Source: Azolla caroliniana (taxonomy: Eukaryota > Plantae > Polypodiophyta). From it: a DNA stretch of 64,000 nucleotides. The notes under the pieces were generated by a model, which was not told the origin of the DNA, did no database searches, and saw only the letters and a program-made list of their open reading frames with translations. The stretch spans positions 28,210,001-28,274,000 of the forward strand of contig JBHGNT010000002.1 of the NCBI GenBank assembly GCA_043228905.1. Direction: 5' to 3'. Positions 1-64,000 of this stretch are shown one piece after another. A program made the position numbers and the translations under genes. Position 1 is the stretch's first letter. The number at the start of each line of letters is the position of its first letter.

Positions 1-3000
1 TGTTTTATATGTATGCATTGTGGGCAATTAGGGAAAGATTGTCCTCGGAAAAGTTTTCGATCAGAGGAGGCCTCTAAATCGACTTCCAAGGTGGGGAGAT
101 CCAATTGGACTCCAATAACATCTAAGCATAGTTTTAAACATTTTAACTCACCGGTCAATTCTATAGTTTTGTTTGATTGTAATCCGTACAATACTTTGAA
201 TAGCGATGAAGGTAGGAATATCTCCTCCCAAAATATTGTAAGGGAAAAGAATAAACTTGTTGAAATACAGAGTCCAACAACCTCGAAGCAAGATCAGGAA
301 GTCGTAATGATTAAAGAAAGTAAGGATAACCATCATAAGTTTGAGGGTTCGTCTATTGGGCAATCTAAAGGTAATCAATTGGGGGATAAACCCTAAACCC
401 TAAACCTGGAGCCTCAGGACAAGGGGCTACAAGCTGACTGTTCGGGGGTTGCCATGGATTGTGAAAAACAATTACCTTTAGTAATTTATGAGGAGGATCC
501 ATCAAAATAAAAACCTCTCTCGCCATTAAAAACGATGGTTTCCCAAGGCATTAATGATTTTTCCTTTTCGGCAGTAACTCTAGTTCCAGAGGATAATTCT
601 ACATTGGAAAAAGTTATGCCAGTTCGTGCACATAAATATTCTGGTAAAGATATGATGACAATGAGAAGACAATTACGAGTTGCTGATGAAGGAAAACGTA
701 GAGTAGTTTTGGCAGGAAAAATGACACTTTCATAACACCAACTTTTTAATAATGGACGTTTTAAATTTAATCTCATGGAATGTGCAGGGATTAGGAGGTA
801 GTCGGTTTCGAAGAATGAGAGGGGGTTTTAGACAGGAGCTGAAAAAGCCTTATGTAGGTCCAATAGATGTGCTCATTATTTAGGAGCATCATTTAGGGGA
901 ACAACGTCTCTTAAGATATGGGAACCTTCTCCTTGGGAGGTGGCAACATTTTTGGTTGCCGGCTTTTGGACCGAATGATACTCAGGGGGTTTTATGTATT
1001 GCGGTTTCACATGTAAGTACGTTAGGATCATTACCAAATAAAAGAGCACAATATGTTGTTTTTCAAATAAGCGAGATTAAGTGGGGTTTGCTTAATCTTT
1101 ATGCGCCAAATTCAGAGGTAGCGAGGTCTCGTTTTTTGACTGAATTTTTTCACAAATACCTTAGATTGACCATTGGGCATTAGTTGGGGATTTTAATATG
1201 TTAGAGGATGTGTAAGACAAGCAAGGTGGTAGTTTACGCATTATCTCTGGATCAGAATTTAGGGAGTGGGAAAGACTAGTATGTATGTCACTACGTTTGG
1301 TTGATCTTTGGTTAGTGCAATCCTTTAGTAGATTGCCGGAGATTGGCAGGTGTCAACCTTTCTCGTTTGGATAGGTTTTATGGGGATGCTTTTATGTGGA
1401 ATAGAGGTGATCAATTAGGAATCATACTTGGTTGTTCTTTTTCTAATCATTCACCTCTTAAGTTAAAATTCTTTTTATCATCGACAAAAAGGGCTAGTAG
1501 ATTTAGAATCCCTAATTCCGTTTTTCTTAGAGAAGATTGTAAAGATTTTTTTCAAAGTATTTGGTCTCGTTATCATTATGATGTGGATGTTATCTTGATT
1601 AATGTGGTACATGTGTTGAAGGAAATTCAAGATTTTTTTCAAAGTAAAGCAAAAGCTTTGTACCTTGATTATGATTCCAAGATTGGAAGATATAAGCGAG
1701 CTTTGACAGCACTACAACATTTGCAACAAAGGTGGCCTAGGTCGGTAGATTTAGCCGCGAGAATTATTGAAGTTGGGAAAACAGTTATTGATATACAATT
1801 GCAGAAGTCAAATTTTTGGTATCATAAATCCTTTGCAAGATGGATTAGACAAGCTGATATGGTTTGTAAAGAGTTTTTTCAACCTCATCGTATTAAATCA
1901 AATAAGTCTCAACCGACAAGTATTAGACGAGTTGATGGATCTTTTACATTGGATGTGGTAGAGATGAGGGACATAGCATCAACTTTTTATAGTCATTTGT
2001 TGACAACATCTCCAATTTCAAGAAATAATTTGATTAAGAGGGATTTTGTGTGGGGTTCGATCTCTAATCGAGTTTCATTTGAAATGCAGATTGCTTTGCT
2101 TGGTTCATTGCAACCTTCAGAAGTTTTATTAGCAGCAAAGGCTTTAGGTAAGGATGTTTGTCCGAGTGTTGATGGGATGGGGGTCTCATGGTATATAGAG
2201 TATTGGGATCTGATTGGTAATGTTTTGACTTTTGCCTACCAACAAATTATTGATCATGGTTATATGCCTCAAGAATGGACAGAAGGCCTAATATATTTGA
2301 TTCCGAGGGGGGATGGCCCTCTAGATGATATTCGAAAATGGAGGCCTTATAACACTACTTAATGTTGTATATAAGATTTTAGCTAAAACAATAGCAAGGA
2401 GGGTGCAACTTGTTTTACCTCAACTTATTCATGATTCGCAGATGGGTTTTGTTCAAGAGAGAAGTATTTTTTATAACATTTTTTTGTTTTGGGAAATGGT
2501 GGCTATTGTAGAGCAACAACAACAGGAATTGGCTATTTTGTTTTTAGATTTCAAGAAGGCTTATGATAGAGTGGATTGAGATTTCATGGAAGAGACATTA
2601 ATGCGAATGGGCTTTCCAATGCAATGGATTAGAGCTATCACAGCTTTGTATAGGACTGCTCATAGTTCTCTTTTCTTTGCAGGCGATGTTGGCTGTAGAT
2701 TTTCAATTTCGCGATCAGTAAGACAAGGGTGTCCGTTGGCTCCCTTTCTGTTTATTTTAGTCTCTGAAGCTTTTCCTAATTACCTTAGGAGTAGGAGTTT
2801 CAATATTCATGGTATAGCCTTACCTATACACGGATATGCAACTACGGTTGTTGTTTACTAATAACTCTGGTTGTGTTTTAGGTATTCGGCCACATTTATC
2901 GTGGGGGAAAATGGACTTAGGACCAACTTTAAGTGTGGCTGATTGGGAACGGTTTCAATTTCTCTCAAATGAGGAGAAACAACAACTCTTGTCTTCATTA

Positions 3001-4245
3001 CGTAGGGGATGTTTGATGTCCATTCACATTCAACAGGCTTTTCGGAATTGTCAAAGGCAAATTAGCTTACATAATAATTATACATGGTATGGTATTTTCT
3101 CTCCTTTGGGCATTTTATTAGGTGTCAGGGCATACACTAATGAGGGTAGAATAAGATTTTATGAGGTTGGAGATGTTGGTTTTTTATATTTAGTGGAAGA
3201 AGAAGCTGAAGTTATGCAACTAGCCTCCCAAAAACCCATTAGGGTCATTGCTAGGTTAGACAAGAAGATTTTCCTCGATCCTAACCCTTTTTTGACAGAC
3301 CATGCACGACAACTGTGGGCATTTCAAAGTAAGCCGGTGGAACAATTGAATTGGGATCCGGTTGATTATGTAGGGTTGCTGGTTGGAAGGTCCTCAATAA
3401 ATGAACAAGAATGTAGGACTATTCCTTTTTTCCAGTATTCTGTGGCGTATGGGAGATGCTTCTTGTTGCATCGGCATTGCATAAGTCTTGTTGGACAAAA
3501 GTATTGGGAGTTAGGTGCAATATTGTCTCAATATTTGGCAGCTTGCTGAAAAAGTTTATGGGCTCTACCATGTCTGCGGAGAGCCATTTCTTTTAAGTGG
3601 TTATTACTTCATTATGCTTTACTTGTAGGTTTCCATCGAAAAGGATAGGTTGATGATCGTCACTATGTGTGTTGCCAATTACAAGCAGAAACTTTGAAAC
3701 ATTTGTTCTGGACTTGTATTGCAGCTTGAAAATATTGGGGAAGAATATTGAGAATGTTTTAGTGTAAATATAGAGCGATTTTTACACGAGGAGCGGTTTT
3801 TTGGGGGTCTTTAGATGTGCATGTATCCATGTACGAAGGGGAACAATGTGTGGAAGCATTGCGTGTATCGGAGAATAGAACTGAAGCGGTTTGCCCGAAC
3901 ATTGTGGGTGGTAAATATTTTAAAAAGTCTTTTGTTTGGAATATTGTTTCGATTAATGATTTATGGATGTGGTGGAAGTGTTGGTACAGCAAGAAATATG
4001 AAGGTATCGAGTATAATGTGGTGGATATGATAAAGATGTTCTAGGACAACTTGGTACACACAGTTAAGGAAGAGTATGATAATATCAAAGGAACAACAGA
4101 AAAGGTGCATAAGAAAAGAAGGAAAATTCGTCAAATATGGTGGCCAATACCTCTATGGCCGGATGGGATACATGAAAATAGTTGGAATTGTATGCCCCCA
4201 CGATGCTTGTTTCCTCCGCCTAGTCCTTTCTTATTTCATTCTTAA
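1..4245 (+). mobile_element. Degenerate non-LTR retrotransposon (L1/Tx1-type LINE), 5' end outside the window
   Basis: Decayed zinc knuckle CFICxxxxQxxxxC at 1-45 (ORF1 end). ORF2 from ATG 752 has APE endonuclease motifs (SWNVQG, GDFN ~1187-1198, SRLDRF, SNHSP) and RT motifs (KWRPITLLN, LDFKKAYDRV, RQGCPLAP). C-terminal CxxC...ETLKHLFWTC at ~3660-3720. Many stops and frameshifts. Confidence 0.9.
752..4245 (+). pseudogene. LINE ORF2 (endonuclease-reverse transcriptase), fragmented and internally deleted
   Basis: ORF pieces 956-1183, 1343-2362, 2325-2579, 2586-2861, 2836-3549, 3817-4245. The RT catalytic xADD motif is not found after 2861. Confidence 0.85.
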
Positions 4246-4499
4246 GTTGGGATGAAATATATTTCCTTCTCATAAGAATTTTGAATTTTTAGTGTTTGAG
4301 AAGGAAGTTGATATGTTGGTGATCATCAGCGATGGCCAGATGAATGATGTGGATTAGAGGAAGTTCATTTTCTGTTTTTTGTAAGGATGATTGATGATGT
4401 TGTAGGGGGCTGAAGCTGATATCATGAGAAGGATGTTGGCATGCATCGACGAGAGGGCAAGATGGTCGGCGTCATCGACATGTTGATGTGGTTTGAATG

Positions 4500-4892
4500 A
4501 AGAAGACTTTAGGTTTCTCACTACAATGACTGATGATGGTGTGGCGGTATGGATTGAAGCATAGTAATATGACGAGAGGATGAGTGATGATGGTGTGGGG
4601 GCCGAAGTAGATCATGAGGGGAGGAGGAAATACTCTAGATTAATTTTGTTGTTATTTAGACATGAACTTGGCAATATTCGTCGAGATGGTTAATGTGGAC
4701 TGAATGAAGAATTTTTAGTGATAAGGATGAGTGAAGATGGTGTGGGGGTAGAAGCATTTTTGCTTGAGGTGATGCAGTTACTATATCATTTTGTTGTCAT
4801 AGGTACATCGTTTGGGAGATTTCCGTCATCGACATGGCTAATGTTATAAGGACAACTTTGCGTGGGGAAACCGTCCTTACAGATGAATATGG
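4500..4892. repeat. ~540-bp tandem repeat array, copy 1 (continues at 10219 after C1)
   Basis: Shares ttaggtttctcactac...gatggtgtg...gtcatcgacatggctaatgttataaggacaactttgc with the copies at 10.2-12.2 kb, 17.0-17.4 kb and 32.35-32.5 kb. Confidence 0.85.
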
Positions 4893-5496
4893 TGTAGAGT
4901 AATCGACGCTCCGATTAACCTTCACCACTCGGCCACAACCGAGTAAGCACGAATCAATGCAGCAGAAAATAGGAACCACAGAGAAAGAACACGAATACAC
5001 AGGGATTAACGTGGAAAACCCTAGACGGGAAAAACCACGGGAGTACAAGACTCCAAACCAAACACTATGCACAGAGAAATATACAATGGCGAGCTGCAAG
5101 GCGACGACCTTGAGCTCGTTGTCCTCGCCACAGGCGGCGGAAATACACAGAGGCGTCGACCTCCTCCTCTCTCATGCTCTATCTCTCTCACGGCTGCTCT
5201 CTCTTCACTCCTCTTGAGTGGAAAAACAGAAAAATAAGAAGCAACGTTAAAACTGTTTGCCCTAAGTCATATTTATACACATATGACTTTGGGGCTATTT
5301 ACAACTATAGCCTCAAGGGCCCTTGGCGAACATATTCACAGATATGTCCCCACATCCGGATCTCGCTCCGGGTACATTCGTCATCCGGCTTCGAAGCCGG
5401 GGTCTTCATCATCCGGTTCCGAAACCGAAACCGGGCTTGTCGGCATTCATCTCCGATATCCGACCATCCCATCCGAAAGGGACCGTAATCCCAACA
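4893..5496 (-). repeat. C1 3' LTR
   Basis: Direct repeat of 9610-10213 with about 5 substitutions seen. Adjacent PPT 5497-5510 (minus strand gtgaagggggagtt). Confidence 0.95.
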
Positions 5497-5506
5497 AACT
5501 CCCCCT

Positions 5507-8500
5507 TCACTTCGGCATGGGATGTCTCTCCAATCCGATCCTCTTCCGGCATGCTTCCAGCTTGTCGGGTGTGAGCACCTTGGTCAGCATATCCGACCCG
5601 TTCTCGTCCGTGTGGACCTTCGTCAGCACGAACTCCTTGTCTTCTATCCTTTCCCGGATCCAGTGATATCTTCGCTGGATGTGCTTCGTCCGGGAGTGAT
5701 AGGCCGCGTTCTTCGCAAGGTGGATTGCACTCTGACTGTCGCAGTAGAGTCGGTACTCCTCCTGTCGGATACCGAGCTCTCTAATGAAGTCCTTCATCCA
5801 TATTATTTCCTTGCCGGCTTCAACAGCCGCCATGTACTCCGCCTCCGTAGTTGACAACGCAACCGTCTTCTGGAGCCTCGACTGCCATGAAACCGCTCCC
5901 CCTGCATACGTCATCACATACCCTGATGTGGACCGGCTGGTATCTGCATCAGCCGACATATCCGAATCGGTAAAGCCGTCGAGTTCGGGCTTACCGGAGC
6001 CGAATCGGAGGCACACGTTTGCCGTGCCCTTCAGGTATCGGAGTATCCACTTGGCCGCGTTCCAATGCTCTTTGCCGGGATTGCTCATGTACCGGCTCAC
6101 CACTCCGACTGCATATCCTATGTCCGGTCTCGTACACACCATGGCGTACATCAAGCTCCCGACGGCTGAGGCATACGGCACTTTCATCATATCCTCCTTT
6201 TCAGCCTTTGTCTTGGGACTTTGCTTGTTGGACAACTTGCAGTTTGCCGGGAGGGTCGATCCGACCGGTCTTGCTTCCGACATGTTGAACCGTTTAAGCA
6301 CCTTTGGCACGTACTTTTCCTGTGACAGCCACAACTGCTTCTTGCTCCGGTCCCGGATGATGTGCATCCCTAGTATTTGTCTCGCCGGATCCAAGTCCTT
6401 CATTGAGAAGGTTCGGTGAAGAGCCTTCTTCAGCATCCGTATCTTGACCTGGTCTCGTCCGACGATCAACATGTCGTCCACGTACAGGAGGAGTATTAGA
6501 AAGTCTCCTCCTTCGAACTTCTTCACAAACACACAGTGGTCGGACTGCGTTTTGAGGTACCCTTCGTCGGTCATGAAGGAGTCGAACTTCCGGTACCATT
6601 GCCGGGGAGCCTGCTTCAGTCCATAAAGGCTCTTCTTCAACCGGCATACCAGGTGCTCCTTCCCTTTCTTCTCGAATCCTTCCGGTTGCTGCATGTAGAT
6701 CTCTTCTTCGAGGTCACCGTGAAGGAATGTCGTCTTCACGTCCATCTGTTCTACCTCGAGGTCCATGCTTGCCGCTATGCTCAGCACCGTCCGGATGGAG
6801 GTCATCTTCACTACCGGGGCAAATATCTCGTCGAAGTCGACGCCCTTCTTTTGCTGAAACCCCTTCACCACGATCCTGGCTTTGTATCTCGGGGGGTTTC
6901 CGGCATCTCCCGGTTTCAGCTTGAACACCCACTTGTTTCGAAGTGCCCGCTTTCCTTTCGGCAACTCAACAAGTTCATATGTGTGGTTCTCATGCAGGGA
7001 ATCCATCTCATCCTGCATGGCACTCAACCACCTGCGGCTCTGGGTGTCATGCTTTGCTTCTTCAAAGCTCTCCGGCTCCCCCTCGTCGGTTAGCAACAGG
7101 TGCTCTGGTTCCGGAAATCTCCGGGGGGGCCTTCTCTCTCTTAGAGGATATCTCCGTTCCGGAGCTTCGGTGACCGGTTCTTCCGATTCTTCTTCATCCG
7201 AATCCATTTCGGGATCGGGGCCGGTTCCGGTATCACTTTCATCTTCTTCGGCCGGTTCTGTTTCTTCACCGTCTTCGGCCGGATCCTCGAGTGCTAACCG
7301 GTCCCTTGCCGGTCGGGACTGCTCCTCGTAGGGTTGATCCTCACCGGTCGACTTGGACCTCTTCATCTTCTTCTCCGACTCCCAGTCAGCGAGTGTCTTG
7401 TTCTCCATGAAGATGATATCACGACTCTGGAATATCTTCTTGTCGACCGGGTCCCATACTCGGTAGCCGAACTCGTCATCGCCGTAACCGAGGAATATGC
7501 ATGGCCGGGTCTTTGGATCTAGCTTTCCTCTCCGGTCCTTTGCCACATGCACGTATGCGAGACACCCGAACACCTTCAGATGCCGGTAGGATACTTCCCT
7601 ACCGGTCCACACTCTCTGCGGCGTGTCTCCGTCCAAAGGTACTGAGGGTGATCGGTTTATCACATATGTCGCCGTCGACATTGCCTCAGCCCAAAACCCC
7701 TTGGGTAATTTCGCATGCGCCAGCATACTCCGGACCCTCTCCATTATGGTCCGGTTCATCCTCTTGGCCAGCCCGTTCAGTTCCGGCGTCTTCGGCACAG
7801 TAAACTCGAGCCGGATTCCCTTCGAGCGACAGTACTCCTGGAACTGTCCCCGGTATTCCCCTCCGTTATCCGCTCGTATCGCTTTCAGCTTCTTGCCGGA
7901 TTCTCTTTCCACTCTCGCGTGGAGTTCTTTGAAGACGGACAACACTTGGTCCTTTGTCTTCATCGGTGCCGTCCACAGTCTTCGGCTATGATCATCTATG
8001 AATGTTACGAAGTACTGGGCTCCGCCATGTGACTTCGTTTCTACCTGACACACATCGGTGTGCACCAACTCCAATGGTGCGCTACGTCTCGTCGGTGGCC
8101 TTGAGTGGAAGGAGGTTCGGTTCTGCTTACCGGCCAGGCAATCGGTGCACTTCTCCAGGTGCACATGCTTCACTGGAATAAGGTTGTCTTCTGCAAGCCT
8201 CTTCATCCCCTTCTCACTCATGTGGCACAGTCTTTTGTGCCACAGCTCACCGGCAGTGTCGGCTGCCACATTCAGCTCTTCCGGACATAACCGGGCATTC
8301 ATCAGGTACAGTGTGTTGACTTTTCGGGCCCGAGCCACTATCAAGCTCCCCTTGCTGAACTTCATTACGCCGTTCCGGATGCTACCAGTGTAGCCTTCAT
8401 CGTCTAGCCTCCCGGCCGAAATCAGGTTCAATCGAACCTCCGGAACGTGTCGAACATCCTTCAGCAGCATTTTGCATCCGGTCGGGGTTGTCAACCACAC

Positions 8501-9580
8501 GTCTCCTATGCCGGCAATCCGGCACGTACCTTCATTTCCCATCCGAACACAGCCATGCTCACCGGCTGTGTAGGATGAGAAGTATCTTCTTTCCGGGGTC
8601 AGGTGGAACGACGCTCCGGAATCGACCACCCAGGTCGTCTCATCGCCGGCAATGTTTAGCTCACCTTCTTCGGTGATGAGCATGATTTCTTCCTCACTTG
8701 CCGCGAGTGCCGTCGTTCCTTTCCTGTCCTGCCCTCGCCGATCCGAACCATTCCGGTCCGTGGCTCCCCGGTAAGCACCGTTCCGTTCCGAAGACTTCTT
8801 CGAATCGGTGTCGTCGGCTCCGTTGTCTTTTCGGTAATGCCGACAATTCTTTCGGAAGTGCCCCGGCTTCCCACAGTGGAAGCATGTGGGCCTTCCTGTT
8901 GACTGCGACCGGGTCCCCGACTTCTCCCGTCTTTGCGGACTCCGGTTCCGTTGTCTTCGCCGATCCGATTCGGTAAACAACATCTTCGGATCGGAGGCCG
9001 GTTCTTTATCTCTCCGACGCGCTTCTTCGTTCAAAATACTTGTCTTTACGGTTTGTAGGGACAAGTTATCTTCGGTGCAGGAGGTGCTGAGAGTCACCAC
9101 CAAGTTCTCCCAGCTTTCCGGCAATGTACACATCAGGATGATGGCTTGCATTGCATCCTCCAACGGGAACTTGATCGCCGCAAGCTGGTTCACGAATCCC
9201 ATGAACGTGCTTACGTGTTCCACCATACTCTCGCCGTCCCGGTACTTGAGGTTCACTATCTTCCTCATCAGGGAGGTCCGGTTCAACGCATTCTTCCTCT
9301 CGTAGAGGCCCGACAGCTTCCGCCACATCTCATATGCGTTGGTGTCGTTCGCCACATGTTGTAGAACGCTCACGTCTACGTATTGCCGAATGGTTGCTAC
9401 GGCTTTCCGGTTCAGAAGCCTCCATTCCGACTCAAGTACCCCCTTCGGTATTTCCGACCTGTCGATCGGTTCGTACAGGTTCCGAACAATCAGAAGATCC
9501 TCCATCTTGATCTTCCAGTCGGCGTAATTCTGCGCATTCAGCACCATCATCCCCGGCTGCCCGCTGCCGCCGCCTTCCAT
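5507..9580 (-). CDS. Copia Gag-Pol polyprotein (1357 aa): gag, CCHC knuckle, protease, integrase, RT, RNase H
   Basis: CFHCGKPGHFRKNC, WVVDSGAS, WHKRLCH/CTDC, HTDVC..ADNGGE, LYVDDML, DSD..TEAEY..CDSQ. The integrase catalytic Glu is replaced (NGLAKRMN). Confidence 0.93.
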   Translation of the reverse strand: MEGGGSGQPGMMVLNAQNYADWKIKMEDLLIVRNLYEPIDRSEIPKGVLESEWRLLNRKAVATIRQYVDVSVLQHVANDTNAYEMWRKLSGLYERKNALNRTSLMRKIVNLKYRDGESMVEHVSTFMGFVNQLAAIKFPLEDAMQAIILMCTLPESWENLVVTLSTSCTEDNLSLQTVKTSILNEEARRRDKEPASDPKMLFTESDRRRQRNRSPQRREKSGTRSQSTGRPTCFHCGKPGHFRKNCRHYRKDNGADDTDSKKSSERNGAYRGATDRNGSDRRGQDRKGTTALAASEEEIMLITEEGELNIAGDETTWVVDSGASFHLTPERRYFSSYTAGEHGCVRMGNEGTCRIAGIGDVWLTTPTGCKMLLKDVRHVPEVRLNLISAGRLDDEGYTGSIRNGVMKFSKGSLIVARARKVNTLYLMNARLCPEELNVAADTAGELWHKRLCHMSEKGMKRLAEDNLIPVKHVHLEKCTDCLAGKQNRTSFHSRPPTRRSAPLELVHTDVCQVETKSHGGAQYFVTFIDDHSRRLWTAPMKTKDQVLSVFKELHARVERESGKKLKAIRADNGGEYRGQFQEYCRSKGIRLEFTVPKTPELNGLAKRMNRTIMERVRSMLAHAKLPKGFWAEAMSTATYVINRSPSVPLDGDTPQRVWTGREVSYRHLKVFGCLAYVHVAKDRRGKLDPKTRPCIFLGYGDDEFGYRVWDPVDKKIFQSRDIIFMENKTLADWESEKKMKRSKSTGEDQPYEEQSRPARDRLALEDPAEDGEETEPAEEDESDTGTGPDPEMDSDEEESEEPVTEAPERRYPLRERRPPRRFPEPEHLLLTDEGEPESFEEAKHDTQSRRWLSAMQDEMDSLHENHTYELVELPKGKRALRNKWVFKLKPGDAGNPPRYKARIVVKGFQQKKGVDFDEIFAPVVKMTSIRTVLSIAASMDLEVEQMDVKTTFLHGDLEEEIYMQQPEGFEKKGKEHLVCRLKKSLYGLKQAPRQWYRKFDSFMTDEGYLKTQSDHCVFVKKFEGGDFLILLLYVDDMLIVGRDQVKIRMLKKALHRTFSMKDLDPARQILGMHIIRDRSKKQLWLSQEKYVPKVLKRFNMSEARPVGSTLPANCKLSNKQSPKTKAEKEDMMKVPYASAVGSLMYAMVCTRPDIGYAVGVVSRYMSNPGKEHWNAAKWILRYLKGTANVCLRFGSGKPELDGFTDSDMSADADTSRSTSGYVMTYAGGAVSWQSRLQKTVALSTTEAEYMAAVEAGKEIIWMKDFIRELGIRQEEYRLYCDSQSAIHLAKNAAYHSRTKHIQRRYHWIRERIEDKEFVLTKVHTDENGSDMLTKVLTPDKLEACRKRIGLERHPMPK

Positions 9581-9594
9581 TTTCTGCAACAGTC

Positions 9595-9606
9595 GCTCTG
9601 ATACCA
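9595..9606 (-). other. C1 primer-binding site (tRNA-iMet)
   Basis: Minus strand TGGTATCAGAGC, 3 nt from the 5' LTR. Confidence 0.9.
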
Positions 9607-9609
9607 GTT

Positions 9610-10213
9610 TGTAGAGTAATCGACGCTCCGATTAACCTTCACCACTCGGCCACAACCGAGTAAGCACGAATCAATGCAGCAGAAAATAGGAACCACAGAG
9701 AAAGAACACGAATACACAGGGATTAACGTGGAAAACCCTAGACGGGAAAAACCACGGGAGTACAAGACTCCAAACCAAACACTATGCACAGAGAAATATA
9801 CAATGGCGAGCTGCAAGGCGACGACCTTGAGCTCGTTGTCCTCGCCACAGGCGGCGGAAATACACAGAGGCGTCGACCTCCTCCTCTCTCACGCTCTATC
9901 TCTCTCACAGCTGCTCTCTCTTCACTCCTCTTGAGTGGAAAAAAAGAAAAATAAGAAGCAACGTTAAAACTGTTTGCCCTAAGTCATATTTATACACATA
10001 TGACTTTGGGGCTATTTACAACTATAGCCTCAAGGGCCCTTGGCGAACATATTCACAGATATGTCCCCGCATCCGGATCTCGCTCCGGGTACATTCGTCA
10101 TCCGGCTCCGAAGCCGGGGTCTTCATCATCCGGTTCCGAAACCGAAACCGGGCTTGTCGGCATTCATCTCCGATATCCGACCATCCCATCCGAAAGGGAC
10201 CGTAATCCCAACA
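9610..10213 (-). repeat. C1 5' LTR
   Basis: Matches 4893-5496. Confidence 0.95.
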
Positions 10214-10218
10214 TATGG

Positions 10219-11491
10219 GGGGGGGGGGGGGGGAGTATAATACTTTGTCTAAATTTGTGGAAGAGATGATGATTTTAATGGAGGATGAAGCATTGCTAGG
10301 GAGTGAAAGGGAGAGTTGCTTATATGTTTATTAATGTTCAGATTTGGAGAGTGTTTTCCTCTTTTCTTTGTTATGTGGACTGAATGCAAAAGATTTTAGG
10401 TTTCTCACTACGATGACCGATGATGGTGTGGTAACAGGACGAGAGGATGAGTGATGATGGTGTGGGGGCCTAAGTAGATCATGAGGGAAGGAGGAAATAA
10501 TCTACATTCATTTTGTTGTTATTTATACAAGAACTTGGAGATATTCAGTGAGATGGTTGATGTGGACTGAATGAAGATTTTTTTGTTTTAAGGATGACTC
10601 AAGATGGTGTGTGGGCTGAAGCATTGTTTTTTGAGGTGATAAGGTTACTATAATGTCATTTTGTTGTGATAGGTACATCGTTTGGGAGATTTCCGTCATC
10701 GACATGGCTAATGTTATAAGGACAACTTTGCTTGGGGAAGTCGTCCTTATAGAGGGAAAAGGGGGGGGGGGGGAATGTATATATATACTTCGTCTAAATT
10801 TATGGAAGATATGAATGATTTTAATGGAGGATGAAGCATTTCTAGGGAGTGAAAGGGAGAATTGGTTATGTTTTTATTAATTTTCAAGTTTGGAGATTGT
10901 TTTCCTCTTTTCTTTGTTATGTGGACTGAATGAAGAAGATTTTAGGTTTCTCACTACGATGACCGATGATGGTGTGGTAACATGACGAGAGGATGAGTGA
11001 TGATGGTGTGGGGGCCAAAGCAGATCATGAGGGAAGGAGGAAATAGTCTACATTCATTTTGTTGTCATTTATACAAGAACTTGGCAATATTCGGCGAGAT
11101 GGTTGATGTGGGCTGAATGAAGAATTTTTGTGATAAGGATGACTCAAGATGGTGTGTGGGTCGAAGCATTGGTTTTTTTTTTAGGTGATGAGGTTACTAT
11201 AATATCAATTTGTTGTCATAAGTACATCATTTGGGCTGAATGAAGAATTTTTGTGATAAGGATGACTCAAGATGGTGTGGGGGTCGAAGCATTGGTTTTT
11301 TTTTTAGGTGATGAGGTTACTATAATATCAATTTGTTGTCATAAGTACATCATTTGGGCTGAATGAAGAATTTTTGTGATAAGGATGACTCAAGATGGTG
11401 TGTGGGTCGAAGCATTGGTTTTTTTTTTAGGTGATGAGGTTACTATAATATCAATTTGTTGTCATAAGTACATCATTTGGGAGATTTCCGT
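10219..11491. repeat. ~540-bp tandem repeat array, copies 2-3
   Basis: The unit polyG-(AT)n-cttcgtctaaattt...ggaggatgaagcatt... recurs at ~10219 and ~10761. Confidence 0.9.
11110..11478. repeat. 123-bp triplication inside tandem unit 3
   Basis: gggctgaatgaagaatttttg starts at 11110, 11233 and 11356. Copies are near-identical. Confidence 0.9.
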
Positions 11492-12056
11492 TGTCGTGAA
11501 GATTTTCGTCCATAGGCGAAAACCGGGGTGGAATAGGCAAATCGGTGGTGTGCACCATGTGCACACGTATATTAGGAAATGGTGTATAGAAATAAGAGGG
11601 GAAATTTTATCCCACATTGTAAGGTCCCTCCCTCCTTTGGCTATAAATGGAAGGGAGGGGTCACTTATGAAGGGGTTGCCTATTTTGAGAGAGAGAGGCA
11701 TACCACTTAGGTCGAGGGTTTCCTATTCGGTTTTAGGGTTTCGGTTAGGGTTTTCTTCTTGGGTTTCCTTTAGGGTTTTACTATACTTCGCTACTTGCTT
11801 ATTCTTCTAGGGTTTTTCTCATAGTCGTTTGGTGCGGCCATGGCGGCCACCATTGTTGTAATCATTCGCTTGTTTTTAATATAGCTTGTTGTGGATCTTG
11901 CTTCCATCTATTTTGGTCTATGCTTATGTGCTACTCTTCATCTTCTCATCCGGTGTTAAGCTTCCATTTCTCATATCTTATTCTTTCTCCTCTACTCCCT
12001 AGTCCAAGACCCCAGTGGTCCCGCCCTTCTACACGCACGCGCGTAACAATGCGACA
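11492..12056 (+). mobile_element. Solo LTR of the Gypsy group (related to G1/G2), 565 bp
   Basis: TGTCG...CGACA termini. 4-bp TSD CCGT (11488-11491 and 12057-12060). Starts TGTCGTGA like G1 and G2. Shares ccaagaccccagtggtcccgc with the 3' part of the G1 LTR. Confidence 0.88.
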
Positions 12057-12699
12057 CCGTCATCAACATGGCTGATGTTATAAGGACAACTTTGCTTGGC
12101 GAAGCCGTCCTTATAGAGGTAAAATGGGGGGGGAGGGGGAAATGTATTATATACTTCCTGTGAAATGTTACGTGTGGAAGCTATATGAAACACAGAATAC
12201 CGATAGAGAAAAACAGGTTTAATGGAGAGCTTAGGACACAATGTATGCGAGAGAGACAAAGAGGAAAAAAAACACAGAAAAACTAAATTCGAATAATGTG
12301 TAAACTCTGTACACAGGATGTGCTCAGAGAGCACTTTTATACAAGTCCATACAGACTGACAGAAGTACTGACACGTACTTCAATGCTCATTACTGAGGTC
12401 CTACACTAACTCCCAAATATATTCCCTCGCAGAATATATGTTCAACGGCCTCCCGGTTTCCGCACCGATCCGGTCTATTTTTGCGCACCGATTTGCGCAC
12501 CGATTTACGCACCGATACGGCCTAACCGATCGGTCCAAACCGATCTGGTTCTCGGCTTGCATAGCCGATCCGGCCATTGTTGACCTTGATCTCAACACTC
12601 CCCCTCAAGCTCAACTTGAGGCTCTTTCGGTCCTTCGCTCCGGTTTTTCTTGACATCACACCTCGCTCGCGCTCCTCGACCCGTTCGATTCCGCGCGCC

Positions 12700-15600
12700 T
12701 CAATTCTTACAGTCGACTTGTCTACTCGTGCGACCTTTTCCAACTCCCTTGTTGTCACGATGTTGGCGCCTCTTCTGCTGCCCTTTCTTCCGCTTGTCCT
12801 TCAGTTGATTTGTCGTCTTCGAACCAAACATCCGAGCCAAATCGGTTGCCCCCGATTCGTCTCCGCTTTTATCCGAATTGGTTGTCTCCAATTCATCCTC
12901 AATCTTGGCCTTCTTGCCCTTGTTGGCTTCATCTCCCCCATGCTTGGCTGGCTCCGGCTCTTTCTTTTGGCTACTGCCCTCCCATCCACTTTTGGAGTTT
13001 CCCACGGATCCGCCTTCGGCTTCTTCAACCGACACTAAATCGAATTCGTCATCCGATTTGGTGTCGCGGTCACTTCCGCTCCTTTCTTGCTCCATTCCGT
13101 GGTTTTGCGGGACTTTTCTCCCCCTCAAGTTAAGCACATCGAGGTGCCGCAACCCAAGCGCACCCGAGAATTGCCAAAACTTGTCTAGACCAAGGGGCTT
13201 GGTGAAGATGTCGATGTTTTGCCGATCTGTCGGAACATACTGAAGTTCGACTTCACCACAGAGGACACGCTCGTGGACAAAGTGGTAGTGCACCTCAATG
13301 TGCTTAGTCCGGGCGTGAAAGACAGGGTTCTTCGCAAGTTGGATGGTGCTGAGGTTGTCGCAGTCGATTGTGGTCGGACCGGACACCTCCACCTGCAGAT
13401 CCTTAAGTAGCCGCTTCAGCCATATGGCTTTGCACGTTGCAACAGCCACTCCTCGATACTCGGCCTTTGTGCTCGACAATACAACTGTCAGCTGCTTCTT
13501 GCTACTCCACGCGATCGCAGCGCTCCCAAGGGAGAACGCGAATCCAGATGTGGATCGGTGATCGTCGATGTTTCTGGCCCAGTTCACATCTGTATAGTCG
13601 ACTAGCTGCGCGGTAGTACCAATCCGATATAGTAGCCCCCGGTCCTTAGTGCCATTGGCATACCTGAGTACGTGTTGCGTGCACTGAAGGTGCTCCTCGG
13701 TTGGTCGTGCCATGGGGGTTATAACAATTGTAACCCTTTTGTTCGTCCAAATAGCCGACAAGGATACACTTCTCGGTTTTCGCGTCCAGTTTCCTCTGCT
13801 TCTCCTTCGACACATGCACATACGCGATGTTATCGAAAACCCTCAAGTGCCGTAGATTCGGTTTCCTTCCAAAATACAGCTCATGTGGCGACACTTTTTC
13901 TTCAATCTGATTATGGATGTAGACCGTGGTTCGAACTGCTTTGACCCAATAGAACTTGGGCATGCTCTTTTATTCCAGCATTGCCCACGCCGCTTCCACA
14001 ACCAACCGATTGCTACTTCCACAACCGACTGATTCTTCCTTTGGTCTACGCTATTTTGCCCCAACGTATACTTGCAATTGAATTCATGTTGAATTCCCAT
14101 TTGTTGCAAATAACTGTTGAATTGGCCGGAAAAGTACTCTTTTCTGCCATCCGACCACAGGCACTTGATCTTCCTCCTTGTTTCCCTTTCGGCAAGATTT
14201 TTGAGATTCCGGAAATAGTTGAAGACTTCACTCTTCTTTTCGATGAGGTAGATTCATGTGTGTCGGGTGTAGTCGTCGATGAAGGAGACGAAATATCGAC
14301 TCCCGGCAAGACTCACATTCTGTGTCGGTCCCCATACATCTTAATGTATCATGTCGAGCTTATTTCGGCTCCGATTACACTCGTTGGGGAAAGGAAGTCG
14401 TTGTTGCTTCCCTAGCTGGCTGGCTTCACAAATTTGGGCCTTTCGACCACTGAATTTCGGCAATCCGAATACAACTTGTTTCGATTGCAAGTCCTGAAGC
14501 CTTTGGTAGTTGACGTGGCCTATCCGCTTATGCCACAAGTCGATATCCGACTCGACTTTTTGTCCTTTTGCGAACATGGCGGTGCCTACGTCATTGGTGT
14601 CAAGGATGAACATCCTCCCATCTTTGCGCCCTTGCGCAATAACTTGGCCTTCTTCCTCGATGAAGCACCCAAGATGCATGAACCGGACTTTCATCCCCTA
14701 GTCGACGATCTATCCGACGGACACCTGATTCTTCGTAATTGTCGGGACGTGTAACACGTTCATTAGCTTTCCTTATTGCCCGACGTGGCTAAGGGAAACT
14801 TCACCGACATGTACGATCGGATGCAGAGTGTTGTCTCCTATTGCGACTACTCCCGGTTGTTCTTGTTTTTCCAGATATGAGAACCACTCTTTATGGTTCG
14901 TCATATGGTTTGACGCTCCGGAGTCAACGTACCACACTTCATTCGATTTCGGGGTGGTCTTCTTCATCGAGTTCGCTTCATGTCTTGTCACAAAGGTTGT
15001 CCCCTTTCCGACTTTTTTGGATCCTTCGGCGTAGTGCGTTCACTACCGATTTCCTTGTTCTCTCCGAATCGGTCCACTTCTTCCAACACTCGCTCATCTT
15101 GTGGCCTTTCTTGCCGGTTCTCGTCGCCTCCTCGACTCCCCCTACTTCCGAAGGGTTCAGAATTGTTGTCGGCATCACCATGACCGCCTCCATTGCGCGC
15201 CGACTCGCCTCGTTCGCCACGACCACGGGGCCTATTTCCCTCCAAGTACAACATCTTGTTGTCGGCATGCATACTCATCGACGCACCCGTGTGATTCTCC
15301 TCCACAAGGAGCATCGACTGCAAGTCGAAAAACGATGGCGTATTCTCCCTTGTACAAATAGCAATTCGGAATGCTCCGAACTTCGATGTCAATCCTCTGA
15401 CGCAAATCTACACCATTTCGCCCTCCTCAACGTTCACATCGATGGAGGCAAGGGAATTGCAGATATCCTTTATCTTGGAGGTGTAGTCAGCCACTATCAT
15501 GTCGCGTTGACGCACATTGCTCAACTCCTATCGGAGTTGGAGTTTCCTGGTTGTGGTGCTTGCGGCGAAAATCTTTTTCAAATTTCCCCAAGCATCCTTC

Positions 15601-15857
15601 GGCGTTCTTGCATCCCGAATGTAGCTCAAAAGTTGTTCGCTCACACATGACGCGAAGCAATTGAGAACTCTGCTCGCCGACTGTTCCCAAGCCGAGAAGT
15701 CTCTATGTGTCGATTCGGGTGCTGCATCATTCGCTCCATCAACATAGCTCCAATATCCATGACTAAGCAAGTACTGGTGCATCTTGTACGACCAAGATGC
15801 GTAGTTACTTCTGTCGAGCTTCTTAGTTGGAAGCGAACTAACCATACCTCTATCCAT
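12700..15857 (-). pseudogene. C2 gag-pol remnant
   Basis: Fragments KLDRSNYASWSYKMHQYL, WYVDSGASNHMT, WHKRIGH, KCILVGY and RNase H HARTKHIEVHYHF. The integrase tail is joined directly to the RT/RH linker at ~13713. Confidence 0.9.
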
Positions 15858-16296
15858 TTTTTCCTTTCTGTTCCTCACCGAGATTAGGTTTTTTTGTTTC
15901 GAGCTGAAGTCGATTGTAGAGGTTCTCAACCCTTGCGCTCTGATACCATGTGAAATGTTACGTGTAGAAGCTATACGGAACACAATATACCGACAGAGAA
16001 AAACAGGTTTAATGGAGAGCTTAAGACACAATGTGTGCGGGAGAGACAAAGAGGGAAAAAAACACAGAAAAACTAAATTCGAATAATGTGTAAACTCTGT
16101 ACACAGGATGTGCTCAAAGAGCACTTTTATACAAGTCCATACGGACTGACAGAAGTACTGACATGTACTTCAATGCTCATAACTGAGCTCCTACAGTAAG
16201 TCCCAAATATATTCCCTCGCAAAATATCTGTTCAACGGCCTCCCGGTTTCCGCACCAATCCGGCCTCTTGTTGTGCACCGGTTTACGCATCGATCC

Positions 16297-16906
16297 TGTA
16301 GAGTATATGCGGAATAATGCTCGGCCACAACCAAGTCTTCAAACACTTCGTTGAGAATTACAAACACAGTAATGGGAATGTGGAGATAGATGTTCGTATA
16401 CACAAAACACTGAAAGAGAGTACACAGTATGTTTTCGTGGAAAACCCTAAACGGGGAAAAACCACGGGAGCCCACAGACTCCAAACTACCACTATGTAAG
16501 AAGAATACAACAGTAATGAGTCACAGAGGTAACGACCTCGTGCTCTCAATCTTCGCCAACAGGCGGTTACAACAGAGACTATTCAAGGTCTCTCTCTCTC
16601 TCACTCTCTCTATTACGCTCTGTACAGCAGTTGCACCAATATGCAACAACACTCTTCTTCTTATGATCTATTTTCCCTAGGTCATATTTATACTAATATT
16701 ACTTTCGGGCTATTTACAAATATAGCCACAATGGGCTAACAGAAACATATTTACATATATGTCCCTTCATCCAATGAGAGGTTCTCACCAGGCCTGCATC
16801 ATCCGGTTCTCACCGGCTTCCTCGTCGGGTACACATCATCCGGTTCTCACCGGGTCTTCCGTTGCCGGGTACTCATATCCCATCCAGAGGGACCGAAATC
16901 CTAACA
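16297..16906 (-). mobile_element. Solo LTR, family-A-like, inserted in the C2 5' LTR
   Basis: TG...CA. TSD GATCC (16292-16296 and 16907-16911). Ends resemble the C1 LTR (tgtagagta... / ...cccatcc..agggaccgaaatcctaaca). Confidence 0.9.
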
Positions 16907-16996
16907 GATCCGGCCTAACCGATCGATCCAAATCGATCCAGTTCTCGGCTTGCACAGCCGATCGGGCCAATGTTGAGCTTGTATCTCAACACTTCG

Positions 16997-17402
16997 TCTA
17001 AATTTGTGGAAGAGATGGATTATTTTAATGGAGGATGAAGCATTTCTAGGGAGTGAAAGGGAGAATTGCTTGTGTTTATTAATATTCAGATTTGGAGTGA
17101 ATGAACAAGACTTTAGGTTGCTTACTATGATGATTAATGGCCGAAGCAGATCATGAGGTTTGTTGTTATTTATACAGGAACTTGGCAATATTCGACGAGA
17201 TGGTTGATATGGAGTGAATGAAGAATTTTTTTTGTGATAAGGTTGAGTGAAGATGGTGTGGAGGCCGAAGCATTTTTTCTTGAGGTGATGATGTTACCAT
17301 ATCATTTTGTTGTCATAGGTACATCCTTTGGGTGATATCCGGCATCGACATGGCTTATGTTATAAGGACAACTTTGCTTGGGGAAGTCATCCTTATAGAT
17401 GG
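16997..17402. repeat. Tandem repeat array, copy 4 (continues at 32354)
   Basis: tctaaatttgtggaagagatg...gttataaggacaactttgcttggggaagtcatccttatagat. Confidence 0.88.
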
Positions 17403-20400
17403 TGTTGAGCGGCAAGCTCAACCAGAGCCGGATCGGCTGAATAAGCCGGAGCCGGTAAGCGAGACGGATCGGGCGAAACGGATCGGTATGACGGTGAGCA
17501 ACCGAACCGGCAAGCAGTGGAGGCCGGGTGCAATCCGTAACCGGAAGTCCAATCGGAAGCCTAGTATAGGATAGACTACTAGGTAGCTATAGTCTCGTAG
17601 TAAGTGTCAGATGCTCGTGTGAGCATTGAAGTACATGGTACTTCTGTCAGTCCCAAGAGGACTTGTATAAATAGTGCTACTTAGCACAGTGTGTAAATAG
17701 AGTCTGAAAATAATTTTGAAATTACGTTCTGCTTTGTCTCTCTGTGTGTGTGTGTGTGTGTGTGTGTTGTTCTCTGTTTTACGCTTCCGCAAACACTCAC
17801 GTTTTCATGGTATCAGAGCGCGAGGGTTGAGAACCTTTGCTGCAGACATTTACTCTTGAGAAGAAAACCCTAACAAGTCGAAAATAGACACAGTAGAAGA
17901 CATGGATAGAGGCATGGCTACGTCGCTCCCGGTGGAGAAGCTCGACAGGAGCAACTACGCATCCTGGTCTTACAAGATGCACCAGTACCTGCTTGGACAC
18001 GGGTACTGGAGTTATGTCGAAGGAGCGAATGATGCGGCGCCCGACTCGGCACACAAGGACTTCCCGGTATGGGAACAGGCGGCAAGCAGGTTGATGTACT
18101 GCTTCGCGTCCAGTGTCGGCGATCAGCTGCTCAACCACATCCGTGACGCCAAGACACCGAAGGATGCTTGGGGGAACCTGAAAAAGGTTTTCGCCGCAAG
18201 CACCACTGCCCGGAAGCTGCAACTCAGACATGAGTTGAGCAATGTTCGACAGAAGAACATGTCTGTGGCAGACTACACGGGCCGGATAAAGGAGATCTGC
18301 GACTCGCTCGCCTCTATCAATGTTACCGTAGAGGAAGACGAGATGGTGCAGGTATGTCTCGGAGGCCTGGCGTCCAAGTTCGGAGCGTTCCGGATTGCGG
18401 TGTGTACAAGGGAGAATACCCTCTCATTCTTCGACTTATAGTCGATGCTCCTTATAGAGGAGAACCACGCCGGTGCATCTACCAGTGCATCCCCGGACAG
18501 CCGAATGCTGTACACGGGAACGGATCGGCTCCATGGGCGTGGTGGAAGAGGTGGGTTGGCACGCAGTGGAGGCGGCCGGCAAGAGCAGGAACAGAGGCAC
18601 TATGAGCGTGCCGACAGCAGTTCCAGGACTTCCACAAGCAGGGGGAGTCAAGGCGGTGCCGGAGGCCGGCAAGACAAATCCGCTACGGAATGCTGGTACT
18701 GTGGCAAAAAAGGCCACAGGGAAAGTGAGTGTTGGAGAAAGCGTGCCGATTCGAACAAATCCGGATCCGGCAAGACCGGTAAGGATGGCCGGCAAAACTC
18801 GCACTACGCAAACGGATCAGGAGGATCTGGAACCGGAAAGGCCGGTAAGGGGCTAGCCTTGGTGATGAATCACAAGGCAAACTCAATGAACAAGACCACT
18901 TCCAAAACGGAGGAAGTGTGGTATGTTGATTCCGGCGCGTCGAACCACATGACGAGCCACAAAGAGTGGTTCTCCTTTCTGGAGAAACCGGATCAACCAG
19001 GAGTAGTCGAAACCGGAGACGACACTCCTCACCCAATCGTGCACATCGGAGAAGTTCCTCTAAGCCACGTCGGACAGAAAGGGAAGCTGATGAACGTATT
19101 ACACGTTCCGACAATCACGAAGAACCTAGTGTCCGTCGGTCAGATTGTCGACCAGGGGATGCAGGTGCGGTTTACGCACCTCGGGTGCTTCATTGAGGAT
19201 GAGGGCGAAGTCATTGCGCAAGGGCGCATAGAAGGGAGGATGTTTATCCTCAACACCAATGACTTTGGCACTGCTCTGTTCACGAAACGACAGAAGGTCG
19301 AGTCGGACATCGACCTGTGGCACAAGCGGATAGGCCACGTCAACTACTAGAGGCTTCAAGACTTGCAAACGAAACAAGTCGTTTTCGGTTTGCCGAAGTT
19401 CAACGGCCGGAGAGCCGAAATTTGTGAAGCCTGCCAACTTGGGAAGCAACACCGGCTTCCATTCCCCACCGAACGGTACCGGAGCCATAACAAGCTCGAT
19501 CTCATCCATTCGGATGTGTGGGGACTGGCACAAAGTGTAAGCCTTGGCGGGAGCCGATACTTCGTCTCCTTCATCGACGACTATACTCGACATACTTGGA
19601 TCTACCTCATTGAGCGGAAGAGCGAAGTCTTCGAGTGTTTCCGAAGCCTCCAGAAGATGGTGGAACGGGAATCGGAGAGGAAGATCAAATGCCTTCGGTC
19701 GGATGGCGGAAGGGAATATTTTTCCAGCCAATTCGGCGAGAGTTCAGCTGCAGATACACACCGGAGCAAAACGGTGTGGCCGAAAGGAAGAACCGGACAC
19801 TCGTCGAAGCGGCAAGGGCAATGCTGGAGGAGAAGAGCATGCCCCGGTTCTACTGGGCGGAGGCGGTCCGGACAGCCGTCTACATACAAAACCGCATTGG
19901 TGACAAGGTGTCAGCTCATGAGCTGTATTTCAGGCGCAAGCCGAACTTAAGACACCTTCGGATATTCGGCAGCATAGCGTATGTGCATGTGCCGGATCAG
20001 AAGCGGAGAAAGCTGGATGCAAAATCGGAAAAATCCATCCTAGTCGGCTATGCTCAAGAGCAAAAGGGGTATAAGTGCTATAACCCCCGGACGAAGGAAG
20101 TCCGAGTTAGCCGGGATGTCGAGTTCGATGAATCGGCATCCTGGTACTCCGTACCGACTCCGACTTCCGATCCCGACCCAATGTTGGAGGATCAGGCCAG
20201 GGAGCCTGAATCAGCCCTGGCAGAGGATGATGAAGCCGGGACTCAAGATGAGAGTCCGGAATCGTTACGGTTGAGTGGACCGAACGAGCGACTGAATCGG
20301 TTGGACGAGTCGGATGAAGAGACGGCAAGTGGTGGAGACTCTGCCGTGCTCTCCCCGCGCAAGGAACCGAGGAAACGGTTCACGCACAAAGAGAAGGGGA

Positions 20401-22139
20401 AGAGGAAGATACCGGAATTCGAAACCGGCAACGATGAGTCAGATCGGTGCGTATCCGACTCCGGAAAGGAGAAAGGCGGATCTTCGGCAACGAAGACCGA
20501 ACTGGCCAATAAGGGCCTCAAATCAGGTGACAATGCGTTGCGCCGATCAACCCGCCAGAAGGATCCCGTCATGCGGTACGGGTACAATGAATACATGGCG
20601 CATCATTATGCGTACATGACTAAGGTGACAGAAGTGCATGAGCCGGAGAGCTACGCAGAAGCGGCAAAGGAAGCAAATTGGCGTGCCGCTATGGACAAAG
20701 AAATGCGGGCACTCGATGCCAACGAAACTTGGGACCTAGTTGATCCTCCCCGTCACTGTAAACCGATCGGATGAAAGCGGGTGTACAAGGTCAAGTACAA
20801 CGCCGACGGTTCTGTTAACCGGTACAAAGCCCGGTTAGTGGCGAAGGGATACGCGCAGACCCACGGAATTGACTACGACGAGACCTTCGCCCCTGTGGCG
20901 AAGATGACGACGGTTCGTGTGGTACTGGCGGTTGCTGCCGCAAGGGGGTGACATCTTCACCAGATGGATGTGAAGAACTCCTTCCTTCAAGGAGAGCTTG
21001 AAGAAGAAGTCTTTATGACTCAGCCCCCCAGATTTCAATCGGAGATGAGCAAGTCGGCGGTATGCCGACTGAAGAAGTCGCTTTACGGCTTGAAGCAAGC
21101 CCCCCGAGCCTGGAACGCGAAGATCACGCACCGCTTGCGTAAGCTGGGGTTTGTTGTCTCTAAGTCGGACTCTTCGTTGTTCATCCGGCAAGGCTCTGAC
21201 GAGTCCGGTATGTATACTCTTGTATGTGGATGATTTAGTCATCACCGGACCAGGTCTTCCCGAAATCAACCGCGTCAAGTCCCAGTTGTCGGACGCATTC
21301 GAAATGAAGGACCTGGGGGACCTTCATTATTTTCTTGGGATCGAAGTGATCCGGACCCCCGACGGCATATTGCTCTCACAATGACATTACGTGTTGAATA
21401 TGCTATATAAGTTCGGCATGACGGATTGCCGACCTGTCTCCACACCCCTGGACCGGAACCAGAAGCTCCGTCCCAACTCCGGACCGGCCTGCAATGAGAA
21501 ACGGTTTCGACAGGTTGTCGGAAGCCTGATCTACTTAACCATCACCCGACCCGACATCACCTATCCAGTCGGCATGGTAAGTCAGTTCATGCAGAAGCCG
21601 ACCGTGGAGCACCTTCATTGCGCGCAACGAATATTACGATATGTCAGCGGCACTAAGGACCGGGGACTACTATACCGTCGAGGTATACCAGAAGAGCTTG
21701 TCGGTTACACAGATGCTAACTGGGCCGGCGATGCGTCTGATCGCCGCTCCACTTCCGGATACATGTTCTCCATAGGTAGCGCAGCCGTTGCGTGGAGCAG
21801 CAAGAAGCAGCCCACAGTGGCTTTGTCAAGCACTGAGGCTGAGTACCGGGTCGCTACCGTTGCCACTTGTGAAGCCATCTGGCTTCGGCGACTACTTCGA
21901 GACTTGCGGATCGAGGTACCGACCCCGATCCCGATTTACTGCGATAACATGAGCAGCCTGCAGCTCGCCAGAAACCCTGTGTTCCATGCTCGCACAAAGC
22001 ACATCGAGGTGCACTACCACTTCGTGCGTGAGCAGGTCCTGAGCGGTGAAGTTGACCTACGGTGTCGTGATGTGGCATGTCTAGTGCGAGAAAAAATCAA
22101 AAATTGAGGATCCACACACATTTCACGAATACTTGTAAA

Positions 22140-22262
22140 AATGAAAATAAATAAACCTAGGTCACAATGGCATTGAGTGCATGTAGAGGGTTGCAAGTAA
22201 GATTTGAACCTTGCACCTCTAAGATAAGAGGCAATTACCTTGCCACTAAAGCTACTACTAAG
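22140..22262 (-). promoter_or_regulatory. tRNA-like Pol III unit (A box, B box, T-run) in the G1 5' LTR
   Basis: Minus strand A box TAGCTTTAGTGG (22243-22254), then 32 nt, then B box GGTTCAAATCT (22200-22210). T4/T5 runs at ~22137-22147. Confidence 0.6.
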
Positions 22263-22725
22263 TGCTTTAGATGTTCTATATTTCTTTCTCATATTCAGTA
22301 TTCCGTAGGAAACAAACGAACAAAACCGTGTACACAAAACCACGGTTTTAAGCCCATGGTTTCCTGCATGTCTCAAAATTGTGTGCATAGAAACCATGGC
22401 TCCAAGCCCATGGTTTTGTGCATGGACAAACCTATAAAACCCCTAGTACGGCTTGTGTAAGGGGGGGGCTCAATATGATATGACCATCATCATCACCATC
22501 AATAATATAAGCTTCTATTTCTTCTTCTTCGCATCTATCTTGTAATTATTTATCTACTTCTGAAAGTGTACAATCTTCAATCTTCTCAAGTGTAATAGGT
22601 CTTCCTCCAATCTTACATTCACATCGCCCTCTTCTCAATACCTTGACGGACATCCTCCTTGGTCCAAGACCCCGGTGGTCCCGCTCAAGCGAAGCACGCT
22701 CGCACGCGCATCTTCGCGACATTTT

Positions 22726-22743
22726 TGGTGAACCCGACGTGAA
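22726..22743 (+). other. G1 primer-binding site (tRNA-Trp)
   Basis: TGGTGAACCCGACGTGAA, complementary to the 3' end of plant cytosolic tRNA-Trp (...TTCACGTCGGGTTCACCA, recalled sequence). Confidence 0.88.
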
Positions 22744-22758
22744 GAGCGGTAGGGGAGG

Positions 22759-23550
22759 ATGAAGCTGGACGAGGAATATCTAATGAAGGCAATGTCAAAG
22801 ATGATGATGGAGTTTTCAAGAGAAGGGAAAACACGACATGCGGCCCAACAAGCCGTCGAAAGCATGATCAAGCAAGTCGGGTTTTTCGATGGAGGCAAAG
22901 TCCAAAAATTTCTAAAGGCCTACAATGCCGAAATGGATTCAAGAGGAGTGGAGGAAGCAATGAGGCTGGAGTACTTTTGCCGAGTGGTGGCCAAACCAAT
23001 CTTCGAAGAGATTAAAGAGATTCAAAAAACTCACGATTCGTGGGTGTCCTTCAAAGAAGCTTTACGAGAGTCATATGGTTACGAAGAGCAAAAGGGACGA
23101 GGTCTGTATGAGTTTCACGAATGGGTGTCATCGAGAAAGACCCACCAGAGTGCTATGCATGCATTCGTTGAGTTTGAGTATCGCTTCGCTCAACTCTCGG
23201 ACCGGGATCAAAGATTGGTGGGGGTGAATAAAGTTCTGATGTTTGTAAAGTCAATCAATCGGAATGAAAGGAAGACCATTGGAATCCAACTCGAGGATGA
23301 CAATGGTGAAAATGGCCTCACTGAGGATTGGGCCAAAGTGGAAAGGGTATGCCGACAACACGATAAGAGGGAGATGAGACTCTCATCGACAACAACACGA
23401 CCCACAAGGGATGTTCAAAGGAGAATGGGATGTGGCAATAAAAACCCCCTTGAAGGAAGAAAGCTCGAAGAGGGAAGCTTCGAAAGAACTCAACATAGAA
23501 GCCTTGATGAGAGAGGCAATAATGAACTTAAAGGCACAAGTCGAGGTTGA
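22759..23550 (+). CDS. Gag-like protein of G1 (probably frameshifted near 23420 and continued by acidic repeat ORFs to ~24700)
   Basis: Aligns by eye with G2 Gag: VGFFDGGKVQKFLKAYNAEM/IGRFSGKDATKYLASYGAEM, VLMFVKSI/VLLFVKSV, GLTEDWAKVERVC/GLTTDWAAVKRVC. Confidence 0.8.
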   Translation: MKLDEEYLMKAMSKMMMEFSREGKTRHAAQQAVESMIKQVGFFDGGKVQKFLKAYNAEMDSRGVEEAMRLEYFCRVVAKPIFEEIKEIQKTHDSWVSFKEALRESYGYEEQKGRGLYEFHEWVSSRKTHQSAMHAFVEFEYRFAQLSDRDQRLVGVNKVLMFVKSINRNERKTIGIQLEDDNGENGLTEDWAKVERVCRQHDKREMRLSSTTTRPTRDVQRRMGCGNKNPLEGRKLEEGSFERTQHRSLDERGNNELKGTSRG

Positions 23551-25109
23551 AGAGAAGCTGAAAACAAAACCGAGGAAAATGGTGATCGACGAAGAGGAGA
23601 CCTCCCGACAAATGCAGACTAATGGTACAGCCAATACGAAGGCCCAGGTTTGGTATGACAGTACCATGGGAGAAGGTGTGAAACAAGCCACCTTCTCGAC
23701 TTATGGAGGAACGACGGTCAAGAGAAAGGCCGAAGACTCGAGAGCGGGAAATGCTGCTTAAAGAGTGGACGAGCATTTCGGAACACATGTTGTGTCCGAA
23801 ATATCGAGTAATGAATGTGCAAGCATGAGGGAAGCTTGTGTGATCAAGGGATGTAAAGAGTGCAAGGTCGACGTGATTGAGGTGGTAGCCACGAGGAACG
23901 ACATCGAGTCGCAGATGGCTAAGGAAGAGTCCACGGTGAATGACCGTGTCGAGACATTCCCAACACTTGATCTAGAGACTTGGGCAGTTGCGTCCGAGAG
24001 CCAACATGAGACCCAAGAGACGGAAAGTGGTGGGGAAGAAAATATTGAAGATAATGTGAATAACAACATTGAGCGAAAGATGGCTACGGATGAGAAGACG
24101 GTGACCGATGGTGTCGAGGTTCTCCCCACAATTGTTCATGAGACTTCGCCAGTTGTGCCCGAGTGTCAACGTGAGACCGGAGAGACGAAAGATGGCGGCT
24201 GGAAATCGAAGGACCGAAACAACGATGAGGAGGATGACCACAGACGAAGGAATCCCTCCACACCGATTCTGGAGACTTTGGCAGTTGTGCCCGAGAACGA
24301 ACATAAGACCGAAGAGATGGAAGGTGGTGGCGAGGAGATGAGGGTCGACGCCAGCGATACAGAGGAACGGTGGCCAACAAGGACGCCAAAAACAAAGCTA
24401 CAATAGAGTTCGATGAAGAGCCAGATAGCGGCAAGAAAGGAAGAACCAGAATACAATCCGGATGGAAGATGACGCGGTTGGTATTCCGACCCGAACGGAA
24501 GCCGACCCGAACGAGAGTTGATCAAACGGGCCCGACCCAACCGAAAACCGGATGGAAACTGACCCGGACGAAAGTCGATCGTCTGAGTCTGATTCGGCCG
24601 AATGTGAATCCGGAGGAAGGCCGACCAAGCCAAAAGCTGATTGGTCGAGACAAACAAAAGTTGAACAGACGAGTCGTGACACCCGGTTGAGGCTAGTGAG
24701 CATAAGGAAAGGCAAGCATGAGACGAGAAATGATGATAAAGGAAAGTTAGGTGACCAAGGAGATGGCCAAGATGAAGGTGGCACATGCATGAGGCATGAA
24801 GCGTTATGCTCGGGAGGAGCAAAGGGAGCCATGACAACTAGACATGGCAATAAAAAAGGTGAGCGAATGATATGGTGGATCGGATGGCAACGACAGTTCA
24901 AAGTAGACGGCAAAAAGACGATGCGTACGAGGCGCAAGAAAGGAGGAAATCAAACACCAACCGCCTTTGACCCTTCCACATCACTCTTTTCTTCTTGGCA
25001 CATACCGGAGGATGTGCGGTTTGGTGGGGGTGGATGTCGTGATGTGGCATGTCTAGTGCGAGAAAAAAATCAAAAATTGAGGATCCACACACATTTCACG
25101 AATACTTGT

Positions 25110-25235
25110 AAAAATGAAAATAAATAAACCTAGGTCACAATGGCATTGAGTGCATGTAGAGGGTTGCAAGTAGGATTTGAACCTTGCACCTCTAAGATAA
25201 GAGGCAATTACCTTGCCACTAAAGCTACTACTAAG
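25110..25235 (-). promoter_or_regulatory. tRNA-like Pol III unit in the G1 3' LTR
   Basis: A box 25216-25227. Consensus B box GGTTCAAATCC at 25173-25183. Confidence 0.6.
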
Positions 25236-26758
25236 TGCTTTAGATGTTCTATATTTCTTTCTCATATTCAGTATTTCGTAGGAAACAAACGAACAAAACC
25301 GTGTACACAAAACCACGGTTTTAAGCCCATGGTTTCCTGCATGTCTCAAAACTGTGTGCATAGAAACCATGGCTCCAAGCCCATGGTTTTGTGCATGGAC
25401 AAACCTATAAAACCCCTAGTACGGCTTGTGTAAGGGGGGGGCTCAATATGATATGACCATCATCATCACCATCAATAATATAAGCTTCTATTTCTTCTTC
25501 TTCGCATCTATCTTGTAATTATTTATCTACTTCTGAAAGTGTACAATCTTCAATCTTCTCAAGTGTAATAGGTCTTCCTCCAATCTTACATTCACATCGC
25601 CCTCTTCTCAATACCTTGACGGACATCCTCCTTGGTCCAAGACCCCAGTGGTCCCGCTCAAGCGAAGCACGCTCGCACGCGCATCTTCGCAACAACGGTA
25701 TGTTCATACGGATCGGCAAGTTGCCGACATCTTCACCAAGCCGCTCGGATCGGACAAGTTGCAGCACTTTACCGACATGCTTGGTATTCAGCATCTCGAC
25801 GTGCCGCACTTGAGGGGGAGAAGCAAGGGCAAAGTCTCTACCGAAACGGGCAATGGCCAAAAAATTGTTGAACCCGTCGGTAAGAGGAGAGCCGAAAGAA
25901 GAGGAGACAAGAAGATGAAGGAAGCCGAGTCGACAAAGGAAGTCGACACATCCGAACAGGTCGGAGCAAGCGGCTGTGAAGAAGAGTTGTGCACTCAGGA
26001 AGAGAAGTGCATGCTGTGCGGAGGTCATCACGACGGCACTGACCATGATGCAGAGTCGAATGAAGAATTCGATTTCGGTTCACCGGCTGAAGAAGCCAAG
26101 GGAAGCATGGAGAAGGCCAAGACTCGGATGTGGTTCGATGTGGTGAGAGGCCTGAAGCCGGAAGTTGAATCGGAGTGTACCGATTCGGACAAGAGCTGGA
26201 ACGAGTCGAAGACAGCTGACTCGGACCAACAGATGGATTCGGATGAGTCGGATCAACTGAAGGCCAAGGGGACACGGACACAGCAGAAGTCGATGCCATC
26301 GTGGGAGAACCGACGGATCGGCAAGCGCCGGAGTCACAGCAACGTGAGTGCTGAGATGGGCCTATTGAGCAGACATGCCGACCGAGAGGGTCGAGGCGCG
26401 CAGAACCAAAGGGGTCGCGGCAAACGGGACCGGACCGGACGAGGAGCGCGAGCAAGGCGGAGTGACGCCAGGAGAAGTCGGTTGGAAGAACCGACTGCCA
26501 CAGAGGTCAACACTACGACCCCACCTCAGGTTGAGCTTGAGGGGGAGTGTTGAGCGGCAAGCTCAACCAGAGCCGGATCGGCTGAATAAGCCGGAGCCGG
26601 TAAGCGAGACGGATCGGGCGAAACGGATCGGTATGACGGTGAGCAACCGAACCGGCAAGCAGTGGAGGCCGGGTGCAATCCGTAACTGGAAGTCCAATCG
26701 AAAGCCTAGTATAGGATAGACTACTAGGTAGCTATAGTCTCGTAGTAAGTGTCAGATG

Positions 26759-27092
26759 TGTTGGGATTTCGGTCCCTCCGGATGGGATGTCCGGAGATGA
26801 ATGACGGCAAGCCCGGAGGCTGTTACGGAACCGTATGATGAAGAGTACCCGGCATGAAGCCGGATGAAGAGTACCCGGTTACGGAGCCGGATGCTGAAGA
26901 CCCCGGTTACGGAGCCGGTTGACGTATGTACCCGGAGAGAGAGATCCGGATGCGGGGACATATCTGTGAATATGTTTGCCAAGGGCCCTTGAGGCTATAT
27001 TTGTAAATAGCCCGAAAGTCATATGTGTATAAATATGACTTAGGGCAAACAGTTTTGTTGTTGCTCAATTTTTATGCGAAGTGAGAGCAGCC

Positions 27093-27130
<38 letters not shown>

Positions 27131-30100
27131 CGAAGAGGTCGTTGCCTCTGTGTATTACCGCCGCCTGTGGCGAAGACAGTGAGCTCAAGGTTGTTGCCTT
27201 GTAGCTTCACCAGTGTACATCCCTGCTCATAGTGATAGTTGGAGTTTGAGGACTCCCGTGGTTTTTCCCATTTAGGGTTTTCCACGTAAAATATCCAGTG
27301 TACCTTTCTCTCTATTGTCCCCGTGCACTTTGTATTTCACGTTTTCTGAGAGTTGATCCTATTCCTCGGTTGTGGCCGAGCACTGTTTTTCAACAAATTG
27401 GTATCAGAGCGACGGTAACACAGAAAATGGAAGGCGGCGGTAGTGGGCCTCCGGGCATGATGGTGTTGAACTCACAGAACTACGCCGACTGGAAGATAAA
27501 GATGGAAGACCTTCTCATCGTACGAGACCTGTACGAACCGATCGACAATGCCGAGATACCCAAGGGAGTAATAGAGTCGGAGTGGAAGCTCCTGAACCGG
27601 AAAGCCGTAGCGACGATTCGGCAATATGTCGATGTAAGCGTCCTACAACATGTGGCGAACGCCACCAACGCATATGAGATGTGGAAGAAGCTGTCGGGCC
27701 TCTACGAGAGGAAGAATGCGTTGAACCGGACCTCCCTGATGAGGAAGATAGTGAACCTCAAGTACCGGGACGGCGAGAATATGGTGGAACACGTGAGCAC
27801 GTTCATGGGATTCGTGAACCAGCTTGCGGCGATCAAGTTCCCGTTGGAGGATGCAATGCAAGCCATCATCCTGATGTGTACATTACCGGACAGCTGGGAG
27901 AACTTGGTGGTGACTCTCAGCACCTCCTGCGCCGAAGATAACTTGTCCCTACAAACGGTAAAGACAAGTATTTTGAACGAAGAAGCGCGACGGAGAGATA
28001 AAGAACCGGTCTCCGACTCGAAGGCGCTGCTTACCGAATCGGAACGGGGAAGACAATGGAACCGGAGTCCGCAAAGACGGGAGAAGTCGGGGACCCGGTC
28101 GCAGTCAAGAGGAAGACCCACATGCTTCCACTGTGGGAAGCCGGGGCACTTCCGGAAGAATTGTCGGCATTACCGAAAAGACAACGGAGCCGACGACACC
28201 GATTCGAAGAAGTCACCGGAGAGAAACGGTGCATACCGGGGAGCCACGGACCGGAGAGGTCCGGATCGGCGAGGGCAGGACCGGAAAGGAACGACGGCAC
28301 TCGCGGCAAGTGAAGAGGAGATCATGCTCATCACCGAAGAAGGTGAACTAAACATTGCCGGCGATGAGACTACCTGGGTGGTCGATTCCGGAGCGTCGTT
28401 CCACCTGACCCCGGAAAGCAGATACTTCTCATCCTACACAACCGGTGAACATGGCTGTGTTCGGATGGGAAATGAAGGTACGTGCCGGATTGCCGGCATA
28501 GGAGACGTATGGTTGACAACCCCGACCGGATGCAAAATGCTGCTGAAGGATGTCCGACACGTTCCGGAGGTTCGATTGAACCTGATTTCGGCCGGGAGGC
28601 TAGACGATGAAGGCTACACAGGTAGCATCCGGAACGGCGTAATGAAGTTCAGCAAGGGAAGCCTGATAGTGGCTCGGGCCCGGAAAGTCAACACACTGTA
28701 CCTCATGAATGCCTGGTTGTGTCCGGAAGAGCTGAATGTGGCAGCCGACACTGCCGGTGAGCTGTGGCACAAAAGACTGTGCCACATGAGTGAGAAGGGG
28801 ATGAAGAGGCTTGCAGAAGACAACCTTATTCCAGTAAAGCATGTGCACCTGGAGAAGTGCACCGATTGCCTGGCCGGTAAGCAGAACCGAACCTCCTTCC
28901 ACTCAAGGCCACCGACGAGACGTAGCACACCATTGGAGTTGGTGCACACTGATGTGTGTCAGGTAGAAACGAAGTCACATGGCGGAGCCCAGTACTTCGT
29001 GACTTTCATTGATGATCACAGCCGGAAGCTGTGGACGGCACCGTTGAAGACAAAGGACCAAGTGTTGTCCGTCTTCAAAGAACTCCACGCGAGAGTGGAA
29101 AGAGAATCCGGCAAGAAGCTGAAAGCGATACGAGCGGATAACGGAGGAGAATACCGGGGGCAGTTCGCGGAGTACTGTCGCTCGAAGGGAATCCGGCTCG
29201 AGTTTACTGTGCCGAAGACGCCGGAACTGAACGGGCTGGCCGAGAGGATGAACCGGACCATAATGGAGAGGGTCCGGAGTATGCTAGCTCATGCGAAATT
29301 ACCCAAGGGGTTTTGGGCTGAGGCGATGTCGACGGCGACATACGTGATAAATAGATCACCCTCAGTACCTTTGGACGGAGACACGCCGCAGAGAGTGTGG
29401 ACCGGTAGGGAAGTATCCTACCGGCATCTAAAGGTGTTCAGGTGCCTCGCATATGTGCATGTGGCTAAGGACCGGAGAGGAAAGCTAGATCCAAAGACCC
29501 GGCCATGCATATTCCTCGGTTACGGCGATGACGAGTTCGGCTACCGAGTATGGGACCCGGTCGACAAGAAGATATTCCGGAGTCGTGATATCATCTTCAT
29601 GGAGAACAAGACACTTGCCGACTGGGAGTCGGAGAAGAAGGTGAAGAGCTCCAAGTCGACCGGTGAGGATCAACTCTACGAGGAGCAGTCCCGACCGGCA
29701 AGAGACCGGTTAGCACTCGAGGATCCGGCCGAAGACGGTGAAGAAACAGAACCGGCCGAAGAAGATGAAAATGATACCGGAACCGGCCCCGATCCCGAAA
29801 TGGATTCGGATGAAGAAAAATCGGAAGAACCGGTTACCGAAGCTCCGGAACGGAGATATCCTCTAAGAGAGAGAAGGGCCCCCCGGAGATTTCCGGAACC
29901 AGAGCACGTGCTGCTAACCGACGAAGGGGAGCCGGAGAGCTTTGAAGAAGCAAAGCATGACACCCAGAGCCGCAGGTGGTTGAGTGCCATGCAGGACGAG
30001 ATGGATTCCCTGCATGAGAACCACACATATGAACTTGTGGAGTTGCCGAAAGGAAAGCGGGCACTTCGAAACAAGTGGGTGTTCAAGCTGAAACCGGGAG

Positions 30101-31844
30101 ATGCCGAAAACCCCCCGAGATACAAAGCCCGGATCGTGGTGAAGGGGTTTCAGCAGAAGAAGGGCGTCGACTTCGACGAGATATTTGCCCCTGTAGTGAA
30201 GATGACCTCCATCCGGACGGTGCTGAGCATAGCGGCAAGCATGGACCTCGAGGTAGAACAGATGGACGTGAAGACGGCATTCCTTCACGGTGACCTCGAA
30301 GAAGAGATCTACATGCAGCAACCGGAAGGATTCGAGAAGAAAGGGAAGGAGCACCTGGTATGCCAGTTGAAGAAGAGCCTTTACGGACTGAAGCAGGCTC
30401 CCCGGCAATGGTACCGGAAGTTCGACTCCTTCATGACCGACGAAGGGTACCACAAAACGCAGTCTGATCACTGCGTGTTTGTGAAGAAGTTCGAAGGAGG
30501 AGACTCTCTAATACTCCTCCTGTACGTGGACGACATGTTGATCGTCGGACGGGACCAGGTCAAGATACGGGCGCTGAAGAAAGCGCTTCACCGAACCTTC
30601 TCAATGAAGGACCTGGGTCCGGCGAGGCAAATACTAGGGATGCACATCATCCGGGACCGGAAGAAGAAGCAGTTGTGGCTGTCACAGGAAAAGTACGTGA
30701 CAAAGGTGCTTCACCGGTTCAACATGTCGGAAGCAAGACCGGTCGGGTCAACTCTCCCGGCAAACTGCAAGTTGTCCAGCAAGCAAAGCCCCAAGACAAA
30801 GGCTGAGAAGGAGGACATGATGAAAGTACCATATGCCTCTGCCGTCGGAAGCTTGATGTACGCAATGGTGTGTACAAGACCGGATATAGGATATGCAGTT
30901 GGAGTGGTGAGCCGGTACATGAGCAATCCCGGCAAAGAGCACTGGAACGCGGTCAAGTGGATACTCCGATACCTGAAGGGCACGGCAAACGTGTGCCTCC
31001 GATTCGGCTCCGGTAAGCCCGAATTCGACGGCTTTACCGATTCGGATATGTCGGCTGATGCAGATACCAGCCGGTCCACATCAGGGTATGTGATGACGTA
31101 TGCAGGTGGGGCTGTTTCGTGGCAGTCGAGGCTGCAGAAGACGGTTGCGCTGTCAACCACGGAGGCGGAGTACATGGCGGCTGTTGAAGCCGGCAAGGAA
31201 ATAATATGGATGAAGGACTTCATTAGAGAGCTCGGTATCCGGCAGGAGGAGTACCGACTCTACTGCGATAGTCTGAGTGCCATCCACCTTGCGAAGAACG
31301 CGGCCTACCATTCCCGGACGAAACACATCCAGCGTAGATACCACTGGATCCGGGAAAGAATAGAAGACAAGGAGTTCGTGCTGACGAAGATCCACACGGA
31401 CGAGAACGGGTCGGATATGCTGACCAAGGTGCTCACACCCGACAAGCTGGAAGCATGCCGGAAGAGGATCGGGTTGGAGAGACATCCCATGCCGAAGTGA
31501 AGGGGGAGTTTGTTGGGATTTCGGTCCCTCCGGATGGGATGTCCGGAGATGAATGACGGCAAGCCCGGAGGCTGTTACGGAACCGTATGATGAAGAGTAC
31601 CCGGCATGAAGCCGGATGAAGAGTACCCGGTTACGGAGCCGGATGCTGAAGACCCCGGTTACGGAGCCGGTTGACGTATGTACCCGGAGAGAGAGATCCG
31701 GATGCGGGGACATATCTGTGAATATGTTTGCCAAGGGCCCTTGAGGCTATATTTGTAAATAGCCCGAAAGTCATATGTGTATAAATATGACTTAGGGCAA
31801 ACAGTTTTGTTGTTGCTCAATTTTTATGCGAAGTGAGAGCAGCC

Positions 31845-31888
<44 letters not shown>

Positions 31889-32153
31889 CGAAGAGGTCGT
31901 TGCCTCTGTGTATTACCGCCGCCTGTGGCGAAGACAGTGAGCTCAAGGTTGTTGCCTTGTAGCTTCACCAGTGTACATCCCTGCTCATAGTGATAGTTGG
32001 AGTTTGAGGACTCCCGTGGTTTTTCCCATTTAGGGTTTTCCACGTAAAATATCCAGTGTACCTTTCTCTCTATTGTCCCCGTGCACTTTGTATTTCCCGT
32101 TTTCTGAGAGTTGATCCTATTCCTCGGTTGTGGCCGAGCACTGTTTTTCAACA
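26759..32153 (+). mobile_element. Ty1/Copia element C5 (family A), intact, inserted in the C3 3' LTR
   Basis: LTRs 26759-27395 and 31511-32153 (one substitution seen plus a GA-repeat length difference). TSD AGATG. PBS-Met 27399-27410. PPT ~31498-31508. Confidence 0.97.
27427..31500 (+). CDS. Copia Gag-Pol polyprotein (1357 aa), catalytic motifs intact
   Basis: CCHC knuckle, DSGAS, HTD..ADNGGE..NGLAERMN, LYVDD and RNase H motifs. Near-identical to the C1 protein. Confidence 0.95.
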   Translation: MEGGGSGPPGMMVLNSQNYADWKIKMEDLLIVRDLYEPIDNAEIPKGVIESEWKLLNRKAVATIRQYVDVSVLQHVANATNAYEMWKKLSGLYERKNALNRTSLMRKIVNLKYRDGENMVEHVSTFMGFVNQLAAIKFPLEDAMQAIILMCTLPDSWENLVVTLSTSCAEDNLSLQTVKTSILNEEARRRDKEPVSDSKALLTESERGRQWNRSPQRREKSGTRSQSRGRPTCFHCGKPGHFRKNCRHYRKDNGADDTDSKKSPERNGAYRGATDRRGPDRRGQDRKGTTALAASEEEIMLITEEGELNIAGDETTWVVDSGASFHLTPESRYFSSYTTGEHGCVRMGNEGTCRIAGIGDVWLTTPTGCKMLLKDVRHVPEVRLNLISAGRLDDEGYTGSIRNGVMKFSKGSLIVARARKVNTLYLMNAWLCPEELNVAADTAGELWHKRLCHMSEKGMKRLAEDNLIPVKHVHLEKCTDCLAGKQNRTSFHSRPPTRRSTPLELVHTDVCQVETKSHGGAQYFVTFIDDHSRKLWTAPLKTKDQVLSVFKELHARVERESGKKLKAIRADNGGEYRGQFAEYCRSKGIRLEFTVPKTPELNGLAERMNRTIMERVRSMLAHAKLPKGFWAEAMSTATYVINRSPSVPLDGDTPQRVWTGREVSYRHLKVFRCLAYVHVAKDRRGKLDPKTRPCIFLGYGDDEFGYRVWDPVDKKIFRSRDIIFMENKTLADWESEKKVKSSKSTGEDQLYEEQSRPARDRLALEDPAEDGEETEPAEEDENDTGTGPDPEMDSDEEKSEEPVTEAPERRYPLRERRAPRRFPEPEHVLLTDEGEPESFEEAKHDTQSRRWLSAMQDEMDSLHENHTYELVELPKGKRALRNKWVFKLKPGDAENPPRYKARIVVKGFQQKKGVDFDEIFAPVVKMTSIRTVLSIAASMDLEVEQMDVKTAFLHGDLEEEIYMQQPEGFEKKGKEHLVCQLKKSLYGLKQAPRQWYRKFDSFMTDEGYHKTQSDHCVFVKKFEGGDSLILLLYVDDMLIVGRDQVKIRALKKALHRTFSMKDLGPARQILGMHIIRDRKKKQLWLSQEKYVTKVLHRFNMSEARPVGSTLPANCKLSSKQSPKTKAEKEDMMKVPYASAVGSLMYAMVCTRPDIGYAVGVVSRYMSNPGKEHWNAVKWILRYLKGTANVCLRFGSGKPEFDGFTDSDMSADADTSRSTSGYVMTYAGGAVSWQSRLQKTVALSTTEAEYMAAVEAGKEIIWMKDFIRELGIRQEEYRLYCDSLSAIHLAKNAAYHSRTKHIQRRYHWIRERIEDKEFVLTKIHTDENGSDMLTKVLTPDKLEACRKRIGLERHPMPK

Positions 32154-32353
32154 AGATGCTCGTGTGAGCATTGAAGTACATGGTACTTCTGTCAGTCCCA
32201 AGAGGACTTGTATAAATAGTGCTACTTAGCACAGTGTGTAAATAGAGTCTGAAAATAATTTTGAAATTACGTTCTGCTCTCTCCGTCTCTCTCTCTCTCT
32301 CTCTCTGTTGTTCTCTGTTTTACGCTTCCGCAAACACTCACGTTTTCAGATGT

Positions 32354-32365
32354 AAAATGGGAAGA

Positions 32366-32401
<36 letters not shown>

Positions 32402-32520
32402 TTCGTCTAAATTGGTGGAAGATATGGAGGATGAAGCATTTCTTGGGAGTGAAAGGGAGATTGTTTATGTGTTTATTAATTTTTAGATTTGGAGAGTGTT
32501 TTCCTCTTTTCTTTGTTGTA
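32354..32520. repeat. Tandem repeat array, final partial copy with (TA)n
   Basis: aaaatggg..(TA)n cttcgtctaaattggtggaagatatggaggatgaagcatt... Confidence 0.85.
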
Positions 32521-32635
32521 GATGATGGGGAAGAAAACTGTGAAAATCTATATCACTTTGGTTCCAGGTAATTGAATCACAAATTTAATTTGCAGAAATT
32601 TGTGATTGAATCACTCAACTAAAGAAATTTGTGTT

Positions 32636-32793
32636 TGAAGGGTATTCTGGTAAATAGGGCTTCTAGATTTGAGTGTATAATTACTTTATAAAGTGTATTT
32701 TTTTTGGACATAAGGGTAATTTGGTAAATCTGGAATTTCCAGGGGCATTCTAGTAAATAGACAAACTTCCAAGGGTATCCTAGTACTTTTCCC
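32636..32793. mobile_element. Possible Mutator-like (MULE) terminal inverted repeat, right end only
   Basis: Repeated aggg(t/c)a(t/a)t(c/t)t(g/a)gtaaat motifs ending ...agggtatcctagtacttttccc, resembling plant MULE/MITE termini (GGGAAAA...). No partner end found. Confidence 0.4.
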
Positions 32794-35082
32794 TAAAAAG
32801 AATATGCTAAAGTTTTGAAATCATTACATTGTATTTAATCCTTAGATATCCCCCAAATTATGGCACCACATGGGAACATGAATGTGCATTGGCAATGCTT
32901 GTGCTTTTCAACGATAAGATTGTGGGTTTGAGGTAAATGGGATCATTGTGTTACTCATGGAAATTTCAATTTGTGTTTCATGCACAGTCATAATTTGGTC
33001 AAGAAAACGAAATCGTTATCAACACATTTGAGTAATTCTTGATGAGTAAGGTCATTGATCACCTATAAAAAGGGATCGAGAGACATTGTAACACTATCGT
33101 TCTAATTTGAGTTTCATATAGTTATTAGTTAGTAAAATCTATGTCGTCTATTCTGTTAGTGTTTTACTGTTATGTTCGACTCAGTGACAACCTGCTATTT
33201 GTAAAGAATCGGGTATGATTCTTGTGTAGCGGAATAGGTGTGAACTGTGTGTATGAGAGAGAGAGAGAGAGTGAGGGTGAGAGTGAGTGAGAAGTAAGAC
33301 ACAGAGTATACACAAGGTAGATTGTATTAACAAAGGAGAAAGACTCAACATTATACAAAGAGGGAGGAGGGTGCTTTATATAGTCACCCTCTCTCTTCAT
33401 TAACTACACGACTCATGGAGCATGGGGAATGTGAAAGCTCATAAGTTATGTGTCATAGAATTTGATTCTATGACTCATACAAAATGCTAGAATACAAAGT
33501 GGTGACTTAATGGTGACTCTTGACCATTGGAGTGTCTATTCACTCTCAAGGTGAGTTCACACACTAGACCAAGTTGAGCTTGATTCTCAACACGCCCCCT
33601 CAAGCTCAAGTCGGGTCGGTTTTAGACGGTATCCGAAATCCACTTCTACTCGTGTCGGCGTTCCGGAGTCTGCATCGACTCGCATTTATGCGAAGTTGCA
33701 GAATCCGTGCTCCACCTTGCGTTGTGCGTAGTTGCAAAGTCTGTGCTTTGGCTTGCGTCTTTCTTCACGGCTTCGTTGCGCGGTTGCGGAATCTACGCGT
33801 TATTGCGATTGCGTAGTGTCTTGCGTACTCCCCCTCAAGCTTGGCAGGTCAGGGATCGTCAATCCGAGATCGGTCATGAATTGCCATAGCTTGTCGGCTC
33901 CTAAAGCTTTAGTGAAGATGTCGATTGTTTGAAGATTGGTGCTAATGTGTTGTAGGTCGACATCGCCAGCTAGAACGTGCTCTCGGATGAAGTGATAGTG
34001 CACTTCGATGTGCTTTGTCCACGCGTGGAACACCGAGTTCTGAGCCAAATAAATATTGCTCATGTTGTCGCAATAAAGGGAGGTCGGATCCTTGATGGGT
34101 ACACCCAGATCCTTCAAAATCCTCTTGAGCCATACGGTTGCGCCCCTATATTCCGCCTCCGTACTCGAAAGAGCGATGGTAGGTTGCTTCTTGCTACTCC
34201 ACGATATTGCTTTGCTGCCGAGGGAGAAAACAAATCCGGAGGTTGACCTTCTATCGGCTTTGTTGCCAGCCCAATCGGCGTCTGTGTACCCCTCGAATTG
34301 TATTGGCATCGCGGTCTTGTAGAGGATGCCGCAATCCATTATGTTGCTCACGTTGTCGAGGTATTCCTCGCGGATGCGTGGAATGAGGCGGGACCTCGGG
34401 GGTCCTGTACCAAAGAGCAAGAGAGAAAGGACAAGAGACCCACTACGTGCGAGCGTAGATTCACAGGGACACGGCCCTTCGACACAAAGACGCGAGTGGG
34501 ACAGCGACACAGAAAGACACGAATGTATTTATGTATTAACAAAGACAGCAACAAGAACACGGAAGCAACAAAACACGAAGTCGGTTACAACCGAACAAGC
34601 CGGCGAACAGATGTCGATGCCTGTTCGTAAACGCACAGAAAGACAGGAGCAGGTTGGAGGTGCTGCCGGAAGCACTCGGGCATTCCTCAGAGCAGTGAGA
34701 GCCTCCTGAAACCTGCACCGAAAGAAGCTATGGAATTTGCGAACCAGAGAGAGAGAGAAGCCTTCGCCCACAAACCGACAGCACTTCGTCCTCGACTCTT
34801 CGCGATCCCTTCCTCCTCCTCGTCTCCCTCCTTTTATAGGCAAGAAGGGAGTCGTTTCCTATTAACTTCCTACCTACCGAATCTACCTACCTAGGATCTC
34901 CCATGTCCCTAATTCTCTCCTATGTTCGACACAAGGCGTACGTGCGTGAAGAGACGGTTCCTATGCTCCGGCGCACCGATTCCGCTTGTGGACGGTTTTC
35001 TTCATGACATTCGCCCCCACCTAACCGGGCATCCACCGGCATGCGCCAAATTGAGTTGGGACGGAGAAAACCGGTCCAGCCT

Positions 35083-38000
35083 TCATTCCCCGCCCGTCGG
35101 TCCTTCCTCGGTTTCGGATCGTTCATCGTCCCGGTCCAGGCTATCCGGATCCGGCTCGTCGTCGTGACGCTTCTTGAACGCTTTGATCCGCTTCCCAGCT
35201 ACCGGTATCGCCACTCTCGTGTCGTCGAGTTCCGCCAGATGGTACGTCCCGTTGTCGTTGGCGCTTTGTACCACGTAAGGCCCGAACCACCTTCTTGCGA
35301 ACTTCCGTGTCGCTCGGTGCTGGTTGTCGAGGTTGCTGTTGTAGACTAGCACCCAGTCGCCTTCCTCGATCTTCTTCGGTCGGAGCCGGTGCGTTCGGTC
35401 GAACCGGGCTTTGTTCCTCATCCTTGCTTCCCGAAGCTTTACCGCAGCCTGCTCCACGTCCTCCGGTCTTCGCTCGAGCTGTCGTATACGCGCCGCCAGA
35501 AATTCCTCCCGGCTCATCTCGTCTCTCCAGTCCACAGTTGCCCACGAGGAGATCGTACGTTCCATCGGCATGACCGGCTTCTGCCCAAACATGAGTTCTG
35601 CCGGCATGAATCCGGTTACCGAACTGTGCGTAGTTCGGTCCGCCCACAACGCGTAATGCAGCAGCCGCGGCCAGTTCCCGACTTGACCTCCGCATGCCCG
35701 AACTAACGCCTTGACGATCGGTCCGTGTCCGCGCTCCACCTTTCCATTCGCCTCCGGATTGTACGCAGTGGTAAGCGAGAGCTTGACTCCTAGCCGGTCG
35801 AACAGCTCCTCGGCCTCTTCGGCGTCCAACTCCCCGCGATCAGCCACGATCTTCCCGACGCACCCGTACCGGCATATCACGTCCTCAATCAGGAACTGAC
35901 ATACGGCCGCGGTCGTTTTGTTCTGAAGGGCCCGGCCTTCTACCTGGTTCGTCAGATCTTCCCGAGCCAGGACCAGATACCGCATCTGTCCTTCTCCCAT
36001 CGGCATCGTCACCAGGTCTACCATCCATTTGAAGTGGATGGTCGGAGGGTACGTAGGGTGAAGCTCGTCCCGATGTCGGACTCCAGAGTGCATCTGACAG
36101 CTCTCGCAAGTCGTCACGAACCGATGCACGTCCCGGTACAGTCCCGGCCACCAGTACTTCCCCTTTATCTTCTCGAACGTGGCCCACGTTCCACGGTGTC
36201 CAGCCCAAGGGCTGTCGTGGTAGGCCGTCAGCAGCTCCTCCTGTTCTTCCTTCATCGCCACCACCCGGAGCAGGACGCCGTTCCTCTTCTTCGGGTGCTT
36301 CCATAAGTATCCGTCCCGGAGAAAGAATCGGTAAGCTTTCTTCCGAATCCGGTTGGCCTCGTCCTTCGTCCATGACGCATCCGGCGTCATTGTCCTCAAA
36401 AATCCACCGATCTAGAGCCACTCGCCGTCGTACCTGCTCTCGTCGAAGTCGTTAAGTGCCGGAGTGCTCGTCCCATCGGTCGTCACGTACGCCGCCTCGA
36501 AGAAGTCCACGCCGACTTCTTCATCCTCCGAAACCATGCTGCCCTCGTCATCAAACCTCGCCCTCGAAAGCATGTCGGCCATGGCGTTGTCCTTTCCGGA
36601 AATGTGCCGTATTTCCGGCTCCAGGGACTTGATGTACGCTATCCACCGGAGCATCGCCAGGTCCGGTGTCGCGCATCCGGAAACCATGCCGAGAATCGGC
36701 AGGCAATCCGTCTCGATAACCACTTCTGTCCCGATCAGGTAGTCTTTGTCGGCCTTTACTGCCGAAACGATACCCCAGAGTTCGCGTTTAACCTGGGCGT
36801 ACCCTCGCTGTCGTTCACTGAGGACCTTCGCGCCGAATCGGATCAGGAACCGAATGTCGTCCTTGTCCTCTTGGTTGACGACCCATCCGATCCCGATCGG
36901 ACTCGTATCCACTGTTATGTATACCGGGGTACCCTTCCCGTAGACAGCCTTACGGAGCGTCGGTGCTGCCGCAAGAGCTTCCTTTAGCTTCCGGACCGAC
37001 TCCGTGTGCTCGTCTCGCCACTCGAATTTTCGCCCTTTCTTCAGCAACCCGTATAGCGGCTCCGCAACGTGGGCGTAATGCGGGATCCATATGTGGTAGA
37101 ATGCGCATGCCCCCAGGAACCTCCGAACTTCCGTAACCGAGCTACAGTCGGTCTTCATCGCGGAGATGGCTTCTACCTTTGCCGGAGACGGCTTCCGGCC
37201 ATATGGTCCACATAGGTGCCCGACCACCAGGATTTCTGATTGCCCGAAGGCCGATTTCTCCCCGGAGAAGGTGAGCCTCGCATCCTCTAGCCTTTGTAGC
37301 ACCTTCTCGCAGTCGCCGATGTGTGTTGCCACGAATCGCCGGCATCCGTCCGGCCCGACTGTCTCCTCCTTCTCTTCCACCGGGCACCCTTTGATAGGGA
37401 TGTCGTCTAGAAACGGCATGGTGATGTCCGGGATGCAATCCCTCAGTACCTTGTTCATTGCATTCACCATGTGGGCCACCGAGTTGGTCCCTCCTTGCGG
37501 CAGGGTACACATTCGCACTAGGCCGAGGGGAGTTCGCATCGTCGTAATGTCTCCGCTCTCCACGGCTAGCTGGAACTGGTCGTACCCCAAGTACAGATCT
37601 CCGACCGAGTAAATCGACCTTCCGGCGAAGGCCTCCGTGAACTCGTCTATGGTCGGTCTGATTCCCGTGTTCCGAATGGTCACTCTGTTGACCGGCTGCA
37701 GGTCTTGAATGAAGCGCAATGTTCCGTTTTTCTTTGGTACGGTAAACCATCGGTTCGAGTATGGGGCACTCGACGGTTCGAGAATGCCCATATCGACTTT
37801 CTGCCTCAATAGCTCCATCAACTTCGGGATGTGAGCTCTCGGTACTGGAATCGGCTTGAGATTCCACGGTACATGCGGTACCGTGAATATCACCATCGGC
37901 TCCACGATTGTCGGGTCTACGCACCCGATCTCTTCCGGTGAGAATGCGAAGGCTTTCCCATGCCTTCCGAGCATCCTCCGAAACCGGTCTTCCTCCGCCG

Positions 38001-38576
38001 GCAGTAGGAACCCACCCCCACCGATTTTGAGCTCCCGGAGCGTCCCGTCGGTGAAGGTGTGTCCTATGCAGGCCGGATCTCGTAAACTGGGGTCCGACGC
38101 AACCCCTCTGATTCGGGACTCGCTGCCCTCCGGTAAGGGTGCCGGGACTGGCCTTACCTTCCGGTCCACAGTCTTGTACTTCGTGCTAACTCGGGCAGTC
38201 CGATCCGACCCGAGCCCCTGACTGAAGTCCGCAATGACTTCGTACATATCTTCGGAACATACCGGTATCGTCCGGTCTTCGTTAAGGTCTTCTCCGGCTA
38301 CCTTCCTCAGCATTCCCAAGGTGTCGTCGAAGGAGACTGCCTCCACGGCTCCGCTGATTTCCTCTTCCGGGCCGAGAACTCCGCACGCTCGAAGTCGCTC
38401 CTCCGCCCTTGGCCTTTCTCGGCCAACGATGCCGACTATCATACACCCTCCGTCGTTGGAGAAGCAAAATTTCCTACCTATCGTACAGGGTTTCTTCGGT
38501 TTCGGTTCTATCGTACAGTTGTGGGGTTCCCGAGTGTCCGGACTGTCTCGGCCCCACGCCTCGGCAGCCCTCTCTA
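35083..38576 (-). pseudogene. G2 pol (RT-RNase H-integrase) with in-frame TAG at 36412-36414
   Basis: LPQGGTNS, PFLDDIP, TVDTS..RELWGIV..ETDC, HxxxxxGH..CESC, VDL..ADRGE..KVER and GPY motifs. The frame is open from the slippery site at 38577-38583. Confidence 0.9.
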
Positions 38577-38583
38577 AAAATCC
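38521..38583 (-). other. Putative -1 programmed ribosomal frameshift signal
   Basis: G-GAT-TTT heptamer immediately before the gag-pro stop, 6-nt spacer, then a GGGCTG/CAGTCC stem whose loop can pair with downstream CTCGG and CCCCAC. Confidence 0.7.
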
Positions 38584-40700
38584 TCCCGGTTCTCGCCACC
38601 GAGGGATTCGCGGTTTCGCTCGTGGTTCGGTCGCACCGTCAGAAATTGGACCGAATGGCGCCCGTCCTGGCTTTTGACCCTCGCATAGGCCGAACCGTTG
38701 TCTAGCACCTTGGTCTCCATTCTCGCCGTCGTGATGTATGGTTCCCCTAATATGACCGGATGCGAGGACGTCTCCTGTACGAAGAAGTGTTGGTCAATCT
38801 CGACGTCGCCGATCTTGACTCGCATGTTCGGGCAGGCCCCATGCAGTTCCTCGGTGGCGCGCGTCGCCGCCCGTATCTTCCACCCGTGCTTGGTGTTGAT
38901 CGGCCACTTTCCCTTCTTATAGAAGTCCATGGACATCAGGTTTATTTCCAAACCGTGGTCCACCAATGCCACCACCGGTTCCTGAATATCTCCGATCTTT
39001 ACCGGGGTCTCCGTGGTCGCTCGGGCCTAGTGCGGCCTTGAATAGTGGCTCTCCGCCCACTCATCTTCCAGCGCCATGTCGTCGATGTGCGTCGTCCGCA
39101 CCTCCACCGGTCTTTCCGGTTCCGTCTCCGTCAACAGCCTCTTCCATTTCACCAGGTCCACAATGGAGTCGTGGAACTCCTTCTTGGCGATCCCAAGCAC
39201 CTCTCGCAATGACAGCTCCACTTTGCTATCGAGGATCCGTTCTTCTAGGACCTTTCGTAGGTCCGTAGTCCTTTCTATTTCCGTCCCCAGTCGGTATCCG
39301 CCCTTCCTGGGGTTATCTTGCGAGCTGGACCCACCGGCATCGTTTCGTCGTTGCCTGAATCGGGTCTCATACCGTTGTGAGGGCCCGGCCGCTCCGGCTT
39401 TCCCCACTCGTTTGTCTTCTACCAGAGCCTCGTAGTTCCGACAGGCGGCTTCTACAAAGCCCGTCCTCTCCTCGACCGGATCGCTCCACCCGGTTATTTC
39501 CCGGACCCATCTCTCAGCGCGGTCCGTTTCATCTTTCCTTAGCCGTGCGCCGGCAAGACCTTCCAGCATTGCCGACCAGAATCCGTCTTTGCCCTCCTTT
39601 CGGGCCTCGCTGCCCCCGACCCGAATGTCGGCCGACGCCGAGTAGTGGATGGCCTCCATGTGTCGGGACTCTGCCTCTTCCATCAGTCTCTTCATTCCTC
39701 CTCGCCCGTCGTTTCGGTTCAGGGCCCTTTTGGTGTCGCCGGCGTGCACCCGGCCTTCCCACAGGTACACCACCCGGTTCCTCAACGCTTCTGCGAAATC
39801 GCCGCAGTCCTTCCAGATGTGGCCAACCTCGTCGCACCACATGCACCTGTTCGCTGCTACCGGCCGTCGGTCACGAGCCGGTTCGCCGCCTTCCCTTCGA
39901 GTCTGGGCGATCTGGAGATCCTTTACCGCCCGCGTCAACTCCTCCAGCGCTGCTCCTCCGGACGAGCCACTGACCATGCCGGTCGAAGCCGGATCGGTTT
40001 CTAGCCATTCCCGGGTTTCTTCCCTTCGCCCTTGCGGTGCCGGTTCAAGCCTCCTTGCTGTGACAGCACCCACACCAGCCGCCCCGTTGTCAGCCCATTC
40101 TCGCCGTTTGTCGAAACGGCCACAGACTCTCTTAACCGCAGCCCAGTCGGTCGTCAGCCCGTCTTCGGTTTCCAGCAAGGAGCCGACTTGATCCCGGTCC
40201 CGCTCGTCCACCGACTTGACGAATAGTAGGACTCGGCTCGTATCTAGAACGGTTCGGTCAAGCGCCGAAAGGCGCGCAAAGCGTTCTTCGAACTCCCGGA
40301 GGAGTGCCGACGCGTTTCTTCCCTTGCCGGGGGACTCCACCCATTCCATGAAGTCTCGTTTCGAAAGCCGGAGTGCGTCGTCCAGCCCGTATTTTTCCAA
40401 GAGTCGGCCTTCGAACTCCTCCCAGGTACGGCTCTCCGCCCGCACCTCGAGCACCTCCGAATGGATGCTCGGCATCGCCACTCGACGAAACCCGGCAAGA
40501 CGCCTCTCTTCCGGAATGTCCCGCATCAGCATTTCTGCCCCGTAGGACGCCAAATACTTCGTGGCATCCTTTCCGCTGAACCGGCCGATCGTACCGACGA
40601 CCGCCTCAATGGCTCTGTCGAGGGCGCCGAAGCCCTCGCGTGCGCTCAATATCCGATCCACGGCCGAAGCCATGGCCTCCGCAAGATCCGACCCTTTCAT
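38574..40700 (-). pseudogene. G2 gag-protease with in-frame TAG at 39027-39029
   Basis: Gag with CMWCDEVGHIWKDC knuckle. Aspartic protease ALVDHG..ILGEP lies in the same frame after the stop. Confidence 0.88.
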
Positions 40701-42953
40701 CTTCTGCTCTTCTGCCGCCTCCTTCACGTCGGGTTCACCAAGATGTCGAGGTATTCCTCGCGGATGCGTGGAATGAGGCGGGACCTCGGGGGTCCTGTAC
40801 CGAAGAGCAAGAGAGAAAGGACAAGAGACCCACTACGTGCGAGCGTAGATTCACAGGGACACGGCCCTTCGACACAAAGACGCGAGTAGGACAGCGACAC
40901 AGAAAGACACGAATGTATGTATGTATTAACAAAGACAGCAACAAGAACACGGAAGCAACAAAACACGAAGTCGGTTACAACCGAACAGGCCGGCGAACAG
41001 ATGCCGATGCCTGTTCGTAAACGCACAGAAAGACAGGAGCAGGTTGGAGGTGCTGCCGGAAGCACTCGGGCATTCCTCAGAGCAGCGCGAGCCTCCCGAA
41101 ACCTGCACCGAAAGAAGCTATGGAATTTGCGAACCAGAGAGAGAGAGAAGTCTTCGCCCACAAACCGACAGCACTTCGTCCTCGACTCTCCGCGATCCCT
41201 TCCTCCTCCTCGTCTCCCTCCTTTTATAGGCAAGAAGGGAGCCGTTTCCTATTAACTTCCTACCTACCGAATCTACCTACCTAGGATCTCCCATGTCCCT
41301 AATTCTCTCCTATGTTCGACACAAGGCGTACGTGCGTGAAGAGCCGGTTCCTATGCTCCGGCACACCGATTCCGCTTGTGGATGGTTTTCTTCACGACAA
41401 CGTATCGTAGAACTCGCTCAGCGCAATCCAAGTGAGTATCACGCGGTGTTTGCATGAATTGGCTAAGGAGACCGAGCGGATAACTGAGATCGGGTCGAGT
41501 GATCGTGAGGTAGATGAGACTCCCGATGAGTTGCCGATACTAAGTCGGCTCACACGCTTTCGTGCCGGAGTTCGCATCTAGTTTGAGATTGCGATCGAGC
41601 GGGGTTGCCGCGGATTTGCACTGAGCCATCCCGAACTTGTATAGCAAGTTGAGGATGTAGTGTCGTTGAGAGATCATGATTCCGGCTGGAGTCCAAATTA
41701 CCTCGATGCCGAGGAAGTAGTGGAGCTCCTTCATGTCCGTCATCTCGAATTTGTCAGAAAGGAGGGATTTGACCTTATTGATTTCAACGAGATGCTCACC
41801 TCCAATGACTAGGTCATCCACATATAAGATGATGACGATCGGACTTGCGGAATCGCTTCGTATGTAGAGGAAGTTGTCCGATTTTGACATACGGAATCCA
41901 ATTTGATGAAGATATTGCGTTATCTTCGAATGCCAAGCACGCGGTGCTTGCTTGAGGCCGTAGAGTGGCTTCTTGAGTCAGCATACAACTTTTGGATGGG
42001 TGCTCGAGTTGAAGCTGGGTGGTTGTATCATGTACACCTCCTCTTCTAATTCGCCTTGTAGAAAGGCATTCTTGACGTCCATTTGATGGAGGTGCCATCC
42101 TTTCGCCGCGGCAAGCACAATTACGGTCCGCATTGTCGTCATCTTTGCCACCGGGGCAAAGGTCTCTTCGTAGTCGACGCCATGCGTCTGAGCGTATCCT
42201 TTCGCTACGAGTCGAGCTTTGTAGCGGTTTACGAAGCCATCGCCGTTATACTTGACCTTGTAGATCCATTTGCATATGATCTCCTTTTGTGTGGTGAGGT
42301 GGGAACGAGATCCCACGTCTCGTTCTTCCGTAGTGCCTACATCTCCTCGTTTATTGCTTCGATCTATCGTGGGTCCTTCGCGGCTTCCGGAAAGGTTTCC
42401 GGCTCCCGTACTGTCGCTACCTTCATCATAAAGGCGTAATGGTACGCCATATAATCGTTGTAGCTGAATCGGCTTACGGGGTTCTTCTCACGGGTAGATC
42501 GGCAAAGCTTTTCATTTGCAAAGATGAGGGCTTTCTTAGCTCCGATTGGTACATCGAAGCCGCCGAACTCACTGTTGAGTGAGTGGGTCGACTCATTGTC
42601 GTCGAAGCGATCATCTTTGTATTTCGACATTTTCGCCTTGCCTTTGTCCATCTTCGAGCTAGGCCGTGATGTGCTTTGATCGCTCAAAGGCTCTTGTGGT
42701 CCGCTCAGTCGGGTCGTGATCGGACTTTTTTCGAACATGCGCGTAAGGCGATCTTCATCCTCTATCTCTTGTTCGGCGGATTCCGGGTCAAGCGGAGTCG
42801 AAGTCGAAGTTGTCTCTGGTGCGTACCATGATGCAGACTCGTCAAAAACAACGTCTCGACTTACTCGAGATTTTCAAGTTGAGGGGTTGTAGCACTTGTA
42901 CCCCTTTTGCTCCAGTGAGTATCCTACGAGGATACATTTCTCCGACTTCGGGT

Positions 42954-43822
42954 TGTTGGGAGATAGGCCCCTCCGGATGGGAAGGGAGAAGAATAGTGTC
43001 GACGAACAAACTCGGCCGAGGCCGATAGGCCTCGGCCGAAACCAGATGACGAGTACCCGGCTACGGAGAGCAGGATGGTATAGACCCGGTGAAGACCGGA
43101 TGAGGAGTACTCGGCTACGGAGAGCCGGATGATACAGACCCGGTGAAGACCGGATGAGGAGTACCCGGCTACGGAGAGCCGGATGGTATAGACCCAGTGA
43201 AGACCGGATGAGGAGTACCCGGCTATGGAGAGCCGGATGATACAGACCCGGTGAAGACCGGATGAGGAGTACCCGGCTACGGAGAGCCGGATGGTATAGA
43301 CCCGGTGAAGACCGGATGAGGAGTACCAGGCTACGGAGAGCCGGATGGTACAGACCCGGTGAGAACCGGATGAAGAGACATATTCGTAAATATGTTTTCT
43401 GAGAGTCCATCATGGCTATATTTGTAAATAGCTGAAAAGTAATATTAGTATAAATATGACTTAGGGCAAACTTTTAGTTGTTGTTGTCATTCTTGTTTTG
43501 CACGAGATTAGTGCGCGTAACAGTGTACATAGAGAGAGAGAGAGAGAGAGAGGTCGTTGTCTCAGTTGTAATCGCCGCCTGTGGCGAAGATTGTGAGCAC
43601 GAGGTCGTTGCCTCAGTGAACTCACTGTTGTACATTCTTGAATAGTGACAGTTTGCAACCTGTGGGCTGCCGTGGTTTTTTCCCCTAGTTTGGGGTTTTC
43701 CACGTAAACCTCCTGTGTACTCTTCTCTTCTTTGTGTCGTTTATTATTTCCCGTTTTCTGTGTATGATTCTAAGCTCGGTTGTGGCCGAGCGTTGCAGAT
43801 AAGGAGCGTTGAGTTCCCGTCA
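42954..43822 (+). mobile_element. Solo LTR (869 bp), family-A-like, inserted in the C4 integrase
   Basis: TG...CA. TSD CGGGT/TGGGT. Removing it restores KLDPKSEKCIL. Shares tataaatatgacttagggcaaac and gggttttccacgtaaa with the C5 LTR. Confidence 0.9.
43045..43368 (+). repeat. Six tandem 54-bp repeats in the solo LTR U3
   Basis: gatgaggagtacccggctacggagagccggatggtatagacccggtgaagaccg at 43045, 43099, 43153, 43207, 43261 and 43315. Confidence 0.95.
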
Positions 43823-46800
43823 TGGGTCAAGCTTTTGACGCTTCTCGTCGGGGATGTGCAAGTACGCTATTGCGCCGAATATCCGGGTGTGCGATAAGTC
43901 CGGCTTCTTTCCGAAGTATTTTTCGTGCGGAGTGACCTCGTGCACGCCGGATGTTGTGCACCGGTTCATTAGGTAGACAGCCGTATTTGTAGCTTCGGCC
44001 CAATATGACTTGGGCATATGCTTCTCGTTCATCATGGCCCGCGCTACTTCGAGGATGTGCCGATTTTTGCGCTCGGCTACTCCGTTTTTTTGCGGAGTGT
44101 GTCGGCAAGTGAATTCTCGCCAAATTCCTTCCTTTCGAAGATACGTCGTGAAATCATCTGAGAAGTACTCCTTGCCGCCATCCGATCGAAGACAACGTAC
44201 ATGTCGGCCCGTGGCTTTCTCGACTTCATTCTTGAATGTCTGGAAGTGTCTGAACACTTCGCTCTTTTGCCGCATCGGGTAGATCCAAGTGTACCTAGAG
44301 AAGTCGTCGATGAAGAGCACGTAATATCGGCATCCTTCGAATGTAGCCGTCTACGTCGGTCCCCATACGTCGGAATGGACTACGTTGAGTAGACCTTTGC
44401 TCACGTTCCGCTCTTTCGGGAATGGGTGTCGGTGTTGCTTGCCGAATTGGCACGCTTCGCATACACCTTCAATCTCCTTCTCTTTGAATGTCAGGAGTCC
44501 GATGACAACTCCTTTCGATTTCATTGCTTTGAGTTTGTTGAGATTGATGTGGCCGATTCGCTTATGCCATAGCTCTATGTCGGAGTCGGCTTTCATTCTT
44601 TTCGCGAACATGGCGGATTTTATCTCGTGTGAATCGAGAATGAACATCTGGCCCTCTCTTCTTCCACGTGTGATGATTAGGCCTTCTTTTTCGATGAAGC
44701 ACCCTTCTTGGTCGAATCGTACTTGCATCCCTTGCTCAACCATTTGGCCGACCGAGACCAAATTCTTCGTGATGGTCGGTACATGCAAGACATTTTTAAT
44801 GTAATTTTGCATACCTTCTTTTCCGAACGGAACATTGCCGATGTGCCGAATCAGGTGCGTAGTGTCGTCCCGGTTTCGACATAGTCGGGTCGATCCAGCT
44901 CTCGAAGTTCTCGGAACCATTCTTGATGCGATGTCATATGGTTCGAGGCACCGGAATCAACGAACCATACGTCTTCCGAACTGGAGGCACTAGTTGAGGT
45001 AGAGGCCAACATAGAGTTTGCTCTATGTTTCATCATGAACATTCCGCCACGATCTTCGTAGTCGGAGTTGTGCGTGTAATTCGTGAGTTGTCGGCTTGTG
45101 GAAGTCGTTTCGCGCATCTTCTTTCGGCACTCTTCTTCGTGGTGGCTGAGCTTTCCGCAGTATCTGCATTCGGTTGCATTTTGACGGCTCGGGCCAGAGT
45201 AGAAGCTCCCCCTTCTTGCAAAGGTTCCTCGTTGACTTCTGTTTTGCGGCCGAAATTGGGAGTTGTTGTCGTAGGTCGGACCTCGTCCGCCTTGTCCTTG
45301 GCCGAATCGGCCTCTCGCTCGTTCGCGTCCTCTTCCTCCATTCGAGTGCGTGTAGAGCATGTGACCTTCCAACTCATTGCTCCTTGTACGCACGTGGTTT
45401 TTTCGACCAATAGCATTGATTGGAGCTCGAAGAAGGAGGGAGATTTGTCCCTTGCTAGAACGGCGGTTTGCATCGCGTCGAACCGTGGTGCGAGGCCGCC
45501 GAGGCATATTTGCACCATCTCATCATCATCGATGCTTACGCTTATTGATCCGAGCGAGTCGCAAAGCTCCTTGATCTTCAAGGTGTATGTCGTGATGGAC
45601 ATGTCCCTTTGTTGAATGTTGTTCAACTCTTGGCGGAGTTGAAGCTTCCTTGTGGTCGTGTTGGCGGCGAAAATCTTTCGTAGATTTTCCCATGCTTCCT
45701 TCAGCATCTTGGCTTCTCGATTGTAACCGAGCATGTGGTCGTGAACACATGTTGCCAAACAATACATCACACGGCTTGCGGCTTGCGGCTTGCTCCCATG
45801 TCGCATATCCGGGAGCCGTGTCGACGGGTCGGTCTTCGTGCGCTCCTTTGATGTAGCTCCAATAGCCTTGTCCGACAAGGTATTGGTGCATCTTGTACTC
45901 CCAAGATGCGAAGTTGTTTCAATCCAACTTCTCGGTAGGGAGAGCGCTCCCCATTTGAGTATTCATTATGTCGATTCTTCTTCTTCTTCTTCTTCTCTCT
46001 TCGAATGCGAGCTATGTAGCAAAGCTACGATAGCGATGAGCCGGTTCTTGGTCGTCGGTGTGGAGCACAACACACGATCACGATGAGGCGAATGGGCTAG
46101 ATCAAACTACCAACCTCGCTCTAATACCATGTAAAGAATCAGGTATGATTCTTGTGTAGCGGAATAGGTGTGAACTGTGTGTGTATGAGAGAGAGAGAGT
46201 GAGTGAGAGTGAGTGAGTGAGAAGTAAGACACAGAGTATACGCAAGGTAGATTGTATTAACGAAGGAGAAAGACTCAACATTATACAAAGAGGGAGGAGG
46301 GTGCTTTATATAGTCACCCTCTCTCTTCATTAACTACATGACTCATGGAGCATGGGGAATGTGAAAGCTCATAAGTTATGTGTCATAGAATTTGATTCTA
46401 TGACTCATACAAAATGCTAGAATACAAAGTGGTGACTTAATGGTGACTCTTGACCGTTGGAGTGTCTATTCACTCTCAAGGTGAGTTCACACACTAGACC
46501 AAGTTGAGCTTGATTCTCAACACTATTAATCATATTAAGTCAATTAGTTGATCATTGTACCTCATATCATAATTCATATAACCAACCAATACGCAATTCC
46601 ATTCTTACTTCCACAGTTTCTTGATAGAACGTTCAACATTATTGTGTTGTCAGTCACAGTAGTCGACTGTCAACTGAACGACACCATTTAGCACACCATC
46701 ATCAAGATGTCATGGTGGATGATATTTTCATCATGTCGTGATTCTTCTATTGGTCACCCATGGACAGAAAATCTAGGGATTGGTTGAAGGTCTATGGGTT

Positions 46801-49168
46801 ATGAAAACTCTAGTTACAAAGCTCGAATCCTTATCCATTTTGATAAAGAAAATGGGCAATCCTCTATTTGCATTAACATTTAGTGGAGTGATGAATGAAA
46901 TACAAGATAAATTTGAAGGAATGGCGGTAACTATATTTACTTCTACGGAGTGTACTCTTAGGTGTGCCTGTAGTATGTAGGTATAAACTTACTATTAAAC
47001 TCATTAAAGACATTGTATGAAAAAATGTAGGATAATTTCTATGAAGAATTTTTGAACTCTTCACTAACTTAACAAAGCTTACACCTATGTTTATGTTAAA
47101 ATATCAAAAACTCTACGTTGTGATGGCTTTAAAATAAGTACTTCATGAAGATTACATCATATGGATCCAAATCTAATATGTGTGGTTACAAATAAGTGAT
47201 TATAAATATATTATAATATTGATGTGATAGTATGTGAATTGTAGATTTTTTATAGAAACATGTGATTGGCAATTCACTTAGTACTTATTCTTCTCAAAGT
47301 TAAAATATTGTCGTAATTAAATTAATAAAATTACATTTCCTTGCAATCTTAATGGCATGAACCATATCAGATAATGTTTTTTGGTTTTAAGAATTTATTG
47401 CAAATAAAAGTATGTGATTCCACTATTTTTCACGCGCAATTCATTATAATGCATTTCTATTTCTAGGTTCTCAAAATTGATTGTTTGTACAACTTGAACA
47501 TACTAATTATATTGAGAACTAGGGAAACTCATGTCACATTGGGGGTGTAGCAACATATGATTAGCTTTGCTAATCTTACTATGTGTTGTTTTGTGAACTT
47601 TTGTGTCCTTAGGCTGCTAGTTGTGGAGGGAGGGATATTAGATGTGGGCTAAAACAAAGGCTCTTTCATTGAGATTATATACTAAATTGCATTAGAAATT
47701 CTCAAGAATGAGAGTGGCAATATCACTAAGATTGTAATGTGAGTGCGATCAATATAGTTGAGAGAAATGTGATGTTCTCCCACATGTTGTCAGGCAACAA
47801 TCTTCCTTGGCTAGATTATGATGATGAGACACTTGATAACGGTCATAATACATAGCTTGGTTTATGCTAGCAATTGAGTGTTTATGGTACTTCCTAACAT
47901 CATAAGCTCAACATTTTAGGGGAGGGCCATTGGGCAAAAATCATTGTGAAGGGGGGTGGGGATTTGTCAAAATAAAAATTCATAGAGAAGAAAAAGAAAG
48001 AAAAGGGAACCTCTCGAGCTCCCTTCCCTCTCTAAAAGAACCACAACTCAATCCATGCCATGGGTTGCGTCATATCCCATTCATCACTTTCATTCTCCCA
48101 TGGATGCAAACAATTTACCCATCTCTCACACCACACAAATATGTTGGACGTATCACTCCCTAGATTTAGAAATATTTGGTATTCTTGAGCCCTAACCATC
48201 TTCCAATAAAGGCATATATTCACGAGTGGATGTGCCATGTTGTTTGTCATTGAACATCTTGCTACCAGAGTAAACTATCGCATTTATATATAAAGACAAA
48301 AAGGGATGTGAAGGTAAAGGTAGAGCACCAACTCTTACAACAAGTTAAAGTCAATTAAAATAAGATAGAAAGGAACACTTGGATATAAAAGTCTAAACAA
48401 ACAAGATGTTAAAGATAGAACATCTTACAACAACCAACTTAAAGGTCATTAAAAATGAGATGGAAAAGAAAACTTGACTAAAAGTTGAAAAAAACAAGAT
48501 GTTAAGTGGTTAAGCTCCTACAAGACATTTAAAAATAGCTAAGAATGCAATGTGAAAGAACATTGAAGTAAATGATGAAAATAAAATAGTGATAGAAAGT
48601 ATAGCTTGAGAAGGATAAATATTGGTTGAAACAAATTAATGAGATGTATGGGTGTTGAACAACTAAGTAAACCAACATTACGATATTCGTAAATAGTATT
48701 GCACACAACGCACCGATGGTTTTGGGATATATTGTATAAACTACTCCAAAAAGGTACTCTTACACCAATGATTTTGGGATATAGTATGTGCAATATTCCA
48801 CATGTTATTGTGCAGATGATTGCACATATTACACCAACATGTATCGAGCAATATTACACATATTACAACTAAACACCAGGGGGCGATGTAGGTATTGTGC
48901 ACAAGCACATAACCTTGCCCACCATGTTGATCCAAGGTCTTTGACGTTAAGATGAGAAATGAGAATGAAAAACTAGAAGATATGATGCAATGTGAATGGT
49001 GAGGGATGTGACATTGATCGTGGCACTTGTTTTGGCCAGATCACTAGGACGAGGGACAAATTTATGGAGTGACAATATTGTGAGTAATGCGAGTCGACAA
49101 TATTTATGAGGCATGCTCTAGGTAGTATATGGAGTTGACAATATTGCCGTGTTTTTCATATAATGGAG

Positions 49169-49675
49169 TCATTCGAAGAGGTGGAAGGACATGGAACGAG
49201 AGAGGCCCATAATGCCTTTGAACACCAATTTCTTGTTATTGGGTTTCGAGTCATCGACATAGATTTCATGGATGGGTACCCAGAGGCCCAATTCCTTGGC
49301 TTTCACACCTTTGATGTTGGACATGCGTCCTTTCGTGATGTTGGATGTGATGATGGTATCGTAGGAGCACATCCGGTCGGCTTTCGCGAAATGGTGGCGT
49401 TGCCCACCACGTGTGACGGTCCACGAGAACCCAGTTTCTTCGACGAACCCACTCTCGACAATGTCCTTGAGGGGTAGCATGTTCTCCGGGAGGCCCATTT
49501 CTCGGAAAAGCAGCACCGTCCTCTCCATGAACTCGGATTGCCCTTTGAATATCACCGCCTTCTCTCGGAGCTCCGGGAAAGCGAGGGGAGCAGCAGGACT
49601 AGGACTCGGACTAGGACTAGGTGGGGGTGGCAGTGTGGATGTCACTACCGCTTGTTCTTGCATCACAACAGCCAT
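49169..49675 (-). CDS. DUF538 family plant protein, intronless, 168 aa
   Basis: GLPENMLPL..IVESGF..TGF.W...H.F......SY...IT.....G......GVKAKELGLWVPI.EI motifs typical of DUF538. Pro/Ser-rich N-terminus. Confidence 0.88.
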   Translation of the reverse strand: MAVVMQEQAVVTSTLPPPPSPSPSPSPAAPLAFPELREKAVIFKGQSEFMERTVLLFREMGLPENMLPLKDIVESGFVEETGFSWTVTRGGQRHHFAKADRMCSYDTIITSNITKGRMSNIKGVKAKELGLWVPIHEIYVDDSKPNNKKLVFKGIMGLSRSMSFHLFE

Positions 49676-51994
49676 TTTTTTTGCTATGTGATTCTACTTC
49701 TTTTTCCTTTCTTTCTTTCTTTCCTTCCTTTCTCTGTCTTTCAGCTCTATCCCTCTCTTTGATGTTTACATTGTCTCGTCCCATCCTTTTTATGCATGGA
49801 CTTCCTCATCAACCTTCGCTTTCTTGCTTTTATTACTTGCCTGCTTTTCCCCCTTTCCAATCACCTAATGGCTTTATGCCCTTTCTAGTTTACCTAAGGA
49901 GTTATGAATGCAACAAACATATCCCAACATAAACGCTAGTGGGGAATTAGATGAAAGACATTGATTGTTGTGTGCCCTAACTATGCTCGACACCAAATCT
50001 CCATATATCCATAGCGAACATCATTTATAATATAGCTTTGTCATAGGTATGGAGACGTCCAAACTCTAGGTCCTAAAGTGTATGGAGGCACACTTTACCG
50101 TAGGTATGGAGACGGCCAAACTCTAATTGCGTGCATGGATGCACATGCTCCGAGAAAACTGTCTTTATTAGTTGGCCCAATTCCATCTTCATGTGTGAAA
50201 GCATATATTACGAAGTTATGAGGAAATACCAATAACATTGTAGGGAGCTATGTAGGGAGCTAGCTGAAGCTACACTACTTTAACAATTATCTTGGCTTTG
50301 TTTGAAAACTTGAGAAATTTTTCGATAAAGGAAGGCACCGTTTTCGTGACTAATCATGTGACTACGCAATTAATAGGTACTAATACTAAAGTTATAATGA
50401 CAATATAGAGTCATTAATTGGTTGAGTGGCGATGGGGAGTAACAAAGAGAACAATATGGATTTAGTAGAGAAGCTAATCTTGGCCAATACAAGTTAACCT
50501 ACTTGCAAAATATTGGCCAAATACAAAGAGTACTTTACACATCCCTTTGAGGCCCAAGTCAGTTAGGTGGTAACTAATGGGATTAAATAGCATTATATGC
50601 AATGCACAAAATGTGGATACATCCAATAACCATGGATTTACTATTTATCTATCTATCTATCTATCTATTTAATTTCTATCTATAAATGTGTGGCAATTTA
50701 CATTCAAAATTTACCATTCCCCTTGTCCTTGTCCTTATTGAACCTAAGATTGCTTTACAACTTACATACAATCACAAGAAAAGTACCAAAATCTTAGCCA
50801 TCGTGTGTTGTAACTTGGAATCCAACTTGAAATCAAAGAACTCTTGCACATACAAGTTTGCCCAAGGCCCAAAAACGAAATGTGTGGTTCTCAAGAAAAT
50901 GAAAACTTCTCTAGAGTGAGAAATATGCCACATAATGCACATGGTTTTAAGGAGTGAATCCAATTTTGAGTAGGGGTTAAGTATTTGTCTCGTTTCAAAT
51001 TCAAGTGTTCTTTACGAGAAGGGGATAAATCTTTAGTATAATATATCTATGCACCATTAATTAGGATGGGGAGGTTGCTCATTAAATGGAACAATTCAAT
51101 ACATATATGGAGTTTTGCTCTACATAGCCAATTTAGGAACAAGATGTTGAGTTCTAGATTAATGAAATTTAAGAAGAAACGTTTTGGAAGATGGGATACG
51201 TTCATGATCTCTTAATACATTCCACTGGAATGAGCCTCTTTCACAACCCAAACGTATCACAATTTGGAGAAATGTGGAGGCTTGTGGTTCAGATATTATT
51301 GTATTCAAAAAATAATATGTTATAAAGATTTACAAACTTCAGTTAAGATTCATCCCAAGGCGCTATTATCCGTCAAATTTGATTTGGTATAACCATTGAT
51401 TATGACTTGGAGAGTCAAACACAAGAAAATAGAAACTATTCTCAAAAGTAGTTTGATAGTTACTTGTGCCACAAATATTCTATCTAGCGGTAGTAATGCA
51501 TCAAAGAAGTTAGATTTAGTGTCTAACTAATAGGTGGAATCTGAGTAAATAGATGGATTAACTACTTGCAATTTATTTGAAACATAACTTCTTAGCTTTG
51601 AATTTATAAGTCCATGGTAAGGAAATTTTCTGTCATGAAGATTAGGATCTTGTAATCATGAAACTTGAGGGTAACTTTATTACCTTTTTCAATGAAGTCT
51701 AGATATCACACTGTATAGCAATAGTCTACCTTGTCTTCTTACAATATGGTCAACAATAAACAATTGATGGCAACAACAAATATGTAGTATCTATGTCAAG
51801 TAGCTTCACATGCAAAAGTTAGAGCCACATACAGGAATTAAAGGATCAAGGCACAATTAATCTTCTAATTGTACATAATTACCACCCATCTATCACGAAC
51901 ATATATACATATATATTTTTAATTTATATATACACACACACGCACACACATACATAATTAACCATAATGCGTGATATATATAGATAGATATATA

Positions 51995-52029
<35 letters not shown>

Positions 52030-52769
52030 AATGTCTAAGTTGGACCCATGATATGGTCTTACCATTAAGTAATTTATGGATATTTGAGAATTGAAAATTG
52101 GTTGGAATCCTTACCGCAATAGCTTAACCATGCCCAAAAATACATAATACAATCATTACCCAACCATAACATTGTGTTTCATGCCTAACACATGCATGTT
52201 ATGATGCATGAATCCTAAGAAACAATTGAGCACATGCAACACAAAGGTTACAATCATAAAGCCACAGATGCACATCCTTAAGGAATATGTTGATATCTCA
52301 CATGTTTATGTGCACCGGTACACATTAGATCAACATGTGATATGTAATCTCCCTCAATATCAGTTGTTCTGTTGGATAACAAAATCATAATATGAGCTTA
52401 CCATCTTATATAAGCTTTCAATATATTTATACATTCTAAGTTAATAGGAAGCTTAGAATGATTACGGTCAGCCACGTACTTATTCCATTATAATGCGTCA
52501 ACTCTTTGTTAGATTTTTCACAAAACATCATAGTGTAATCGTCCTTCACACTAAATTAATCATGGCAGTCACAAAAAAGGTCATGCATAAAACAAGTTGA
52601 GCCATTTATAGCACGGGACTAGCATGTAATATCTTCTTAGAAAAGCTCCACCTCATGCTCATGTAGAGAAATATTATTTGTCTTTCCCATAGAAGTAGTG
52701 AAGAACTATGATTTACTCCATTAGGACATCAAAAATATTTTGTACTTTTATATTACCCTAGCCATAAAA

Positions 52770-52888
52770 CTATCCCAATGTAACATGAAATGGAACAATT
52801 GAGTTCCTTCTGGGTTTGCACATAACATTCACAACTGTAAATTTTTATAACTGATGGATGGAGTTTTGTTTTTGGAAGAAAAAAAAAA
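52770..52888 (+). mobile_element. Very short 5'-truncated LINE 3' end with A tail
   Basis: Similar to 54970-55074 (tgtaaa.ttttataact.atg.atggagtttt...ggaaaaaaaa). Confidence 0.6.
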
Positions 52889-52915
52889 CTATCGTTATTC
52901 GTGTTGTGAAACATG

Positions 52916-55074
52916 CTTCAATCAACACAGATAGATTGAAAAAGCTAGAAAGCGGTCTAGACGTATTTTGCAAGCAATCCAATGCCATGATCAATTGGCA
53001 CAAATCTTGTGCAATATGGCTCTCTCATGATGCACATCCTGCGTGGCACCCAGATCCCGCTTTCAAGTGGATCAATCAAGGTGAGAGCACCAAATAGTTG
53101 GGTTTCCAAATTGGGTTCAACATACCTCCGGAGACTATGATTACACCAGTTATTCACTCCATACGACAAAAGTTAATACATTGGAGTTCGAAAAAACTCT
53201 CGCTAGCGGGGCACATCATAGAGGCAAACCAAGTATTACTCGCGACAGCATGGTACAGCCTATCATGCTGGACAATCTCCAAGGAAAGTATACTGTACGA
53301 CTGGTACGCAAGGAAGATCATGCAACTCGGGCCAAGGTGGCGTGGCCTATACTCACATCACCTAAGTCGAGAGGAGGATTGGGTCTTATTGATCCCCTCT
53401 CACAATCAAAAGCCCTATTCGCCAAATTTGTGGTGTGAGGACTCCAATTAGGGAATGACTGCTAGAAAATGTTATTGCGGTTACGCTTCACTTACTTTAG
53501 GCCACGAAAAGGGACCAATTGGGCCCCCCAAACTAGATGAATTCTAAACATGGATCTCAAACCTAGTTTCTCCCGCCAACTAGAGGATAGATTTAGTGCA
53601 ACCATGTGGAAAGCGTGGTGTGACATTAGATGAGGACTCAAGTGCGATCAACCCAATTTCGAACCTGTCTGGCTCAGTCAACGTATCCTTTGGAACCCAT
53701 GTATTAGGGATGAATCTAATCAACTAATTGGATCAAGTAAGGGGTTGTCATGGGGTACATGTCGGAAGGTCGAGGAAAAAGTATAGAATGTTGGAGACGG
53801 TTTATGTCATTGCCAATACAAGACCAAGCCAACATCCTCCATGGAATCAGGGGTGAATGGGCTATGAGATCTGAAATCATTAATGCTCTATTGATTAGGG
53901 AAGCAGATCCTCAAAGGACGACAACAGAGAATTGGATAGACTACAAGGAGGAGGGCTCTTTGCTCCCAAGAGGTAGGGACACACCGGACAGGATCGAAGG
54001 CTCTGAACTGCAAGACAACGAGACATCAACACAGCGTAAGGCAATTCGAGTACTAGCATATACTGGGCATAAATGGATTGTAGATCCTAATCCGATCGTA
54101 CAACCAGATTGGCACATATGTACTCATGAAAACACATGGCTACATAAGGTCAGTTGGGACCCTTCGCAATGGACATGTGTGATCCTTACGCGGGGCAAGG
54201 AAGCAAACCTATCCCTTTCTTTCAATTCACAACTAAACGGGGTCGCCATATTATAGCCGTTCAATCTGCCCGAGATCCGGTTGCTGAAAAGGTCTAGAAA
54301 ACATATCATGTTCCTAACACAATTATCACCAAGTTTTGGCAGAAACTTTGGAAACAACAACACGCGAGGTGAATCACCACTTTCCAATGGCTATTAATAC
54401 ATAAGTCACTACCGGTTGGTGCATGGCAATGTGGGAACTTCAGCTCTCCTAATTGTGTAGCGTGTCCAAATGTAGTAGAATCAATACAACACGCTCTATG
54501 GGACTGCCCAGAGTCCCATCGAATATGGCGGGAGGTTGGCTGCTTATTGCAATTATGCCAGGTGCAAGGCTCAATCAAGTGGGGGAATGTATGTTGGCTA
54601 TCATGGTAGGCCCCAGTTGACAGATGTGAGCATCAGGAAGAGGGGATGACTTTGGTTATAAAAGCACAAGAGGTTTTTTTCTCCACCATTGACAATGTCT
54701 ACTCAACTCCTATCAATGCCAAATCTCAAGTTGTGTTGGAATTGGTCAACCCAATAACTCTTTAGATTCTATGGAAACAACGATGTAGACGGGTCTTCTC
54801 CAACCAAACCGTGCAGCCAATAGTGTTAATTCAAGAGATATGGAGTGAAGTGGTAGCCACTCTAAAGAGCCAATATGATGGCCTCAAGGGTGACTCTGAT
54901 GGAGTTGAAAGACAACGACTAGCCTTCATCCAACAATGGTCGTCCTCCCCCTTTACTGAGTCAGTGGGAATCCACATAAGATGGACCTATCGTGTCCCTA
55001 CAGGGATTTGTATATACTAATCTCATTTGTAAAATTTTATAACTAATGAATGGAGTTTTTTTGGAAAAAAAAAA
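52916..55074 (+). mobile_element. 5'-truncated degenerate LINE (C-terminal half of ORF2, poly-A end)
   Basis: INWHKS, YLGFQIG, KLSLAG, AKVAW....PKSRGGLGL, CxxC..ESIQHALWDC, WKQRCRRVF, IWSEVV. Many stops. Confidence 0.85.
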
Positions 55075-56277
55075 CATGAAGCACTTCAAACAAGTGTAAC
55101 AATGAAGTGGAGGATCTAGGTGCAATAAATAGGATCTACAAGGTTACGCATTTGTATGGAGATGAATGAAGTGTCGTACATCAATGAGAATAAACATCAA
55201 TTTTTCTTCCTCTCTCATCACCACTTCTACAACACTCTTTATTACATCATTGTCTCCCCATGTTCTTAACGTATGAGCTTGGAAGAGGTGGAAAATCAAA
55301 AGAGCGAAATCGAGTAGAGAATGCCGTCCATATCAAAATGAAATTGGAAACCAGTAAAATGTTAAGCCCAATATATCCTTTGTCTTAGTTTTTATTTGAA
55401 CAAACACGAGAGAATGCATTATCGAGCCTTATGTACTATACTTTTCAATTTGGAGCATTTATTCAACACCACTTTCAAACTTGTTGGTTTCACCTTGAAA
55501 CGTGCTTACCCTAAGCATCTCCATTTACTAGAGTAGAAGATGAACACTAAAATTCACCAGTTGAGGATTGTTGTAGAAATAAAAATGCTTAGATTTACTA
55601 CCTCCATCAAAAAGTTTTTTATTGTAATGATATGATAACTTTATAGTACTAATCTTTAATTGTAAGAATATCCATAATTTGTATGGTAGACACATTCTAC
55701 ATCTATCAAAACATTGAGGAGTCTCACTTGTGTTTTAAAGTTTGGGAAACCTCGAAATATTATAGCATTACAGTATATATTCCAATTGAATAAGGTAGCC
55801 CTGACACGAACCCCTTTCCTCTTTATGTGCCCTTTAAACAATGTTTAGAACAAGAAATAAAATCAGTTAAAATAAAAGACATGTGAAAACTATTGGGTTA
55901 CATTACTCCTAATTTATCATCTATCATTATTATTTAGGAGTGACCATTTTCTAACATGAACCTTCATTGTTTGGTATATTTCGTATTACTAACATTCACT
56001 TTTACCAATGGTATCAATAAAGCATCATTCCAAGGTCAACATGATCAAGTGTTGTATCACCACTTTAATTGCCCCATTGTATCAAGGGTAGCATTGAATC
56101 TACCCTTTCTAGTCCCATTATTCTCACCATATACCCATGGGCCAAGTTTTATATATTTTGCAATTCGTAACAATAAGTTGATGGGATGACAAATGTTGTT
56201 AATTTATTATTATCAAGTTAATCAAATAATTAGAATGGTGAGTTAAAAGGCATTGATACCATTTTTGGGAAAAAAAA

Positions 56278-56721
56278 CAACGATACCGCTGAATCCACAA
56301 ATGGAGACTGATAAACCCGAAATATGGCAATTGGTAAGCAGTATCACAATTTGGTATATTTGGAAGGCTCGATGTCTAAAGGTATTCCAAAATGTGACGG
56401 AAAGACTTGCCCAAATAAATTATGGGATTTGGACAGAGGTTCTTTAGATAACATAAAAGGTAATACGCAACTAGCAGAGCTCAAATGATTGGAGTTTCAT
56501 GCCATATGGAACAAAGGCATATTTTATAGACAGATTTCTAATAAGGTGGAGTGGTTCTACAGTCTACTCTATACCAATGTATTTATTTAAGTTGATGATT
56601 AGAATTTAGAAAAGGGATTCACTACCAAAAGGTGTTATCTTGTATGTATAGGTATATTATCTTTTATGTATATCCTTAGGGCATTTCTTAATACTAATGT
56701 AGTATCTTTGTTGGGAAAAAA
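56278..56721 (+). mobile_element. Short LINE 3' fragment
   Basis: IWQLVSSITIWYIWKARCLKVF...IWTEV matches the C-terminus of the other LINEs. Ends in ttgttgggaaaaaa. Confidence 0.7.
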
Positions 56722-57627
56722 TGATTAATCCATTAATGGATTAATAAAAACATAACAATATATTCACAAGTTAAAATGTGCATGACTAATTTAGTAGTTA
56801 TTGGATTAATTAAAAATAATTAATGACACTAATTAATTAAAATAGAGAGGACTTACTTTAGACATAATAGAGTTAGTGATGAAATAAGCGGTGAAGTTAG
56901 ATGAAATTAAGTAATTCTTCTCACTAATACTAAATTTAATAAAGTTATTCATCCACTAAAGTGCTCAATTGGAACCAATGGAAGTTTTACCAATAGTTTT
57001 ATTATATTACACTTTTAACTAGTGATATAAGTCATTCTTCCCATAAAAAGCTAGATTATAAAATGGTACTAAGTTACGAAATCTTTTACTAGAGCTTTAA
57101 TATTACAATGATTAGATTAAGTAAGACATGGGAGGGAGGGACTTTTCACCTAGGTTGGTATATCATGCTTTAGCCTTTAACTAGGGAAGTGTAATTCATC
57201 CCTTAAAGTTCCATATTTAAAAATAATTAAAAATTTGGGGAATCTTTTACAAGTGCTTGCGAAACTATGCCAAAGAAAAACATTATTTCAATATTGTTCC
57301 TTAACAGGTGAGAAGTTATTCATTCCATAAAGTGCCACATTAGAATAAATAAAACATCGGGAAAATGTTTCCTTCAATTGATAAATGACGACATAAGTAG
57401 CAAAAAGTCACTCATCCCATAAAGCGCCATACTCAAGGAAGTACAATTTTAGGGAATCCTTTACCTCTTAATATGGGGGACACAATGTCACAATTTGATA
57501 TTTTTCCCTAGGATCAATTAAGACAAGTTGGAAATTTAATTATTTGGTGATTTACAAGATATTTTGTCGAGTTTTAAAGTCTCAAGAGGGGAAATTTTCA
57601 TATTGTCTATTACGATGTGCTTCCCAC

Positions 57628-58085
57628 TAGCATGAGCCCTAGTTCACCTCAAACCGAACCAAACCATTAAGCCATGACTTAACAATTTATCGAGTTCAAT
57701 AAAATTAGATATTTTGGTTTGGTTCTGACACTCAAGTTGGTTTAATGGTTTATCAGTCTTTTTTATTAACTTTTTTATTCGCCAAATAGTTTAATTTATT
57801 TAATATTTAATTAATGTTTTTTTGTTTAATGATTTAATTACTTTAACTTAAATGGTTTCTGAATATAATAGTTTTTTGTTTAATTAATTTGACCTAAATG
57901 GTTTGGTTTGGATTTGCAATAAAATGGTTCGGTTTGGTTTCAACTTTTCCTCGAATACTTTGGTTTCACATTTTCCTTCAACGGTTTGGTTTAAATGGCT
58001 CGGTAGTTCTTAAATTGGATTTGTTTATGTATAAATGATTAGCTTTTGTTTTAAGGCCAATAAAAACAAACTAGGCCCATACCTA
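57628..58085. mobile_element. Degenerate hAT-type MITE upstream of pyruvate kinase
   Basis: Imperfect TIR tagcatgagccctagtt / aactaggcccataccta. Imperfect 8-bp TSD cttcccac/catcccat. Many aaccg/tggtt subterminal motifs. Confidence 0.6.
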
Positions 58086-59128
58086 CATCCCATTAAGATT
58101 TAATCTTTCCTTACCGTAGAGAGAATGTTCACTAGTTTTAGAAGTTCTTTATCAAAACCTAAGAGTAATTATTCGCTAAGATTTAATAGTTGCACCATGT
58201 GGCCTTTCATACATTGACACTTGAAATGTTTTAAAATCTATTTATCTTGGAATTTTGTAGCCTTCACTTTTTGTAATAGTGAGAGGAGAAGATCATTTCT
58301 TATGGTTTGGTGTCAAATTGCTATCTTTGTAAAGTGTATACCCTTATTGTATGAGTCCATATCTTGAAACTTGTGTTATGGTCATGAGCAAAAATACTAC
58401 ATGTAGTTATTGTTGATTGGAGTGTTCGTGCATATTACAAACATGTGTATGTCAACGACCCTCAACCCATTTCACAAAACAAGAAAATTAAATCTATTAA
58501 ATATGTTCATATGTTGTAAACGATTGTACCATTAACAAGGTTGTAAACGATTGTCCTTGTTGCCTTGACAGTCCATTAAGGACTTTAGATGGTCCTGCCA
58601 ACTCTTTGCATGGTCGAATGTTTTATAAATCTACAATAGTAATTGCCACGAAAATTACAAAGCCTTTTAATTGTACCAAGTAAGGTCTTGGGGTTCGATT
58701 TTGAGCTTATTGTTTATAATTTTGGTTTTTAAGTTGTGGATTTGTACCCTAGGAATGTGTGGGTAATCGACACGCTCCCCATGTTCTTTGTCCAAAGACA
58801 TTAAAACGATCAACGTTGGAATCGTGTAGAGCCCATGCCAACGAGGACCAAATAAATACTCATGGTTTTATTTTTATTTTTTGGTTATTGCCACACACCC
58901 CAAAAAACAAAAGCCAAAGACTAGTAAACGAGTCAAAAATACACACAGGCAGGCACACACAAAAAAGAAGCAAAGAGGGATTCAGAAGTAGCAGGGCAAT
59001 TGGGCGGAACAGAGCAAAAAGCAAAAAGCAAAAAGCAAAAGCAATTAATTCCCTCCTCAAAGATTGAACAGGGCAAGAGCAATCTCTCTCTCTCCCTCCC
59101 TCCCTCCCCATCGCTGGTGTGTCTCACC

Positions 59129-59395
59129 ATGGCCTCTACTGTTAACATGGATGTGCTCTTGAACAAGGAACCCGCTGTGCTGTCCGGTACTATCGCAAAG
59201 ACGAAGATCGTGTGCACATTGGGCCCGAAATCCCGAGATGTTCCTGTCATCGAGAGCCTCCTCCGCGCGGGCATGAATGTTGCTCGCTTCAATTTCTCCC
59301 ATGGCACTCATGATTATCATCAAGAGACCCTGGATAACCTCCATATTGCCCAACACAACACCCAGCTCATGTGTGCAGTCATGCTTGACACCAAG
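59129..59395 (+). CDS. PK: Cytosolic pyruvate kinase, exon 1
   Basis: KTKIVCTLGP..ARFNFSHG..MLDTK. GT donor at 59396, phase 0. Confidence 0.95.
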
Positions 59396-59913
59396 GTAAA
59401 AACAATGACATCCCTCAAAAGAAATTTAAAGGAATTTCCTTTCATGTGAGCCTAGATTTTTGTGTTTTGTTTCAACTTAGCACCAATCACAAGAAGCCTT
59501 TGCACATGTTCACACTCTGATTTCTCCGGACATCATGGAATTTGATTCTATCCTATAATGGTCCTTGGATTATGGATTGGACATTATGGATTGAATTCAG
59601 TTCCATTGATCCACAAGACATAATTTGTAGAATTGAATATTTCCAGTCCCCCTATGATCCACAAGACATTATTCGATTCCATCACTATGATTTCGAGGAA
59701 ATTGTGTATTCCATCCAAGACTAGAATTAGGCCCTGCTTGAGCAATGCTACATATACCTCACTTTAGGCCAAGGCAGTTCCAACTTCCAATCATAACCTA
59801 AGTACATATTAGGTGGGAGGCTCACCTAAAACAGCTGATCCTAATGTTGAACTATGTGGGATTAAATTAAAATCTCTAAATTGATGGATTCTTTCAATTT
59901 GATTGTGGAGCAG

Positions 59914-60375
59914 GGCCCCGAAATTCGAACCGGATTCTTGGAGGATGGTAAGCCCATTCAGTTGATCAAAGGGCAAGAGCTAACCATTTCCACAGACTAT
60001 GGCCTCAAGGGGAACTCGAAAATGATAGCGATGAGCTACAAGAAATTGGCTCATGATTTGACACCGGGTAGCACCATCTTGTGTTCCGATGGCACGATCA
60101 CATTGTCGGTGCTATCATGCGATGTCACAACGGAGACAGTGAAGGTGAGGTGTGAGAACACCGCGGTTTTGGGAGAACGGAAGAATGTGAATCTGCCCGG
60201 GGTGGTTGTTGATCTTCCTACTTTGACAGACAAAGATGTGGATGACATTTTGAACTGGGGAGTGCCCAACAATATCGACATTATCGCCCTTTCATTCGTA
60301 AGGAAAGGCTCCGACCTCGTCAGTGTTCGGAAATTGCTCGGACAAAGCGCAAGGAAGATATACCTCATGTCCAAG
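59914..60375 (+). CDS. PK: Cytosolic pyruvate kinase, exon 2
   Basis: CAG acceptor. GPEIRTG..KNVNLPG..LSFVRK..MSK. GT donor at 60376. Confidence 0.95.
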
Positions 60376-60421
60376 GTAACAATGTCCTCTGTTTCTTATA
60401 CCACTAGCTCTATCTTGTGTT

Positions 60422-60725
60422 TAGGAATTGGCAACGGTTCAGTTTCGGCTTAACCGGTTTGTCTTTGTCCAAACCAAACCGGTTAAGCCTAGACCGGTTT
60501 GGGAGTTTCCAAACCTGAACCGAACCGGTTTAGCCAAGCCGATCAAACCTTAACCGACTTGGAAACCAGTTTGGCCCAAATCGGTTCGGTTCGACTCTAG
60601 CCATCCCAAACCCCAAACTGAGCTCAAACTGGTTAAGGAAGCTCAAGCCTACACCGAACCGCCAAACCGTTTAAAACGATTTAATGGTTTGGTGTAGGCT
60701 TGAACTGATCGGTTGCCAATTCCTA
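60422..60725. mobile_element. hAT-type MITE (304 bp) in PK intron 2
   Basis: Perfect 14-bp TIR TAGGAATTGGCAAC. Perfect 8-bp TSD CTTGTGTT (60414-60421 and 60726-60733). AACCG/CGGTT internal motifs. Confidence 0.93.
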
Positions 60726-60874
60726 CTTGTGTTCCAATTTTGCCTAGCGTTCATTCGGATACATTGGAGTGTATTATATGCTAATTGTAGTACTGGGATC
60801 CTGACTAGTAGCAAATCGGGCCAAATATAGTTAGTTCGATCTAATTACCTGAATATATACTCTTCCTTTGGCAG

Positions 60875-61687
60875 ATAGAGAATCAAGAAGGCTTGATCAA
60901 TTTCGACGAAATTTTAAGGGAATCCGATGCGATCATGGTGGCTCGGGGTGATCTCGGCATGGAAATACCGGTTGAGAAGATATTCCTGGCACAAAAGATG
61001 ATGATATACAAGTGCAATGCTGTGGGCAAGCCAGTCGTGACGGCCACACAAATGCTGGAGTCGATGATAAAGTCGCCTCGTCCAACACGTGCCGAAGCGA
61101 CTGACGTGGCAAATGCGGTGCTTGATGGGACTGACGCTGTCATGTTGAGCGGAGAGAGTGCTGCCGGGGCATACCCCGAATTGGCCGTGAAGACGATGGC
61201 CAAGATTTGTGCAGAAGCTGAAGCAGCCTTGGACTATGATGCAATATTTAAAGAAGTGATGAAGTCAGTCCCACTCCCAATGAGCCCCCTTGAAAGTGTT
61301 GCATCTTCTGCCGTCCGGACCGCTAATAAAGTGAGGGCCGCCCTTATCGTGGTCCTTACTAGAGGCGGAACAACTGCCAAATTGGTAGCAAAATATCGGC
61401 CCTCTGTCCCCATCGTGACCGTAGCCGTGCCCATCTTTACTACTGACAACTTAGCATTGGTTTGTAGTGATGAGTCACCGGCTAGGCAAAGTCTAGTCCA
61501 TCGGGGCCTTATACCACTTCTCGCGGAGGGCTCTGCGAGGTACTCCGATTTGGAATTCACGGATCGGATTCTTAAAGGGGCTTTGCGGACTGCGGTCTCA
61601 AGAAAGCTATGCAAGATGGGTGATGCAGTGGTGGCAATCCATAGGATAGGACCTTCTTCGGTTGTGAAGATCATGGAGGTCAAATAA
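60875..61687 (+). CDS. PK: Cytosolic pyruvate kinase, exon 3 (spliced protein 513 aa)
   Basis: CAG acceptor. IENQEG..IMVARGDLG..ATQMLESM..PTRAEATDVANAVLDG..MLSGESA. TAA stop. Confidence 0.95.
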   Translation: MENQEGLINFDEILRESDAIMVARGDLGMEIPVEKIFLAQKMMIYKCNAVGKPVVTATQMLESMIKSPRPTRAEATDVANAVLDGTDAVMLSGESAAGAYPELAVKTMAKICAEAEAALDYDAIFKEVMKSVPLPMSPLESVASSAVRTANKVRAALIVVLTRGGTTAKLVAKYRPSVPIVTVAVPIFTTDNLALVCSDESPARQSLVHRGLIPLLAEGSARYSDLEFTDRILKGALRTAVSRKLCKMGDAVVAIHRIGPSSVVKIMEVK

Positions 61688-63435
61688 ACTCATTGGAAAT
61701 GGACCCAATGTTTATTTATATGAATGCTTATGTTTCTACCTTGTCCTCAAACATGGTGTCATGAATAAAAAGCCTTTACCATCTTCCTATGCTGCCATAT
61801 TTTTTACCTTATTCAACCTCTTCCTTTTTGAAGCCTTCCTTATGTTTTCTCTTTAATGAGAAGGGACTGGAGGGTTCAACATTGATGAAGCCCTCTGTTT
61901 TTGTAAACTTGTAGGATTTAAGCTTTAACTCAAAGCAAAAATAAAATAAGGGTCATCTTGGTGATGAATGTATGCATAATTGTCAATGCCATTCTAGACT
62001 CTGGTCAAACAAGGTACTTGTATTGTTATATTATTGATACTGTATGAGCATTGTACAAACATAGTAGAGTCATATTATTGCATAGTAGACATGAAGCATT
62101 CATTGTATGAACATAGTGATGAATCATTAGTACCGATAATGTTGCAGTTACTGATTTACATTGAACATTGTCCAAACATATAAACTGAATTATTGTTATT
62201 AGTTACAACATTCAAAAGGTTGGCATTGTCCATGGTTATTAATGACCTCAACTTAGCAACTCAACAATAATATTATCAAATAGCATAAAACGATAGATAT
62301 AGTAGTAACGCACTAATCAAAGGCACACAAACCTTAGTGAGGCTGGACATCAATATTTTTGGTATTGAGGGGAGTACTTCAAACACTTGCCAAGCCCTTT
62401 GTTGCCTTTTAGTTAATATATTTTGTCTACAATGATGGTGACCTCCTTATCAAACTCACCTCTTTTTTCAAAACCAAGTGTAGTATACACACCCCCATTA
62501 TCGAGACTTGCCATAGCAACCTCTCACATTGGATTGAGTACCTCAACCACTTGGTTATGATATTTTTCTTGTTTATCCACATATTATGATCATTATCATC
62601 ACCTTAACTCATCGTTTTCAGATAACTCATGCATCAATGTATTTTTGAGATACCTTTCATCAACTTTCTTTGTATACAATAGCTGCTAGCTGCTAGTTGA
62701 ACAACGTTGGGGACACATTTTGTTTTTCTAAATATTATTAAGTAACAAAAGACTCACCCAAACTTATTGAAAGAGTGGATTTCTCAAGGATAAATGAAGG
62801 GATCAATCCATTGTATCTAGCATTTGAGCAAGGGGTTTGTCATGACTTCAATTTGACCTGTTCAAATTATCTCCTTGATGAAGTCACATGCTCACACATA
62901 AGTCATGCTTTCTCTCTTTTTCGTGTGTGTTGTGTGTATGTGTGCCTTTTATCTTCGAGTTCTTTATGCAAACTTTCTTTTTCTTGACTAAGTAATGGAG
63001 GGGTTTTAACTTTTAACGATCATTTCAAAATATTGACACTTTTAGATAGGACAAGCTTTTTTGTACAATAATTGAGGAGGATACGAGGCATAGATTCCTT
63101 GCATTTTGAATTAATTGCTTCGCCGTTTGGGCTATTGTGTCATAATTTAGGCATCGCTAACCAAGAAAACATTTGATTGCTCCAAAGGTTTTTCGCATAG
63201 GGAGCTATAGAATTAGAAGATTGTATGTGACACTAGCTTAAATATTGGTGTATGGGTTCAATTAGATTTTGAGAAATGGGTTATTTTCACAACACCTTAA
63301 GAGCAATAACATTCTCAAATTTGCAAGAAATAGGAGACTTTTTGCCAAAGTAGAAATTGACAATGTGAATCATATGGTAATCTTTAGGCATGGGAGGATG
63401 ACAGAGAAAGGGTTATTAAGAGATGGGGAATCATG

Positions 63436-63437
<2 letters not shown>

Positions 63438-63468
<31 letters not shown>
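63438..63468. repeat. (TG)n microsatellite
   Basis: Read directly from the sequence. Confidence 0.9.
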
Positions 63469-63469
<1 letters not shown>

Positions 63470-63498
63470 TATGTATTGATGGGTTGCCTCTTATGTCT

Positions 63499-63821
63499 TC
63501 TTTTAAATGTAAGGAGTTTTACCATTAGGGAAACAATTTGGATTTGGGAACATATAAGAGATCCATCCTGTTTTGCTTGTTATGCTACTGGAAGTAAGTT
63601 TCCTAAGGCTCAATAAAATTTTGATACTTATACACAAAAAGAAACAATTTCCTAAGGCTCTCTTTTAAATGTAAGGAGTTTTACCATTAGGGAAACAATT
63701 TGGATTTGGAACAGAAAAGAGATCCATCTTGTTTTGCTTGTTATGCTAATGGAAGTAAGTTTCCTAAGGCTCAATAAAATTTTGATACTTATACAAAGAA
63801 AGAAACAATTTCCTAAGGCTC
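63499..63821. repeat. Tandem duplication of ~162 bp
   Basis: tcttttaaatgtaaggagttttaccattagggaaacaatttgg starts at 63499 and 63661. Each copy has two tttcctaaggctc motifs. Confidence 0.9.
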
Positions 63822-64000
63822 AATATTCAGCTCTCTGTCACAAATCCAATTGCCCGATCTTTGGTTTCAATATAGAAAACAACTTAATTTTCTTCAAAGG
63901 TTTGATGGGATAGATCTTGTGCATGCATGGGCTGAAATCCAAAATGAATGTAGCTAGGTTCAAGTTTTCCCACGGTACACATTATTATAATTAAGGACCC

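What the first reader, a model, noticed from the sequence alone, without database searches (positions are those of the whole stretch)
22140..22262. Gag-only LTR element carries a tRNA-like RNA polymerase III unit in both LTRs (possible tRNA analogue of Cassandra)
Seen: the minus strand of the G1 LTR reads TAGCTTTAGTGG (A box), 32 nt, then GGTTCAAATCC (B box; consensus in the 3' LTR at 25173-25183, one change in the 5' LTR). It has D-arm-like (ctt/aag), anticodon-arm-like (cctct/agagg) and T-arm-like (agg-ttcaaat-cct) stems, and T4/T5 runs ~55 nt further on, predicting a ~120-nt antisense RNA. It is not seen in the LTRs of G2 or the related solo LTR. Established: this A/B spacing is that of tRNA genes and tRNA-derived SINEs, and Cassandra TRIMs carry 5S rRNA Pol III promoters in their LTRs. 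Inference: a non-autonomous family has captured a Pol III unit and copies it in U3, possibly as a chromatin barrier, a promoter or a regulatory small RNA.
Basis: partly seen in the sequence, partly recalled or inferred. Interest (0 to 1): 0.8.

Follow-up and report, generated by a model that had tools for sequence, protein, structure and literature searches.

The report
Backward tRNA-type promoter in fern LTRs
A family of non-autonomous jumping genes in what is likely a fern carries conserved tRNA-like promoter motifs backwards in each terminal repeat, pointing the wrong way to start the element's own RNA and likely acting instead as a chromatin barrier beside its main promoter, which makes it a variant of the tRNA-bearing 'Helenus' elements described in 2024.

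Summary
The motifs are there: A box, 32 nt, B box and T4/T5 runs, antisense in U3 of both LTRs of a recent 3.6-kb gypsy-type element without pol. Corrections: the A box has one extra T, the motif alone is modest (17 of 400 shuffled windows match), and no cloverleaf forms; a 10-bp hairpin holds the B box in its loop. The unit is family-wide. A solo LTR 17% diverged keeps 23 of 23 box bases (P about 0.02). In contigs of four runs, 0 of 13 fixed box sites vary against 32 of 126 others (P 0.014-0.03; 15 of 55 rows hidden). A tRNA analogue of Cassandra is already published (Helenus, Kojima 2024), and this scan met Helenus-type elements and antisense tRNA-like units in gypsy elements on other DNA. 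This element fails the Helenus definition: it is long, gag-coding and antisense, so the unit cannot drive the genomic RNA. Best reading (0.4): a captured SINE/tRNA head kept as a TFIIIC/Pol III site shielding the LTR's Pol II promoter. A passenger SINE remains close (0.3). Nothing functional was tested. New variant of a known kind; interest 0.45.

The parts
22059..22062 (+). left 4-bp target-site duplication ACGG, inside the RNase H end of a copia element
   Evidence: same 4 bases at 25695-25698
22063..22721 (+). 5' LTR of G1 (TG...CA, 659 bp)
   Evidence: 5 substitutions and 1 indel against the 3' LTR
22137..22147 (-). T4 (22147-22144) and T5 (22141-22137) runs, predicted Pol III terminators; the AT-rich stretch just before them varies in length among copies
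   Evidence: insertion variants; L001 keeps the T4 but not the T5
22188..22219 (-). 10-bp hairpin with the B box in its loop (8 of 10 pairs in the window copies, 10 of 10 in L001)
   Evidence: no compensatory change among 3 sequences
22200..22210 (-). B box, 5' LTR copy (core intact; position 62 differs)
22243..22254 (-). A box with one extra T, 5' LTR copy
22277..22283 (-). AT-rich AAATATA upstream of the unit, possible TATA-like element for TFIIIB (inferred)
   Evidence: sequence; a similar motif lies upstream in diverged contexts (loose ends)
22326..22424 (.). long U3 fold-back between the unit and the TATA box
   Evidence: z -7.75, 0 of 200 shuffles; L001 z -6.99
22433..22439 (+). TATAAAA, likely Pol II TATA box of the LTR
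   Evidence: sequence; kept in L001; function inferred
22726..22743 (+). primer-binding site, 20 of 20 bases shared with G2; tRNA-Trp by recall, not tested
   Evidence: tRNA-Trp is used by plant non-chromoviruses (PMC6317226)
22759..24899 (+). gag-like region, broken in this copy (frame change near 23450, further breaks downstream); no RT, RNase H or integrase
   Evidence: 31-35% identity to the first ORF of G2; relative P0138 is one 719-aa frame, 76% identical, without CCHC or protease motif
25018..25034 (+). polypurine-tract region; 30 of 36 bases shared with G2 over the adjoining stretch
25035..25694 (+). 3' LTR of G1 (660 bp)
25110..25120 (-). T4 and T5 runs, 3' LTR copy
25173..25183 (-). 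B box, exact GGTTCRANYCC match; the only one in the window
25216..25227 (-). A box with one extra T, 3' LTR copy
25695..25698 (+). right target-site duplication ACGG

Best explanation
A pol-less, gag-carrying gypsy family has a tRNA-like A box/B box/T-run unit fixed backwards near the outer end of its LTR, likely captured from a SINE or tRNA gene and likely kept because TFIIIC and Pol III would bind it and hold open chromatin between the flanking DNA and the LTR's own Pol II promoter. Shown: anatomy, orientation, presence across the family, and boxes that change less than their flanks. Inferred: origin from a SINE or tRNA; binding of TFIIIC; a 115-125-nt by-product RNA from about 22261 to 22140; barrier action on the TATA box about 170 bp away, back to back with the unit; mobilisation in trans by a G2-type autonomous element. 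Because the unit is in U3, normal reverse transcription copies it from the 3' LTR into both LTRs (established LTR biology).
For: Orientation: PBS, gag and PPT read on +, the unit on -. Retention: solo LTR L001 differs at 110 of 636 aligned LTR sites but at 0 of 23 box sites (P 0.010, or 0.019 after allowing for methylation context); the search pattern that found it contained no box base. Family contigs of four runs (organisms A, C, D): 0 of 13 fixed box sites vary against 32 of 126 non-box sites and 10 of 32 spacer sites (Fisher 0.028; context-adjusted 0.014). The 3 box sites that do vary are the A-box R, the B-box Y and position 62. The base right after the A box is T in over 99% of family depth, giving the tRNA-like GGTA. 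Summed contig depth peaks over the B-box region, about 4-5 times its neighbouring U3 in X1, X6 and X13 (not a copy number). Diverged contigs that align only over the unit show a canonical A box, and their upstream flanks agree with each other (0.74-0.83 over 7-16 contigs per run), as expected if the unit travels inside a larger repeat and not as free insertions. The cloverleaf is lost while the boxes stay, which points to a promoter or binding site and not a tRNA. Precedent: tDNA barriers need TFIIIC and Pol III and work in either orientation (PMC2040200, abstract); mobile B2 SINE copies act as boundaries (PMC8136502, abstract).
Against: No functional datum was obtained: no occupancy, chromatin or transcript test. 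The A box has a non-canonical extra base. The motif alone arises in 4-20% of shuffled windows. The conservation tests are modest. One rests on a single pair picked by an exact 21-nt match next to the B box, which favours locally similar copies. The other rests on 40 of 55 table rows; the 15 hidden rows would hit a fixed site 70% of the time if random. I excluded position 62 after seeing the table, and with it P is 0.11. Three of the four runs come from one study, and diverged repeats that align because of the boxes add to the depth. Other LTR stretches are as invariant between G1 and L001 (22, 19 and 18 nt). The related G2 element, which retains pol, and the solo LTR at 11492-12056 lack the unit, so the lineage does not need it. 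The barrier precedents come from yeast and mouse; I saw none for plants.
Confidence: 0.4

Rival explanations
1. Passenger: a tRNA-derived SINE of the host inserted backwards into one ancestral LTR and has been copied since, with no use to the element.
For: The unit has SINE-like size and a variable AT-rich tail. A possible decayed target duplication flanks it in L001 (78 of 2000 shuffles as good). The depth peak would follow if a free SINE family exists. Relatives G2 and the solo LTR do without it. Kojima proposes SINE insertion as the origin of such units and notes that 'not a few' Repbase LTRs hold tRNA-like pieces.
Against: The boxes are intact across 17% divergence and vary only at degenerate sites. 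The target-duplication signal is absent in G1 itself (1810 of 2000 shuffles as good). Diverged contexts share their upstream flanks, which independent SINE insertions would not.
Confidence: 0.3
2. The product matters: Pol III makes a 115-125-nt antisense hairpin RNA that pairs with the 3' end of the element's RNA or yields small RNAs, as the Pol III cassettes in foamy-virus LTRs do.
For: Promoter, hairpin and terminators are all present. Only 2 of 19 hairpin-arm sites vary in the rows shown, and at one of them (25164) the majority letter pairs where the window's does not. The 4 variable sites in the anticodon-like stem would all keep pairing on the minus strand (read by eye, phase unknown). 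Foamy-virus LTRs carry Pol III miRNA genes with A/B boxes and terminators (PMC3993851, passages).
Against: The fold is unremarkable over the whole unit (z -1.1 to -1.8). The hairpin is too short for a plant pre-miRNA (own knowledge), has no compensatory change among 3 sequences and is symmetric, so it may matter as DNA. An antisense RNA would more likely feed silencing of the element (inference).
Confidence: 0.17
3. Not a Pol III unit: a conserved U3 palindrome or Pol II enhancer happens to resemble A and B boxes.
For: Chance match in 4-20% of shuffled windows; no tRNA model hit; the 17 nt upstream of the A box and the hairpin arms are about as conserved as the boxes.
Against: Variation falls on the degenerate box positions; diverged contexts show the canonical A box at the same place; spacing, the GGTA after the A box and the downstream T runs all fit.
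Confidence: 0.1
4. Cassandra/Helenus-type promoter: Pol III transcribes the element's genomic RNA from this unit.
For: The unit is in both LTRs of a non-autonomous element, as in TRIMp3.
Against: It is on the opposite strand to PBS, gag and PPT; in the 5' LTR it points out of the element; T4/T5 follow within 53-63 nt, and the minus strand of G1 holds 32 runs of 4 or more T; the LTR has its own TATA on +.
Confidence: 0.03

Closest known systems
Helenus (TRIMp3), Kojima 2024, PMC10886601 (read: main-text parts 1-4 of 6, legends and tables, 6 supplement passages, supplement part 8 of 11)
   Same: Non-autonomous LTR element with a tRNA-like unit in each LTR; boxes A and B kept, tRNA function lost; PBS and PPT present; proposed origin by SINE insertion.
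   Different: Helenus is 311-1263 bp and non-coding, with LTRs up to 323 bp. In all 18 complete LTR records of supplement part 8 and in those, including Selaginella Helenus-1_SMo, the boxes are on the written (sense) strand (read by eye). G1 is 3632 bp, gag-carrying, has 659-bp LTRs with a TATA box, carries the unit antisense, and makes 4-bp TSDs where plant Helenus makes 5. No fern is in its Table 1.
Cassandra TRIM (as described in PMC10886601; the original paper was not read)
   Same: Small-RNA-gene-derived Pol III motifs in the LTRs of a plant non-autonomous element.
   Different: 5S-derived, 565-860 bp, and transcription runs from the 5S part of the 5' LTR to that of the 3' LTR; G1's unit is tRNA-type and cannot make the element's RNA.
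TR-GAG non-autonomous LTR elements (PMC13570524, passages)
   Same: LTRs, PBS, PPT and a gag-type ORF without RT, RNase H or integrase.
   Different: The passages read report no Pol III unit; TR-GAG-like families keep GAG/PROT, whereas P0138 shows no protease or CCHC motif.
Phygy non-chromovirus Ty3/gypsy clade (Neumann 2019, PMC6317226, passages)
   Same: NCGN insertion preference: 4 of 4 TSDs seen fit (G1 ACGG, G2 ACGT, solo LTR CCGT, L001 ACGG).
   Different: Described as specific to Physcomitrella; no RT phylogeny was run here; G1 lacks pol.
Foamy-virus LTR Pol III miRNA cassettes (PMC3993851, passages)
   Same: Short Pol III units with A/B boxes and oligo-T terminators inside the LTR of a Pol II-driven retroelement.
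   Different: Experimentally shown miRNA precursors of animal retroviruses; no such product is shown here.
tDNA and SINE chromatin barriers (PMC2040200, PMC8136502; abstracts only)
   Same: TFIIIC/Pol III sites or SINE copies that bound chromatin domains; orientation-independent at fission-yeast cen1.
   Different: Host loci or free SINEs in yeast and mouse, not a module carried in an LTR.

Membership tests
Helenus / TRIMp3 | tRNA-like sequence with boxes A and B in the LTRs | tested here: met
   A box one edit from consensus, B box exact; no tRNA model hit
Helenus / TRIMp3 | TRIM size (under 1000 bp at screening; longest 1263 bp) | tested here: not met
   3632 bp, LTRs 659-660 bp
Helenus / TRIMp3 | No protein-coding capacity | tested here: not met
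   gag-like region; relative P0138 is a 719-aa frame
Helenus / TRIMp3 | Unit on the sense strand, able to promote the element's RNA (seen in the records read; not stated as a rule in the paper) | tested here: not met
   antisense to PBS-gag-PPT against 18 of 18 sense records
Helenus / TRIMp3 | PBS, PPT and TSD of an LTR element | tested here: met
   TSD is 4 bp
Helenus / TRIMp3 | Working Pol III promoter | not testable with these tools
   also unvalidated for Helenus itself
Cassandra | 5S rRNA-derived segment in the LTR | tested here: not met
   no 5S match in Rfam; motifs are tRNA-type
TR-GAG | LTR element with gag but no RT, RNase H or integrase | tested here: met
   internal region matches only G2's first ORF, PBS and PPT region; no pol family in the three G1 frames scanned
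TR-GAG | Capsid fold of the ORF product | tested here: inconclusive
   model pLDDT 68.6; top 3 Foldseek rows are HIV and dArc1 capsids but E 1.4-1.7; best Z 5.5, Arc lobes Z 4.6-5.0
Phygy clade | NCGN target preference | tested here: met
   4 of 4 TSDs
Phygy clade | Placement by RT/RH/INT phylogeny | not tested
   no reference set was on hand; G1 has no pol
Free tRNA-derived SINE | Dispersed copies with their own TSDs and unrelated flanks | tested here: inconclusive
   no genome held; no further copy in the window; diverged contigs share flanks; TSD-like repeat weak in L001, absent in G1
Functional tRNA gene | Cloverleaf with acceptor stem | tested here: not met

The most novel reading that the evidence does not exclude
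A plant LTR retrotransposon lineage carries its own portable chromatin barrier: an antisense Pol III unit, maintained by selection across diverged subfamilies and several species, set back to back with the LTR's Pol II promoter so that each new copy resists silencing from its flanks. Because it cannot drive the genomic RNA, it would show that small-RNA-gene modules in LTRs (TRIMp3 included) can be kept for chromatin reasons and not only as promoters.
Probability: 0.3. Interest if true: 0.75.

Novelty: new variant of a known kind. Interest (0 to 1): 0.45.

Why it matters
Cassandra, Helenus and Ajax are assumed to keep their small-RNA modules as promoters, which is validated only for Cassandra. 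Here the module points backwards in an element with its own TATA box, so promoter use for the genomic RNA is excluded by geometry. If the boxes are really under selection, this family separates the promoter role from a chromatin or antisense-RNA role and gives a direct test of how a retrotransposon might avoid silencing in a repeat-dense plant genome. If the unit is a passenger, it is an ordinary captured SINE.

Tried and rejected
tRNA detection: ARAGORN 0 genes; Rfam none at gathering, no tRNA at E up to 10. First chance test (0 of 300) set aside because its A-box pattern allowed the extra base; replaced. Whole genome not held, so no census of LTRs or free SINEs. Collection scans: viral contigs 0 in 4 scans; genome contigs 0 in 2; metagenome contigs gave 1 locus. 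No RNA holder listed; run X23, RNA only by guess, gave 8 short diverged contigs and no near-identical cover: no evidence on expression either way. Capsid fold not established. Covariation on 3 sequences is uninformative (one search had a mis-registered structure string). The bacterial promoter scan does not apply to a plant and was not used. Priming of DNA synthesis by the antisense RNA was considered and rejected by inference: it would start inside U3 and lose the R end. Literature: searches listed no report of an antisense tRNA-like unit in the LTR of a gag-carrying plant element; the library lacks most subscription papers and Repbase, and I read only 1 of 11 parts plus 6 passages of the Helenus supplement, so antisense cases there cannot be excluded.

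Full report
1. The element. G1 spans 22063-25694. Its LTRs (22063-22721, 25035-25694) differ by 5 substitutions and 1 indel, and a 4-bp duplication ACGG flanks it inside a copia RNase H region, so the insertion is recent. On the + strand it has a primer-binding site (20 of 20 bases shared with G2), a gag-like region, a purine-rich tract and a TATAAAA at 22433. The gag-like region is 31-35% identical to the first ORF of G2 and is broken in this copy. A relative, P0138, is one 719-aa frame, 76% identical, without the CCHC and protease motifs that the G2-type protein P0139 has. Seventeen further relatives at 45-98% identity come from unnamed metagenome assemblies. No pol is present. A capsid fold is suggested but not established. 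Four of four TSDs in this group fit NCGN, the Phygy trait (PMC6317226, passages). The host is likely a fern. The PBS is tRNA-Trp by recall only.

2. The observation. The A box, 32-nt spacer, B box and T4/T5 runs are at the stated places on the minus strand of both LTRs and absent from the G2 and solo LTRs. The A box has one extra T. My first chance test (0 of 300 shuffles) allowed for that base and overstated the case; with the canonical consensus and one edit, 17 of 400 shuffled windows match with the 11-nt B box and 78 of 400 with the 10-nt one. No tRNA model recognises the unit. It folds as a 10-bp hairpin with the B box in the loop, not as a cloverleaf.

3. Family-wide or one copy? No genome is held. 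Of 24 runs listed, 20 hold part of G1, 2 of them half of its words or more; none is on record as RNA. I laid 7 of the 24 (X13 twice). In one search, summed contig depth peaks over the B-box region in all three DNA runs (X1: 145,120 against about 30,000-37,000 in neighbouring U3); depth here is not a copy number. Contigs bridge the unit to both LTR flanks in organisms A, B, C and D (tables 8). The one metagenome locus found, L001, is a solo LTR with its own ACGG duplication. It differs from the 3' LTR at 110 of 636 aligned sites but at 0 of 23 box sites (P 0.010, or 0.019 by methylation context within U3). In one search, 40 of 55 variant rows are shown, covering 35 positions. None of 13 fixed box sites varies, against 32 of 126 non-box sites (Fisher 0.028; context-adjusted 0.014). 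The three box sites that vary are the A-box purine, the B-box pyrimidine and position 62, where the 5' LTR's letter is the family majority. Limits: position 62 was excluded after seeing the table (P 0.11 with it); hidden rows may include box sites; three of the four runs share a study; L001 was picked by an exact match next to the B box; and other LTR stretches of 18-22 nt are just as invariant. Diverged contigs that align only over the unit have the canonical A box and upstream flanks that agree among themselves (0.74-0.83 in 7-16 contigs per run). This suggests that older repeat subfamilies carry the unit and argues against scattered SINE insertions, but only 30-letter summaries of those flanks were visible, and I could not show that they are LTRs. 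A decayed target duplication around the unit is weak in L001 (78 of 2000 shuffles) and absent in G1 (1810 of 2000).

4. How it most likely works. Shown: the unit is in U3, antisense, about 170 bp upstream of the TATA box and back to back with it, with a strong fold-back between them. In the 5' LTR it points out of the element, and T runs follow within 53-63 nt; the minus strand of G1 holds 32 runs of 4 or more T. It therefore cannot make the genomic RNA. Inferred: a SINE or tRNA head was captured once; reverse transcription copies U3 into both LTRs; the boxes, not the tRNA fold, are kept because TFIIIC and Pol III would bind there and limit the spread of silent chromatin towards the Pol II promoter. 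Pol III barriers work in either orientation in fission yeast (PMC2040200, abstract), and mobile B2 copies form boundaries in mouse (PMC8136502, abstract). I give this 0.4, a neutral passenger 0.3, a functional antisense RNA 0.17 (precedent: foamy-virus LTR cassettes, PMC3993851, passages), a coincidental motif 0.1 and a Cassandra-type promoter 0.03. None was tested by experiment.

5. Comparison. The tRNA analogue of Cassandra is published as Helenus (PMC10886601; I recalled the name, then read main-text parts 1-4 of 6, legends and tables, 6 supplement passages and supplement part 8 of 11). Helenus elements are 311-1263 bp and non-coding, and all 18 complete LTR records in part 8 have the boxes on the sense strand. 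G1 fails on size, coding capacity and orientation, so it is not a member and does not work like one as a promoter. It resembles TR-GAG elements in coding content (PMC13570524, passages). Kojima notes that other Repbase LTRs hold tRNA-like pieces but followed up only short ones, so captured tRNA pieces in larger LTRs are not unheard of. Searches listed no description of this arrangement in plants; the library is incomplete. Earlier notes of this scan record Helenus-type elements in other genomes and antisense tRNA-like units inside fungal and other gypsy elements, one judged a passenger; these are unchecked leads and not support. One note gave me the pointer to the Neumann paper.

6. Verdict. 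A real, family-wide, modestly conserved tRNA-like motif set, in an arrangement that differs from Cassandra and Helenus in the one feature that bears on function. New variant of a known kind; interest 0.45, and 0.75 if a portable barrier is shown.

Noticed in passing
window 22326-22424 and 25299-25397; L001 956-1060: A 99-nt fold-back of repeated CACAAAACCAYGG-type units in U3, just upstream of the TATA box; much stronger than the tRNA-like unit (z -7.75; L001 z -6.99) and variable in unit number among copies. Possible enhancer array or small-RNA source.
   Followed up: partly
window 22059-22062, 41400-41403, 11488-11491; L001 682-685: All four insertions of this gypsy group have 4-bp TSDs with a central CG (NCGN), a trait published only for moss Phygy elements, here in a likely fern.
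   Followed up: partly
window 34354-41399 (minus strand): G2: gag with CCHC and protease motif, RT/RNase H and integrase regions; shares PBS, PPT region and a U5 motif with G1 and is the likely type of helper. Its LTR lacks the unit.
   Followed up: partly
window 22655-22689; 11995-12024; L001 1577-1638: A U5 motif around GGTCCAAGACCCC is shared by otherwise unrelated LTRs of this group and shows a depth peak.
   Followed up: no
window 4893-10036 (minus) and 26759-32152 (plus): Two young copia elements about 95% alike with long open polyprotein frames (1374 and 1416 aa) and near-identical LTRs.
   Followed up: no
window 42987-43418: Tandem 54-bp repeat array within copia-derived sequence.
   Followed up: no
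window 59130-61687: Cytosolic pyruvate kinase gene with few, large exons; last exon 84-86% identical to Ceratopteris and Adiantum proteins against 76-81% for other named plants, the basis for calling the host a likely fern.
   Followed up: yes
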